A DNA stretch of 64,000 nucleotides from an uncultured Pelagibacteraceae bacterium (GTDB taxonomy: Bacteria; Pseudomonadota; Alphaproteobacteria; Pelagibacterales; AG-422-B15): positions 15,912 through 79,911 of the forward strand of contig CACHLP010000001.1 in assembly GCA_902580665.1 (NCBI GenBank), given 5' to 3'. Shown piece after piece: positions 1-64,000 of this stretch. The translations under genes and the position numbers were made by a program. How positions within the stretch are numbered: position 1 is the stretch's first letter; each line of letters begins with the position of its first letter. The notes below the pieces were generated by a model. The model had not been told where the DNA came from, ran no database searches, and worked only from the letters and a program-made list of their open reading frames with translations.

Positions 1-1
1 C

Positions 2-352
2 ATAGCTATTTTTAATACCGCGCTTGAATCACCTTTGGGACAGGTATCGATGATACCCTTACTTGCTTGGATTGCGAGAAATGCACCTGCTCATCTTAAA
101 GCTACATTCTTTGCAGTATTTGCCTCATTCACGAATCTTGCTCTATCTGCAAGTTCATTATTTACAAAATACCTTAACCAAATTTACGAGGTCACGAGAG
201 AAGTAAAGGATAAGATTACAAATGAAGTTCTTTCAGTCGCAGATTACTCTGAATTAGGTATTTTACTTATTGTGGTTACACTACTCACTCTTTTGGTTCC
301 AATAATTTCTGTTATAGTTATTCAGAAAACAAGATTAAAAACAAATGAGTAA
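2..352 (+). CDS. C-terminal fragment of a multi-pass membrane transporter (MFS/BT1-like); 5' end outside window
   Basis: Frame is open from the window edge to TAA at 350-352. The tail has hydrophobic helices (FFAVFASFTNLALSASSLF; LGILLIVVTLLTLLVPIISVIVI). The subfamily is a weak recollection only. Confidence 0.5.
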   Translation: MAIFNTALESPLGQVSMIPLLAWIARNAPAHLKATFFAVFASFTNLALSASSLFTKYLNQIYEVTREVKDKITNEVLSVADYSELGILLIVVTLLTLLVPIISVIVIQKTRLKTNE

Positions 353-361
353 TATTAAGTA

Positions 362-529
362 ATGAAAAATGTACTGCAAATACTAGGAGTTTTTTTTATT
401 GGAGCATTAATAGGCTTTATACTCATTAGTTTTGGCTTATCAATAGATATATCCATGATGGCAGGCACAGCTGTGATATTAGTTTTGGCTTATTTAGTCA
501 CTAAACAAAATAACAAGGGGAAGAAATAA
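362..529 (+). CDS. hypothetical small membrane protein (55 aa, two hydrophobic helices)
   Basis: ATG 362 to TAA 527-529, below the ORF-track size cutoff. It fills the gap between neighbours exactly, and its stop abuts the ATG of the next gene at 530. Sequence: MKNVLQILGVFFIGALIGFILISFGLSIDISMMAGTAVILVLAYLVTKQNNKGKK. Confidence 0.4.
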   Translation: MKNVLQILGVFFIGALIGFILISFGLSIDISMMAGTAVILVLAYLVTKQNNKGKK

Positions 530-1384
530 ATGACAGCTATTCCAATTCAACAGATTAAAACAAAAGAAATATTGGACTGGAAGGGATTGCATTTACTCAA
601 TTTTAGAACATCTTCATGCTCACAAAAACTACGAATATACCTTAATTTGAAAAAAATAGATTGGACTTCGCATAGTGTAAATCTCGCAGCAGGAAAAAAT
701 TACACTGAATGGTTTTTAGGAATTAATCCTAAGGGGCTAATCCCAGTACTTGTAGACAACGGCCATGTTGAAATTGAGAGTAATGATATATTGATGTATC
801 TTGAAAAAAAATTTCCTCAAAACCCTCTAATTGACGAACTTCAAGAAGAGAATATGAATACTCTTCTTAAGGATGAAGATAATCTTCATGAAGATATAAG
901 AAATATTGCTTATCGTTATATGTTTGGAGGTCTGGGCAAGAAGAGTTCCAAGGGACTCGAAGTATTTAAAAATTATAAATCATCCAATTCTGAACTTGAT
1001 AAACTAAAGATGAAAGAGGTTGAATTTTATGAGACCTACGGTGAAGAAGGAATTACTGATAAGGCTGTAAAAAAATCCTTGGTTAATTTTTGTGAGCGTT
1101 ATGAAAAATTTGAAGATGACCTAAGCAACCAAAAATATTTAATGGGAGATAAGCTTTCAATGCTTGACCTTGCATGGTTTATTTACTCTTATCGGCTTTA
1201 TATATCTGGATTTCCTTTTAGAACATTATACCCAAAAGTATCAACCTGGTTTCAAGATCTTTATGTACGAAATGAATTTTATAAGGAAGTGAATGACCCT
1301 TTAATTTTAAAATTAATTAGACAATATGCAAAAATAAGCACAGCGCTTAGAGGAAAATCAATATTGGCCTTAATGCCAAAATAA
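530..1384 (+). CDS. glutathione S-transferase family protein
   Basis: N-terminal thioredoxin-fold GST pattern (SSCSQKLRIYL...INPKGLIPVLVDNGHVEIESNDILMYLEKKFP) plus a helical C-terminal domain. Confidence 0.65.
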   Translation: MTAIPIQQIKTKEILDWKGLHLLNFRTSSCSQKLRIYLNLKKIDWTSHSVNLAAGKNYTEWFLGINPKGLIPVLVDNGHVEIESNDILMYLEKKFPQNPLIDELQEENMNTLLKDEDNLHEDIRNIAYRYMFGGLGKKSSKGLEVFKNYKSSNSELDKLKMKEVEFYETYGEEGITDKAVKKSLVNFCERYEKFEDDLSNQKYLMGDKLSMLDLAWFIYSYRLYISGFPFRTLYPKVSTWFQDLYVRNEFYKEVNDPLILKLIRQYAKISTALRGKSILALMPK

Positions 1385-1511
1385 AGATTATTTTACACTG
1401 GATAAGAACAGTAGCTTTACTGTCTAGGCGTGACATGCATTTAATTATTAGCTCTTTTCATTTGGTATATTTTCGAGTTACTATATTTCCCTAAACTAAA
1501 AAGGAGAAAAT

Positions 1512-1808
1512 ATGGAATTTTGTAATGCTGTGAGAGCTAAAGTTAAAGAAGGCTGTGAAGAAGAATATTTAGAAATCAATAAAGGTTTTGAAAATTTGCC
1601 TGGTCAAAAGATAAGTCGTTTGTTTAAAACTGGAGACAGAACTTATTGTTATATTGGCATTTGGGAATCAGAAGAAGCAATTGCTGCACAGAGAGATGCA
1701 ATGATTGCAAATTTAGATAAGATGAGGCACGTACTTGAGGAATTATCACCTGAATTAGGTGTTACTGATCCTGTTTCAGGTACAGTTGTTCTTGATTATG
1801 GAGGATAA
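1512..1808 (+). CDS. small ABM-like (dimeric alpha/beta barrel) protein, function unknown
   Basis: 98 aa with AGGAGA RBS upstream. Size and pattern (YCYIGIWESEEAIAAQRDAM) resemble antibiotic-biosynthesis-monooxygenase-fold proteins. Confidence 0.4.
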   Translation: MEFCNAVRAKVKEGCEEEYLEINKGFENLPGQKISRLFKTGDRTYCYIGIWESEEAIAAQRDAMIANLDKMRHVLEELSPELGVTDPVSGTVVLDYGG

Positions 1809-2066
1809 ATCAGTTTAAGATACTAACATGAATTTAGATCTACCTGAGTTATTACTTGGTATTCCATTGCATTTAACACTTTTGTGTATTTCTAAACTAT
1901 ACGCGAATAGGTCATATGATGAAGCAGCAGGATATTTTAGTAAGGCGAGTAAAATTTAAAAATTTATTACCTCCTGTAATTAAGCTGGTTATTAAAAGAA
2001 AATGCAATCTAAGTTTTATCGATTTAAATAAATCCGTGAGAGCTTCTAAAACTTATCATTAGCAAT

Positions 2067-2855
2067 ATGAGCTTAACAGACGAAGGACATTATGGCCCAA
2101 AACAATTAAATATGCTTAAAACCGTCTGGGGTGAAGGTTTTTTATCACCGGGCGGTACTGATGAAATTGATCAAATTTTAAAAGGATTAGAATTAAAAGA
2201 TAAAAGGGTTTTGGACATAGGTTGTGGTACAGGAGGCGCAGTTTTTCACATGATAGAAAAATATGGAGCGAATGAAGCAATTGGAATAGATCCAGAACCG
2301 TTAGTAATTGAAACAGCAAATAACTTAGCTAAAAAAAAAGGTATATCTCATAAAGTAAAGTTTATTTGTACTAAGCCAGAAGAACATAAATTTGAAGATA
2401 AAAGTTTTCAGGTTGTTTTTAGTAAGGAAGCATTTTTGCATATTGTTGATAAAAAAAAACTACTCAAAGAGATAAATGATATCTTAGTTGACGATGGAAT
2501 ACTCTCAGTCGGAGATTGGATGAGAAATGATGATAACGAACCATCGGAGCAGATGAAGGAGTATATTGCTGCAGAAGGCTTAGATATGTTTATGTGCTCA
2601 CTTGATAAGTACGAAAGGCTTTTGAAAGAAACAGGGTTTAAAGTACTTTCACTAAATGATCGTAATAAATGGTATTTAGAAAAAGTTAAGACAGAAATAT
2701 CAGACATAAAAGGACCACTTTATGATGAAGTGACAAAGCTGATCGGTAAAGAAGAGGCAGACGGCGCCCTTGAGATTTGGGAAAAATTACTTGGTGTAGT
2801 TGCAAAAGGAGAACATCGTCCTGGTAATTTTCAGGCTATAAAAATATCAAGCTAA
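2067..2855 (+). CDS. class I SAM-dependent methyltransferase, phosphoethanolamine N-methyltransferase (PMT/PEAMT)-like single-domain form
   Basis: WGEGFLSPGG...VLDIGCGTGG SAM motif. It is collinear with the plant PEAMT / Plasmodium PMT catalytic domain through SKEAFLHIVDK and the C-terminal ...WEKLLGVVAKGEHRPGNFQAIK. Confidence 0.7.
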   Translation: MSLTDEGHYGPKQLNMLKTVWGEGFLSPGGTDEIDQILKGLELKDKRVLDIGCGTGGAVFHMIEKYGANEAIGIDPEPLVIETANNLAKKKGISHKVKFICTKPEEHKFEDKSFQVVFSKEAFLHIVDKKKLLKEINDILVDDGILSVGDWMRNDDNEPSEQMKEYIAAEGLDMFMCSLDKYERLLKETGFKVLSLNDRNKWYLEKVKTEISDIKGPLYDEVTKLIGKEEADGALEIWEKLLGVVAKGEHRPGNFQAIKISS

Positions 2856-2856
2856 T

Positions 2857-3096
2857 ATGGATAATCAACTATCGCAGGCAGATACCGATCGTATTATTGA
2901 AATGGCCTGGGAAGATCGAACGACTTTTGCAGATATAAATAATCAATTTGGACTTAAGGAAAAAGAAGTGATAAAGATTATGAAAGATAATCTTAAACGT
3001 AATTCTTTTCTAAAATGGAGACAAAGAGTGAGGGGACGAAAAACAAAAATTAGTTCAATTTCAAATCGATTTAAATCTTCTAACCAAAAGACATAA
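2857..3096 (+). CDS. TIGR03643/DUF2805-family small protein
   Basis: IIEMAWEDRTTFADINNQFGLKEKEVIKIMKDNLKRNSFLKWRQRVRGRKTK matches my recollection of this family. It starts 2 nt after the upstream stop. Confidence 0.65.
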   Translation: MDNQLSQADTDRIIEMAWEDRTTFADINNQFGLKEKEVIKIMKDNLKRNSFLKWRQRVRGRKTKISSISNRFKSSNQKT

Positions 3097-3103
3097 TAAT
3101 AAT

Positions 3104-3481
3104 ATGAGCTTAGTAAAAACTATTTCATCTGAAGAGTGCTTTAAAAAATTAAATGAAGATCAGAATTCTTACCTTATTGATGTTAGAAGTCCAACTGAAT
3201 GGAGCGTTGATGGCATCCCCGATGAAAATTCTTTTGAGGGTATTCTTTTTAAATTAGCTATAAGAAATGAGGAAGGAACCCAAAACCCAAATTTTATTGA
3301 AGAATTTAACTCCCTTGAAATACCGAAGGACTCAAATGTTTATTTTATTTGTAAATCTGGGGCTCGTTCTAATCTAGCTGCCAAAATGATTAAGAATGAA
3401 GGTTATAAAAGCCTATTTAATGTTGAAGATGGGTTTACACTAGGTTGGAAACCCAAAGGTCTTCCATCAGTAGAATATTAA
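3104..3481 (+). CDS. rhodanese-like sulfurtransferase domain protein
   Basis: YLIDVRSPTEW ... active-site loop CKSGARS ... NVEDGF. Confidence 0.8.
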   Translation: MSLVKTISSEECFKKLNEDQNSYLIDVRSPTEWSVDGIPDENSFEGILFKLAIRNEEGTQNPNFIEEFNSLEIPKDSNVYFICKSGARSNLAAKMIKNEGYKSLFNVEDGFTLGWKPKGLPSVEY

Positions 3482-4077
3482 TCAGAAACTGAAACAATTT
3501 TTTCAATCAGCTTATCCAAATCGTAGTCATTGTTAGCAAGAAAGGACTGGAATTCCTCCCGCTGCGCAATCACAAGACTGATACCTTCAATATTTAAATC
3601 AATGATTTTTATCTGATTGTCCTTATTTAAAAGTCTCCACTTAAGATTAATCTTAAGTGTGTCTGTTCCTTCTCTAACAATATTACTTTCAACAATCACG
3701 TATTTGCCAGCCTCTTGTGATCCGATTACATCAACTTTTTCACCTGCATACTGGTCAAGTTTATTAGCGTACGAGCTTACAAAGTAATCTTTGAATGCAA
3801 TTAAATATGCTTCTTTTTGTTCATCTGAAGCATTTTTCCATGCTTTAGATAAAACAAATTTAGAAATTAAATTAAGATCGATCGACGACATTACTAATTC
3901 CGTAAAACTTGAGGTTCTTTCAGTGTCTGAAAGTGAATCATTACTTAAGATAGATATAGCCGAATCCGCAAATGACGCTACGAAAGTTTCTTCTTCTACA
4001 AAAGTAGATGCAAGAACTGTCAGATTGAAACTGCAGCAAAGAAAAAATATATAAATATGAAATCTAATCCTAGTCAT
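3478..4077 (-). CDS. mlaC: phospholipid-binding periplasmic protein MlaC (Ttg2D family)
   Basis: Signal peptide plus Tgt2/MlaC-like core (FVLSKAWKNASDEQKEAYLIAFKDYFVSSYANKL...IEGISLVIAQREEF). It lies in an operon with mlaA. Confidence 0.75.
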   Translation of the reverse strand: MTRIRFHIYIFFLCCSFNLTVLASTFVEEETFVASFADSAISILSNDSLSDTERTSSFTELVMSSIDLNLISKFVLSKAWKNASDEQKEAYLIAFKDYFVSSYANKLDQYAGEKVDVIGSQEAGKYVIVESNIVREGTDTLKINLKWRLLNKDNQIKIIDLNIEGISLVIAQREEFQSFLANNDYDLDKLIEKIVSVSD

Positions 4078-4891
4078 ATGTAATCTCTATATCTGGTCCT
4101 ACATAGCTTTCATCTATCTCAAAGTCATCAAAAATATCATTTTCTTGTTCAGAGGAATCAATTTCTAGATTGCTAGCTGCTTGACTTTCCCTTCCTTGAG
4201 AATAAAAACTCCTGACTGCAGCATAATAGTCGATTGAATTATTCTGCAGGTCATCAAGTATTTCAACATTTTGAGATCTAAAATCAACTGCGCCTGTTCC
4301 TAATCGATATGTTCTTAGTGAGTCAGGAGCGCTACCTCCTCCAATTTGATACATTGGATCTAAAAGAGATGTGGAGAGAAGACCTGCAAAGTCTCTAGGA
4401 TTAGATGGACCCAAGAAAGGCAATACTACGTATGGACCTGATGAAACGCCCCAAACCGATAATGTTTGTCCAAAATCTTCAGTTTCAGTAACTAAGCCCA
4501 TGCTTGATGCTGGATCAAAGAAGCCTAATAATCCAACGGTTGAATTAATAATAAACCTTGATGTTGATACTCCAGCTTTTCTGAGCTCTCCTTGAAGAAG
4601 ATTATTAACAGCAGTAATGGGCATGCTTAAATTATTTAAGGAGTATGTAATTCTATTTCTTACAAATCCAGGTACAACGGCTTTGTATGTTACGGCGATC
4701 GGTCTTAAAATAATTTTATCAAAGATGATATTAAAAGAAAATACGACCCTATTTACCTTTTCAAATGGATCGTTAACTGTTGACATCTCTTGCTGTGATA
4801 AAGAGCTGTTCAATTCAGTACTTTTGGAAGCACAACCCTGAAAGACCAGAGTAGATCCAATAATTAGCACTAATAGTATTCTCAAGTTCAT
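4070..4891 (-). CDS. mlaA: outer-membrane lipoprotein MlaA/VacJ
   Basis: Lipobox VFQGC. VacJ core NDPFEKVNRVVFSFN...LNNLSMPITAVNNLLQG...STVGLLGFFDPAS. Confidence 0.9.
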   Translation of the reverse strand: MNLRILLVLIIGSTLVFQGCASKSTELNSSLSQQEMSTVNDPFEKVNRVVFSFNIIFDKIILRPIAVTYKAVVPGFVRNRITYSLNNLSMPITAVNNLLQGELRKAGVSTSRFIINSTVGLLGFFDPASSMGLVTETEDFGQTLSVWGVSSGPYVVLPFLGPSNPRDFAGLLSTSLLDPMYQIGGGSAPDSLRTYRLGTGAVDFRSQNVEILDDLQNNSIDYYAAVRSFYSQGRESQAASNLEIDSSEQENDIFDDFEIDESYVGPDIEITYD

Positions 4892-4986
4892 TAGATTAAT
4901 GCTATTCTATATAAATTTTGTAATCAAATTAATACTTTAATTGCGTTTAAATTTATGAGGCATTTTATACAATAAATGGAACTATT

Positions 4987-5886
4987 TTGAGAACCACAGA
5001 TATCATTTTAGTATTAATGATAAATTTTGCTTTTAGTTTAGCGTTTATTTCAGCAAAGATTGGCGTAACAGAATTTCCTCCATTTCTATTTACAACAATG
5101 CGTTTTTTTCTTATATCCCTCATTTTAATTCCATTTCTTAAGATTCACAAAGGTCAAATGTATAACATTTTGATTGTTTCTATACTTGGAGGCGGTATTC
5201 ATTTTGCATTCTTTTATTTAGCCTTGGACAACTCTCAGTACATTTCATCTGTTGCGATCGTACTTCAACTTGGAGTACCCTTTGCTACTATATTGTCAGT
5301 AATATTTCTTAAGGAAGTGATCCGATGGAGAAGAATATTGGGTATCACTCTATCTTTTGGAGGTGTAATTATATTAGTCTTTGAGCCAACAATTTTTTCT
5401 GATTTGGGAGGTGTCTATTTTGCTCTTCTTGCAGCTCTTTCTATAGCTGTAAGTCTGCTATTCATGAAAAAATTGAAAAATATTAAGGTATTTGATCTGC
5501 AGGCTTGGATTGCATTTATTAGCTTTATTTTCTTGGCAATAGTCTCATTAATTTTTGAGGAAAGTCATGTTGACGTAATAATAAATGCTAATTTAATTGG
5601 ATGGTATGCTGTTTTATTTACAGCTTTTGCAGCAACATTAATAGGTCATGCAGGATTTTATTATCTGATTACAAGGTATGAACTATCCAAAGTAACACCT
5701 TTAACTCTAATGGCTCCTGTATTAGCTATAATAAATGCATTCATTATCTCTTTATTTTCATTGTATGAAGGTTTTGATGAGGTAATTACTGTAAAAATCA
5801 TCTTTGGCGCATTAATTACGTTGATAGGTGTTGCTATAGTAATGATCCGTGAGCCAGAAGAAAAGAAAGTTTTGCAATCTCCATGA
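4987..5886 (+). CDS. EamA/DMT-family permease
   Basis: About 10 TM helices arranged as two EamA-like halves. TTG start as in the track. Confidence 0.7.
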   Translation: MRTTDIILVLMINFAFSLAFISAKIGVTEFPPFLFTTMRFFLISLILIPFLKIHKGQMYNILIVSILGGGIHFAFFYLALDNSQYISSVAIVLQLGVPFATILSVIFLKEVIRWRRILGITLSFGGVIILVFEPTIFSDLGGVYFALLAALSIAVSLLFMKKLKNIKVFDLQAWIAFISFIFLAIVSLIFEESHVDVIINANLIGWYAVLFTAFAATLIGHAGFYYLITRYELSKVTPLTLMAPVLAIINAFIISLFSLYEGFDEVITVKIIFGALITLIGVAIVMIREPEEKKVLQSP

Positions 5887-6614
5887 TATACAAATTTCTA
5901 TATTCTCCTAATTTTGAGAAAAGAAAAAATAGAAAAATAAAATATATTGTAGTTCATTATACAGGAATGAGGTCATCAATAGAATCTTTGAAGAGATTAC
6001 AATCAAAAAAATATAAAGTAAGCTCACACTATTTTATTAATGAATACGGGAAAACTATTCAGCTCGTAGAAGATCATAATATTGCTTGGCATGCAGGTAT
6101 CTCATTTTGGGGATCAGACAAAAATCTTAATTCAAAATCAATTGGAATAGAGATACAGAATAAAGGTCAAGAATTTGGCTATCATAAATTTAATAAGTCT
6201 CAGGTAGATGCTGCTGTAAAGTTAATATTGTATTTAAAAAATAAATATCAAATTAATGATGCGTTCATATTAGGGCACTCTGATATAGCGCCATTAAGAA
6301 AATTAGATCCTGGCTATTTATTTCCATGGAATGAGTTAAATAAAAAAGGTATTGGGTTGCTTCCAAAAAAGAATAAGTCTAGAAAAAAACTAAACCCATC
6401 AAATATAAAAAATTTGCAAATCTTATTGAGTGAATTTGGATACAAAATTTCAATGAATGGACTAATGGATAAAGAAACGCTTCAAGTTATTCATGCCTTC
6501 GAGAGCCATTATTGTCCCGAAGAATTAGAAGAATTTTCTGTTAAACATAAATTGATTGGATATCTGCGAAATTTAATAAAATCTAAACACAGAAGCTTGA
6601 CCAAAAAACACTAA
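5883..6614 (+). CDS. N-acetylmuramoyl-L-alanine amidase (AmpD-type amidase_2) with C-terminal peptidoglycan-binding domain
   Basis: VVHYTGM...SSHYFI...AWHAGISFW...IGIEIQNKG...GHSDIAPLRKLDPG, then a PG_binding_1-like LQILLSEFGY...MDKETLQVIHAFESHY. Confidence 0.85.
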   Translation: MIYKFLYSPNFEKRKNRKIKYIVVHYTGMRSSIESLKRLQSKKYKVSSHYFINEYGKTIQLVEDHNIAWHAGISFWGSDKNLNSKSIGIEIQNKGQEFGYHKFNKSQVDAAVKLILYLKNKYQINDAFILGHSDIAPLRKLDPGYLFPWNELNKKGIGLLPKKNKSRKKLNPSNIKNLQILLSEFGYKISMNGLMDKETLQVIHAFESHYCPEELEEFSVKHKLIGYLRNLIKSKHRSLTKKH

Positions 6615-6630
6615 GACTGTAAATGGTATA

Positions 6631-6984
6631 TGCCAGATAATTGGATGACTGCTTTACTTGTAAAGAGGAAAGTCCGGGCTCCACAAGACAATGGTGCCGG
6701 GTAATACCCGGCGGGGGCGACCCCAGGGAAAGTGCCGCAGAAAACAAACCGCCTTAATTGAAATTTATAAGGTAAGGGTGAAAAGGTGAGGTAAGAGCTC
6801 ACCGCTTTTTTGGCAACAAAAAAGGCATGGTAAACCCCGCCAGGAGCAAGATCAAATAGAGTTACAATAGTTAGTCTTGACTGTAACTGGGTTGATCGCA
6901 TGATTCGTGTGGTAACACTCGAACTAGATGAATAGTCATAGATTTTTATTAAATCACAGAACCCGGCTTATAGATTATCTGGCA
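6631..6984 (+). ncRNA. rnpB: RNase P RNA (bacterial type A)
   Basis: Universal P4 strands GAGGAAAGTCCGGGCTCCA (6665-6683) and ACAGAACCCGGCTTA (6956-6970). Terminal P1 pairing of TGCCAGATAAT (6631-6641) with ATTATCTGGCA (6974-6984). The track ORF 6611..6901(-) is an artefact of this RNA. Confidence 0.92.
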
Positions 6985-7088
6985 ATTTTATATCTTATTA
7001 TTTTCAATAACTTATCAAATTTACTTAAAGTAAATTGTCACATAAGTTGCTGAAAAATATAACAATTCTAAAAAATCTGTAGACATAG

Positions 7089-7122
7089 CCCACTTGATCC
7101 CATACTATCCCATGTAATCCCA
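7089..7122. promoter_or_regulatory. candidate MraZ operator: four CCCA (= TGGGN on the opposite strand) boxes at exact 10-bp phasing
   Basis: CCCA at 7089, 7099, 7109 and 7119. The bottom strand reads TGGGA-N5-TGGGA-N5-TGGGA-N5-TGGGC. The array lies 58-91 bp upstream of the mraZ ATG. Confidence 0.6.
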
Positions 7123-7179
7123 ATTAAACCTAAATGAGGTAATTTGTTGATTATTTTAATAACTAACTTTTTTTATAAA

Positions 7180-7632
7180 ATGGCATTGTTTCTATCTACT
7201 TATATTAATCGCATAGACAAGAAAGGTCGTGTTTCAGTACCTTCATCATTCAGAAGTGTACTTGAACAAAACGGTCTTAAGGGAATGATTTGCTACCCTT
7301 CACCAACCCTTCAATCAATTGAAGGCTGTGCAATTAATCGAATGCAAAAAATAAGTGATGCGATCGAGTCTGCTGGACCTTTTAGTGAAGAAAGAAATAC
7401 TTTTTCATCTTCTATATTTGCAGACAGTCATCAAATTCATTTTGATCAAGAAGGTAGAGTAATAATACCTGGTGAATTAATTGTATCAGCAGGAATAAGT
7501 GATCAAGTTTCATTTGTAGGCTTGGGCGAAACATTTCAAATGTGGAACCCGACGACGTATGAAGATTATAAAAAAGATAAATCAAATAGTGCAAAGAACA
7601 ATTTAGCAAATCTCAAATGGAGTAATCAATAA
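7180..7632 (+). CDS. mraZ: transcriptional regulator MraZ
   Basis: Two SpoVT/AbrB-type repeats with DxxGR motifs (IDKKGRVSVP; FDQEGRVIIP). I prefer ATG 7180 (MALFLSTYINRIDKKGR) over the track's TTG 7144. Confidence 0.9.
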   Translation: MALFLSTYINRIDKKGRVSVPSSFRSVLEQNGLKGMICYPSPTLQSIEGCAINRMQKISDAIESAGPFSEERNTFSSSIFADSHQIHFDQEGRVIIPGELIVSAGISDQVSFVGLGETFQMWNPTTYEDYKKDKSNSAKNNLANLKWSNQ

Positions 7633-7657
7633 CTAATGAAAACAGGAGGATAATTTC

Positions 7658-9199
7658 ATGGTTTTAAATTTAAGCGTTCCAGAATTGAAAGAACTTAAGC
7701 CTAAGATAACTGTGTTTGGAGTCGGAGGTGCAGGTGGTAATGCAATCAACAATATGATTGAAGCAGGTCTATCAGGTGTTGAGTTTGTGGCAGCCAATAC
7801 AGATGCACAGGCCCTTTCTAAATCATTAAGTGACTCTAAGATGCAACTAGGAGTTCAAGTCACAAAAGGCCTTGGCGCAGGATCACATCCTGATATTGGA
7901 AAGTCTTCAGCTGATGAAACTAAGCATGAAATCATGGAACGTTTAGAGGGAACTAATATGCTTTTCATCACGGCTGGCATGGGTGGAGGCACTGGTACAG
8001 GCGCTGCACCAGTAATTGCACGGGTAGCAAAAGAATTGGGCATCCTCACTGTTGCAGTTGTCACAAAACCATTTCAATTTGAAGGAGCTGGCAGAATGCG
8101 TATCGCTGAGCAAGGCCTCAAAGAATTAGAACATTTAGTAGATACGACAATTGTAATACCTAACCAAAACTTATTCAAAGTCGCTGATGAAAAAACAACT
8201 TTCGCAGATGCTTTTTCAATGGCGGATGATGTTTTACATGCAGGGGTAAGAAGTATTACAGATTTAATGGTTGTTCCTGGACTTATAAATTTAGATTTTG
8301 CAGATGTAAAAACAATAATGAATAACATGGGGCGCGCAATGATGGGAACAGGAGAAGCTTCAGGTGACAATAGAGCCATTGAATGTGCCCATAATGCAGT
8401 AACGAATCCATTACTGGATGATTATTCATTGGATGGAGCAAAAGGACTTCTAATTAATATAACAGGCGGTACTGACCTTACGCTCCACGAAGTTGATAAA
8501 ATTACAAATGAGATACGCGAGCAGGTTCATCCAGATGCAGATGTAATTGTAGGATCAATTTTTGACGACAAACTTGAGGGCAAGGCAAGAGTTTCTGTTG
8601 TGGCCACAGGATTAGACTCACATCCAAAGCCAACTAAATCAATTGTAGATATACAAATTACAAGAAATTCTGCAGTACCATCAATGGCGGCTGCACCAGC
8701 AGCAAATTCAAACTCAGTACAAGCTTCGTTAAGTAATGAAGAGATGAACGAAGAAGTAATTGAAAATTCTGATCCATATATGTTCATGGATGGGGAGGAG
8801 TCAGATATTCACTCTGAAACTGACATTGAAGATACCCAAGTTTTGATAGAACCAGAAATATCAGAACCAGAAATGGCAGTTGAAGAAGAAGTTGAGCCAG
8901 AGCCAGTCACTGAACCAGAAATATCAGAACCAGAAATGGCAGTTGAAGAAGAAGTTGAGCCAGAGCCAGTCACTGAGCCTGAGATGGTCACTGAGGAAGA
9001 AGCTCCTAATAGCATTATGGATTTGATAAATGCTGATAGAGAAAATAATGATTCAGGGGCACCTGATTTGTTTAGTGGTCAAAATATTCGACAATTAGAC
9101 GACATGAATGCCTCTAAAGAAGAAGAAATGACTGAAGAAAATGAAACTGATCAAGATCTGTTAGAGATTCCTTCGTTCCTTAGAAGACAAAGTAAATGA
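7658..9199 (+). CDS. ftsZ: cell division GTPase FtsZ
   Basis: [13 protein letters not shown], tubulin signature [18 protein letters not shown]. Long acidic E/P linker and C-terminal peptide [21 protein letters not shown] at 7644-7649. Confidence 0.97.
8849..8974 (+). repeat. perfect 63-bp tandem duplication (2 copies) inside the ftsZ linker, followed by a degenerate partial third unit to about 9001
   Basis: 8849-8911 and 8912-8974 are identical base for base (gaaccagaaatatcagaaccagaaatggcagttgaagaagaagttgagccagagccagtcact). They encode [21 protein letters not shown] twice. Confidence 0.95.
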
Positions 9200-10119
9200 C
9201 GAAAAGAGAATTGGCTCATAAGCCGGTTCTTATAAAGGAGATAATAAAACTAATTGGGCCTAAAGATAATGAGACGTACTTCGATGCAACATTTGGAAAT
9301 GGAGGGTACTCGAAGGAATTTCTTGAGGTCAGCAACTGCAATATTATTGCAATTGACAGGGATCCATATGTTAGACAGATTGCTGAAGAATTTAAAAAAA
9401 AATACGGCAAAAGGTTTAATTTTTTCCATTCTAAATTCAGCGAAATCAACGAAGTTATGGAGAAAACCAAGGAAAAAAAAATTAACGGTTTCTTATTTGA
9501 TATAGGAGTTTCATCAATGCAGTTAGATTTTCCAGAAAGAGGCTTTTCTTTTATTAAAAAGGGCCCGTTAGACATGCGAATGGGTCAAAAAGGTACAACT
9601 GCTTATGATGTAGTAAATTCAAAAAGTCACGAAGAATTAGCTGATATTATCTATTATTATGGTGAGGAAAGAAACTCCAGGAGAATTGCTCGAGAAATTG
9701 AAACTTATCGCAAATCAAAAAAAATTGAAACAACTTTAGAATTAGCAGAAGTAGTTAAAAAATCTTTTCCAAATAAATATTATAAAAAACATCCTGCGAC
9801 TAAAACTTTTCAAGCTTTAAGAATCTATATCAATAACGAAATTGAAGAATTACATTCCGGTCTTAATCACGCATTAAAATACTTAAAAAAAAAGGGAAAC
9901 TTACATGTAGTTACCTTTCATTCTCTTGAAGATAGACTAGTGAAAAAATTTTTAAAAATAGTAAGTCAAAATAAAAAAGTAAATAAAGTTCTCAAACCTA
10001 GCAAAGAAGAGATAGAACATAATCCAAGATCTAGATCAGCTAAGTTAAGATTCTATGAGAAGAATAATTCAGAATTAAGTTATATACCAATTGAAGATTT
10101 GGGATTTAAACAATCATGA
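9196..10119 (+). CDS. rsmH: 16S rRNA (cytosine1402-N4)-methyltransferase RsmH (MraW)
   Basis: HKPVL...[10 protein letters not shown]...[10 protein letters not shown]...SLEDR. ATGA overlap with the ftsZ stop. Confidence 0.95.
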
Positions 10120-10460
10120 TTAGTAATTTATTCAAAATTTTGTCAGTGATCATCTTACTCATAGGATTGCTTGCAATAATGATCATAAAAAATATATCAG
10201 CTGAAAAACAAAACTATATCAATGAATTAGAAATTACTTTTAGAGAAGAACAGAAAAAGAATGAACTTTATAAAATAGAATGGAATCATATGATCTCTCC
10301 TATAAATTTAAAAAAAATATCTGAAATGGTTATATCCAATGATTATACTAAATACTTCGTAGTTTTAGACAAAGATGATCTAGGTAAAGAGGATCAAGTA
10401 TTTCAAGATATCATTACAGTTGATATGCCTTCTAAGAAAATTATAAGCCCTGCACGTTAG
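10116..10460 (+). CDS. ftsL: cell division protein FtsL
   Basis: Single N-terminal TM helix plus coiled-coil, with the alphaproteobacterial-type YKIEWNHMISPINLKKISE motif. Canonical position between rsmH and ftsI. Confidence 0.65.
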   Translation: MISNLFKILSVIILLIGLLAIMIIKNISAEKQNYINELEITFREEQKKNELYKIEWNHMISPINLKKISEMVISNDYTKYFVVLDKDDLGKEDQVFQDIITVDMPSKKIISPAR

Positions 10461-10466
10461 AATTTT

Positions 10467-12242
10467 GTGAGAAAGAAAAAAAATTCAGTAAAAAAGAAAA
10501 TAGACATTTATCAAAAAAGTTTCTCATTTACTCATCGATACAATGCTGAAAAATTTGCAATTGATAAAATAAATTCAATAAAGCAAAGCTTCGCACTTAA
10601 GATTAATAATCGTTTAATTTTGTCAGCAATAATATTCAGTACGTTGTTTATTGCTATTACAATTAAAATGATGGAAATTAATCTCTTTTATGTTGAAAAA
10701 AACCGTTATTTTGTATCATCAACGGATAAGGAGAGGCGTAACATATTAGATAGAAACAATATTTCTCTAACAGCTAACTTGCTAATGTCTGACGTTGGTA
10801 TTGACCCTAAAAAAATTTATGATCGTGAGGCATTCATTAAGAAAGTCTCATTATTGTATTATGACATATCAGCAATTGATTTAGAAAATAGAATTAATTC
10901 TGGTAAATGGTTTTATTTGAAACGTAATATAAGTCCCAATGAACTTCAGAAAATTATTGACCTAGGAGAAACTGGTATAGAGATAAGAGATATTTATAAA
11001 AGAAAATATCTTCATAAGGAGTTATTTAGCCATCTCATAGGAAAAGTAGATATTGATAACGATGGTATTTCAGGAATGGAAAAATCTTTCAATACATTAT
11101 TAAATAATCAAAATGAAAACGATGTTATTTCCTCTGTAGATACAAGAATACAACACATAGTAAGAGATGAACTATTGGACTCTATGAAATTATATAAAGC
11201 AACTGGTGGATCAGGAATTGTTATGGAGGTAAATACCGGAGAGATATTGTCAATGGTATCCCTTCCTGACTTTGACCCAAATAGCAAAAATTTTGATGAA
11301 AATTCTGTATTTAATAAAAATACTTTAGGTGTATATGAATTTGGATCAGTTATGAAAATATTTACAACCGCAATTGGTATTGAAGAAAATATATTTAAGC
11401 CTAATACGCTTTATGAAATTGATGACCATATTTATGTAGGTAAACATAAAGTACACGATGTTCATCGTCCCTGTAAAACTAAAAAATGTACAGTTGAAGA
11501 AATATTTGTGCACTCATCAAATGTTGGAACCATTAATATGATTAGAGATATTGGTCCAGAATTACAGAAGAATTATTTATACGATTTAGGTCTTTTAGAT
11601 CAAGTTATTGTAAACTTACCTGAACGAGCTGAGCCACTTATTCCAGATCCTTGGAGAATGGTTAATACTGAGTCCATTTCTTATGGTTATGGGCTGTCAA
11701 TTTCTCCTCTTCATTTAGCTTTAGCTACCTCGACTGTAATAAATGGTGGTTACATTATAGAGCCGTCATTAATCAAAAAAGATAATCAAGTTTTTAAAAA
11801 TCAAATATTTTCAGAGCAAACGAGTGAGATTATGAGATACTTACTTAATCGTGTTGTAGATGAAGGAACAGCAAAAGATGCTTTCGGAAAAGACTCTAAT
11901 AAAAAGTATGCTGGTAAGTATAGTGATTATAAATATCTAGTTGGAGGCAAGACAGGAACGGCTAGGAAAATAAACAACAAGTCATATGCCAGTGAAAAAA
12001 TGACAACATTTATTTCAGCTTTTCCGATCAATAAACCAAAATATCTTGTACTTATTTCATTAGATGATCCAAAAGGAATCGTGGGAGAATATGATACGCC
12101 CTATAATACATGGGGTTATACAGACGCGGGTTGGAACGCTGCAAGAGTTTCTCGGCAAATTATTGATAGAATAAGTCCTATTTTAGACACAAAAAGTAAA
12201 TATTTATCAAGTGATAACTTATTAATTAATACATCACTATAA
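10467..12242 (+). CDS. ftsI: peptidoglycan D,D-transpeptidase FtsI (PBP3)
   Basis: PBP dimerisation plus transpeptidase domains. SVMK (SxxK), SSN and KTGTA motifs. GTG start. Confidence 0.9.
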   Translation: MRKKKNSVKKKIDIYQKSFSFTHRYNAEKFAIDKINSIKQSFALKINNRLILSAIIFSTLFIAITIKMMEINLFYVEKNRYFVSSTDKERRNILDRNNISLTANLLMSDVGIDPKKIYDREAFIKKVSLLYYDISAIDLENRINSGKWFYLKRNISPNELQKIIDLGETGIEIRDIYKRKYLHKELFSHLIGKVDIDNDGISGMEKSFNTLLNNQNENDVISSVDTRIQHIVRDELLDSMKLYKATGGSGIVMEVNTGEILSMVSLPDFDPNSKNFDENSVFNKNTLGVYEFGSVMKIFTTAIGIEENIFKPNTLYEIDDHIYVGKHKVHDVHRPCKTKKCTVEEIFVHSSNVGTINMIRDIGPELQKNYLYDLGLLDQVIVNLPERAEPLIPDPWRMVNTESISYGYGLSISPLHLALATSTVINGGYIIEPSLIKKDNQVFKNQIFSEQTSEIMRYLLNRVVDEGTAKDAFGKDSNKKYAGKYSDYKYLVGGKTGTARKINNKSYASEKMTTFISAFPINKPKYLVLISLDDPKGIVGEYDTPYNTWGYTDAGWNAARVSRQIIDRISPILDTKSKYLSSDNLLINTSL

Positions 12243-12245
12243 TAA

Positions 12246-13682
12246 ATGACAAAAAGTCGTCTTCTGAAACAAATTAACTCAGATAAAATAAAATATAAAA
12301 ATATATGCTCTGATTCGAGAATTATAAATAAAGGTGATATTTTCTTTGCAATTCCAGGAAGTAACACTGATGGACTGAATTATGTTAATGATGCAGTAGC
12401 TAAAGGTGCATCTGCAATCGTTATTCCAATTAGAAAAAAATTAAAGATTTCATCAGACATCCCAATTTATAAAGTAAAAGATATCCGTAAAGAAATTTCT
12501 TTGGCAGCATTCATGGTCAATAGTGAATCAATAGAAAAGAAAATTGCTGTGACAGGAACAAATGGAAAATCTTCAGTATCTTTTTTTTTAAACTATATAT
12601 TATCTAATCTAGGAGAAAAAACCGCAACAATAGGTACGTTAGGTAATTCTTTGGTAAGAAAATATAATAATGGAAATCTGACATCTCCTGAACCAATTAA
12701 CCTATCAAAGCAGCTAAGAAAATTAAGCAAAAGTAAAATCAAGTATCTAATAATGGAAGCATCAAGTCATGGCTTACACCAAAAAAGATTTTATGGATTA
12801 AAATTTGATGCTTGCATACTTACAAATATTTCGCAAGATCATTTAGATTATCATAAAACTATGTCACATTACATAATGAGCAAGCTCAAACTTTTTTCTG
12901 ATTATATAAAAAATGATAGTAAAATTATAGTTAACGCTGATACTAAATATATTAATAGAGTTAAAAGTTATTTAAAGAAAGAAAGCAATATCAGTCCAAT
13001 ATATTTTCAAAAAAATAACAAATTTAAAATAGTTAAGATAAAAAAAAATAAAAATAACTCAACAATAGTAGATGTAAAATTTGGTAAGGATCTTAAAAAA
13101 TTTAAGTTTGCTAATTTTCCATTATTTCAAATTTATAACTTTTTACTGGCAACATTAACACTTCATTCTATGGGTCATAATTTAACTAAGATTCAAAAGT
13201 TAAGCCTAAAATGTCCTTCTGTACCAGGTCGCATGGAATTTGCAGGAAAAACAAGAAATAGTGCTTCTGTATACATTGATTTTGCGCACACACCTGATGC
13301 TCTTCAGAATGCATTAATAGAAGGCAGCAATCTTTGCAAATCAGAGCTGCATGTCGTTTTTGGATGTGGTGGAAACAGAGATTACTCAAAACGTCCAATA
13401 ATGGGAAAAATTGCCTCAAAATATGCAAATTACGTTGTTATTACTGATGACAATCCACGCTTTGAGAATGCAAAAAAAATTAGAAACGAAATCATTGGTG
13501 ATTGCAAAAACTTTTTCGAAATTCCAGATAGAAGAAATGCGATAAAACATACAATTAAGCAACTAAGAAAAGGAGATTTATTAATCATTGCAGGTAAGGG
13601 GCATGAAAAAAACCAAATCATTAATGGCAAGGCCTTCCCCTTTGATGATCTTAAAGTATCTAGAGGTTTTCTAAAATTATGA
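12246..13682 (+). CDS. murE: UDP-MurNAc-L-Ala-D-Glu:meso-DAP ligase MurE
   Basis: Mur ligase P-loop GTNGKSS, the DNPR motif typical of DAP-adding MurE, and dcw position. Confidence 0.9.
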   Translation: MTKSRLLKQINSDKIKYKNICSDSRIINKGDIFFAIPGSNTDGLNYVNDAVAKGASAIVIPIRKKLKISSDIPIYKVKDIRKEISLAAFMVNSESIEKKIAVTGTNGKSSVSFFLNYILSNLGEKTATIGTLGNSLVRKYNNGNLTSPEPINLSKQLRKLSKSKIKYLIMEASSHGLHQKRFYGLKFDACILTNISQDHLDYHKTMSHYIMSKLKLFSDYIKNDSKIIVNADTKYINRVKSYLKKESNISPIYFQKNNKFKIVKIKKNKNNSTIVDVKFGKDLKKFKFANFPLFQIYNFLLATLTLHSMGHNLTKIQKLSLKCPSVPGRMEFAGKTRNSASVYIDFAHTPDALQNALIEGSNLCKSELHVVFGCGGNRDYSKRPIMGKIASKYANYVVITDDNPRFENAKKIRNEIIGDCKNFFEIPDRRNAIKHTIKQLRKGDLLIIAGKGHEKNQIINGKAFPFDDLKVSRGFLKL

Positions 13683-15055
13683 AATCGAGTCATATTTCAA
13701 TTTCAGAGATTAATAATCTATTTAATACTAAGTATAGTGATATAAAAATTACAGGTGCATCACTTGATACAAGAACTTTAAAAAAAGGAAATATTTTTTT
13801 TGCAATTAAAGGAAAAAATAATGATGGTCATAAATTTATTAATCAAGCTGAGAAAAAAGGTGCCTCTATAGCTTTTGTCCAAAAAATTAACTCAAAAACT
13901 AGTCTTAAACAAATTAAGGTAAAAAACACTTTGTTTGCTTTATCATCTCTTGCTCGATATTACAGGTCCTTACTTAATACTCAAATTATTGGAATTACAG
14001 GTAGTGTAGGAAAAACTGGAACTAAGGATGCGATTTCGTTTATTTTAAAAGAGCATAAATATATTTTTTGCTCGAGACAGTCTTATAATAATAAATATGG
14101 AATACCATTAGAAATTTTAAATATGCCAAGAAAAACAAAATTTGGTTTTTTTGAATTAGGTATGAATCACTTTGGAGAGATAAAAAGCTTAGTAAAAATA
14201 TTAAAGCCAAATATTTCTATTATTCTAAATATTGAAAACGTACACTTAGGTAATTTTAAATCGTTAAAAGAGATTGCTGCAGCGAAAAGCGAAATCTTTA
14301 CATCTTCAAAAAATATAGATTCATTAATTCTTAATAAAGAGACCAATTATTATAATCTGTTATATAGATACTACAAAAATACTAATATAAAAAATTTTTA
14401 TAATTATAGTAAAAATAATAATTCAAATGTCTATATAAAAGAAAGAAAGGTAATAAAAAAAAATATTCAGCTTAAAGTTAATCTTCCAGGAGATAAATTA
14501 ATCAATTTTACTATTAGAATTGATCAGGAAAATTTAATTGATAATTGTTTAGCAATTATTACTTGCTTACATGCACTTAACATAGACTATAGAGTTATTA
14601 AAAAGTTTAAAAACGTACCCTTCACCAGTGGACGAGGAAATATGATTAGATGTAAGTATAATAGTTACAAACTTAAGCTCTATGATCATTCGTATAATGC
14701 GAGCCCAATTTCAATGAAGCAAACAATTGATATATTTGACAGATTAAAAGAAAAAAACATTGTTTATTTGATTGGTGATATGAATGAACTGGGTCAAAAA
14801 GCTAGTTACTACCACATTAATTTAATGAAGTTATTGAATAAGAAAAAATTTGAAAAATGCTTGTTTATTGGAAAACATTTCAAAAAGTTAGAAAACAAAA
14901 TTTGTGATAAAAAGATTTCTTTTTTTAGAGATATCAATCAGGTTATCGACAATCTCGATGAAATAATAGAGAGTAATTATACAATTTTTGCTAAAGGATC
15001 TAATTCAATTAATATTGGAAGATTAATCAGTCATCTTAAACAAGAAAATTTATGA
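13679..15055 (+). CDS. murF: UDP-MurNAc-tripeptide:D-Ala-D-Ala ligase MurF
   Basis: Mur ligase P-loop GSVGKTGTK, ELGMNHFGEI, and dcw position. Confidence 0.85.
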   Translation: MKSSHISISEINNLFNTKYSDIKITGASLDTRTLKKGNIFFAIKGKNNDGHKFINQAEKKGASIAFVQKINSKTSLKQIKVKNTLFALSSLARYYRSLLNTQIIGITGSVGKTGTKDAISFILKEHKYIFCSRQSYNNKYGIPLEILNMPRKTKFGFFELGMNHFGEIKSLVKILKPNISIILNIENVHLGNFKSLKEIAAAKSEIFTSSKNIDSLILNKETNYYNLLYRYYKNTNIKNFYNYSKNNNSNVYIKERKVIKKNIQLKVNLPGDKLINFTIRIDQENLIDNCLAIITCLHALNIDYRVIKKFKNVPFTSGRGNMIRCKYNSYKLKLYDHSYNASPISMKQTIDIFDRLKEKNIVYLIGDMNELGQKASYYHINLMKLLNKKKFEKCLFIGKHFKKLENKICDKKISFFRDINQVIDNLDEIIESNYTIFAKGSNSINIGRLISHLKQENL

Positions 15056-16134
15056 TACTACATATTTTAGAAAACTTAAATATCCCAGACTTATATAATT
15101 TCTTCAATTATCTTACTGTAAGGATGGGCTTCGCTCTTTTTACTTCTTTTTTTTTCATATTGTTATTTGGTCCTATATTAATTAGTAAGATAAGTTCCTA
15201 TCAGTCTATTGGACAGCCGATTAGAGAAGATGGGCCAGAATCGCATTTGATAGCAAAAAAAGGAACGCCAACCATGGGTGGAATTATCATATTGCTTTCC
15301 ATAATTGGGTCTATTTTACTTTGGGTAAACCCAGATAGTCTAATATCTTGGCCAGTTATATTTATACTAGTTTGTTTTGGTTTAATTGGTTTTGCAGACG
15401 ATTACTGTAAAGTTAGAAATAATTCAAGCAAAGGTATTTCAGCCAAAATACGAATATTTCTCCAGATTATTGTTTCACTTATATTTGTATATTGGATAAC
15501 TACATACCATCAAATTGATATCAAGCTTTTATATTTACCTTTTTTAAAAGATGTTTTTATCAATTTAGGTTTTTTTGCAATACTATTTATTTTAATTGTT
15601 ATCTTGGGATCAGCAAATGCAGTAAATTTGACTGATGGTCTAGATGGGCTTGCAATTGTTCCTATAATGATTGTTGCAGCAACATTTGCCGTAATTTGTT
15701 ATTTAGCCGGCAATACAATTTTTGCTGAGTATTTATATATAAATTATTTGCCAGGGGCAGGTGAGCTCGCTGTATTATGTGCAGCAATTATAGGATCAGC
15801 GCTAGGCTTTTTATGGTATAATGCTCCCCCTGCAATGGTGTTTATGGGCGACACAGGCTCCCTTTCACTAGGCGCTGCATTAGGCGCGATTAGCATTTTA
15901 TTAAAACAGGAAATAGTTTTAGCCATTGTTGGAGGAATCTTTGTAGCTGAAGCAATATCTGTAATATTGCAAGTCTCATCTTTTAAATTGACTGGAAAAA
16001 GGATTTTTAAAATGGCGCCATTGCATCATCATTTTGAAAAAAAAGGTCTACCAGAATCAAAAATTGTTATTCGTTTTTGGATAGTTGCAATAATTTTAGC
16101 ACTAATTGGACTAGCGACACTTAAAATCAGATAA
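15052..16134 (+). CDS. mraY: phospho-N-acetylmuramoyl-pentapeptide transferase MraY
   Basis: GTPTMGG, NAVNLTDGLDGLA, MGDTGSL, APLHHHFE. Confidence 0.97.
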   Translation: MILHILENLNIPDLYNFFNYLTVRMGFALFTSFFFILLFGPILISKISSYQSIGQPIREDGPESHLIAKKGTPTMGGIIILLSIIGSILLWVNPDSLISWPVIFILVCFGLIGFADDYCKVRNNSSKGISAKIRIFLQIIVSLIFVYWITTYHQIDIKLLYLPFLKDVFINLGFFAILFILIVILGSANAVNLTDGLDGLAIVPIMIVAATFAVICYLAGNTIFAEYLYINYLPGAGELAVLCAAIIGSALGFLWYNAPPAMVFMGDTGSLSLGAALGAISILLKQEIVLAIVGGIFVAEAISVILQVSSFKLTGKRIFKMAPLHHHFEKKGLPESKIVIRFWIVAIILALIGLATLKIR

Positions 16135-16138
16135 ATAG

Positions 16139-17461
16139 ATGATTAAACTCAAATCATTTAAGAATAAACACTTTCTTATTATTGGAATGGGAATTACAGG
16201 TATTTCCGTTTCCAATTCATTGCTTAAAGGTGGTGCAAATGTTTATTTCTGGGATGATGATCTGAAGAAAAGAAAAGCATCAAGTAAAAAGGGTTATCAA
16301 TTAATTAATGATCAAAATCTAACTAAAATAGATTACATCATGCCAAGTCCGGGTATTACCACTACGGGAAAAAATGCACATAAATACATTAAAAGATTAA
16401 AATCTAAAAAATGTAAGATAATTAGTGAACTTGATTTATTTCAACTTTATATAAATAGCATAAATAAATTAAAAAAAATTAAGATTGTTGGTATCACTGG
16501 GACTAACGGAAAATCTACAACTGTTTCCATGATTCATCATGCTTTAAAAAAAAATAATGTTAACTCAGCTTTGATTGGCAATATTGGGCAACCTATATTT
16601 TCCTCAAAAAAGTTAAATCATGGTATCTATATTTTGGAACTTTCATCATATCAGCTGGAGCAAGCAAAAATATTTAAACCAGATATATCATGTATATTAA
16701 ACCTAACACCAGATCATTTAGATCGTCATAATACCATGCATAGGTATGCTATCGCAAAGTGTAACATATTTCAGAATATGAGTGGAAGAAATGTTTGTTA
16801 TTATGACTCAAATAAAAGAATAAAAAAAATTGCTACTATGAAATTAGATAAGAGAAAACTTAAACTGCTAATTCCAGTAAAAAAAATTAATGACAGTTTT
16901 AAAAATAATAAGAAACTCAACTTGATATCAAAAAGATATAATATGCAGAACTTATTTTTTTCTTTTTTAATATTAAAAAAATTAGGCTTAAAGATATCAG
17001 ATATTTATAAGTCATTTTCTACATTTAATGGGCTGCCTCACAGACAAGAGATAGTTGCAAAGAAAAGGAATTTTATTGTGATAAATGATTCTAAATCGAC
17101 AAATTTTGAATCTTTAGTACTAGCATTAAACAACTTCAAGAATATAATTTTGATTTGTGGTGGACAAATAAAAAATAATAAAATCAATGTATTAGACAAA
17201 AACCAACACAATATTATTAAGGTGATAGTAATAGGTGAGACTAGAAATATTTTTTTTAATTATTTTAATAAGTACGTGGATACCTCATATGTAAAAACCT
17301 TATCCAAGGCGGTTAAAATGTCATTAACTATACCAAATATTGTGAATGGGCATTGCACTATTTTGTTTAGTCCTGGAGCAGCATCGTTTGATCAATACAG
17401 TAACTTTGAAGAAAGAGGAGACGATTTTAAAAAAAAAATAAAAGCTGAAATTTTAAAATGA
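16139..17461 (+). CDS. murD: UDP-MurNAc-L-Ala:D-Glu ligase MurD
   Basis: GTNGKSTT P-loop, SSYQLE, LNLTPDHLDRH, and dcw position. Confidence 0.9.
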   Translation: MIKLKSFKNKHFLIIGMGITGISVSNSLLKGGANVYFWDDDLKKRKASSKKGYQLINDQNLTKIDYIMPSPGITTTGKNAHKYIKRLKSKKCKIISELDLFQLYINSINKLKKIKIVGITGTNGKSTTVSMIHHALKKNNVNSALIGNIGQPIFSSKKLNHGIYILELSSYQLEQAKIFKPDISCILNLTPDHLDRHNTMHRYAIAKCNIFQNMSGRNVCYYDSNKRIKKIATMKLDKRKLKLLIPVKKINDSFKNNKKLNLISKRYNMQNLFFSFLILKKLGLKISDIYKSFSTFNGLPHRQEIVAKKRNFIVINDSKSTNFESLVLALNNFKNIILICGGQIKNNKINVLDKNQHNIIKVIVIGETRNIFFNYFNKYVDTSYVKTLSKAVKMSLTIPNIVNGHCTILFSPGAASFDQYSNFEERGDDFKKKIKAEILK

Positions 17462-18564
17462 CTAAGTCACAATTAGAAAAGTCCATCATAACTGATTGGA
17501 TTTATGAAATAAATAAACCAATATTTTTTTGTGTACTAATACTAATTGCAGTTGGACTATTTATAAGTCTTACGATTAATCCTGGCACATCAAGGTATAT
17601 TAATAATAATCTATTTTCATACTTTAATATTCAGGCACTTTATTTATTATCTGGATTTATTTTATTCATTTTATTTTCTTTTATAAATTATGAACGAATT
17701 ACAAATATTTCCATAATTATGTTTGTAGGTTTAATAATTGTCTTATTCTTAACATTAATTTATGGAGTTGAGATAAAAGGATCGAGGAGATGGATTAATC
17801 TAAAATATATTACAATAATGCCTATTGAACTGATTAAACCATTTTACTGCATCATACTTGCAGCTGTTTTAAATAATCCAAATTTAAGAAACAGTTTTAG
17901 AAATTATGCACTTAGTTTCAGCATTTATGCTTTTATAGCTGCAATATTAGTTTTTCAGCCAGATATTAGTCAATTATTTCTTGTTTCAGTAATATACTTT
18001 TCATCAATATTTATGAGTGGATTTAGCATAATAGTGCTTACTTCAATTATTCTTGCTGGTTGCGTATTTTTTGTTTTCATATATTTATCTAATTTTAATG
18101 TTCAAAATAGGATCAATTCCTTTTTATCGCCTAATGATTTTGACGCAACACAGACTGAATTGTCGCTTCAGGCAATCAAGCAAGGTGGCCTTATGGGTGT
18201 AGGCCCAGGAAATGGAGTATTAAAGAATAAAATTCCTGAAGCGAATTCAGATTATATATTTTCTGTTATTGCGGAGGAGTATGGGTTATTAGGCTGCTTA
18301 ATAATTTTGACAATATTCTTTATAATTTCCTATCAAGGATTCAAAAAAATATATAGTAGCAATAGCCACTTTATACAAATAAGTTTGTTTACCTTAATAA
18401 TATATTTTTGCCTACAAGCTCTTATTCATATTGGAGTAAATATTAGACTACTTCCAACTACTGGTATTACACTCCCTTTTATTAGTTATGGCGGCTCATC
18501 AGTTATAGGCATGTCAATCACTTGTGGTTTTATTTTATCATTATCTAAAAATAGACATAGTTGA
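17458..18564 (+). CDS. ftsW: SEDS-family lipid II flippase/peptidoglycan polymerase FtsW
   Basis: SEDS motifs (PEANSDYIFSVIAEEYG; LPTTGITLPFISYGGSS) and dcw position. Confidence 0.9.
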   Translation: MTKSQLEKSIITDWIYEINKPIFFCVLILIAVGLFISLTINPGTSRYINNNLFSYFNIQALYLLSGFILFILFSFINYERITNISIIMFVGLIIVLFLTLIYGVEIKGSRRWINLKYITIMPIELIKPFYCIILAAVLNNPNLRNSFRNYALSFSIYAFIAAILVFQPDISQLFLVSVIYFSSIFMSGFSIIVLTSIILAGCVFFVFIYLSNFNVQNRINSFLSPNDFDATQTELSLQAIKQGGLMGVGPGNGVLKNKIPEANSDYIFSVIAEEYGLLGCLIILTIFFIISYQGFKKIYSSNSHFIQISLFTLIIYFCLQALIHIGVNIRLLPTTGITLPFISYGGSSVIGMSITCGFILSLSKNRHS

Positions 18565-18579
18565 TGAGTAGGCAATAGC

Positions 18580-19638
18580 ATGAAAAAATTCTTTCTTGTT
18601 GGTGGTGGAACGGGTGGTCATTGCATACCTATGAGTGTATTATTTTCTGAAATAATTAAAAAAGATGAATGCTATATTTTAACAGATGAAAGAGGTCTTA
18701 AATATTTTGAGGATATATCAGCTAAGAAAAAAATATTAATAAAGAATTTAATTAATAAGCAAGGCAAAATTTCAAATCTGATTAATCTTCCATATCTTTT
18801 TATTCAGTCAATTCCCTATTATTTAAAATTAAGACCTGATTTCATTTTAGGCTTTGGTGGCTATTTTACTGTTCCAATAATGATTGCAGGGTGGTTGATG
18901 CGGTTCAAAATTTTCTTACATGAAGGTAATGCAATTATTGGAAAAGCAAATAGATTTTTATTAAACTTTACAAAGGATTTACTAACAAGCTTTGAAAATA
19001 CTTTAATCCCTGGCAAGAAAAAAGATATTAAAAATAAATTGGTTGGTCTTCCCATAAGAATAAATAAAGAGAATAAGGTTTTCAATAATGATTCGAGTAG
19101 TGATTTTGTGATATGTATAATGGGTGGCAGTCAAGGAGCACAAAATCTATCAATTAATATTGCTGAATCCATTAAAAGTGTTCAAGCTAACAGCAAAAAA
19201 AAGATTAAAGTCTTTCACCAGTGTAGATCAGAAGATTTAGAGACTCTAAAAGCTTTTTATACGACTCATAATATCAATAATGAGGTAAGAGTATTTTTTG
19301 ATGATATGACAAGAGTACTGTCACAATCTAATTTAGTGATTTCAAGATCAGGTTCATCAACAATTAATGAAATCATATATTATTGCATTCCTTCGATACT
19401 TATACCCTATCCGCATGCGGCAGACAATCACCAATATTACAATGCAACAAACTTGAATACATCAGAATGTACAAAAATTATTCCTGATGACTCTGTAAGT
19501 TTAGAAAATATTTTAAATTCAATTAATGAGATAATTAATGATAATGAAAAAGTGAATTTAATCAGGAACCGTTTGAAAGTTAGACGTATAAATAATCCGT
19601 CTAAAAATATATTAGATTATTTAGAGAGTTATTCGTGA
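18580..19638 (+). CDS. murG: UDP-GlcNAc:lipid I GlcNAc transferase MurG
   Basis: GGGTGGH G-loop, GGSQGA, SRSGSSTINE. Confidence 0.9.
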   Translation: MKKFFLVGGGTGGHCIPMSVLFSEIIKKDECYILTDERGLKYFEDISAKKKILIKNLINKQGKISNLINLPYLFIQSIPYYLKLRPDFILGFGGYFTVPIMIAGWLMRFKIFLHEGNAIIGKANRFLLNFTKDLLTSFENTLIPGKKKDIKNKLVGLPIRINKENKVFNNDSSSDFVICIMGGSQGAQNLSINIAESIKSVQANSKKKIKVFHQCRSEDLETLKAFYTTHNINNEVRVFFDDMTRVLSQSNLVISRSGSSTINEIIYYCIPSILIPYPHAADNHQYYNATNLNTSECTKIIPDDSVSLENILNSINEIINDNEKVNLIRNRLKVRRINNPSKNILDYLESYS

Positions 19639-21026
19639 AAATTAATAAAGAAACATTGATACATATAATAGGAATTGGTGGAATTGGTATGAGCGGTATT
19701 GCCGAAATTTTATCAGATATGCGATATAATGTTCAGGGCAGTGACATAAATATTAATTCAAACATACTTCGCTTAAACAAAAAAAATATCAAGACCTTTA
19801 GGGGACATAAGAAAGAAAACTTAAAAAATGTAAACTTGATTGTATATTCTACAGCAGTAAAAAATAGTAATATTGAGTTAAAATTTGCAAAAAAAAATAA
19901 TATTCCATCAATATCGAGAGCGGAAATTCTTTCTCAAATAGTAAAACTAAAAAATTCAATTGCTGTTTCAGGATCGCATGGAAAAACAACTACTACATCT
20001 CTTATTTCTTCAATTTTGAATGCTGCGAAAATGAACCCAACGGTTATTAACGGAGGTATTATTAACCAGTTTGGAACCAATACAAGACTAGGTCGAGGAA
20101 AATGGATGGTTGTTGAAGCAGATGAATCAGATGGAACGTTCATAAAATTACCTTCTACTATTGCTGTAGTAACTAATATCGATAAAGAACATCTAGACTT
20201 CTATAAAAATTATAACAATTTACTATTCCAATTTAAAAAATTTATTACGCAAGTTCCATTTTATGGATTTGCTGTAGTGTGTATAGATGACCCCTCAATA
20301 AGAAAAATAGTAAATAAAATTACTACAGCTAATATTATTACATATGGAGAGTCTAAAAAAAGTGATATTCAAAGTAAGAAAATAAGACACAGCAGTAATG
20401 GAGTAGTTTTCAATGTTGAGTTAAAAAAAATTGATAAAACAATTAAAAATATAAGTTTACCGATGCATGGTAATTATAATATTAGTAATGCCTTAGCTGC
20501 CATAGCCATTTCTTCAGAACTCAATGTTAATCATGCTACGATAAAGAAAGCCCTATCTAAATTCACTGGTGTACAAAGAAGACTTACGCAACTTTGGGAT
20601 AAAAAAAATGTCAAGGTCATAGACGATTATGCCCATCATCCAACAGAAATTAAAAATGTTATAGAGGGTCTTAAATACTCAAATCCAAAAAGAAAACTTA
20701 TCGTCATCTTTCAGCCGCATAGATATACACGACTGATAAATTTAAAAAAAGAATTTAGTAAATGTTTCTCGAGGTGCGATCAGATATTTGTATCTAATGT
20801 TTATTCAGCAGGCGAAAATACGCCGCATAATTTTAAATTACAATCACTTATAAAAAGTATCAAAAAAAATTCTAGAGTTAATACAAATTTTTATGAAAAT
20901 GATGAGCAGCTATTGAAATTAATTAAGTCTAGTAATAACAAACTCACCTTTTTATTCTTAGGTGCTGGAACAGTATCTCAGTGGGCTTCAGATTTTACTA
21001 AAAACTTAAAAAAAATATATGAATGA
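19635..21026 (+). CDS. murC: UDP-MurNAc:L-alanine ligase MurC
   Basis: IGIGGIGMSGIAE, GSHGKTTTTS, DDYAHHPTE. Confidence 0.93.
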   Translation: MKINKETLIHIIGIGGIGMSGIAEILSDMRYNVQGSDININSNILRLNKKNIKTFRGHKKENLKNVNLIVYSTAVKNSNIELKFAKKNNIPSISRAEILSQIVKLKNSIAVSGSHGKTTTTSLISSILNAAKMNPTVINGGIINQFGTNTRLGRGKWMVVEADESDGTFIKLPSTIAVVTNIDKEHLDFYKNYNNLLFQFKKFITQVPFYGFAVVCIDDPSIRKIVNKITTANIITYGESKKSDIQSKKIRHSSNGVVFNVELKKIDKTIKNISLPMHGNYNISNALAAIAISSELNVNHATIKKALSKFTGVQRRLTQLWDKKNVKVIDDYAHHPTEIKNVIEGLKYSNPKRKLIVIFQPHRYTRLINLKKEFSKCFSRCDQIFVSNVYSAGENTPHNFKLQSLIKSIKKNSRVNTNFYENDEQLLKLIKSSNNKLTFLFLGAGTVSQWASDFTKNLKKIYE

Positions 21027-21942
21027 AAACCAACAAATTCTAAAAGAAATATTTTTAAAAAACAAAGTAAAAGGTAATTACAAATTTGATTATAATTTGT
21101 CTAAATATAGTTGGTTTGGAATTGGGGGCAATGCCGAAATTTTTTACATACCATCAAGTTTAGAAGAATTACAGTTAGTGTTATCTGAAAAAGAAGAGAA
21201 TATAGATGTCACAGTTATTGGTTTAGGCTCAAATATAATTATTAGAGACGGAGGCATACCAGGCCTTGTTGTCAGATTAGGCAATGGATTCAACAATATT
21301 TCTCATAATAAAAATACAGTTTTTGCAGGAGCAGCAGTACAAGATAAAGTTTTATCAAAATATTGCTTGAAGAATTCAATAATAGGGTTTGAATTTTATT
21401 ATGGAATACCTGGTACTGTGGGAGGTGCTGCATGTATGAATGCAGGATGCTTCGGCTCTGAAACTAAAGATTTTTTCATTAAAGCTAAATGCTTGAGTAG
21501 CCAGGGAGAACATGTTGAACTGAATTATTCTGAAGAATTATTTTCTTATAGAAAAAATAATTTTTTAAATAAACACATAATCTGCGAGGTTCAATTCAAC
21601 AAAGAAATTGGAGATCCATTAACAATTAATAAAAGAATCGTTGAAATAAATGATCAAAGAAAAGAAACTCAGCCTCAAAAAGTGATGACTGCTGGTAGCA
21701 CTTTTAAAAATCCTTTTGATCGTAGCGAGTTCAAAGCTTGGCAATTAATCGATAAAGCGGGATTAAGAGAATATGAATTAAATGGAATTTCATTCTCAGA
21801 AAAACACGCAAATTTTATAGTCAACAGACAGAAGGACTCTGCTAATTTAATTGAAGATTTTGGTGAAAATATAAAAAAAGAAGTAAAGAATAGATTAGGC
21901 ATTGAATTAGAGTGGGAAATTAAAATTTTGGGTAATAGATGA
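21019..21942 (+). CDS. murB: UDP-N-acetylenolpyruvoylglucosamine reductase MurB
   Basis: FAD-binding GIGGNAE...GLGSNII, GIPGTVGGA, AGSTFKNP. Confidence 0.92.
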   Translation: MNENQQILKEIFLKNKVKGNYKFDYNLSKYSWFGIGGNAEIFYIPSSLEELQLVLSEKEENIDVTVIGLGSNIIIRDGGIPGLVVRLGNGFNNISHNKNTVFAGAAVQDKVLSKYCLKNSIIGFEFYYGIPGTVGGAACMNAGCFGSETKDFFIKAKCLSSQGEHVELNYSEELFSYRKNNFLNKHIICEVQFNKEIGDPLTINKRIVEINDQRKETQPQKVMTAGSTFKNPFDRSEFKAWQLIDKAGLREYELNGISFSEKHANFIVNRQKDSANLIEDFGENIKKEVKNRLGIELEWEIKILGNR

Positions 21943-22850
21943 GTATATACAATAAAGTTATGTTGCTTTATGGAGGCGTATCGGCAGAAAGAGAAATAAG
22001 CATTATAACTTCTAAAGAAATATCTAAGGCTTTAGTCAGATTAGGTTATGATGTAATTGAAATTGATGCAGACTTAGATCTTTCAGACCACATCTCTGAA
22101 CATAAGCCCGATGTAATATTTAATGGCTTACATGGTACGTGGGGAGAAGATGGAGAAGTTCAAAAAATTCTTGAATTAAATAATGTACCCTATACACATT
22201 CAGGAATTGAATCTTCTCAATTAGCAATGGATAAACATAGGTCTGCAGAACTATTTATTGAAAATAATTTTAATTACCCAATAACTAATCTGGTGAGTAT
22301 TAATAGTATTTATAAACACGCATTTCCTGAGTATCCGTTTGTTATAAAGCCAAGAAACGAAGGTTCCAGCGTGGGTGTTGGAATAATCAGGAATCAAGAA
22401 GAAAAAAAAAGATATTTAACAGATAATTCAAATAGAAATGAAGTTTTAGTACAGGAGTTTATAGATGGCCAAGAAATTAATGTTGCTGTAATTGGAAATG
22501 ATAAAACTGGCTCAATAGAGATTGATCCAAAAAACGAATTCTATGACTATGAGTCAAAGTATTTTGATAACGGCAAGACTAAGCATATAATCCCACCAAG
22601 AATCAATAAAAATCAACTAGAAGAGGTAGAAGACCTAGCTTTAAAGGCACATAAAATTCTTGGTTGTAAAGGAATTTCAAGAACAGAGTTTATTTTGGAA
22701 AAAAATAGCAATCAGTTTTATATTCTTGAACTCAATACTCAGCCAGGAATGACACCAACTTCATTAGTGCCAGAAATAGCAAAAGACAAGGGAATAGAAT
22801 TTGATGAACTTATTAATTGGATCTTAGAGGATGCAGGAACAAACCGTTAA
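21939..22850 (+). CDS. ddl: D-alanine--D-alanine ligase
   Basis: GGVSAEREIS, HGTWGEDG, ATP-grasp core, ELNTQPGMT. Confidence 0.93.
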   Translation: MSIYNKVMLLYGGVSAEREISIITSKEISKALVRLGYDVIEIDADLDLSDHISEHKPDVIFNGLHGTWGEDGEVQKILELNNVPYTHSGIESSQLAMDKHRSAELFIENNFNYPITNLVSINSIYKHAFPEYPFVIKPRNEGSSVGVGIIRNQEEKKRYLTDNSNRNEVLVQEFIDGQEINVAVIGNDKTGSIEIDPKNEFYDYESKYFDNGKTKHIIPPRINKNQLEEVEDLALKAHKILGCKGISRTEFILEKNSNQFYILELNTQPGMTPTSLVPEIAKDKGIEFDELINWILEDAGTNR

Positions 22851-23568
22851 ATATATAAATATTATATGTTCTATATTGATTACATTTTTTTTAATGATTT
22901 CAGTATCGATATATTACTTTCCAAACTTAGCATCAAAATATTTTATTTTATCTAAAATAACCATTAACGGTTCAGAAAAATCTAATATAAATATAATCAA
23001 AAAAGAAATATATAATCATACCTCTGATTTATTATCTTTAGATTTAAAAGAAATAAAAGAAATTCTTGAGCAAGAGCAATGGATCAAAAGAGTAAACCTA
23101 AAGAAAGTTTACCCATCCACATTAGTATTAGACATTATTGAAAATGATCCATATGCAATTTTAAGAGATAAAGGTAAATATTATCTAGTAGATATTGATG
23201 GAACAATTATTACTGAAAAAAATAAAGATGATGAACTTGAAAATTTTATTATTATTTCAGGGGATGAGTCACCTCTAGCACTAAAAGGCCTTGTTAAGGA
23301 GCTGAATATTCATTTTTCTGAACTGATTTCACAACTGAATAAATTAGATTTTATAGAGAGAAGAAGATGGAATATAACTTTAAAAAATAATTTATTAATA
23401 AAATTACCAGATTCAAAAATTGATAAAGCACTAGAAAACCTAAAGAACCTATTTGTTAATGAAAAAGTATTGCAGAGTAATATAATTGAAATTGACTTAA
23501 GAATTGAGGGTAGGGCATCTTTGAAGGTAGATGAGGGAAAGATTAATTATGGTTTAAATGATATCTAA
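22831..23568 (+). CDS. ftsQ: cell division protein FtsQ
   Basis: N-terminal TM helix plus POTRA-like region (EQWIKRVNLKKVYPSTLVLDIIEN). Position between ddl and ftsA. Confidence 0.75.
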   Translation: MQEQTVKYINIICSILITFFLMISVSIYYFPNLASKYFILSKITINGSEKSNINIIKKEIYNHTSDLLSLDLKEIKEILEQEQWIKRVNLKKVYPSTLVLDIIENDPYAILRDKGKYYLVDIDGTIITEKNKDDELENFIIISGDESPLALKGLVKELNIHFSELISQLNKLDFIERRRWNITLKNNLLIKLPDSKIDKALENLKNLFVNEKVLQSNIIEIDLRIEGRASLKVDEGKINYGLNDI

Positions 23569-24758
23569 TGTCACAAAGAAATATTTTCAGCGCAATTGAT
23601 ATACGTTCCGATAAAATAATTTGTTTAATTGCGCAAGAGTTGGAAATTATAAACCGTGGTAAAATTCTTCAATTAATTGGTATTGGCATCTCAAAACTGC
23701 CAATAAATTGTATCAAGCCGCTCTCACTGCCACACGTGGAAATTAGCGATTATATAAAAAATGCAATTACAAAGGCTGAATATGAGGCAAATGTAAAAAT
23801 TACAGATGTTTTTGTAAGTATCTCGGAAAATATGACTTCAGAATATATTGATTTTAAAATTGAGAACGAAAATAATTTAATTGATGAAGATCACATAAAA
23901 GAATTTTTTAGGTCAAAATTATTTACCGGTTTATATACAAAGTTAAAAGAGCCATTGCATTCTTTTCCGATAAGTCACCGTATTGATAACAGAAAAAGTG
24001 TATCAGACCCGATTGGAATGAAGGCTAATAATCTTCTTACAAAATGGCATATAATCTCAGTATCAAAAGATTATCTTGAAATAATATATAAAACATTTCT
24101 GGAGATGGATCTAAATTTAAAACAAATAGTTTCTAGTAATTATTCAACAAGTCTAGCAGTATTAAATGAAGAAGAGTCTGACCAAGGCGCTATAACTATT
24201 GAAGTACAAAAAAATAAAACGGTCTTATCCTATACTTTTGATGGTCAATTAATTGGATTTGATATAATAAGAATAGGAACCTTCCATTTCACCAATGATA
24301 TATCACAAATAAAATCTCTCACACTTGCGGAGGCTGAGAACATAAGAAAAAAGATTGATTTTTTTGATAAAGATAAAAAAAAGGATAAAGAACTCGATAA
24401 ATATTATGATATTTATTTGTCTCGGGCTGAAGAGCTGACAAAAATTATTTCGACTACAGTAATGAAATCAAGGTTTAATTCGCTAGTATCAAACTCAATT
24501 ATACTTACAGGGTATGGAGCAAAATCAATTAACATTCAAAAACTAATTAAAAATAAATTTACTAATTCATCATTTAGGCTGGGTTCAACAAGAAAAATAA
24601 ATGGTTCCAAGACCTATCTCGATAATCCGTCATTAACTTCAAGCTTCGGTTTACTTTCTTATGCCACAAACCACGACTTAGAGGGTGAGACAAGCAATGA
24701 AAATCCACCAAAAAAATCAACATTATCAATAATTTATAATTTTTTTCGGAACTTATAA
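23568..24758 (+). CDS. ftsA: cell division protein FtsA (divergent)
   Basis: Actin-like fold signatures (AIDIRSDKI...; ILTGYGAK) and a C-terminal amphipathic tail SIIYNFFRNL. Canonical position after ftsQ. Confidence 0.8.
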   Translation: MSQRNIFSAIDIRSDKIICLIAQELEIINRGKILQLIGIGISKLPINCIKPLSLPHVEISDYIKNAITKAEYEANVKITDVFVSISENMTSEYIDFKIENENNLIDEDHIKEFFRSKLFTGLYTKLKEPLHSFPISHRIDNRKSVSDPIGMKANNLLTKWHIISVSKDYLEIIYKTFLEMDLNLKQIVSSNYSTSLAVLNEEESDQGAITIEVQKNKTVLSYTFDGQLIGFDIIRIGTFHFTNDISQIKSLTLAEAENIRKKIDFFDKDKKKDKELDKYYDIYLSRAEELTKIISTTVMKSRFNSLVSNSIILTGYGAKSINIQKLIKNKFTNSSFRLGSTRKINGSKTYLDNPSLTSSFGLLSYATNHDLEGETSNENPPKKSTLSIIYNFFRNL

Positions 24759-24826
24759 TACGTAACAAAAAGTAATAATCTTTGTCTATCACAAGAGTGA
24801 TAATCAAATTATAAAATTTGATAGTC

Positions 24827-25756
24827 ATGCAAAAAACCCTTAAAAAAAATTTCACACTATCTGGCATTACTTTACATAGTGGCGAAATCAGCAATATAAA
24901 AGTTTACCCAGCCCCCGCAAACACTGGAATATTATTTAAAAGGACAGACCTTACAGTGCCTCATATTGAGACTTTGTTGAATGCAAAAATTGAAAACGTT
25001 GTATATTCTGAATTATGTACAAAATTGTCTAACGAATATGGTCACTCTGTGTCAACTATCGAGCACTTGATGTCTGCGTTCCATGGCTTGGGAGTAGATA
25101 ATGCAATTGTTGAGATAGATAAAGCAGAGCTCCCAATTCTTGATGGCAGTTCTCTAGAATATGTATCAGAAATAGAAAGAGCAGGTATTAAAAATTTACA
25201 GGCAAAAAGAAAAATCATTAATATTATTCGACCTGTCATATTTAGAGATAATGATAGTTATATTAAAGTCACACCAGCTAATAATATGACTATTAACTAT
25301 ACAATCGTTTATGATCATAAATTAATTAAAGAGCAAAATTTTATTTTTGACCTAGACTCAAGACATAATTATAGAAATATTATTTGCAATAGTAGAACAT
25401 TTGGATTCAAGGATGAAGTAGAATTTCTTAGAGACAAAGGATTAATAGCTGGTGGCTCTCTTGAGAATGCAATTGTTCTTAATAATGATGGCATAATGAA
25501 TCAATCAGTACTTAGGCACGATAACGAATTTGTGAGACATAAAGTACTTGATTTTATAGGCGATATTTATTTAATAGGACATAGAGTGAATGGAAACTTT
25601 GAAATATTTAAGGGCGGTCACAGACTTACTCATGAACTAGTTAAATCAATTGTGTCAGATAGATCTAATTGGAAATATGATGATGACAAATCTGAATCAG
25701 ACGAAATTACGTTTTTATCTCTAAATCAAAAAAAAGAGCTTTCAGCTTCAGTTTGA
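24827..25756 (+). CDS. lpxC: UDP-3-O-acyl-GlcNAc deacetylase LpxC
   Basis: MQKTLKKNFTLSGITLHSG, STIEHLMSA, HKVLDFIGD, GGHRLTHEL. I prefer ATG 24827 over the track's TTG 24818. Confidence 0.95.
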   Translation: MQKTLKKNFTLSGITLHSGEISNIKVYPAPANTGILFKRTDLTVPHIETLLNAKIENVVYSELCTKLSNEYGHSVSTIEHLMSAFHGLGVDNAIVEIDKAELPILDGSSLEYVSEIERAGIKNLQAKRKIINIIRPVIFRDNDSYIKVTPANNMTINYTIVYDHKLIKEQNFIFDLDSRHNYRNIICNSRTFGFKDEVEFLRDKGLIAGGSLENAIVLNNDGIMNQSVLRHDNEFVRHKVLDFIGDIYLIGHRVNGNFEIFKGGHRLTHELVKSIVSDRSNWKYDDDKSESDEITFLSLNQKKELSASV

Positions 25757-25805
25757 ATCCCTAGATTTACCCTTTAATCTTAATAAATATACATTAAAAT
25801 CATAT

Positions 25806-26567
25806 TTGATGATTAATCTTAAAGCTTATGCTTCCTTATTAGCCTTTATACTGATCCTCACTGCGTGCTCAGATACTAAACTCATGACACCAGAAACCGA
25901 AGGAGAAAAGTTGCAAGTTCTATATAATAACGCAATGGAACTTGTAAAAAAAAGAGACTTTGTTGACGCTGCTATTTTATTTGAGGATATTGAAAGACAA
26001 TACCCTTATTCAAAATGGTCAAATCAAGCTCAATTAATGTCTGGTTTTTGTTATTATAAGTCAAATATGTATAACGAAAGTTTAGATGCTCTTGAGAGAT
26101 TTATAGCATTATACCCAGGAAGCAAAAAAATTTCTTATGCATATTATCTCAGAGCATTAAATTATTTTGAGCAGATAAGTGACGTAGAAAGAGACCAAAC
26201 AACTACTGCTAAAGCCAAAAGGTCTTTTAAAGAAGTTATAAATAAGTTTCCAGATTCAGAATTTGCGAGCGATGCATTAATTAGAATAGATATTATTAAT
26301 GACAGGCTTGCTGCAAAAGAAATGGAGATCGCAAGATATTATCAATTTAATCATCAATGGATATCAGCAATAAACAGATACAATACAATTTTAGACGAAT
26401 ATAAAACATCAATTTATACTGAAGAAACATTGCATAGACTTGTAGAAATATATTATTCACTTGGTCTTCATGATGAAGCAAAGAGATATGCTGCAACTCT
26501 TCAATTTAATTTTCCTGAAAGCGATTGGTATCTACAAAGCTACAAAATTGTAAAAGATCTTTCATAA
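25806..26567 (+). CDS. bamD: outer membrane protein assembly factor BamD (TPR lipoprotein)
   Basis: Lipobox LILTAC and a YfiO-type TPR pattern (FEDIERQYPYSKWSNQAQLM...YYLRAL...). The start may be ATG 25809. Confidence 0.85.
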   Translation: MMINLKAYASLLAFILILTACSDTKLMTPETEGEKLQVLYNNAMELVKKRDFVDAAILFEDIERQYPYSKWSNQAQLMSGFCYYKSNMYNESLDALERFIALYPGSKKISYAYYLRALNYFEQISDVERDQTTTAKAKRSFKEVINKFPDSEFASDALIRIDIINDRLAAKEMEIARYYQFNHQWISAINRYNTILDEYKTSIYTEETLHRLVEIYYSLGLHDEAKRYAATLQFNFPESDWYLQSYKIVKDLS

Positions 26568-26576
26568 TTAAATTAA

Positions 26577-30319
<3,743 letters not shown>

Positions 30320-30326
<7 letters not shown>

Positions 30327-32545
30327 GGTTTTAGAAAATCAGAAATTAGCTTTTTTTTACCGTGTTTGTCAAAATAAACGATAGCCTTGGCCCCATCTAT
30401 ATCTTGAATTGTCCCGATACCAAACTTTTTATGCTCAACAGTTTGTCCAATCCGAAGGATAAGGTCATCGTTTATATCTTTTACATTTTCGATTTCCATA
30501 TCTACCACAGTTCTATAACTAGAGATCTCATTATCTTGAAACGAAATCTTTTTTGGTTTTAAAACATAATCTTGGTTAAATTCGTCAAAATGAGGTTCTT
30601 GAAAAGAATTTAAATGATCAGATGCGTGGTTGATTGTCTTTATGATGTCTTGATCTAATTCATCAATGAACCTCGATTGAAGTGAAGGCATCCAATTATT
30701 TTGAAAACGTCTTGTCATGGACGTTATAATATTAATTTTTTTCTTTGCTCTTGTTATTCCTACATAAGCCAGTCTTCTTTCTTCTTCGATGCCCTTGTTG
30801 CCACTTTCATCAATTGTTTTTTGGTGTGGAAATAATCCTTCTTCCCACCCCGGCAGTAAAACAAAGTCATACTCAAGTCCTTTTGCAGCATGTAATGTCA
30901 TTATACTTACTTTATTATCAATATTATTTTCATCTACTGCTGTTACTAATGAAATATGCTCTAAAAACTCCTCAATACTATTGTAGTCTTGCATTGCAAC
31001 TATAAGTTCTTTTATATTTTCAATTTTTGTTTGCGCAGATACATTTTTGTCATTTTTAAGCATATTCATGTATCCAGACTCATCTAATAATACCTTCAAA
31101 ATATCATAGAATGGAACACTCTCGACCATTGACTTTCCTCTGTCTATAACGCCAATAAATGATTTTAAACTTTCAGAAATTTTTTTTGTTAGTTCATCAG
31201 TATCAATCATATTTTTAGAAGCTTGGTAAAGGGAAATTTTATTTCGATTTGCAAGTGAGAGGATATGATTAAAGGACTTTTCACCTATTCCTCTTTTTGG
31301 CACTGTAAGTGCTCTTTCAAAGGCAACATCGTCCTGACTTTCATAGACTAATCTTAAGTAAGAAACTGCATCTTTTATTTCAGCTCTTTCATAAAATCTA
31401 ATTCCACCTATAATACGATATGGAATTGAATACTTAATAAGAGATTCCTCTATTTCTCTGGATTGAAAAACAGCTCTTACCAAAATAGAAACATTATTTA
31501 AATCAGGGTTATCTTTTTTGTAATCTAAAATTTCTTGTGCAACAAGGTTGGCTTCGTCACGACTTGTATTAACTAAATGCAAATAGATTGGTTCACCAGT
31601 GCCTTGGTCAGATATTAATTCTTTTCCAAGTCTCATTTCATTATAACTTATAAGTGACGATGCAGATTTTAATATATTGTTTGTTGATCTATAGTTTTGT
31701 TTTAACCTTATGACTTTTGCATTCTCAAATTCTTTTTCAAATTTTAACATGTTGTCTACTTCAGCTCCACGCCAGCTATAAATAGATTGATCATCATCAC
31801 CGACGCAGCATATATTAAGATTTACAGAAGCGAGAAGTTTCAACCATATATATTGTGCTGCATTCGTATCTTGATATTCATCAACATGTATATATTTGAA
31901 ATTTGACGCATATCTTTTTAAAATATCATCTCTCTTAAATAAATTTATACATTGCAATAGTAGATCTCCAAAATCTAAACAATTAATTTCAAATAATCGT
32001 TGCTGATAGATTTTGTAAATTGTTGAACTTTTGTCATCAATAAGGTTATCAAGACGTTCGGCTTTAATATCATCAGGGTTCAGTGCTTTATTTTTCCATT
32101 GGTCAATTTTTGATTGAATAAGTTTGGGTGAGAACTGAGATTGATCCAGGTTTTCAGCTTTAATAATTTGCTTTATAAGTGAAAGCTGATCGTCTTTATC
32201 CAATATTGTAAAACTTGACTTAAGACTTAATACTTCGGCGTGATTTCTAATAATTTTTGCTCCAATTGAATGAAATGTTCCGATCCATGGAATTCTATCC
32301 ATGCTTTGATTTACTAGTTGCTGAACCCGATCAGCCATCTCACGAGCAGCTTTATTGGTAAATGTCACACAAAGTATTTGAGATGGAAAAGCAAGGTTAG
32401 TCTTTACAATATGCGCCACACGTGTTGTTAAAACCCTTGTTTTTCCTGTTCCTGCTCCTGCAATAATTAGGTTTGGACCTTCTGTACTGCAAACTGACTC
32501 ATGCTGTAATTCATTTAAGGTATCTAGGTATTGGGAATTGCTCAT
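30320..32545 (-). CDS. uvrD: ATP-dependent DNA helicase, UvrD/PcrA/Rep family
   Basis: AGAGTGKT, DEYQDTN, QNYRST, TLHAAKGLE and a C-terminal FGIGTI... domain. Confidence 0.9.
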
Positions 32546-32757
32546 GTTCGATTTTTTATGTGATTCAAGACATATAGTCTAATAGCGCTTGATAAATTTG
32601 AAGTTGTTTTTTTCTGATCAATGTCAGAAATTAATCGATCAGGCGTAGTGTTGTTTTGTTTGCTAAGAGCAACAATTTCATCCCAAAATTCTTTTTCTAG
32701 AAATACACTCGTAATATGGCCGTCTAGATTGACTGTACGCTTTTTAGAGTTTTGCAT
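32542..32757 (-). CDS. ribbon-helix-helix domain small protein (alphaproteobacterial RHH_4-like)
   Basis: NLDGHITSVFLEKEFWDEIVALSK...NLSSAIRLYVL matches the conserved alphaproteobacterial RHH small-protein pattern. ATGA-type overlap with uvrD. Confidence 0.6.
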   Translation of the reverse strand: MQNSKKRTVNLDGHITSVFLEKEFWDEIVALSKQNNTTPDRLISDIDQKKTTSNLSSAIRLYVLNHIKNRT

Positions 32758-32766
32758 TTAGAATAA

Positions 32767-34161
32767 TCAAGACGAAGAGATCATCTTACTTGGATTTAAA
32801 AGTGATTTAATTCTCTTATTTTCTAGATATTTTAAAATTTTGTTTGCCTCTAAAAGAGATATATTTTTCTTGTGGGCTAATTTAGCCAACTCAGCTGCCT
32901 TCGTATAGCCAATTTCTGGAGCAAGAGCTGTTACTAGCATTAATGAATTTTCAACGCCATGTTTAATATTTTTTATATTGGGCTTAATACCTTTAAGGCA
33001 TTTCTCATTAAAATTATGTATAGCTGAAGCAAGTAAATTAATCGAATTAATAATATTTAGGCCTATCAGTGGTTTAAATGCATTAAGCTCAAAGTGACCT
33101 TGTGAACCTGCAATTGAAATAACATTATGCAAACCCATTACTTGCAAACATACCATTGTCAAGGCTTCACTTTGAGTAGGATTAACTTTACCTGGCATGA
33201 TTGATGATCCAGGTTCATTCTCAGGCAGGCTGAGCTCACCCAAACCTGAGCGAGGACCTGATGCTAAAAGTCTTATATCATTTCCTATTTTAAATAAATC
33301 AGTGGCAATTACATTAAGTATGCCAGATAGTTCTAATATTGAATCATGAGATGCCAGTGCTTGAAATTTATTCGTAGCGGGTTTGAATTTTGACTTAGTT
33401 ATTTTACTTATCTCTGAAACCACAACTTGATCAAAACCACGTTTCGTATTTAACCCTGTACCTACAGCAGTTCCACCTTGAGCAAGGTAACTTAAGTTAG
33501 TTAAAGCTCCTTCAACTCTCCTTATATTTGAATTGATTTGCGCCTGATACCCAGAAAATTCTTGCCCAAGAGAAAGCGGAGTCGCATCCTGTAAGTGAGT
33601 TCTTCCAATCTTTATAATACTTTTCCATTTCTGAGATTGTGATTTTAATACTTTTTCCATACTTTTTAATGCGGGGACAAGCTCACTTATAATTTTTAAT
33701 TTAGATGCAATATTCATAGCCGATGGAAAGCTGTCATTGGTTGATTGACTCTTATTAACATGATCATTTGGATGAACAGGTGAATTGCTTCCAAGCTTTT
33801 TCGATATTTTCCTGTTTGCTATATTGGCAATAACTTCGTTTACATTCATATTTGTTTGAGTTCCAGATCCAGTCTGCCATACGGAAAGTGGGAAATGTTC
33901 GTCAAACTTTCCTAAAGAAACTTGTTTAGCAGCGTCAATAATTGCACGAGCTATTTTAGGACTCAGAAGCTTTTGTTTTAGGTTGGCTTTTGCGCATGAC
34001 ATTTTAATAATTGCTAACGCATGAATTATCTCAATTGGCATTATATCATTGCCAATTCTGAAATTCTTCAATGATCTTTGAGTTTGTGCTCCCCATAGAT
34101 TACTATTAGCAACTTTAATCTTACCTAAACTGTCTTGCTCTTGCCTCGTTTTTTGACTCAT
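32767..34161 (-). CDS. fumC: class II fumarate hydratase
   Basis: GAQTQRS, signature GSSIMPGKVNPTQSEA. I prefer ATG at 34161 (MSQKTRQEQDSLG) over the track's TTG at 34182. Confidence 0.96.
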   Translation of the reverse strand: MSQKTRQEQDSLGKIKVANSNLWGAQTQRSLKNFRIGNDIMPIEIIHALAIIKMSCAKANLKQKLLSPKIARAIIDAAKQVSLGKFDEHFPLSVWQTGSGTQTNMNVNEVIANIANRKISKKLGSNSPVHPNDHVNKSQSTNDSFPSAMNIASKLKIISELVPALKSMEKVLKSQSQKWKSIIKIGRTHLQDATPLSLGQEFSGYQAQINSNIRRVEGALTNLSYLAQGGTAVGTGLNTKRGFDQVVVSEISKITKSKFKPATNKFQALASHDSILELSGILNVIATDLFKIGNDIRLLASGPRSGLGELSLPENEPGSSIMPGKVNPTQSEALTMVCLQVMGLHNVISIAGSQGHFELNAFKPLIGLNIINSINLLASAIHNFNEKCLKGIKPNIKNIKHGVENSLMLVTALAPEIGYTKAAELAKLAHKKNISLLEANKILKYLENKRIKSLLNPSKMISSS

Positions 34162-34400
34162 GATGAATGTACTATAGTACAATAATATATTACATATGGT
34201 AAGCGATTACGCTTTTTCAATGGTAATTCTATTATACTACTGCAAATCCGAAATGAAATGCCAGTAATAACAAGAAAATTAATGAGAGTGCAGCTAGGTA
34301 ATAAGGAATCATGAACTTGAATTATCAGAGTCTATAATTTTTAAAACTAGTAATTTTTAGATGTTTTAAAAACGTACAAGTAAATTATGCTAAATTTTTT

Positions 34401-34796
34401 ATGTTAAAAAATCGTCAAGATAGCCCTTCAGGAAAATTTTTAAATTTTGAATTTATAAAGGAAGAGAATGAGATTTTGTTTTTTGATATAATATTTCCCC
34501 CAGAGACGGCAAGTCCACTCAATTTAGTTCAAGGCGGTATGATTGATGCGGCTTTAGATGAAGCCACTTCTATGACAGCATATATTGCTTTTAACGAAAA
34601 AAAACTCCCCCTCACAACGGATCATCATGTCTTATTTCATAGGCCAATGCCGTTAGGTAAAGCAACTATTCAAACTAAAATTATAAAATATGGTAAAACT
34701 GTTACTACTATTGAGGGAAAGTTATTTGATCAGAACGAAAAGTTAGTTGCAACTATGCTACACACCGCTTTGCCAACTAATATTCCAAATCAATAA
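34401..34796 (+). CDS. PaaI/hotdog-fold thioesterase family protein
   Basis: LVQGGMIDAALDEATSM... plus a typical C-terminal beta-sheet region, about 130 aa. Confidence 0.6.
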   Translation: MLKNRQDSPSGKFLNFEFIKEENEILFFDIIFPPETASPLNLVQGGMIDAALDEATSMTAYIAFNEKKLPLTTDHHVLFHRPMPLGKATIQTKIIKYGKTVTTIEGKLFDQNEKLVATMLHTALPTNIPNQ

Positions 34797-34805
34797 GCAA
34801 GTATT

Positions 34806-34973
34806 TTAATCAAAGCATTCGACTGCAGTAAATGCACATGTTGAATAATGAAATATTGAGCTAGCTGTATCATTTATTGTTGATGCAATTGTATCAGCAG
34901 TTGTTACCACAGCACACCCACTACATATTAGGAATATTATGAGAATAGTTATTATTTTTTTGTTATCACTCAT
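34806..34973 (-). CDS. hypothetical small secreted/lipoprotein-like peptide (55 aa)
   Basis: ATG 34973 to TAA 34806-34808. MSDNKKIITILIIFLICSGCAVV... has a signal-like N-terminus with an imperfect lipobox (SGC). No SD is visible. Below the track cutoff. Confidence 0.3.
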   Translation of the reverse strand: MSDNKKIITILIIFLICSGCAVVTTADTIASTINDTASSIFHYSTCAFTAVECFD

Positions 34974-34980
34974 ATTATTT

Positions 34981-35218
34981 AGAGGGAGACTTCTGTTGCC
35001 CGGTGCCTCCCAAACCGCGCTTGCTTAATTATATTAAGCAGCGAGCGCTAATTTATTGTTAGCATTTAAAAGTTAGCCCGATAACGGCGGTACAATGCCG
35101 AGAGAAAAACTCACTTTTAAACATTCGTCGATCCTATATCACCCCCTTAAAAAATGGTGGAGGTGCCGGGTACTGCCCCCGGGTCCGTAATGGGTATTAT
35201 GTAAGCCGTTTATCCCTA
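34981..35218 (-). ncRNA. ssrA: two-piece (circularly permuted) tmRNA gene; ends approximate
   Basis: Minus strand shows a T-arm CCGGG-GGCAGTA-CCCGG, then CACCTCC-ACCA (CCA at 35155-35157). An 8-nt spacer TTTTTTAA follows, then GGGGGTG (35146-35140), which pairs with CACCTCC and includes the G3:U alanine-identity wobble. Tag frame GCT AAC AAT AAA TTA GCG CTC GCT GCT TAA (35063-35034) encodes ANNKLALAA. The stop codon sits in hairpin GCTTAAT-ATA-ATTAAGC. Confidence 0.85.
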
Positions 35219-35318
35219 TAGCTAGGATATCCCTAGCTATTTGAATATAGTTTGATATTGTATCTTTTTAAAGAGGCTATTCTTATTATAATATGTCATT
35301 ATTGTTTGATTCACAAAA

Positions 35319-36254
35319 ATGCCTGTAAATAAAGAACAACTGGAAGAGATTGAAGCTTTACGCTCTGAAAAAACTGAGACTAGTAGAGTAACTGCTCCAG
35401 GGTTAGAGGCTGTTTTGTATCAGCCCATTGAAGTTCTCGATCATGGCTTCGTTCGCGTAATTGACTATATGGGCGATGACAGCTCTGTAGTTCAATCAGC
35501 CAGAGTTTCTTATGGTAAAGGTACAAAGAAAATTTCAAATGATAAAGGTCTAATTAAATACTTAATGAGACATCGCCACTCAACCCCATTTGAAATGTGT
35601 GAGATAAAATTTCATATAAAGTTGCCTATCTTTATTGCCCGTCAATGGATTAGACACAGGACTGCAAACGTAAATGAATATTCAGCCAGATATTCAATAC
35701 TTGATAAAGAGTTCTACATACCCTCTGCAGAAAATTTAGCGGCTCAATCACAGATTAATAACCAGGGTCGGGGGGATGCACTAACTGATGATGAAGCGTC
35801 AAATGTTATTCAAATTTTAAAAAATGACGCGGAGCAAACATATTCAAACTATGAGACGCTTCTAAATGAAAATTCTGCAGGTGGGGTTTTGGATGAAGGC
35901 AAGTTGGGTATTGCTCGTGAACTTGCCAGAATGAATCTTACATTAAATACGTATACACAATGGTACTGGAAAATTGACCTTAATAACTTACTTCATTTTT
36001 TAGCTTTAAGAGCTGATGACCATGCACAATACGAGATCAGAGTTTATGCAGATGTAATACTTGATTTGGTAAAAAAATGGGTTCCTCTTACCTTTGAAGC
36101 ATTTGAGGATTATCGCATGGGAGGTACAGAGTTATCGGCAAAAGAAATTCATCTGATGAAAAAACTTATTAAGGGTGAAAAAGTTTCATTTGAAGAGGAA
36201 GGCCTATCAAAACGAGAATGGAGTGAGCTTCAAAAGAAATTTGACCTTAACTAG
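35319..36254 (+). CDS. thyX: FAD-dependent thymidylate synthase ThyX
   Basis: ThyX motif RHRHSTPFE plus ARQWIRHRT...EYSARYS. Confidence 0.96.
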
Positions 36255-37332
36255 TATTAGATAGTTTTTCTAATTTTAGCCTTTTAATTAATGACTCTGC
36301 TAACTCATTAAATATTTTACTGACTTTGTGGTCTGGCACTAAATCGGTCAAAGGATGACCTTTGTCACTCTGTTCCATGAGCAATGGATCATGTGGTAAA
36401 TTTGCTAAAATTTCATAATCATATTTTTCAGCTATATCTTTGGTTTTGCTCTCACCATAAAGACTGTATTCTTTACCAGTGTCTGGCGCTAAAAAATAAC
36501 TCATATTTTCAACTATACCAAGTATCGGGACTTTAGTTTTCTCAAACATTTTTAAACCGCGTACAACGTCTATCAAAGCAATATCTTGAGGTGTTGTTAC
36601 AATAACGCTGCCTGAGATATTAATTTTTTGAATAAGTGATAACTGAACGTCGCCAGTACCAGGAGGTAAGTCAATAACCATAATATCTGCTTCACCCCAA
36701 TTAACTTTATCGATCATTTCATTAATTGCCTTCATGACCATAAGTCCTCGCCAAATAATTGGATTTTCATCATTTACCATATAGCCCATAGACATTGTGG
36801 AAACACCATATCGATCTATAGTTTCTATCTTTTCGCCATCTGAGGAGGGCTTTTCATTCACGCCAATCATTTTTGGAATTGACGGTCCATAAATGTCAGC
36901 ATCTAAAAGACATGTTTTAAATCCCAGAGATTTGAAAGCGCAAGCAAGGTTTACCGCTACGGTTGACTTACCAACGCCACCTTTTCCAGAGGCAACAGCT
37001 AAAATATATTTTATTTTAGAGGTACCAGCGTTATTTGATTTTTTTACCTGAGCAACATTTTCTCTATCATTTTCTGAATTTTCTTTGTGATAAGTTGTAA
37101 TAATATTTACTTTTGTAATGCCTGGGATTTCTCTGAGAGCAACTTGGGCATCGTTATATATTTTTTCATTCTTTTTTTGATCAATTTCATCAAATTCTAA
37201 TATGCAATCAATTTTACCCTCATTGGCGTTGATATTTTTAACCATACCTAATGCAACGATATTCTCGCCTTTACTGTCGTTCATTACTTGTCCAAGTAAG
37301 TGTAATGCTTGATTTTCTAGAGTTTTTGCCAT
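36247..37332 (-). CDS. apbC: Fe-S cluster carrier ATPase Mrp/ApbC (NBP35 family)
   Basis: N-terminal DUF59-like domain, deviant Walker [20 protein letters not shown]. Confidence 0.9.
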
Positions 37333-37438
37333 TTTTTTTGAACTTGTATTATAGTAATTAATAACAATATATCATAAGTATACTTGTAATTAATTGCTTT
37401 TAACCATTATTACCATATATAAATATTCAATTAATAAT

Positions 37439-38509
37439 ATGTCTTGGTCTGATAACAAAAACAATGATCCCTGGGGATCTTCTGGCAACGGCAGCGGGAG
37501 ACGTGGCTCTGGTCCAAACATGGACGATGTTATTCGCAATGCTCAAAATAGATTTAAAGGAATGATGCCTGGCTCTTTTTTTGGGAAGTTGGGACCAATG
37601 GTTATTATAGGGATTCTAATACTCATTTGGTTAGCAAGTGGATTTTACAGAGTGCTTCCTGATGAGCAAGGAGTAGTTCTTCAATTTGGAAAATATACAA
37701 AAACTACGCAACCTGGTCTAAATTATCATCTTCCTTATCCAATTGAGAGAGTTTTCACTCCTAAAGTTACAAAAATTAATAGAATAGATGTTGGTTATCG
37801 TCAAAGCCCTGACTCAAGGGTTACAGCAATTCGTGACGTCGAGGAAGAAAGTTTGATGCTAACTGGAGACGAAAATATTGTAGATATTGATTTTTCTGTT
37901 TTCTGGTTAATTAACGATGCTGGAAAGTTTTTATTCAATGTGCAGGCGCCTGAGTTAACCGTAAAAAGCGCCGCTGAAACTGCTATGCGTGAGTCCATAG
38001 GCCAAGCTTCAATTCAATCTATATTAACTGAGGGAAGGACAGAAATTGAAGATAAAACACGAGTATTAATTCAAGAGATATTGGATGAGTACGGAACTGG
38101 AATTACCATAACTCAAGTTCAAACGCAAAAAGCAGATCCGCCAGCTCAAGTTATTGATGCTTTCAGAGATGTCCAAGCTGCACGTGCAGATAGGGAGAGA
38201 CAACGCAATGAAGCTGAAGCTTATGCCAATGACATAATTCCAAGGGCTCGAGGTGAAGCAGAGCAGATACTTCAATTAGCTGAGGGTTATAGGCAAAAAG
38301 TTATAGCTGACAGTGAAGGTAAGGCCGCAAGGTTTTTATCAATTCAAGCAGAGTATGCTAAAGCTCCATCTGTGACAAAAAAGAGAATTTTTTACGAAAC
38401 CATGGAAGATGTTTTTTCTGAGATGGATAAAGTAATTATTGATAAGACTGGAGGGGACTCAGTAGTGCCTTACTTGCCTTTACCAGAATTGAAGAAAACA
38501 CAGGATTAA
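37439..38509 (+). CDS. hflK: FtsH modulator HflK
   Basis: MSWSDNKNNDPWG... Gly-rich N-terminus, TM helix and SPFH domain. I prefer ATG 37439 over the track's 37394. Confidence 0.92.
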   Translation: MSWSDNKNNDPWGSSGNGSGRRGSGPNMDDVIRNAQNRFKGMMPGSFFGKLGPMVIIGILILIWLASGFYRVLPDEQGVVLQFGKYTKTTQPGLNYHLPYPIERVFTPKVTKINRIDVGYRQSPDSRVTAIRDVEEESLMLTGDENIVDIDFSVFWLINDAGKFLFNVQAPELTVKSAAETAMRESIGQASIQSILTEGRTEIEDKTRVLIQEILDEYGTGITITQVQTQKADPPAQVIDAFRDVQAARADRERQRNEAEAYANDIIPRARGEAEQILQLAEGYRQKVIADSEGKAARFLSIQAEYAKAPSVTKKRIFYETMEDVFSEMDKVIIDKTGGDSVVPYLPLPELKKTQD

Positions 38510-38511
38510 AT

Positions 38512-39381
38512 ATGAGAGCGTCTAGAATTTCCCTTATTTTAATTGGCCTAATTGCCATAATTTCTTATTTTACGTTGTTCACTGTTTTGGAAGTAAAAAA
38601 TGCTATTGTCCTTCAGTTTGGTGATCCAAAAAGAGTGATTACAGAACCAGGACTTAATTTCAAGATTCCTTTTATTCAAAATGTTATATTTATTGATAAC
38701 AGAATACTAGATATTGATGCACCTGCAGCTGAGATTATTGCTTCTGATCAAAAGAGACTCATTGTTGATGCATTTGTAAAATTCAAAATTGTAGATGTGT
38801 TAGAATTTTATAAAGCTCTAGGAAATGAAAATGTAGCGAGATCAAGAATATCTGCTGTTGTTAATTCTCGAATTCGTGGTGTCTTAGGTGAAGAACCTCT
38901 GGCATCAGTTCTATCAGAAAATAGATCTAAACTGATGAAACAAATTACCTCGCTTGTTGAAGCTGAAGTAAATGATTTTGGTATTGAGATAGTTGATGTA
39001 AGAATTAAGCGAGCAGATTTACCTGAGGCAAACAGTCAGGCTATTTTCGCTAGAATGCAGACAGAAAGAGAGAGAGAAGCAAGAGAATTTAGAGCACAGG
39101 GTGCTGAAATGGCACAAAAGATTAGATCTACAGCTGATAAAGAAGTTACAATAATCAAATCTCAAGCTGAAAAAGAAGCTAATATAGTTCGTGGTGAGGG
39201 TGATGGCATGGCAAATAAAGTTTTTGCTGAAGCATTTGGTAAAGATCCTGAATTTTTTGCTTTTTATAGAGCAATGCAGGCTTATACTGAAGGTCTTAAC
39301 AGTGACGACACAACTATGATATTGTCTCCTGAAAGTGAGTTTTTTGAGTACTTTGGGGACTTTAGCAGCGTAGGAAATTAA
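38512..39381 (+). CDS. hflC: FtsH modulator HflC
   Basis: TM helix plus SPFH domain immediately after hflK. RMQTEREREAREFRAQG. Confidence 0.92.
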   Translation: MRASRISLILIGLIAIISYFTLFTVLEVKNAIVLQFGDPKRVITEPGLNFKIPFIQNVIFIDNRILDIDAPAAEIIASDQKRLIVDAFVKFKIVDVLEFYKALGNENVARSRISAVVNSRIRGVLGEEPLASVLSENRSKLMKQITSLVEAEVNDFGIEIVDVRIKRADLPEANSQAIFARMQTEREREAREFRAQGAEMAQKIRSTADKEVTIIKSQAEKEANIVRGEGDGMANKVFAEAFGKDPEFFAFYRAMQAYTEGLNSDDTTMILSPESEFFEYFGDFSSVGN

Positions 39382-39406
39382 CTAACATAATCTCCCAAAA
39401 TTAAAT

Positions 39407-39595
39407 ATGACCCAATTCGTATTAGGTTCCTTAGGCATGTTATTAATAATAGAAGGCCTTCTTTACGCCTTGTTTCCAAATAGAATGAAAGCAATGATTA
39501 CCAGTATGTTGAATATGAATAACGACACATTAAAATGGGGTGGACTAATGTCTGCAATATTAGGATTTATAATGCTTTGGATGGTGATTGAATGA
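39407..39595 (+). CDS. DUF2065-family small membrane protein
   Basis: 62 aa with two TM helices. It occupies the conserved hflC-(DUF2065)-degP position of alphaproteobacteria. Confidence 0.6.
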   Translation: MTQFVLGSLGMLLIIEGLLYALFPNRMKAMITSMLNMNNDTLKWGGLMSAILGFIMLWMVIE

Positions 39596-40995
39596 TTAAA
39601 CTGTATTTTATTTTTCCATTATCCATATTATTCTACTTCAACAGTTTATTACTTTCATTTGCTTTTACTGGCCCAGATACATTTGCTGATTTAGCTGAAA
39701 GTGTTTCTCCTTCAGTAGTTAATATATCAACTACAGGAGTAATAGAACAAACTGGTCCTGAAGTCCCATCTATTGAAGATTTCTTTAACTTCCCATTTAA
39801 TATGCCCCGCTCTGAGCCATCAGAACGTGAGTTTAGTTCTCTTGGCTCGGGCTTCGTTATCTCTGAAGACGGTTTTATTGTCACCAATAATCATGTAGTA
39901 GAAAATGCATCCGATATACAGGTTATATTTACAGATGGTACTAAAATAGAGGCTAAATTAATTGCGGCTGATGCTGAAACAGATCTAGCACTTTTAAAGG
40001 TAGATGCAAATAACCTTGATTATCTCGAATTTGGCGATTCTGATACAGCTAAAGTAGGGAACTGGGTAATGGCAATTGGAAATCCTCACGGCCTAGGGGG
40101 AACTGTCACCGCTGGAATAGTTTCTGCAAGAGGAAGAATGTTAGGAGGGAGATACGATGACTTTATCCAAACGGATGCCTCAATAAATAGAGGTAATTCA
40201 GGCGGACCTCTTTTTGATTTAGATGGAAAAGTAATTGGAGTGAATTCTATGATAATTTCACCGAGCGGTGGATCAATTGGTATTGGCTTTGCTATTCCTT
40301 CTAACTTGGCAAAAAATATTATTGCGCAACTAAAGGATAATGGAGAAATAGAAAGGGCATGGCTAGGAGTAAGAATACAAGAAGTAACCGAAGAGATAGC
40401 TCAAAGCTTGGGCCTCACTAAAACCTATGGCGCTTTAGTTCAAGGCTTAACACCAGACAGTCCAGCTCTTAGTGGAGGCATAAGAGAAGGTGATATAATT
40501 ATTGAGTTTAATGGAAAAGAAGTTGAGTCAGTTCAAACGCTTCCCAAATTAGTAGCGGATGCTAATATAGGAGAAAAAAGCACGGTTGTTGTATGGAGAG
40601 ATGAAAAAGAAGTTATATTAAATGTCAATCTTGGTAAACAACCATCCCTTCAAGAGCTTGCTAATATTGAAAATAATGGATCATCAATTAATGTAGCTGA
40701 ATTGGGCATAAAAATACGAACAGTTTCAGATGAAGATAAAGACAGGTTGCAACTGTCATCGACTCAGCAAGGTGTTATAATATCTGAAATAGATAATGAT
40801 TCATTTCTAATAAGACAAAACATAAAAAAAGATGACATCATAATTGAAATACAAAACAAAGTTGTAAGTTCAACAGGAGATGTATTAGAAATTATTGATG
40901 AAGTAATTGCTCAAGGAAAAGAAAATATTTTGATAGTTTTTTATGCTGGTCCTAATTCAAGAAAATATATAGGCGCAAAACTATCACTTGATTGA
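39592..40995 (+). CDS. degP: periplasmic serine endoprotease DegP/HtrA (Do family, two PDZ domains)
   Basis: Catalytic triad context TNNHVV / DLALLKV / GNSGGPL, followed by two PDZ-like regions. Confidence 0.92.
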   Translation: MIKLYFIFPLSILFYFNSLLLSFAFTGPDTFADLAESVSPSVVNISTTGVIEQTGPEVPSIEDFFNFPFNMPRSEPSEREFSSLGSGFVISEDGFIVTNNHVVENASDIQVIFTDGTKIEAKLIAADAETDLALLKVDANNLDYLEFGDSDTAKVGNWVMAIGNPHGLGGTVTAGIVSARGRMLGGRYDDFIQTDASINRGNSGGPLFDLDGKVIGVNSMIISPSGGSIGIGFAIPSNLAKNIIAQLKDNGEIERAWLGVRIQEVTEEIAQSLGLTKTYGALVQGLTPDSPALSGGIREGDIIIEFNGKEVESVQTLPKLVADANIGEKSTVVVWRDEKEVILNVNLGKQPSLQELANIENNGSSINVAELGIKIRTVSDEDKDRLQLSSTQQGVIISEIDNDSFLIRQNIKKDDIIIEIQNKVVSSTGDVLEIIDEVIAQGKENILIVFYAGPNSRKYIGAKLSLD

Positions 40996-41001
40996 TTGTA
41001 T

Positions 41002-41877
41002 ATGTCTAAAGATTTAATAATTATCTTTGGACCTACAGCAAGCGGAAAATCTAAAAAAGCAATTGACATAGCTTTAAATCATAAATCATCGATCATTAAC
41101 TTGGATAGTATTCAGGTTTATAAAGATTTGAAAATCCTAACCGACAGGCCAACAGATAAAGACCTAAGTCAATGCAATCATAGATTATATGGATATCTCT
41201 ATGGCAATGAACCAAGCACAGCAGCGTCATGGTTAAATGATGCAGTAAATGAGATTAAAGAATGTTTCAATAATAAAACACTTCCAATTTTAGTAGGTGG
41301 CACAGGAATGTATTTAAATGCACTTAAGTTTGGCTTAGCTGATATCCCAGATATTGATGATGCAACAAAAAATGAAACCCAAGACTTATTTGATAGTCAT
41401 GGACTTAGATTTCTTTTTGATGAGATAAAAAAAAGTTATCCATCAACTAAAATTCAAGAAAATGATAGACAAAGAATATTCAGAAGCTATTCACTTTTAA
41501 AACAAACTGGTAAAGTGTTAGAGCAATGGCAATTAAATACTTCTCCTGCAATTGACGATATTGATTACCAAATATTAATAACAACTACCGATAGACATAA
41601 ACTGTACCATAAGGCTGAATTAAGAGTTGACCGAATGTTTGAAGACAATGTGGTTGACGAAGTAAGTGATTTATTAAGTAAAGGTTATGTTGATAATAAT
41701 TCTATTATGAAAGCTATAGGAGTTAGGGAAATAAGGAGTTTCTTGAATAAAGAAATTGATCTTGAAGAATGTAAAAATATCATCAAAAAAAATACCAGAA
41801 ATTATATAAAAAGACAGCTGACTTGGATAAAAGGTAATAATATTACGCAAAACATAGATAAAAAGAAATATATGTAA
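41002..41877 (+). CDS. miaA: tRNA dimethylallyltransferase MiaA
   Basis: P-loop GPTASGKS, DSIQVYK, GGTGMY. I prefer ATG 41002 over the track's TTG 40996. Confidence 0.9.
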   Translation: MSKDLIIIFGPTASGKSKKAIDIALNHKSSIINLDSIQVYKDLKILTDRPTDKDLSQCNHRLYGYLYGNEPSTAASWLNDAVNEIKECFNNKTLPILVGGTGMYLNALKFGLADIPDIDDATKNETQDLFDSHGLRFLFDEIKKSYPSTKIQENDRQRIFRSYSLLKQTGKVLEQWQLNTSPAIDDIDYQILITTTDRHKLYHKAELRVDRMFEDNVVDEVSDLLSKGYVDNNSIMKAIGVREIRSFLNKEIDLEECKNIIKKNTRNYIKRQLTWIKGNNITQNIDKKKYM

Positions 41878-41970
41878 TCTTATAATCTTATATTCTTTTC
41901 ATTAATTTAATTATATTTGACTTTTATTACAAATCTACTTAGAAGGTCACTTCTAAATTAAGGGGAATTT

Positions 41971-43739
41971 ATGGTAAACATTCATATGACAGGTGCTCAA
42001 ATGGTTTTAAAAGCATTTGAAGATCATCAAGTTGATACAATATTTGGCTATCCTGGTGGAGCAGTTTTACCCATATATGACGAGTTAGCTAAGGAAAGAG
42101 ATACAAACCAGCCTATTAGGCACTATTTAGTGAGGCACGAACAAGGCGCATCTCATTCTGCTGAGGGATATGCTAGATCAAGTGGTAAAGTCGGGGTAAT
42201 GCTTGTTACGTCTGGTCCTGGAGTTACAAACTCGGTTACAGGTTTAACCGATGCTATGATGGATTCTATCCCTATTGTTTGTATAAGTGGTCAAGTACCT
42301 ACTCATTTAATTGGCACTGATGCTTTTCAAGAATGTGATGCTGTTGGTATCACAAGACCTTGCACAAAACATAATTGGCTTGTTAAAGATATCGATGATC
42401 TTTCAAGAATTCTTCATGAAGCATTTTATGTTGCATCAAGCGGAAGACCTGGACCAGTTTTAGTCGATATACCAAAAGATATTCAATTTCAGACTGGAAC
42501 ATATATTGGCCCTGAGACTGTTAAACATAAATCGTATAGACCAAAGTTAAAAGCAAACATCGATCAAATTGATGATGCGCTAAAGTTAATAACGAATGCT
42601 GAAAAACCTATTTTTTATACTGGTGGAGGTGTTATTAATTCTGGAAATGCTGCTGTTCAATTACTAAGGGAATTTGTTCGGTTAACTGGTTTTCCCATCA
42701 CATCTACGTTACAAGGATTAGGAGCCTATCCAGGTGATGATTCACAGTTTATTGGCATGTTAGGAATGCATGGTACTTATGAAGCTAATATGGCTATGAA
42801 TGAATGTGATTTAATGATTAATATCGGAGCCCGATTTGATGATAGAATAACTGGCAAGATTGACGAGTTTTCACCAAACTCTAAAAAGATCCATATTGAT
42901 ATTGATCCTTCTTCAATTAACAAGATTGTTAAAGTTGATGTGCCATTAATAGGTGATGTTGCTCATGTGTTGGAAGACTCAATAAAGTTATGGAAGTCTA
43001 AAGTCTATAAAATCAATAAGGCCCCACTCAAGGAGTGGTGGAAAACAATTGATAAATGGAAAGAGATAGACTCACTTAAATATACAAATGATAAAAACAC
43101 AATAAAACCACAATACGCAATTCAGAGATTGTATGAGTTAACAAAGGATAAAGATGTATTTGTTACAACTGAAGTTGGCCAACATCAAATGTGGGCTGCT
43201 CAATATTATAAATTCAATAAACCTAACAGATGGATAACATCGGGTGGATTAGGAACAATGGGTTTTGGCTTACCCGCAGCGATTGGAGCGCAGGTAGCTC
43301 ATCCTGATAAACTAGTTATTGATATTGCTGGAGAGGCATCAATCTTGATGTGTATACAGGAAATGTCGACAGCCCTTCAACACAAATTGCCTGTAAAGAT
43401 TTTTATTATTAACAATCAGTACATGGGAATGGTTAGACAATGGCAGGAGCTGCTTCATGATAAAAGGTATTCCCATAGCTATACTGATGCATTGCCAGAT
43501 TTTGTTAAACTCGCTGAAGCTTATGGCGCTAAGGGCATAAGAGCTCAAAAACCACATGAGTTAGATAAAGCCATAAATGAAATGATCGAATATGACGGTC
43601 CAGTTATATTTGATTGTGTTGTGGAACAGAATGAAAATGTGTTTCCAATGATTCCATCAGGTAAAGCACATAATGAAATGCTGCTTGGGGACGAAACTGA
43701 AAAAGAAGAGATCTCAGATGAAGGAAAAGTTTTAGTCTA

Positions 43740-43740
<1 letters not shown>
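41971..43740 (+). CDS. ilvB: acetolactate synthase large (catalytic) subunit
   Basis: ThDP enzyme: GYPGGAVLPIYD, TSGPGVTN, GGLGTMGFGLPAAIGA...NNQYMGMVRQWQ. Confidence 0.96.
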
Positions 43741-45276
<1,536 letters not shown>

Positions 45277-45422
45277 CTAATTTAAGTTTTCAAACTCAAA
45301 AGATATGAAATAGCCTTATATTTAAGTAATTTTGAGTAATTTATTGCGAATTTAGCAATATTCATATATTTATCCCTTATCTTTGAAACAAATTAAAGTG
45401 CATAATTTTGCTATGAATATAT

Positions 45423-45509
45423 ATGAGTAATCTTTTTAATCTATTAAGAGAATGCACTCTCCAATCTCTCTTGCTGTTAAAACTGCTTAGCAGCCCCCAG
45501 GCGACTTAA
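45423..45509 (+). CDS. candidate Leu-rich leader peptide (28 aa) of leuA
   Basis: MSNLFNLLRECTLQSLLLLKLLSSPQAT has 10 of 28 codons as Leu, with 6 Leu in 7 consecutive codons at 45468-45488. It ends 61 nt before leuA. Confidence 0.6.
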   Translation: MSNLFNLLRECTLQSLLLLKLLSSPQAT

Positions 45510-45537
45510 AATTTGCCTCAGGGGGATACTTAATTTT
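45494..45537 (+). terminator. GC-rich hairpin after/overlapping the leader stop (possible attenuator)
   Basis: CCCCC-AGGC (45494-45502) pairs with GCCT-(CA bulge)-GGGGG (45515-45525). The following tract ATACTTAATTTT is only a weak U-run. Confidence 0.4.
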
Positions 45538-45570
45538 AACACAATTAACATATAACCAAGGGATTTAAAG

Positions 45571-48179
<2,609 letters not shown>

Positions 48180-48192
48180 TTAATGAAAAGGT

Positions 48193-49041
48193 TTGAAAGT
48201 GAGGCTTTCAAGAAACTTAAGGGTTCAAAAAATACTAAGTCCAAGTAGCAGGGTTTTTATACTTGCGATTACACTCTTCATTATCTCATTAATTCTATTT
48301 TTCGGAAGATTTGAACTAACACAATCAGCAAAGAATTTAAGATCATATTTAACAAATATCTCATATTCTATTTCATATATTGTATCAACTCCTTCAAATT
48401 TAATAAATTCAGGTATACAATCTGTTAGAGATCTAAAAGAAATTTACCATCAACTTAATGAGTATAATAGAAATAAGTTAATTGACTCTCTGTCTTTCCA
48501 AGAAATAATTTCAATGAAACTAAAAATTGCTCAATACGAGGATTTATTGAACCTAGCAGCTGATCAAGAATATGATTTCATTACTTCAAGAATTGTCGCA
48601 GATTTTTCAAATAAATTAATAGGGAGCATCTTGATAAAATCTAATGAAACTAAAAAAATATTTGTTGATATGCCAGCTGCAGGTCCCAATGGAATTTTGG
48701 GAAGAGTATCGTCCCTCGACAATAACATTGCAAGAGTACTTTTGCTGAATAATATTAATAGTAGATTACCTGTAAGTATTTCTGAAGATGCACATCAGGG
48801 AATAATGATAGGACAGGGACAGAATAATCCAATTATTAAGTATCTTAAGAAATACAAAAAAATAAAAGTTGGAGATCTAGTTACAACTTCAGGAAAAGGA
48901 GGAATTTTTCCGCCTTATTTAGTTGTGGGGCAAGTTGCAAGAACCGAGGGTGAAAGAATTGAGGTGGAATTAATTGAGGATGTTAGTCAACTAACACATT
49001 TAATGCTATTAAATTATAAATTTAAACAGGATAACGAATAA
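48193..49041 (+). CDS. mreC: rod shape-determining protein MreC
   Basis: TM helix, coiled-coil and beta-rich C-terminus (GDLVTTSGKGGIFPPYLVVG). Follows mreB. Confidence 0.85.
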   Translation: MKVRLSRNLRVQKILSPSSRVFILAITLFIISLILFFGRFELTQSAKNLRSYLTNISYSISYIVSTPSNLINSGIQSVRDLKEIYHQLNEYNRNKLIDSLSFQEIISMKLKIAQYEDLLNLAADQEYDFITSRIVADFSNKLIGSILIKSNETKKIFVDMPAAGPNGILGRVSSLDNNIARVLLLNNINSRLPVSISEDAHQGIMIGQGQNNPIIKYLKKYKKIKVGDLVTTSGKGGIFPPYLVVGQVARTEGERIEVELIEDVSQLTHLMLLNYKFKQDNE

Positions 49042-49050
49042 CAAAATTTC

Positions 49051-49536
49051 ATGATTGATTTTAAAATAAGTAATTTAATTTTTTATTTTATTTTATTTTT
49101 TATTGTATCTTCAAATATTGTGTTCAATTCAATTTATTTTGACCTTACATTGATTAGTGGCTTGATAATATATGTTTTAAGGTGGAGTCATACGAATTGG
49201 ATTATTTGCATCATATTATTTTTATTTGGAGTCTATAATGATATTTTAGTCTCCACTCCTTTTGGTTATACGAGCTCGTTATTTCTTTGTTTTTATTTGA
49301 TAGACAGAATTAGAAGTTTTTTAAGTGTACCGTCAAACACAAATATCAAATTTATAATATTTTCATTACTGATGATAATTTTGTCTTCCATGAATTATTT
49401 TACTATCTACTTTATTTATAATATTCCAATTCCATTTTTTATAAATATTATGCCATATTTAGTAGTCGTATTATTATATTACCCATTAGATTTTATAATT
49501 TCATATATTCAAACCAAATATGTCAGAATCAAATAA
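49051..49536 (+). CDS. mreD: rod shape-determining protein MreD
   Basis: 161-aa polytopic membrane protein in the canonical mreC-mreD-mrdA position. Confidence 0.7.
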   Translation: MIDFKISNLIFYFILFFIVSSNIVFNSIYFDLTLISGLIIYVLRWSHTNWIICIILFLFGVYNDILVSTPFGYTSSLFLCFYLIDRIRSFLSVPSNTNIKFIIFSLLMIILSSMNYFTIYFIYNIPIPFFINIMPYLVVVLLYYPLDFIISYIQTKYVRIK

Positions 49537-51391
49537 ATTTATTTTTAAGAAGTATGATCTTGATGCCTCAATCAATAGACGTACTGCATTTATAACGATT
49601 GCAAAAGCAGGATTATTTACAATATTAGTTTCCAGGCTAGCTTATTTGCAGATTGTAGATAAAGATAAATATAAAATACTATCAGACAATAATAGAATTA
49701 CTCATCGATTATTAGAACCTCAAAGGGGTATTATCTATGACCTACAAGGCAAGCCATTAGCTATCAATCGTGAACGATATGAAGTTGTAATCATTAGAGA
49801 GGAAACTTCAGATTACATTAAATCAATTGAAAACTTAAAAAACATACTGCCAGATGTTAAAATAGATACTGAAAAACTATATTCAGAAATAAAAAAAACA
49901 AAAAAATTTATACCTATTAAAGTATTCGATGATTTATCTTGGGATCAATTTTCTATGCTCAACGCCAATATTCATAAAGTAGATGGACTTTATCCTCAAA
50001 TTGGTTTTAAGAGATATTATACGGGTGGACCATCACATTCTCATATTATTGGTTATACGGCTCCTCTTAATAAAAAAGAAAAAAATACTAACTCACTAGC
50101 TGAATTAAGCTCAGCAAAATCTGGAAAACTCGGCATTGAAAAGTCTAAGGACCCTTATTTAAGAGGTAAATTAGGAAATAAAAATATTGAAGTCAATGCG
50201 AACGGAAGAGAAATAAGAGAATTAGATAGATATGAAAGCACTCGAGGTAAAAATATTCAACTTACAATTGACTCTGAACTTCAAGATTATTGCTACAAAA
50301 GTCTAAATGACCAAAGTGGGTGCGTGGCAGTCACAAATATTAAAACTGGAGAATTTCATGCATTAGTTTCATCTCCATCTTATGATCCAAATTTATTTTC
50401 TAACAATATATCAACAGCAGAATGGAATTCTCTTACTGATAGTATATACAAACCCCTTATAAACAAATCAATTTCAAGTCAATATCCTCCTGGTTCAACA
50501 ATCAAACCTTTTGTCGCACTAGCAGCATTAGAAAATGGAATCACGGAAAAAAGGGAAGTTTACTGTAATGGGAAACATGAAATAAAAGATACAAGTCTTG
50601 AGTCAGGAGTTAAGACTTTTCACTGTTGGAAAGAGGAAGGTCACGGCAATGTCAACATGAATGAGGCCCTTAAAGTCTCATGTGATGTATATTTTTATCA
50701 AATATCAAGAGAAATTGGCATTAACAAAATTGCTGAGGTCTGCAAAAGGTTTGGGTTTGGTCAAAATGTCTTTAACTCATTTTATGAGGAAAAAAAGGGA
50801 GTTGTTCCTTCAAAGAATTGGAAGTTAGAGTCTATTGGCACACCTTGGATGGTTGGAGAAACTCTTTCAGCAGGAATTGGGCAGGGGTATTTTCTTACAA
50901 CATCAGCACAATTAAGTCTTGCTTTAGGTCAATTAATTAATGGTGGAGAGAAAATAAATCCAACAATTGTATTGAATAAAAAAAAAGACACTTTGATAAA
51001 GCAAAAAATATTTTTAAATCCTAAACACTTATCTATCATTAAGAAGGGTCTTGAGGATGCAACTAATACACAAGGTGGAACATCATATAGATCACGTTTA
51101 TCAGGAAATCTAAAGATGGCTGGTAAAACTGGTACTTCTCAAGTTAGAGTTATTAGTTCGCAAGAAAGAGAAGAGGGCTTAAAAAAGAATAATGAATTAC
51201 CTTGGGACCAACGTGATCATGGTTTATTTATAGGATATGGACCAATAAACAATCCTCAATATACGGTGTCAGTAATAATAGAACACGGAGGGAGTGGATC
51301 CGGATCAGCGGCACCTATTGCTTCGAAAATATTTAAATATTTATTTGAAAACAAATTAAATTTAAAAAGTAAGGGCATTTCCAATGTTTAG
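49520..51391 (+). CDS. mrdA: peptidoglycan D,D-transpeptidase MrdA (PBP2)
   Basis: PBP2 architecture with STIKP (SxxK), SCD (SxD) and KTGTSQV motifs. Confidence 0.92.
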   Translation: MSESNKFIFKKYDLDASINRRTAFITIAKAGLFTILVSRLAYLQIVDKDKYKILSDNNRITHRLLEPQRGIIYDLQGKPLAINRERYEVVIIREETSDYIKSIENLKNILPDVKIDTEKLYSEIKKTKKFIPIKVFDDLSWDQFSMLNANIHKVDGLYPQIGFKRYYTGGPSHSHIIGYTAPLNKKEKNTNSLAELSSAKSGKLGIEKSKDPYLRGKLGNKNIEVNANGREIRELDRYESTRGKNIQLTIDSELQDYCYKSLNDQSGCVAVTNIKTGEFHALVSSPSYDPNLFSNNISTAEWNSLTDSIYKPLINKSISSQYPPGSTIKPFVALAALENGITEKREVYCNGKHEIKDTSLESGVKTFHCWKEEGHGNVNMNEALKVSCDVYFYQISREIGINKIAEVCKRFGFGQNVFNSFYEEKKGVVPSKNWKLESIGTPWMVGETLSAGIGQGYFLTTSAQLSLALGQLINGGEKINPTIVLNKKKDTLIKQKIFLNPKHLSIIKKGLEDATNTQGGTSYRSRLSGNLKMAGKTGTSQVRVISSQEREEGLKKNNELPWDQRDHGLFIGYGPINNPQYTVSVIIEHGGSGSGSAAPIASKIFKYLFENKLNLKSKGISNV

Positions 51392-52517
51392 CAGCAGTAA
51401 TGCTGAAGCAACAATCTTTGATAAACTTAAATCTATAAATTATTTTTTACTATTTCTTATATGTACTCTATTTTTTATTGGTATTCTAGCATTATATAGT
51501 ATTTCTAATGGCGATTTTAGTGAATGGCCTATAAGGCATTTGCAAAGATTCATCTTGGGCCTAATTATTTTTTTTAGTGTAGCATTGCTTGATTTAAAAA
51601 TAATTTTTAGATTTGCATATCTAATTTTTATTATCAGTATTGTCACCTTAATGATTCTGCCGCTAGTCGGCGATGAAATTAATGGTGCTAAAAGATGGAT
51701 AATTTTAGCAGGATTTAGTTTACAGCCATCAGAATTTGTTAAATATACATTAATCTTAGCTTTAGCTAAATATTTTCATTCTATGGAAGATTATCATGAC
51801 AATCTTGTTTCTAAATTAATCATACCTAGTTTTATTGTATTAATACCAGTTGTATTTGTTGTAATTCAGCCTGATTTGGGAACTGCCTTTGTGATCTTTC
51901 TAGGTGGAGTGAGTGTTATTTGGATCTCAGGCCTTAATTATAAATATTTTATATCAGGGATTTTAGGCTTTATTCTATCCTTACCAATCTTGTGGCAGTA
52001 TTTAAAGGGATATCAAAAAGAGAGAGTTTTCACTTTTTTTAATCCAGAGAGAGATCCCCTAGGAAATGGCTATCACATAACTCAATCTAAGATTGCTTTA
52101 GGCTCAGGAGGGATTTTTGGTAAAGGATATATGGAAGGCACCCAAAGTCATTTAAATTTCCTTCCAGAGATGCAAACAGACTTTATTTTCACAATGTTTG
52201 GAGAAGAGTTTGGATTTATTGGCTCTATAGTTTTAATTTTATTATACATGGCATTAATTGGTATTTCTATTAGAATGGCGCTGACGTCTAAAAGTTTATT
52301 TAGTAAATTCTTATCTTTAGGAGTTTGCTCTGTATTCTTTATCTATGTATTTGTAAATATTGGAATGGTTACAGGCATTTTACCTGTAGTTGGAGTACCC
52401 TTGCCATTCATATCCTATGGAGGAAGCTCCATGTTAGCTGTAATGTTTGGATTTGGGCTGCTAACGAATTGTTATATTAATTATAATACAACTTTAACGA
52501 AGAGCAGTTTTATATAA
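51384..52517 (+). CDS. rodA: SEDS-family peptidoglycan polymerase RodA
   Basis: PEMQTDFIFTMFGEEFG; LPVVGVPLPFISYGGSS. Follows mrdA. Confidence 0.92.
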   Translation: MFSSSNAEATIFDKLKSINYFLLFLICTLFFIGILALYSISNGDFSEWPIRHLQRFILGLIIFFSVALLDLKIIFRFAYLIFIISIVTLMILPLVGDEINGAKRWIILAGFSLQPSEFVKYTLILALAKYFHSMEDYHDNLVSKLIIPSFIVLIPVVFVVIQPDLGTAFVIFLGGVSVIWISGLNYKYFISGILGFILSLPILWQYLKGYQKERVFTFFNPERDPLGNGYHITQSKIALGSGGIFGKGYMEGTQSHLNFLPEMQTDFIFTMFGEEFGFIGSIVLILLYMALIGISIRMALTSKSLFSKFLSLGVCSVFFIYVFVNIGMVTGILPVVGVPLPFISYGGSSMLAVMFGFGLLTNCYINYNTTLTKSSFI

Positions 52518-52520
52518 GAG

Positions 52521-53627
52521 TCATTGTTTGGGAAAGTAATCTTCTTTTTGACCCTCACGATATACATCTGTAGTTGCACAGTGAAGTGCGCCGCCAAACG
52601 GATAAGCATCTCTGAAAGGAACAGGAATAACTTCAAAACCTAAGTTACTAATTTGTTCGCATTGATAAACCTCACTTTCTTCAACACATACAGTTTTTGG
52701 ATCTATGACCAAAACATTCATACTTAACCAAATACTTGAATAACATAAAGGAGGTGGTTCATTATGAGCTGGCTGAGCAGCATCAATTATTTGCCAATCA
52801 TTACGCTCAAATATTTTTCTCTGATCGCCAGGTAATCGCCTTGTTGGGTTATTTATTATAAGGCCTGGTTTTAAAGGAGTGAATGTTGCATCTATGTGAA
52901 TAGGATAGGGGTCGCCAGGAAAGTTCAATGTATGAACTCTATGGTCTTTAAAGTGTCTCTGGAGCCAATTGCTTCCTTTTAAATTAGTTGTAAAACCATG
53001 CTGTACAAACAAATCTTTTCCCATTCTTAAAATATCTGCGGCATCAAATAATATTTCTTTTTCAGTTGTTACAAATTCCCTTTTTGCAACCATATTTAAA
53101 CGTTCGTCTTTTGATATTTCATCATTTAAATAATTTTCTCGATAACTACTATCAGTTAGTCGTGGTTTGGGTGCAGTTTCCATTCTCATGTCTGGATCTT
53201 CATTATAATATTTCTCTAATAATGGCCTGTAACAAAGATACTCAAACCACCTAGACCTATAGGACATTGTGGCTTCAAGCATTTCATTCCCAAGAGTAAG
53301 AATTACATCTCGAGGAGGCATGCAGCCAAACATTGATCCATTTTCCCAGTCGGGCGTCGATATTTTTTTATTAAAGTCAAGTGGTGTGGGTCGGTCAACT
53401 TTAACACCTCTTTTTTCTAAAATATTTGAAAAATTATCTAATTGTTGATTTGCCTTATTTATAGATTCTATACTTCGGGGACCATGTATTCCCTTCATAT
53501 CACTATCTTTAGGTATTTTGGGGTCAGTAGCAGGCTCAGCGGGTGGTATGCAGCAATTATCTGCTTTTCCAACTATTATATGTTTGAGCGGATCCCACTC
53601 GTTCCAGGAATTTACAATTTTAACCAT
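52521..53627 (-). CDS. amidinotransferase, L-arginine:glycine amidinotransferase (AGAT/GATM)-like
   Basis: Collinear with vertebrate AGAT over the full length: NSWNEWDPLKHIIVGKADNCCIPP, MPPRDVILTLGNEMLEATMSYRSRWFEY, TAPKP. Triad contexts are FDAADI (Asp), IHIDATF (His) and GGALHCATTD (Cys). Confidence 0.8.
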   Translation of the reverse strand: MVKIVNSWNEWDPLKHIIVGKADNCCIPPAEPATDPKIPKDSDMKGIHGPRSIESINKANQQLDNFSNILEKRGVKVDRPTPLDFNKKISTPDWENGSMFGCMPPRDVILTLGNEMLEATMSYRSRWFEYLCYRPLLEKYYNEDPDMRMETAPKPRLTDSSYRENYLNDEISKDERLNMVAKREFVTTEKEILFDAADILRMGKDLFVQHGFTTNLKGSNWLQRHFKDHRVHTLNFPGDPYPIHIDATFTPLKPGLIINNPTRRLPGDQRKIFERNDWQIIDAAQPAHNEPPPLCYSSIWLSMNVLVIDPKTVCVEESEVYQCEQISNLGFEVIPVPFRDAYPFGGALHCATTDVYREGQKEDYFPKQ

Positions 53628-53677
53628 AGGTTTCTAACAGTTAATATTGAAGAATATTGCCTTGAATTCAAACTAAA

Positions 53678-55243
53678 TTGAAAGTAAGAGTCAAGCAATT
53701 TTCATTAAACAAGGAGTGGGTCTTGCTAAGTAATAATGATAGTTATGACATAGTTATCGTTGGCTCAGGTCTATTAGGCCAGATTTGTGCATTGCTGTGT
53801 GGTAAATATAATTTAAGAACATTATTAATCTCAAAAAAATCTTTTAATGAAAATACAATAAAAGAGGTCTCATTTGATGACGAAACAGCAAGATTACTAG
53901 ACAGCATTCAGGTTTATTCAAAGATTAAGGATGTAATCAATACTCCCAAATATACTGATTTAGTGACTATAGAGTCTAATATTGTACAACGAAGCCCTGT
54001 CATTAAGGCAAATAATAACTTTCCTTCTTTAATAACGTTTATCCCAAATGATCTTGATGAAAAAATGCTTGAAAGTTGCAGTGAAAATTCGAATATAAAT
54101 GTAATAGATAATTTTATCATTTCTGATTTTGATAGTGATACAAATTCTTATTCTCTTAAAAATGGCAACAGTATAATTAAAGTTGAAGCACCTTTTTTGA
54201 TTTGCTCAGATGAAAGCGATGAATTTATAAATAAGAAAGTAAATATTAATTTTGATGATCTTGGCTATGCGAGAGAGTGGCTATTAGTGGATATTTCCCT
54301 TAAAAGTGGAAAGGATCTAGAAAATGTTTATAGACAGATATGTGATCCGGTCAGACCAACATCATATATTGCACTTTCTGAGACACGCTACCGATTTCAA
54401 TTCCAGCTATTAACAGGAGAAAAAAAAGAGGATATGTGTTCAATAAGTAAGGTACATGATTTGATTTCAAATTGGCTAGCTCCTAATCAATATAATATTG
54501 AATATTTAACTACTTTTGAGTTTAAGGGAAGATGTGCAAGCAATTTCCAAACAGAAAATATTTTTCTTATCGGCAAGGCTGCATATCAAATTCCACCATA
54601 TGCAGCACAAAGTTTAAATAGTGGAATTAGAGATATAGCAAACCTTATTTGGAAAATAAACTTAATAAAAAATTATAAAGGTAAAAATGAGATTATTTAT
54701 TCTTATAATATTGAGCGAAATACAAAAATTAGGCAAACGATTAAGTCCTCTATTGTTCTTGGACAGTTAATTGACTCTATTTCTGTTGCACTTCAAAATA
54801 ATACGCCTCTTGAAGAAGCTATAGCGCCTGAGGCAAGAGAGCAGGCATTTGGTAAGAGGAGTAAGCTAAGTGATGATGTTAATGAACCAGGTATTTATAA
54901 TTCTATAACTCACGATATCTATTCAGGTCAACGTTTAGCAAAAAATATTAAAGGTAAAAATAATACCCTTATAGATATTGACAAAAGTGTAGGGTTTAAT
55001 TTTGCGATAATTTCTAGAACCAACATATTTGATCACCTTGAGAGTGAGACTGTAAGCAAATTAAAAGAACTTAATTGTAAATTTCTATCTAATATTCAAG
55101 AAATTGAATTAGACCCAAATCTTACAGAAGTTTTGACAATGGGAGATATTATAGTAAGGCCAGATATGAAAATATTTGGAGTATCCTCGAAGAAATTAAC
55201 AACAGAACAAATTTGCAAAGATTTATTGTATCAGGTAACTTAG
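53678..55243 (+). CDS. FAD-dependent monooxygenase-like protein (PheA/TfdB/MhpA-type architecture, divergent motifs)
   Basis: Rossmann YDIVIVGSGLLGQ. The second FAD motif is degenerate (GKAAYQIPPYAAQSLNSGIRDIANLIWKI). An alternative start is TTG 53723, 6 nt after AAGGAG (53711-53716). Confidence 0.6.
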   Translation: MKVRVKQFSLNKEWVLLSNNDSYDIVIVGSGLLGQICALLCGKYNLRTLLISKKSFNENTIKEVSFDDETARLLDSIQVYSKIKDVINTPKYTDLVTIESNIVQRSPVIKANNNFPSLITFIPNDLDEKMLESCSENSNINVIDNFIISDFDSDTNSYSLKNGNSIIKVEAPFLICSDESDEFINKKVNINFDDLGYAREWLLVDISLKSGKDLENVYRQICDPVRPTSYIALSETRYRFQFQLLTGEKKEDMCSISKVHDLISNWLAPNQYNIEYLTTFEFKGRCASNFQTENIFLIGKAAYQIPPYAAQSLNSGIRDIANLIWKINLIKNYKGKNEIIYSYNIERNTKIRQTIKSSIVLGQLIDSISVALQNNTPLEEAIAPEAREQAFGKRSKLSDDVNEPGIYNSITHDIYSGQRLAKNIKGKNNTLIDIDKSVGFNFAIISRTNIFDHLESETVSKLKELNCKFLSNIQEIELDPNLTEVLTMGDIIVRPDMKIFGVSSKKLTTEQICKDLLYQVT

Positions 55244-55427
55244 AATCAAATTTCTAAAATATGTGTTAAATTGAGTGGTAAAAATATCACAATTTTTTAT
55301 TACTACTAAATAATCTATTAAAATCAATATCTTAAAGATTACAAGAAACTTGTTTACCTACATTTTGAAGTTAAAGTCCATATAAATACTATATGTAGTA
55401 TTTAATAACATAATATAAGGGGGAGTT

Positions 55428-55643
55428 ATGATTAGAAATGCACAAAACGCAATAAAAGCACTAACAAGCCTTGGGCTTTCGCTATTGGCACTGGGAATAG
55501 TGATAGGTCTATTGAGTGGAGGTAGTCTGCCATTTGTAGGTAATATTGCTAGTAATATAGTTTCTCTTGTAAGCCAATTAGGGAATGCAGGTGTAGTCGG
55601 ATTGATTGCAGTCGGTGTTATTCTTTGGTTGTTTCGAGACTAA
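55428..55643 (+). CDS. hypothetical small membrane protein (71 aa), paralogue 1
   Basis: RBS AAGGGGGAG. Two hydrophobic helices flank the conserved PFVG and LGNAGVVG. Paralogous to 55694..55921. Confidence 0.6.
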   Translation: MIRNAQNAIKALTSLGLSLLALGIVIGLLSGGSLPFVGNIASNIVSLVSQLGNAGVVGLIAVGVILWLFRD

Positions 55644-55649
55644 TTTAAT

Positions 55650-55681
55650 TTTCACTTCCTTGCTTTAGCAGGGAAGTGAAA
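55650..55681 (+). promoter_or_regulatory. 14-bp stem / TTTA tetraloop hairpin between the two paralogues
   Basis: 55650-55663 (tttcacttccttgc) pairs with 55668-55681 (gcagggaagtgaaa) with one G:U pair. No U-tract follows. Confidence 0.6.
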
Positions 55682-55693
55682 TTAAGGTAACTA

Positions 55694-55921
55694 ATGATAT
55701 CCAGAATTAAGCAAATATTGAGAGAAATCATAGACTTTGGTCTTCTGCTGATAGCTATAGCAATAATTTTGGAAGTTCTTTTTGGCCCCTCATCACCATT
55801 TTTAGGTAAAGGCATTACTGACAACCTTGTTGTATTATTTAATCGACTTGGCAGTGAAGGTGTTGTTGGCATCATATCGGTCGCAATAATAATTTATCTT
55901 TGGAACAGACTGCAGAAATAA
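55694..55921 (+). CDS. hypothetical small membrane protein (75 aa), paralogue 2
   Basis: Aligns along its length with 55428..55643 (MI...GL.L.A..I...L.G.S.PF.G...L...LG..GVVG.I.V.I). RBS AAGG at 55684-55687. Confidence 0.6.
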   Translation: MISRIKQILREIIDFGLLLIAIAIILEVLFGPSSPFLGKGITDNLVVLFNRLGSEGVVGIISVAIIIYLWNRLQK

Positions 55922-56006
55922 TATTGAAAAACTAACATTTTTCTTGCCCATTTCATTTTTTTATTAGAACCTAGCTATCTATTTATTACAAATTGGAGGT
56001 ATTTAA

Positions 56007-56840
56007 GTGAGAAATTTAAAATCAATAATATTAGGACTAATGATGTCAGCACTTTCAACTGTTGCGTTTGCTGATGGCCACTGGTCTACGATAAAAATAG
56101 GTACAGAAGGCGCTTATGAGCCATGGAACTTTACAGACTCTGATGGCAACTTAGTTGGTGCAGAGTTAGATCTTGCAAGAGACTTGTGTGCTCGCATGAA
56201 CGCTGAGTGTGAATTTGTACAGCAAGACTGGGACGGTATTATTCCTGCATTAGTGAATGGAAAGTATGATGTAATTATGGCTGGGATGTCTGTGACTGAA
56301 GAACGAAAAAAAACAATAAGCTTTTCCAAAGCTTACATGACCGAGCCAGCGAGATTTTTTTCATTAAATAGCTCGCCATTAAGTACATTCTCATCTGCAA
56401 AAAATTTAAATTTAGATGATGATGGAGATGCGACTGTTGGCACTATTAGCGCTCTTAATAATGCAATGAAAGGAATGAATGTGGGTGTTACAGTTGCAAC
56501 AATACACGAGGATTTTGCAAACAAATATCTTGATTCAAACTTAAAGGTTTATCCCACACAAGATGAAATGAACCTTGATCTAGCAGCTGGAAGAATTGAT
56601 GCAATGCTATGTGACGTTGGTACAGCTGAAGCTTTCATGGAAACAGCAGGAGGATCAGATGTAGTAACTTTCGGTCCAAATGTGTTTGGAGGCTTACTCG
56701 GGGAAGGTGTAGGAGCTGGAATCAGACAAGGTGATGCAGATTTAAAAGCAATGTTTGATAAAGCTATTGCTGATGCAGCTGCCGATGGAACTATTTCTAA
56801 AATTTCAATGCAATGGTTTGGAAAAGACTTGGCTCCATAA
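56007..56840 (+). CDS. ABC transporter periplasmic substrate-binding protein, family 3 (Lys/Arg/Orn/His/opine type)
   Basis: Signal peptide, then IKIGTEGAYEPWNF...GAELDLARDLCARMNAECEFVQQDWDGIIPALVNGKYDVIMAGMSVTEERKK, typical of LAO/HisJ/OccT-type binding proteins. GTG start with GGAGG RBS. Confidence 0.85.
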   Translation: MRNLKSIILGLMMSALSTVAFADGHWSTIKIGTEGAYEPWNFTDSDGNLVGAELDLARDLCARMNAECEFVQQDWDGIIPALVNGKYDVIMAGMSVTEERKKTISFSKAYMTEPARFFSLNSSPLSTFSSAKNLNLDDDGDATVGTISALNNAMKGMNVGVTVATIHEDFANKYLDSNLKVYPTQDEMNLDLAAGRIDAMLCDVGTAEAFMETAGGSDVVTFGPNVFGGLLGEGVGAGIRQGDADLKAMFDKAIADAAADGTISKISMQWFGKDLAP

Positions 56841-56864
56841 TTTTGTTAACAATAATATAAAAGG

Positions 56865-56897
56865 ACGGCTGTTTTCATAAAGCAGCCGTTTTTTTTT
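56865..56897 (+). terminator. rho-independent terminator between binding-protein and permease genes
   Basis: Stem ACGGCTG (56865-56871) / CAGCCGT (56883-56889), followed by a T-run to 56897. Confidence 0.8.
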
Positions 56898-56907
56898 ATT
56901 TAAATAT

Positions 56908-57621
56908 ATGTTTGATGTTTTTGCATTAGGTCCAACAGGATGGGGAGATGAAATGCTCATGGGTGCCGTAATGACGGTTCTTGTCAGCTCATCATCATTA
57001 TTACTTGGAATAACAATAGGTATAATATTTGCAGCATGTAAGTTATCTAATTTTTTTATTCTCAGAGCTATCGCAGAAGTTTATACGACAATTATTAGAG
57101 GCATACCTGAGCTTTTAGTAATCTATTTATTATTCTTCGGGGGTAGCAGTGCTGTTATGTATTTGGCTAAAATATTTGGATACATGGGTTATATTGAACT
57201 TAATGCCTTTACAATTGGTACTATTGCTGTTGGAGCAATATCAGGCGCATATTCAACAGAGGTTATAAGAGGTGCAGTCAACTCAGTGCCTAAAGGACAG
57301 TTTGAAGTTGGTAAAACTCTGGGTTTCAGCAGATATAGTTTATATGGAAAAATAATTTTTCCTCAAGTTGCACGTATCGCTTTGCCAGGCATTGGGAATG
57401 TCTGGCAAATCACATTAAAAGACACAGCTTTAATAAGTGTAACAGGTCTTGTAGAAATTATGAGACAGTCACGTATTGCTGCTGGCTCAACTCATGAACC
57501 ATTTATATTTTATACTGCAGCGATTATTTTGTACTTATTAATAACTCGTCTCTCAAATATTGTTTTCGATAGCGCTGAAAAGAAATATTCAAAAGGCTAT
57601 GTTTCTAGGGAAGCTATATGA
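56908..57621 (+). CDS. polar amino acid ABC transporter permease (HisQ/OccQ-like)
   Basis: Family-3 permease with the EAA-loop region TLGFSRYSLYGKIIFPQVARIALPGIGN. Confidence 0.85.
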   Translation: MFDVFALGPTGWGDEMLMGAVMTVLVSSSSLLLGITIGIIFAACKLSNFFILRAIAEVYTTIIRGIPELLVIYLLFFGGSSAVMYLAKIFGYMGYIELNAFTIGTIAVGAISGAYSTEVIRGAVNSVPKGQFEVGKTLGFSRYSLYGKIIFPQVARIALPGIGNVWQITLKDTALISVTGLVEIMRQSRIAAGSTHEPFIFYTAAIILYLLITRLSNIVFDSAEKKYSKGYVSREAI

Positions 57622-58301
57622 GACTTGATTTAATGTATGAGTCATTCTTTAAAATAGTTGAGGGAATCCCTCTTACTTTACAGGTAGTATCAATCTCTAC
57701 AATATTAGGAATTTTTCTTGCCGTAGCAGTTGCTTTAATGAGAATTTCTGGGAGCAAATTAATGTCTTTGCCCGCTTACTATTTTGTTTATCTCATAAGA
57801 GGCACGCCTCTGCTCTTGCAATTATACTTTGTTTATTATGGTCTAAGCCAATTCGAATTCATTAGAGAAAGTATACTATGGCCATTATTAAAAGAGCCAT
57901 ACTGGTGTGGAATAATAACTCTTACCATAAGTACAGGAGCATATTCATCAGAAATTATTCGTGGAGGAATATTATCTGTTTCAAAGAATTATATTGAAGC
58001 TTCAGGCGCACTCGGATTATCGAAGGCAAAGACTTTTATGTTAGTTACATTACCCATTACGGTAAGACAGGCGCTTCCAGCATATGGCAATGAACTTATC
58101 TTGATGGTTAAGGCAAGTTCTCTCATTTCCATTGTCACCCTGATGGAAATAACGGGGATAGCAAGAACAATTATATCTAAAACTTATGCTCCTGTTGAAA
58201 TATTCCTGGTAGCTGGTTCAATTTATTTAGCTATAAATTTCATAATTGTTATATTTGTTAATCTTGCAGAAAGAAGGCTTGGAATAGAAAAAGCTACCTA
58301 A
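57618..58301 (+). CDS. polar amino acid ABC transporter permease (HisM/OccM-like)
   Basis: EAA loop EASGALGLSKAKTFMLVTLPITVRQALPAYGN. ATGA overlap with the upstream permease. Confidence 0.85.
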   Translation: MRLDLMYESFFKIVEGIPLTLQVVSISTILGIFLAVAVALMRISGSKLMSLPAYYFVYLIRGTPLLLQLYFVYYGLSQFEFIRESILWPLLKEPYWCGIITLTISTGAYSSEIIRGGILSVSKNYIEASGALGLSKAKTFMLVTLPITVRQALPAYGNELILMVKASSLISIVTLMEITGIARTIISKTYAPVEIFLVAGSIYLAINFIIVIFVNLAERRLGIEKAT

Positions 58302-58767
58302 GGTCCTTGACAAAATTATATTCTAAAGTTTCACTGATATCATTTAATTTTCTGGTCTTTTTTGATTTTTTATAATTCATTTTTGAATACATCTTGTGAG
58401 CTTCCTTAAATCTAGTATCTGTCCATAAGAAAACTTTAGATTTATTCTCTCTTAGAGCAATATTCTCTACCTTTTTAACTAAAAGTTTTGCCAATCCTTT
58501 TTTTCTAAATTTTTGGTCTATGTATAGTTTATGAATTTCAATTTCATTTTTTTTACTTGGAAGATATCCCATGCATCCAATAATTTTTTTTTTATTTTCT
58601 AAAACCCAAAACTTTCCTTTTTGTCCATGAAAATAAGAGTATACATATTTTAGTTCTGGTGAGTCATTGTCTACATCAAGAAAACAGTTTTGATAGTCCT
58701 TAAAACACTTTCTGATTAATTTAATAATCTGTTCTGAGTCTTTATTTCTTGCTAGTCTTAGATTCAT
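58294..58767 (-). CDS. GNAT-family N-acetyltransferase
   Basis: Acetyl-CoA motif A context HKLYIDQKFRKKGLAKLLVKKVE, 157 aa. Confidence 0.8.
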   Translation of the reverse strand: MNLRLARNKDSEQIIKLIRKCFKDYQNCFLDVDNDSPELKYVYSYFHGQKGKFWVLENKKKIIGCMGYLPSKKNEIEIHKLYIDQKFRKKGLAKLLVKKVENIALRENKSKVFLWTDTRFKEAHKMYSKMNYKKSKKTRKLNDISETLEYNFVKDLR

Positions 58768-58787
58768 GAGATTTAATTATACTTTAA

Positions 58788-59597
58788 ATGAGCTATTTTA
58801 ATAATAAAACGATATGGATTACAGGAGCTTCTTCTGGAATAGGAGAGGCATTGGCTGTTCATCTCTCAAAACTAAATGCGAACCTCATTCTTACTGCTAG
58901 ACGAAAAGATGAACTAGAAAGGGTTAAAAATAGGTGTGGTAATAGCAATGTGTATATATTTCCGTGTGATCTTGAGAATATTGATAATATAGATGAACTA
59001 TCAAATAAAGTTTATGCTCAGTTTGATCAAATCGATATTTTGATAAACAATGCAGGTGTATCAGCGTGGTCTTCTATAAAGGATACAAATTTTGATGTAT
59101 TTGAAAAAGTTATGAAGCTAAATTATTTGTCAGTGGTAAAATTAACGCAATCCGTATTGCCAAAAATGATTGAACGCAAATCGGGACAAATAGTTGCAAA
59201 TACAAGTTTATTAGGAGTTTTAGCAATAAAAAATAGAGGAGTTTATGCATCTTCTAAGCATGCAATGCATGGTTTTATGAATGTATTGCGGGCAGAAATG
59301 CACGAACATAACATCAAAGTGAATACTGTCGCTCCAGGTTTAGTGGATACTGAAGTAGGCATTAAGGCATTGACTGAAGATGGATCTACCTATGGAAAAA
59401 ATGATAGAGGACATGCTACTAAGGGAATGTCAGCTGAAGAAGCCGCTAAAATGATCATGAATGCAATTAAAAAAAATAAGAGGGAAACTTATATTATTCC
59501 AATGTTTAGTATTTCAAAAATTGCTATTTATTTGAATAGGTTTCTGCCTGGCATAGCTTCAATATGGTCACGAAACTATAATGAAGTAGAAGATTAA
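58788..59597 (+). CDS. short-chain dehydrogenase/reductase (SDR)
   Basis: TGASSGIGEALA, NNAG, YASSKHA catalytic motif. Confidence 0.85.
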   Translation: MSYFNNKTIWITGASSGIGEALAVHLSKLNANLILTARRKDELERVKNRCGNSNVYIFPCDLENIDNIDELSNKVYAQFDQIDILINNAGVSAWSSIKDTNFDVFEKVMKLNYLSVVKLTQSVLPKMIERKSGQIVANTSLLGVLAIKNRGVYASSKHAMHGFMNVLRAEMHEHNIKVNTVAPGLVDTEVGIKALTEDGSTYGKNDRGHATKGMSAEEAAKMIMNAIKKNKRETYIIPMFSISKIAIYLNRFLPGIASIWSRNYNEVED

Positions 59598-59608
59598 AAT
59601 TGTAAGTC

Positions 59609-60193
59609 TTATTTTTTAATATCTTCAATTAAAAACTTCATACTATCTATGCCCCAAAACATTTCATTTTCAAGATAGAATGTAGGAACGCCAAATGACC
59701 CTCTTCCAATTGCAAATTCAGTATTTTCTCTTAATTTGTTTTTTATTTCATCACTTGATATGCCCTCAGAAAATGCGTTAGCATCAATTCCAGATTGATT
59801 TGCAACTTGAGTTAATATTTCTTGATCATTTAAATTCATTGTTTTTACCCAAATAGACTCAAACATAGTTTCCATGTATTTTTTAAGAAGCCCTTCTTTT
59901 TGAGCTAATACGGCACCACGCATGTGAGGAACAGTAAGAATTGGAAAGTAAGGATTCATTTTGAATGGAATATTTAATTTCTTTGACCAACGAGTAATAT
60001 CCTTAAACATGTATTCACCTTTTTTTGGCACAGAAGCAGGAGGTTGATTTCCTGTAGCCTTGAAAATGCCACCAAGTAAAACGGGCAATATTTCTACTGA
60101 TGCTCCAGCATCTTTAATAACATTTAAGTTATTATAGGCTAGATAAGAGTACGGACTTCCAAAATCAAAGCAAAATGTTACGTTTTTAGACAT
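59609..60193 (-). CDS. DsbA-fold 2-hydroxychromene-2-carboxylate isomerase family protein
   Basis: FCFDFGSPYSYLA N-terminus and C-terminal GSFGVPTFYLENEMFWGIDSM, typical of HCCA-isomerase/kappa-GST-like proteins. Confidence 0.75.
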   Translation of the reverse strand: MSKNVTFCFDFGSPYSYLAYNNLNVIKDAGASVEILPVLLGGIFKATGNQPPASVPKKGEYMFKDITRWSKKLNIPFKMNPYFPILTVPHMRGAVLAQKEGLLKKYMETMFESIWVKTMNLNDQEILTQVANQSGIDANAFSEGISSDEIKNKLRENTEFAIGRGSFGVPTFYLENEMFWGIDSMKFLIEDIKK

Positions 60194-60234
60194 ATTTGAT
60201 GGTATATATATAAAGAAAAAAAATAAATAGTAAA

Positions 60235-61380
60235 ATGAAGATTGCAGTAATTACAGGAGAAGAGTCAGGAGATAAACTAGCGGCCTCTGCCATTAAAGAA
60301 CTTAAACTTCAATACAAAAATAATATTTATCTTTTTGGCATTGGAGGCAATGCCTTAAAAAAACATGGAATAGATAATTTATTTGATATCTCAGAAATAA
60401 ATGTAATGGGCCTTATAGAAGTTTTGCCCAAGGTGCTAAAGATTAATACAATTATAAATAAAACGGTTGATAAAATTATTGAGATGAAACCGGATATAGT
60501 TTTTACGGTCGATAGCCCGGACTTTACACTGAGAGTAGCGAGGCGAATAAAGAGTAAAAACAGAGAACTTAAAATTATTCATTATGTTGCTCCAAGTGTA
60601 TGGGCATGGAGACCTGGAAGAATTAAAACTGTAAAAAAATCAGTCGATCACTTACTAACCATACTTCCATTTGAAAAAAAAATCTTTGACTCTCACAATA
60701 TAAAAACAACTTTTGTAGGCCACCCAATAACAGAGGTAGATTTAAGTGAATACAAGATTGATACAATAAAAAAGCCAGAGTCATTACAAAAAGAAATATT
60801 TTTAATAATGCCAGGTAGTCGCAGAAAAGAGATTGAAATGCTTCTTCCTACATATCTAAGTGCGGTCGATGAAATGAACTTAAAGACGAGATTTCGACTT
60901 GTAGTTCCAACAACAAAAAATATGACTGAAACAGTCAAAAGAATCATTGAAGATTATTCATCTAATATACCAATTGAGCTTATTGATGAAGAAAAAGAAA
61001 AATATTCGTACTTTCTCAAAGCTAATTTTGCTATTGTTACATCAGGAACAGCTGCATTAGAACTAAGTTACTTTAATACGCTATACGTTACGGCTTATCG
61101 CTTTAATCCATTAACTTTCTTCTTACTTAATTTAATGATTAAGTCAAAAATTGGCAATCTGATTAATATCATACTTGGTAAAATGATTATTCCAGAACTG
61201 CTACAAAATGATTGTAATAAAAAAAATATTATAAAATATATTAACAAATACTTAGAGGATGAAAATTATAGGACTGATATTCTCAATCAAACCAAACAAG
61301 CAATTAAACAATTAAGCACTACACAAACACCAAGTCGTTTAGCGGCGGCAGCGATATTGGAAATTCACAATGAGCAATAG
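60235..61380 (+). CDS. lpxB: lipid-A-disaccharide synthase LpxB
   Basis: MKIAVITGEESGDKLAA, DSPDFTLRVA, YVAPSVWAWRPGR, GTAALE. Confidence 0.92.
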   Translation: MKIAVITGEESGDKLAASAIKELKLQYKNNIYLFGIGGNALKKHGIDNLFDISEINVMGLIEVLPKVLKINTIINKTVDKIIEMKPDIVFTVDSPDFTLRVARRIKSKNRELKIIHYVAPSVWAWRPGRIKTVKKSVDHLLTILPFEKKIFDSHNIKTTFVGHPITEVDLSEYKIDTIKKPESLQKEIFLIMPGSRRKEIEMLLPTYLSAVDEMNLKTRFRLVVPTTKNMTETVKRIIEDYSSNIPIELIDEEKEKYSYFLKANFAIVTSGTAALELSYFNTLYVTAYRFNPLTFFLLNLMIKSKIGNLINIILGKMIIPELLQNDCNKKNIIKYINKYLEDENYRTDILNQTKQAIKQLSTTQTPSRLAAAAILEIHNEQ

Positions 61381-61894
61381 ATCAAATTATACAGAGATTG
61401 AAGGTAAAGCTCTATGGTACTTGCAGAGATACGCAACAAGCTCAGAAAACTTAAGAAGTTATTTAAAAAGAAAAGTTCAAGAAACACATTTAAATACTGG
61501 ATCTGATGAAATAATAAATGCAATTATCTCTTCATTAGAGGATCAAAAAATATTAGATGATAAGTTATTCTCTGAAAGCAAAATCAGAAACTTTCTTAAT
61601 AGAGGTTGGTCATTAAAAAAAATTCAGTTTAGACTTCGTGAACTTAGAGTTAAAAGTAATGTAATTGAAGAATGCATTGCTGAAGCAAAGGAAGTAAATA
61701 AAGATTTCGATTTAATTGCCGCAGTAAAACTAGCGAGAAAAAAATCAATAGGGCCCTTTAGAAAAAAAGAATTAAATGATAAAACTAAAAATAAAGAGTT
61801 AGGAATTTTGTCAAGAGCTGGTTTTTCTTATAACATTGTTAAACAAGTTTTATTTGAATCAGATATTGAGGAACTAGAGGCATTATATGATTAA
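61370..61894 (+). CDS. recX: RecA regulator RecX
   Basis: Three-repeat helical RecX pattern (ALWYLQRYATSSENLRSYLKRK...DDKLFSES...). 174 aa. Confidence 0.75.
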   Translation: MSNRSNYTEIEGKALWYLQRYATSSENLRSYLKRKVQETHLNTGSDEIINAIISSLEDQKILDDKLFSESKIRNFLNRGWSLKKIQFRLRELRVKSNVIEECIAEAKEVNKDFDLIAAVKLARKKSIGPFRKKELNDKTKNKELGILSRAGFSYNIVKQVLFESDIEELEALYD

Positions 61895-62642
61895 AGGTAA
61901 AGTAGTTATTGTAACAGGAGCAGCGAGAGGTTTAGGCCAAAAGTACATTATTGAAATGGCTAAGGAAGGGGCTAAAGTTATCTTCGCTGATATCAATGAT
62001 TGCAGCGAAACTGAAGTGAAAGTATCGGAAATAACAAATGATTACTTATGCCTTAATCTGAATGTTACTGAATTTGACTCTTGTTGCAAGTTGGTTAGTA
62101 GTACTGTTAAAAAATTTGGGAAAGTGGATGTTCTTGTCAATAATGCAGCATTATATGGAGCGCTTAAAAGCTCTAGGTTTGAAGATATTGATCCTGAGCA
62201 ATGGGATAGAGCTATGAATGTAAATGTGAAAGGCTTGTGGAATTGTTGCCGTGCAATTTCTCCAGTTATGAGAGAAAATAAAAATGGATCAATAATCAAT
62301 ATAGCCTCACTTGCTGCAAAATACGGAATGCCTTATGCAGCAGACTATGCAACATCAAAAGCAGCGGTAATAGGACTTACTCGTGTAATGGCAAGGGAAA
62401 TGGGAAAAGACAATATTCGAGTGAACGCGGTTGCTCCATCTATGGTGAAGACAGAATCAGCAAAAGAGTTCCTAGGAGAAAAAGCAGAAAGAGGATTTGA
62501 AGTTATCTCAAAAGGGCAAATACTTCAAAAAACACTAGAAGTAGACGATATTTATGGAACAATTTTATATTTAGCTAGTGATCATAGTAAGTTTGTTACT
62601 GGACAGACAATAATGGTGGATGGGGGTAGTATACTATCATAG
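61887..62642 (+). CDS. SDR-family oxidoreductase (FabG-like)
   Basis: TGAARGLG, NNAA, YATSKAAV, C-terminal GQTIMVDGG. Confidence 0.85.
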   Translation: MIKGKVVIVTGAARGLGQKYIIEMAKEGAKVIFADINDCSETEVKVSEITNDYLCLNLNVTEFDSCCKLVSSTVKKFGKVDVLVNNAALYGALKSSRFEDIDPEQWDRAMNVNVKGLWNCCRAISPVMRENKNGSIINIASLAAKYGMPYAADYATSKAAVIGLTRVMAREMGKDNIRVNAVAPSMVKTESAKEFLGEKAERGFEVISKGQILQKTLEVDDIYGTILYLASDHSKFVTGQTIMVDGGSILS

Positions 62643-62644
62643 GC

Positions 62645-62773
62645 ATGGTTGAAAAAAGTAAACTAAAAAGCAATCCAATAGCAAGAGAGTTAAGGACCAC
62701 AAAATATAAACCACATAAAATTCAGAATAAAAAAAAAATACAGGAACGTAAGCGGGTAAAAATTAAATTATGA
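62645..62773 (+). CDS. hypothetical hyper-basic small protein (42 aa)
   Basis: ATG 62645, 2 nt after the SDR stop, to TGA 62771-62773, which overlaps the nitroreductase ATG (ATGA). MVEKSKLKSNPIARELRTTKYKPHKIQNKKKIQERKRVKIKL has 16 of 42 residues as K/R. Below the track cutoff. Confidence 0.5.
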   Translation: MVEKSKLKSNPIARELRTTKYKPHKIQNKKKIQERKRVKIKL

Positions 62774-63435
62774 TTAGTGTTTCTGAGGCTGTTGACAAAC
62801 GAAAATCGATAAGATCATTTATTGATAAGCCTATAAGCGATGAAATAATTAAAAAAATTTTAGAAAAATCAGGTCGATCACCTTCGGGAGGGAACTTGCA
62901 ACCTTGGAAGATTTATATTCTAAATGGGCAAACAATGAATGATTTTCTTTCTTTTCAAAAAGATTGGAAAGGCACAGATCATCCTGAGTATCCGATTTAT
63001 CCATCAAAGCTTAAGGAGCCATACAGGACGTCAAGATTTGAGGTGGGTGAACAGCTTTACGGCTCAATAGGTATTGAACGTGAAGACAAAGAAGCAAGAT
63101 ACAATCAAATGCTTGAAAATTATAACTTTTTTGGAGCTCCTGCAGCGCTTTTTTGTTTTATAGATCGTCAAATGAATCATCCTCAATGGTCAGATTTAGG
63201 CATGTTTTTACAAACATTTATGTTATTAGCGCAAGAGGAGGGAATTGATACTTGCGCTCAAGAGTCATGGTCGTTAAAGCAAAAATTAGTTTCAGAGTTT
63301 GTCAGTGCTGAGGCTGATCTTATGTTGTTCTGTGGTATGGCAATTGGATATAAAGAAATGTCTGCACCAATAAATAATTATCAGACCAAGAGAAGAAACA
63401 TTGATGAATGGGTGACTTTCGTTTCTAAAAAGTAA
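62770..63435 (+). CDS. nitroreductase-family flavoprotein
   Basis: KRKSIRSF N-terminal motif, SPSGGNLQPW, about 220 aa. Confidence 0.85.
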   Translation: MISVSEAVDKRKSIRSFIDKPISDEIIKKILEKSGRSPSGGNLQPWKIYILNGQTMNDFLSFQKDWKGTDHPEYPIYPSKLKEPYRTSRFEVGEQLYGSIGIEREDKEARYNQMLENYNFFGAPAALFCFIDRQMNHPQWSDLGMFLQTFMLLAQEEGIDTCAQESWSLKQKLVSEFVSAEADLMLFCGMAIGYKEMSAPINNYQTKRRNIDEWVTFVSKK

Positions 63436-63436
63436 A

Positions 63437-64000
63437 TTACTCATAAAGATTGATTATAGTTTCAGCCAACTCTTCTGGCTGATCTTCTTGGATAAAATGA
63501 CCACCATGAATTAACTTATGATTCATTCCTTCACAACCTGGAATTAATTTTTGAAATATTTTTTCGCCACCAGCAGAAACTTTATCTTCAGTTCCAAATA
63601 TTGTTACTGTTGGTTTTTTGAACCGCTTTAAAATTTTCCAAGCTTCTATATTTTCAGGGACACTTGGAGAATCTGGATCCATGGGCACAAGAGTTGGGAA
63701 CTGTCTTGCGCATGCTAAATAGTCCTCACCTGGAAAAGGAGCATTGTAGGCCTCAACTGCCTTATCAGATATTTTGTTGACTGTACCTCCAAAGACAATC
63801 CTTCCAGAATTAAACTTTTCAACAGTCTGACTATATTTTTTCCAAGCATCAAACCCCTCTGAAGATCCTTTGCCAATAGGGAGCCAAGTATTTGATAGTA
63901 CAAGGCCATCAAACAGTTCGGGATGATTGGCAACCATTCTCAAACCAATAAGTCCTCCCCAATCTTGGGCAAAAAGAGTTATATTTTTTAAACCTAACTG
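63437..64000 (-). CDS. alpha/beta-hydrolase, DhlA-type (HLD-I) haloalkane dehalogenase-like; N-terminus outside window
   Basis: The frame stays open to the window edge. It reads ...LGLKNITLFAQDWGGLIGL (nucleophile elbow QDWGG), then is collinear with Xanthobacter DhlA (AYNAPFP...; GGHFIQE near the C-terminus). The 'M' at 63943 in the track is an internal TTG. Confidence 0.7.
   Translation of the reverse strand, partial: QLGLKNITLFAQDWGGLIGLRMVANHPELFDGLVLSNTWLPIGKGSSEGFDAWKKYSQTVEKFNSGRIVFGGTVNKISDKAVEAYNAPFPGEDYLACARQFPTLVPMDPDSPSVPENIEAWKILKRFKKPTVTIFGTEDKVSAGGEKIFQKLIPGCEGMNHKLIHGGHFIQEDQPEELAETIINLYE

Follow-up and report, generated by a model that had tools for sequence, protein, structure and literature searches.

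The order of genes in the dcw cluster is among the best conserved in bacteria, and its last gene, beside ftsA, is nearly always ftsZ. In E. coli the order is mraZ-rsmH-ftsL-ftsI-murE-murF-mraY-murD-ftsW-murG-murC-ddlB-ftsQ-ftsA-ftsZ-lpxC, and the alphaproteobacterial version has murB. Internal promoters in the ddl/ftsQ/ftsA region transcribe E. coli ftsZ, and dedicated internal promoters at the canonical site set the FtsZ:FtsA ratio. For the E. coli ftsZ promoters, PMC5089854 cites de la Fuente 2001 and Vicente 1998. A reduced dcw cluster is found in Mollicutes (mraZ-mraW-ftsA*-ftsZ in Mycoplasma genitalium), in which ftsZ lies in one operon with, and close to, a four-box promoter regulated by MraZ (PMC12957436; PMC8475190). 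There, ftsZ came close to the promoter through loss of the cell-wall genes in between, and it has kept its terminal place behind ftsA.

We analyzed a 64-kb stretch of DNA (hereafter the window; 32% GC) from a member of SAR11, a clade more abundant in the ocean than any other bacterial clade. The window was assigned to Pelagibacteraceae/SAR11, its closest protein relatives and its synteny being those of SAR11 genomes. A list of open reading frames and NCBIfam profile assignments, in which the matches for ftsL and ftsQ were weak, gave, downstream of rnpB, the order mraZ, ftsZ, rsmH, ftsL, ftsI, murE, murF, mraY, murD, ftsW, murG, murC, murB, ddl, ftsQ, ftsA, lpxC, bamD, ligA, with all genes from mraZ to ligA on the + strand. 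The canonical core set is complete and contiguous, with mraZ at its head, and the locus shares with the canonical proteobacterial cluster its gene set, its single strand, its tight packing and, except for ftsZ, its order; lpxC-bamD-ligA downstream is also found in alphaproteobacterial outgroups. In contrast to the canonical cluster with its terminal ftsQ-ftsA-ftsZ block, ftsZ (7658-9199) takes the second place and not the last; it lies between mraZ and rsmH, ca. 14.4 kb from ftsA, and ftsA abuts lpxC. Unlike in Mollicutes, the cell-wall genes are all retained, and it is ftsZ itself that moved ahead of rsmH. The genes behind ftsZ are rsmH (mraW; 9196-10119; TIGR00006, 311.8 bits), the canonically ordered block from ftsL to ftsQ (10116-23568), in which most genes overlap or have a few bp between them, a divergent SAR11-type ftsA of 396 aa (23568-24758; TIGR01174, 158.5 bits, under the cutoff of 175.85) and lpxC (24827-25756; TIGR00325, 301.8 bits; in-frame alternative TTG start at 24818), followed by bamD and ligA. 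A sequence-only reading of the window had described a textbook dcw order save for ftsZ; gene order and identities were confirmed by the open reading frames and profile matches, and we find the observation correct in all details.

The ftsZ product is a 513-aa protein with a GTPase core, a variable acidic linker and a C-terminal FtsA-binding peptide, and it scores 409.1 bits against TIGR00065 (cutoff 295.2). Both the tubulin signature GGGTGTG and the conserved C-terminal peptide can be read in the translation, and PF00091 and PF12327 are annotated on near-identical homologs. The protein is 88-98% identical to FtsZ of Pelagibacteraceae single-cell genomes, and the assembly collection has no exact match to it on record. 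Across SAR11 loci, FtsZ is 487-606 aa long; the linker of the window protein contains a 21-residue unit present twice, encoded by a perfect tandem repeat of 63 bp x 2 (8849-8976, + strand; Tandem Repeats Finder, 100% match, score 256). We conclude that the window ftsZ is orthologous to alphaproteobacterial ftsZ.

The canonical ftsZ site has been vacated. Between the ftsA stop codon (24756-24758) and the lpxC ATG (24827) there is a 68-bp gap (24759-24826, + strand), with a conserved AATCTTTGTCT motif and a 6-bp hairpin, TATCAC/GTGATA, at 24787-24802; a tblastn search of the whole window revealed no ftsZ remnant in it. The sequence-only reading had reported the gap, the missing remnant and the hairpin, and all three were reproduced, the hairpin being kept in close relatives only. 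A metagenome scan with FtsA, which yielded six loci, two of them reaching the ftsA-lpxC junction, was supplemented by genomic-context look-ups. In six further SAR11 contigs, whose FtsAs are 97, 85, 60, 51, 48 and 43% identical to that of the window, lpxC is the next gene after ftsA, at a distance of 64-77 bp; the site is thus empty in seven SAR11 sequences, window included. The SAR11-type FtsAs are 43-97% identical to the window protein and the next FtsAs 21-24%; the nearest non-SAR11 FtsAs have ftsZ next downstream. These data bear on the idea that the window ftsZ is a paralogue and that a functional ftsZ lies elsewhere in the genome, of which 64 kb were in view. FtsZ paralogues do exist in some Alphaproteobacteria, those of Hyphomicrobiales being the subject of a preprint. 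We nevertheless regard a paralogue as highly improbable here: the protein passes the equivalog model and has its linker and C-terminal peptide in full, ftsZ is missing from the canonical site, FtsZ matches only its own gene in a tblastn search of the window, each SAR11 genome has one ftsZ locus among the 80 loci kept in our scan, and papers on HTCC1062 name SAR11_0032 ftsZ. The second ftsZ that the sequence-only reading had considered was, as far as these data reach, not found.

The relocated order was seen in every Pelagibacterales locus retrieved: ftsZ is flanked by mraZ and/or rsmH in 53 of 53 loci, which come from independent single-cell genomes, MAGs and one complete chromosome (CP136340). 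All 27 retrieved non-Pelagibacterales loci have ftsQ/ftsA-ftsZ, followed wherever covered by lpxC (by bamD in one case), and outgroup loci read ftsZ-lpxC-bamD(-ligA). We tried one canonically ordered locus, from a 34%-GC "Rhodospirillaceae" MAG, as a HIMB59-like candidate and rejected it, the relatives of its FtsZ being Telmatospirillum and Magnetospirillum. Of the two junctions, mraZ-ftsZ is seen in 52 Pelagibacterales assemblies that are independent of each other, and ftsZ-rsmH in 35. A chimeric join at either border, which the sequence-only reading had named as a concern, is already effectively refuted. The perfect 63-bp repeat and the fact that about one-third of SAR11 contigs break within the linker would speak for such an artefact; these breaks, however, lie inside ftsZ, away from the gene borders, and the same spacer and overlap recur in dozens of independent assemblies from single cells, metagenomes and isolates, a closed chromosome among them.

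In a neighbor-joining tree of dereplicated FtsZ cores, the mraZ-linked proteins formed one clade (158 of 200 bootstrap replicates, 79%, moderate support from a simple tree), and the closest relatives of the SAR11 cores were alphaproteobacterial FtsZs of Hyphomonas, Paracoccus, Marinicauda and Parvibaculum (64-70% identity). A deep low-GC branch comprises CODY6, L060 and L072; a literature search turned up no subclade to which it could be assigned. Since the relocated FtsZs form one clade, a single ancestral move fits. The same end state would have been reached had a foreign ftsZ been inserted beside mraZ and the native copy after ftsA then been deleted, and neither site carries a scar that separates the two routes. 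Such a replacement is very unlikely, given that SAR11 FtsZ is monophyletic, groups with alphaproteobacterial FtsZs and retains the long acidic linker and C-terminal peptide typical of them. We conclude that the relocation is real, old and common to all Pelagibacterales (SAR11) loci retrieved, and that a single move within the dcw cluster, in an ancestor of Pelagibacterales, took ftsZ from behind ftsA to its place between mraZ and rsmH, where it has stayed.

The borders of the relocated gene are tight. A 25-bp spacer (7633-7657, + strand) separates mraZ from ftsZ and carries the Shine-Dalgarno sequence AGGAGG at 7644-7649, 8 nt before the ATG, and the ftsZ stop overlaps the rsmH start in an ATGA (9196-9199, + strand), as had been claimed for both positions. 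Among the other loci with an mraZ-ftsZ junction, the spacer is 25 bp long in 46 of 50 and 24 bp in two; it contains AGGAGG except in two loci with AGGAGA and in the deep lineages L050, L060 and L072, where it measures 19-34 bp and contains GGAG. The ATGA overlap is identical in 32 of 32 Pelagibacteraceae loci covering it, and three deep-lineage loci have a gap of 13-21 bp instead. Spacer and overlap hardly vary between lineages whose FtsZs share only 72-98% identity, and the intergenic entropy (0.31) is below that of mraZ synonymous sites (0.5-1.0). No consensus terminator was found at either ftsZ border. Because of the ATGA overlap and the short, near-invariant spacer, ftsZ appears integrated into the operon rather than freshly inserted, a view that the sequence-only reading had taken from one genome and that the near-constancy of the junctions across Pelagibacterales now upholds. 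Calculated pairing energies with the anti-Shine-Dalgarno sequence were -10.3 kcal/mol for ftsZ, -6.9 for mraZ, -2.2 for ftsA and -1.0 for rsmH, with a window median of -2.95. The ftsZ site is by far the strongest of the operon, mraZ being second, and it ranks in the top three among 56 putative window genes; its earlier description as the strongest in the window was therefore approximately right, holding in full for the operon.

Immediately upstream of the cluster lies rnpB, the bacterial class A RNase P RNA (6633-6986, + strand; Rfam RF00010, 320.7 bits, full-length), on the same strand. The ampD(ybjR)-rnpB-mraZ-ftsZ order of the window is that of HTCC1062, for which ybjR-RNase P RNA-mraZ has been reported (PMC2704228). 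The mraZ gene itself (7144-7632, + strand; NCBIfam MraZ models including NF001477, E=3e-45) probably starts at TTG 7144 or 7147, with ATG 7180 as the alternative; GAGGT at 7136-7140 precedes the TTG, and both this sequence and the 12-codon in-frame extension are conserved. A consensus scan predicted a Pmra-type promoter at 7080-7108 on the + strand, with the -35 element TAGACA (7080-7085), a 17-nt spacer and the -10 element TACTAT (7103-7108). The scan was no richer than shuffled sequence (13 sites versus 12.8 expected), and we therefore call the promoter by its position and its conservation, both hexamers being kept across ca. 45 SAR11 loci.

The predicted promoter is overlapped by a putative MraZ operator (7089-7132, - strand). 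CCCA on the + strand (TGGG on the - strand) occurs at 7089, 7099, 7109 and 7119, and a fifth box at 7129 reads CCTA in the window and CCCA in relatives. The array has a 10-bp period and covers the promoter spacer, the -10 element and the start region. The four exact CCCA(N6) repeats at 7089-7122 are unique in the window, with none expected in 100 shuffles. SAR11 loci share the array; the deep lineages L050 and L060 have three boxes. Published MraZ boxes consist of GTG(G/T) and a 6-nt spacer (PMC12957436), and the array, matching this core and period, is likely to be an MraZ-type operator. It shares with the E. coli Pmra operator, which has three GTGGG repeats, the direct-repeat structure, the TGGG core, the 10-bp period and a location at the -10 element before mraZ or shortly downstream of it. 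The two differ in that SAR11 has four to five putative boxes (three in deep lineages), which start inside the -35/-10 spacer, and in that the boxes read TGGGA on the template strand, the coding strand reading CCCA, whereas the E. coli GTGGG is on the coding strand. The MraZ-controlled promoter that the sequence-only reading had guessed at has thus gained support from conserved -35 and -10 elements lying under four to five TGGG boxes, to which MraZ would bind.

The position could be real and yet have no regulatory meaning. Expression of ftsZ would then come mainly from a promoter of its own within the 3' part of mraZ or from rnpB read-through, and a neutral rearrangement would have been frozen by the very highly conserved synteny of SAR11 genomes. 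Promoter-like sites occur at chance frequency in this AT-rich DNA. Towards the 3' end of mraZ, synonymous sites show mild conservation (third-codon entropy of 0.51 over the last 45 nt, somewhat more conserved than most of the gene), which could reflect a hidden internal promoter or merely the ftsZ translation-initiation region. Between rnpB and Pmra we found no consensus terminator, only an AT-rich hairpin (z = -2.4) without a U-tract, and, since rnpB is directly upstream on the same strand, read-through from it could add MraZ-independent transcription. Unusually strong conservation of gene order has been reported for SAR11 at large (PMC3815206). Against this, the consensus scan revealed no + strand promoter between 7109 and 7658, the near-invariant 25-bp spacer and the ATGA overlap with rsmH indicate operon integration, and the conserved MraZ-type putative operator lies immediately upstream. 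We consider a position without regulatory meaning rather unlikely.

We favor, with a probability of roughly 0.7, a joint explanation: one move of ftsZ within the dcw cluster of the Pelagibacterales ancestor, together with expression of ftsZ from an MraZ-operated mraZ promoter. According to this explanation, ftsZ would be transcribed with mraZ from a single promoter upstream of mraZ, and MraZ autoregulation, through the four to five putative boxes, would reach ftsZ directly because the shared promoter is the one that they overlap. A high FtsZ:FtsA ratio would result from the promoter-proximal place of ftsZ in a ca. 17.6-kb operon and from the operon's strongest ribosome-binding site, AGGAGG, as opposed to the very weak one of ftsA; translational coupling of ftsZ into rsmH would be a third contributor. 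Internal promoters of the E. coli type in the ftsQ/ftsA region would play no role in setting this ratio; at its present position, SAR11 ftsZ cannot use promoters in ddl/ftsQ/ftsA. Judging from sequence features, FtsZ dosage is likely set by one MraZ-operated promoter, the first-in-operon position and the strongest ribosome-binding site.

Such regulation is in keeping with a streamlined lineage in which many regulators of division and the cell cycle have been lost. SAR11 is mostly or entirely without minC, minD, mipZ, ftsE, chpT, dam, zipA and sepF, and Z-ring stoichiometry has been proposed as a weak point in a study that explicitly left open the question of FtsZ dosage (10.1101/2025.06.25.661606). 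It is tempting to view the relocation as adaptive rewiring, in which multi-promoter, cell-cycle control of FtsZ was replaced by a position-encoded FtsZ:FtsA stoichiometry and a single autoregulatory loop. We hold this only tentatively and think it somewhat doubtful; adaptive hard-wiring of dosage and a neutral, fixed rearrangement are not distinguishable on the present data. Should ftsZ have an independent promoter, the finding would shrink to a lineage-specific curiosity of gene order.

The adjacency of the two genes is implicit in the 2005 annotation of HTCC1062, where mraZ is SAR11_0033 and ftsZ is SAR11_0032. The order is the norm of the clade and is implicit in that annotation, and is therefore a property of the lineage, not of this genome alone. 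As to novelty, about which the sequence-only reading was unsure, the order is thus contained in public annotation, but no discussion of the position of SAR11 ftsZ came up in a literature search, which did not take in the dcw survey of Megrian et al. 2022. It is absent from the SAR11 cell-cycle preprint (10.1101/2025.06.25.661606), the HIMB59 synteny paper and the AEGEAN-169 paper. The string "mraZ-ftsZ" occurred only as a label, in three papers on transcription-replication interactions and genome recoding, none of them on SAR11.

Thus, SAR11 breaks the rule that ftsZ comes last in the dcw cluster, and does so in a fixed, ancient and tightly integrated form. The relocation offers a concrete hypothesis for how FtsZ dosage may be set in a streamlined cell with few division regulators, and the position of ftsZ is a discrete synteny character for delimiting Pelagibacterales. 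If the relocation is indeed adaptive rewiring, it would serve as a rare-genomic-change marker for true Pelagibacterales, for instance with respect to the disputed HIMB59/AEGEAN-169 and subclade IV, and would help to explain why SAR11 cells lose coordination between division and replication under shifting conditions.

The sequence-only reading had placed ftsZ between mraZ and rsmH and left the remaining order of the dcw (cell-wall and division) gene cluster intact, and this matches our ORF map and NCBIfam scans. On the forward strand of the window, mraZ (7144/7180-7632), ftsZ (7658-9199) and rsmH (9196-10119) are followed by ftsL, ftsI, murE, murF, mraY, murD, ftsW, murG, murC, murB, ddl and ftsQ, in this order, and then by ftsA (23568-24758), lpxC (24818/24827-25756), bamD and ligA. 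Matches to ftsL (10116-10460; E = 2.9e-4) and ftsQ (22831-23568; E = 1.8e-9) were weak, far under the curated cutoffs, and both genes were assigned mainly by position. The reverse strand carries, at 34943-35276, a tmRNA gene of the permuted, two-piece alphaproteobacterial kind, whose tag peptide is ANNKLALAA.

The ftsZ product scored 409 bits with the NCBIfam FtsZ equivalog model (cutoff 295), and its translation shows the GGGTGTG signature and the conserved C-terminal peptide. When the window was searched with FtsZ by tblastn, in all six frames, neither a second copy nor a remnant came up; the absence of a remnant from the ftsA-lpxC gap had been claimed earlier. On these grounds, which cover the 64-kb window, it is very improbable that the window gene is a paralogue. 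FtsZ is 88-98% identical to those of Pelagibacteraceae single-cell genomes, and we therefore assign the window (32% GC) to SAR11. The FtsZ linker holds a perfect tandem repeat (63 bp x 2, 8849-8976), and FtsZ length among SAR11 loci varies from 487 to 606 aa. About 18 of 53 SAR11 contigs (L012, L015, L021, L026, L032-L038, L040, L041, L043-L046 and L048) end within the linker, at residues roughly 340-450, which makes the repeat region a recurrent break point of short-read assembly.

Window dcw proteins were mapped onto 80 loci from a scan of species-representative genomes. The Pelagibacterales set comprised 53 loci (L001-L051, L060 and L072), drawn from single-cell genomes and MAGs of independent origin and from the closed chromosome CP136340. 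By their sequences, most of the 27 outgroup loci were alphaproteobacterial (among them Hyphomonas, Paracoccus, Rhodospirillales and Hyphomicrobiales), with a few MAGs under other phylum labels. ftsZ was flanked by mraZ and/or rsmH in 53/53 Pelagibacterales loci (mraZ then ftsZ in 52, ftsZ then rsmH in 35), while 27/27 remaining loci had ftsQ/ftsA-ftsZ, with lpxC-bamD next wherever the locus extended that far, L052 excepted. We conclude from this split that the mraZ-ftsZ order is the clade norm and that misassembly, a possibility raised by the sequence-only reading, is ruled out; an assembly artefact is next to impossible. Judged by FtsZ, the closest outgroup of canonical order is L052 (CAKZLM010000030.1, 9980-13340; 47% GC, with the label 'uncultured Alphaproteobacteria'), in which bamD comes after ftsA-ftsZ and no lpxC match lies between them. 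Locus L058, considered as a HIMB59-like case of canonical order, was rejected as a Rhodospirillales relative.

A neighbour-joining tree was built from the GTPase core of FtsZ after dereplication to 28 sequences. In it, mraZ-linked FtsZs formed one clade (bootstrap 158/200) with two deep branches, marine Pelagibacteraceae (~31% GC) and CODY6 together with L060 and L072 (26-28% GC). The nearest FtsZs outside the clade are alphaproteobacterial, at 64-70% identity. Both observations support the view that native ftsZ moved within the cluster in a SAR11 ancestor, over gain of a foreign copy, and make xenologous replacement of ftsZ improbable.

At the vacated site, lpxC lies directly 3' of ftsA in every SAR11 sequence spanning the junction, including environmental contigs L082 and L086, and SAR11-type FtsAs at 60, 51, 48 and 43% identity likewise adjoin lpxC in their genomic contexts. 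After the nearest non-SAR11 FtsAs (21-24% identity), ftsZ comes next. The gap is 68 bp in the window, with a TATCAC/GTGATA hairpin at 24787-24802, both as first described, and 64-77 bp in SAR11 relatives. The hairpin is kept in close relatives only, unlike the motif AATCTTTGTCT with downstream TATAAA (within 24776-24815), which is kept down to 43% FtsA identity in a comparison of the window with junction loci L082, L086, L088, L089 and L090, and which may be an lpxC promoter or other control element. SAR11 FtsA is unusually divergent (TIGR01174 score 158.5, cutoff 175.85): SAR11-type FtsAs, all ~395 aa, are 43-97% identical to that of the window, the next found being at 21-24%. The FtsZ core, by contrast, is at least 79% identical in matches ranking above the first named non-SAR11 FtsZ (70%).

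The junctions around ftsZ are tight. Among the 50 other loci covering it, the mraZ-ftsZ spacer has a length of 25 bp in 46; in L041 and L043 it has 24 bp. It carries AGGAGG (at 7644-7649, 8 nt 5' of the ftsZ ATG, in the window), except in L047 and L048 (AGGAGA) and in the three deep-lineage loci, where spacers of 19-34 bp contain GGAG. The overlapping ATGA that joins the ftsZ stop codon to the rsmH start codon (9196-9199) is identical in 32/32 Pelagibacteraceae loci covering the junction, and is replaced by a 13-21 bp gap in the deep group. Mean entropy of the spacer and promoter region (0.25-0.31) was below that of mraZ synonymous sites (0.5-1.0; 46 distinct sequences). Near-constant junctions and clade-wide order bear out the proposal that ftsZ is integrated in the operon and not freshly inserted. 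The relocation is real, as described, ancient and clade-wide.

Shine-Dalgarno (SD) energies against the anti-SD were -10.3 kcal/mol for ftsZ, -6.9 for mraZ, -2.2 for ftsA and -1.0 for rsmH, with a median of -2.95 kcal/mol across 56 putative genes. The ftsZ SD, initially called the strongest in the window, is the strongest of the operon and among the top 3 of the 56 window-wide. The probable start codon of mraZ is TTG 7144 or 7147, preceded by a conserved GAGGT (7136-7140), rather than ATG 7180; the 12-codon in-frame extension is open and nearly invariant in nucleotides across marine SAR11, and could alternatively be a regulatory leader.

The RNase P RNA gene rnpB (6633-6986, forward strand) lies directly 5' of the predicted dcw promoter and thus limits the operon control region to ~160 bp. 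The order ybjR-rnpB-mraZ is the same in the SAR11 strain HTCC1062, with RNase P RNA between ybjR (SAR11_0034) and mraZ (SAR11_0033) (PMC2704228). The predicted promoter, a conserved TAGACA-17-TACTAT pair at 7080-7108, is overlapped by four exact CCCA boxes with 10-bp spacing (7089-7122), plus another at 7129. A pattern of four such boxes is found at this one place in the window and in none of 100 shuffles, and the boxes are kept across SAR11, the deep group having three. In published work, an MraZ box is GTG(G/T) plus a spacer of six nucleotides, and a promoter usually has three of them, or four in Mycoplasma (PMC12957436). The coding strand of E. coli K-12 bears three GTGGG boxes just 3' of the -10 element; the SAR11 array shares the TGGG core and the period, but lies on the opposite strand and begins within the promoter spacer. 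We read this operator-like array as a putative MraZ operator.

It is possible, though unlikely, that the position of ftsZ has no regulatory meaning. The promoter scan was no better than chance in AT-rich window DNA, synonymous conservation is mildly raised at the mraZ 3' end, and no consensus terminator was found between rnpB and the dcw promoter (6987-7079), an interval with an AT-rich hairpin at ~7008-7050 (z = -2.4). An internal ftsZ promoter, or possible rnpB read-through into mraZ-ftsZ, is therefore conceivable.

Since HTCC1062 ftsZ is SAR11_0032 (PMC3870248) and mraZ is SAR11_0033, mraZ-ftsZ adjacency has been implicit in public annotation since genome release. No paper remarking on it was found in a full-text search (the dcw survey of Megrian et al. 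2022 being outside its scope), and gene order is not mentioned in a 2025 preprint on the SAR11 cell cycle (10.1101/2025.06.25.661606). The SAR11 order may be a new variant of the dcw cluster, unless noted by Megrian et al. or elsewhere.

The original interpretation is supported structurally, and its regulatory side is plausible. In E. coli, internal promoters within ddlB-ftsQ-ftsA are among the determinants of the FtsZ:FtsA ratio (primary papers cited in PMC5089854). The 2025 preprint reports that SAR11 is mostly or entirely without minC, minD, mipZ, ftsE, chpT, dam, zipA and sepF, suggests that Z-ring stoichiometry imbalance may underlie SAR11 cell-cycle fragility, and urges expression studies (10.1101/2025.06.25.661606). 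In the arrangement described here, a single promoter autoregulated by MraZ would transcribe mraZ and ftsZ together, and the 5' position and strong SD of ftsZ would bring FtsZ to a large excess over FtsA.
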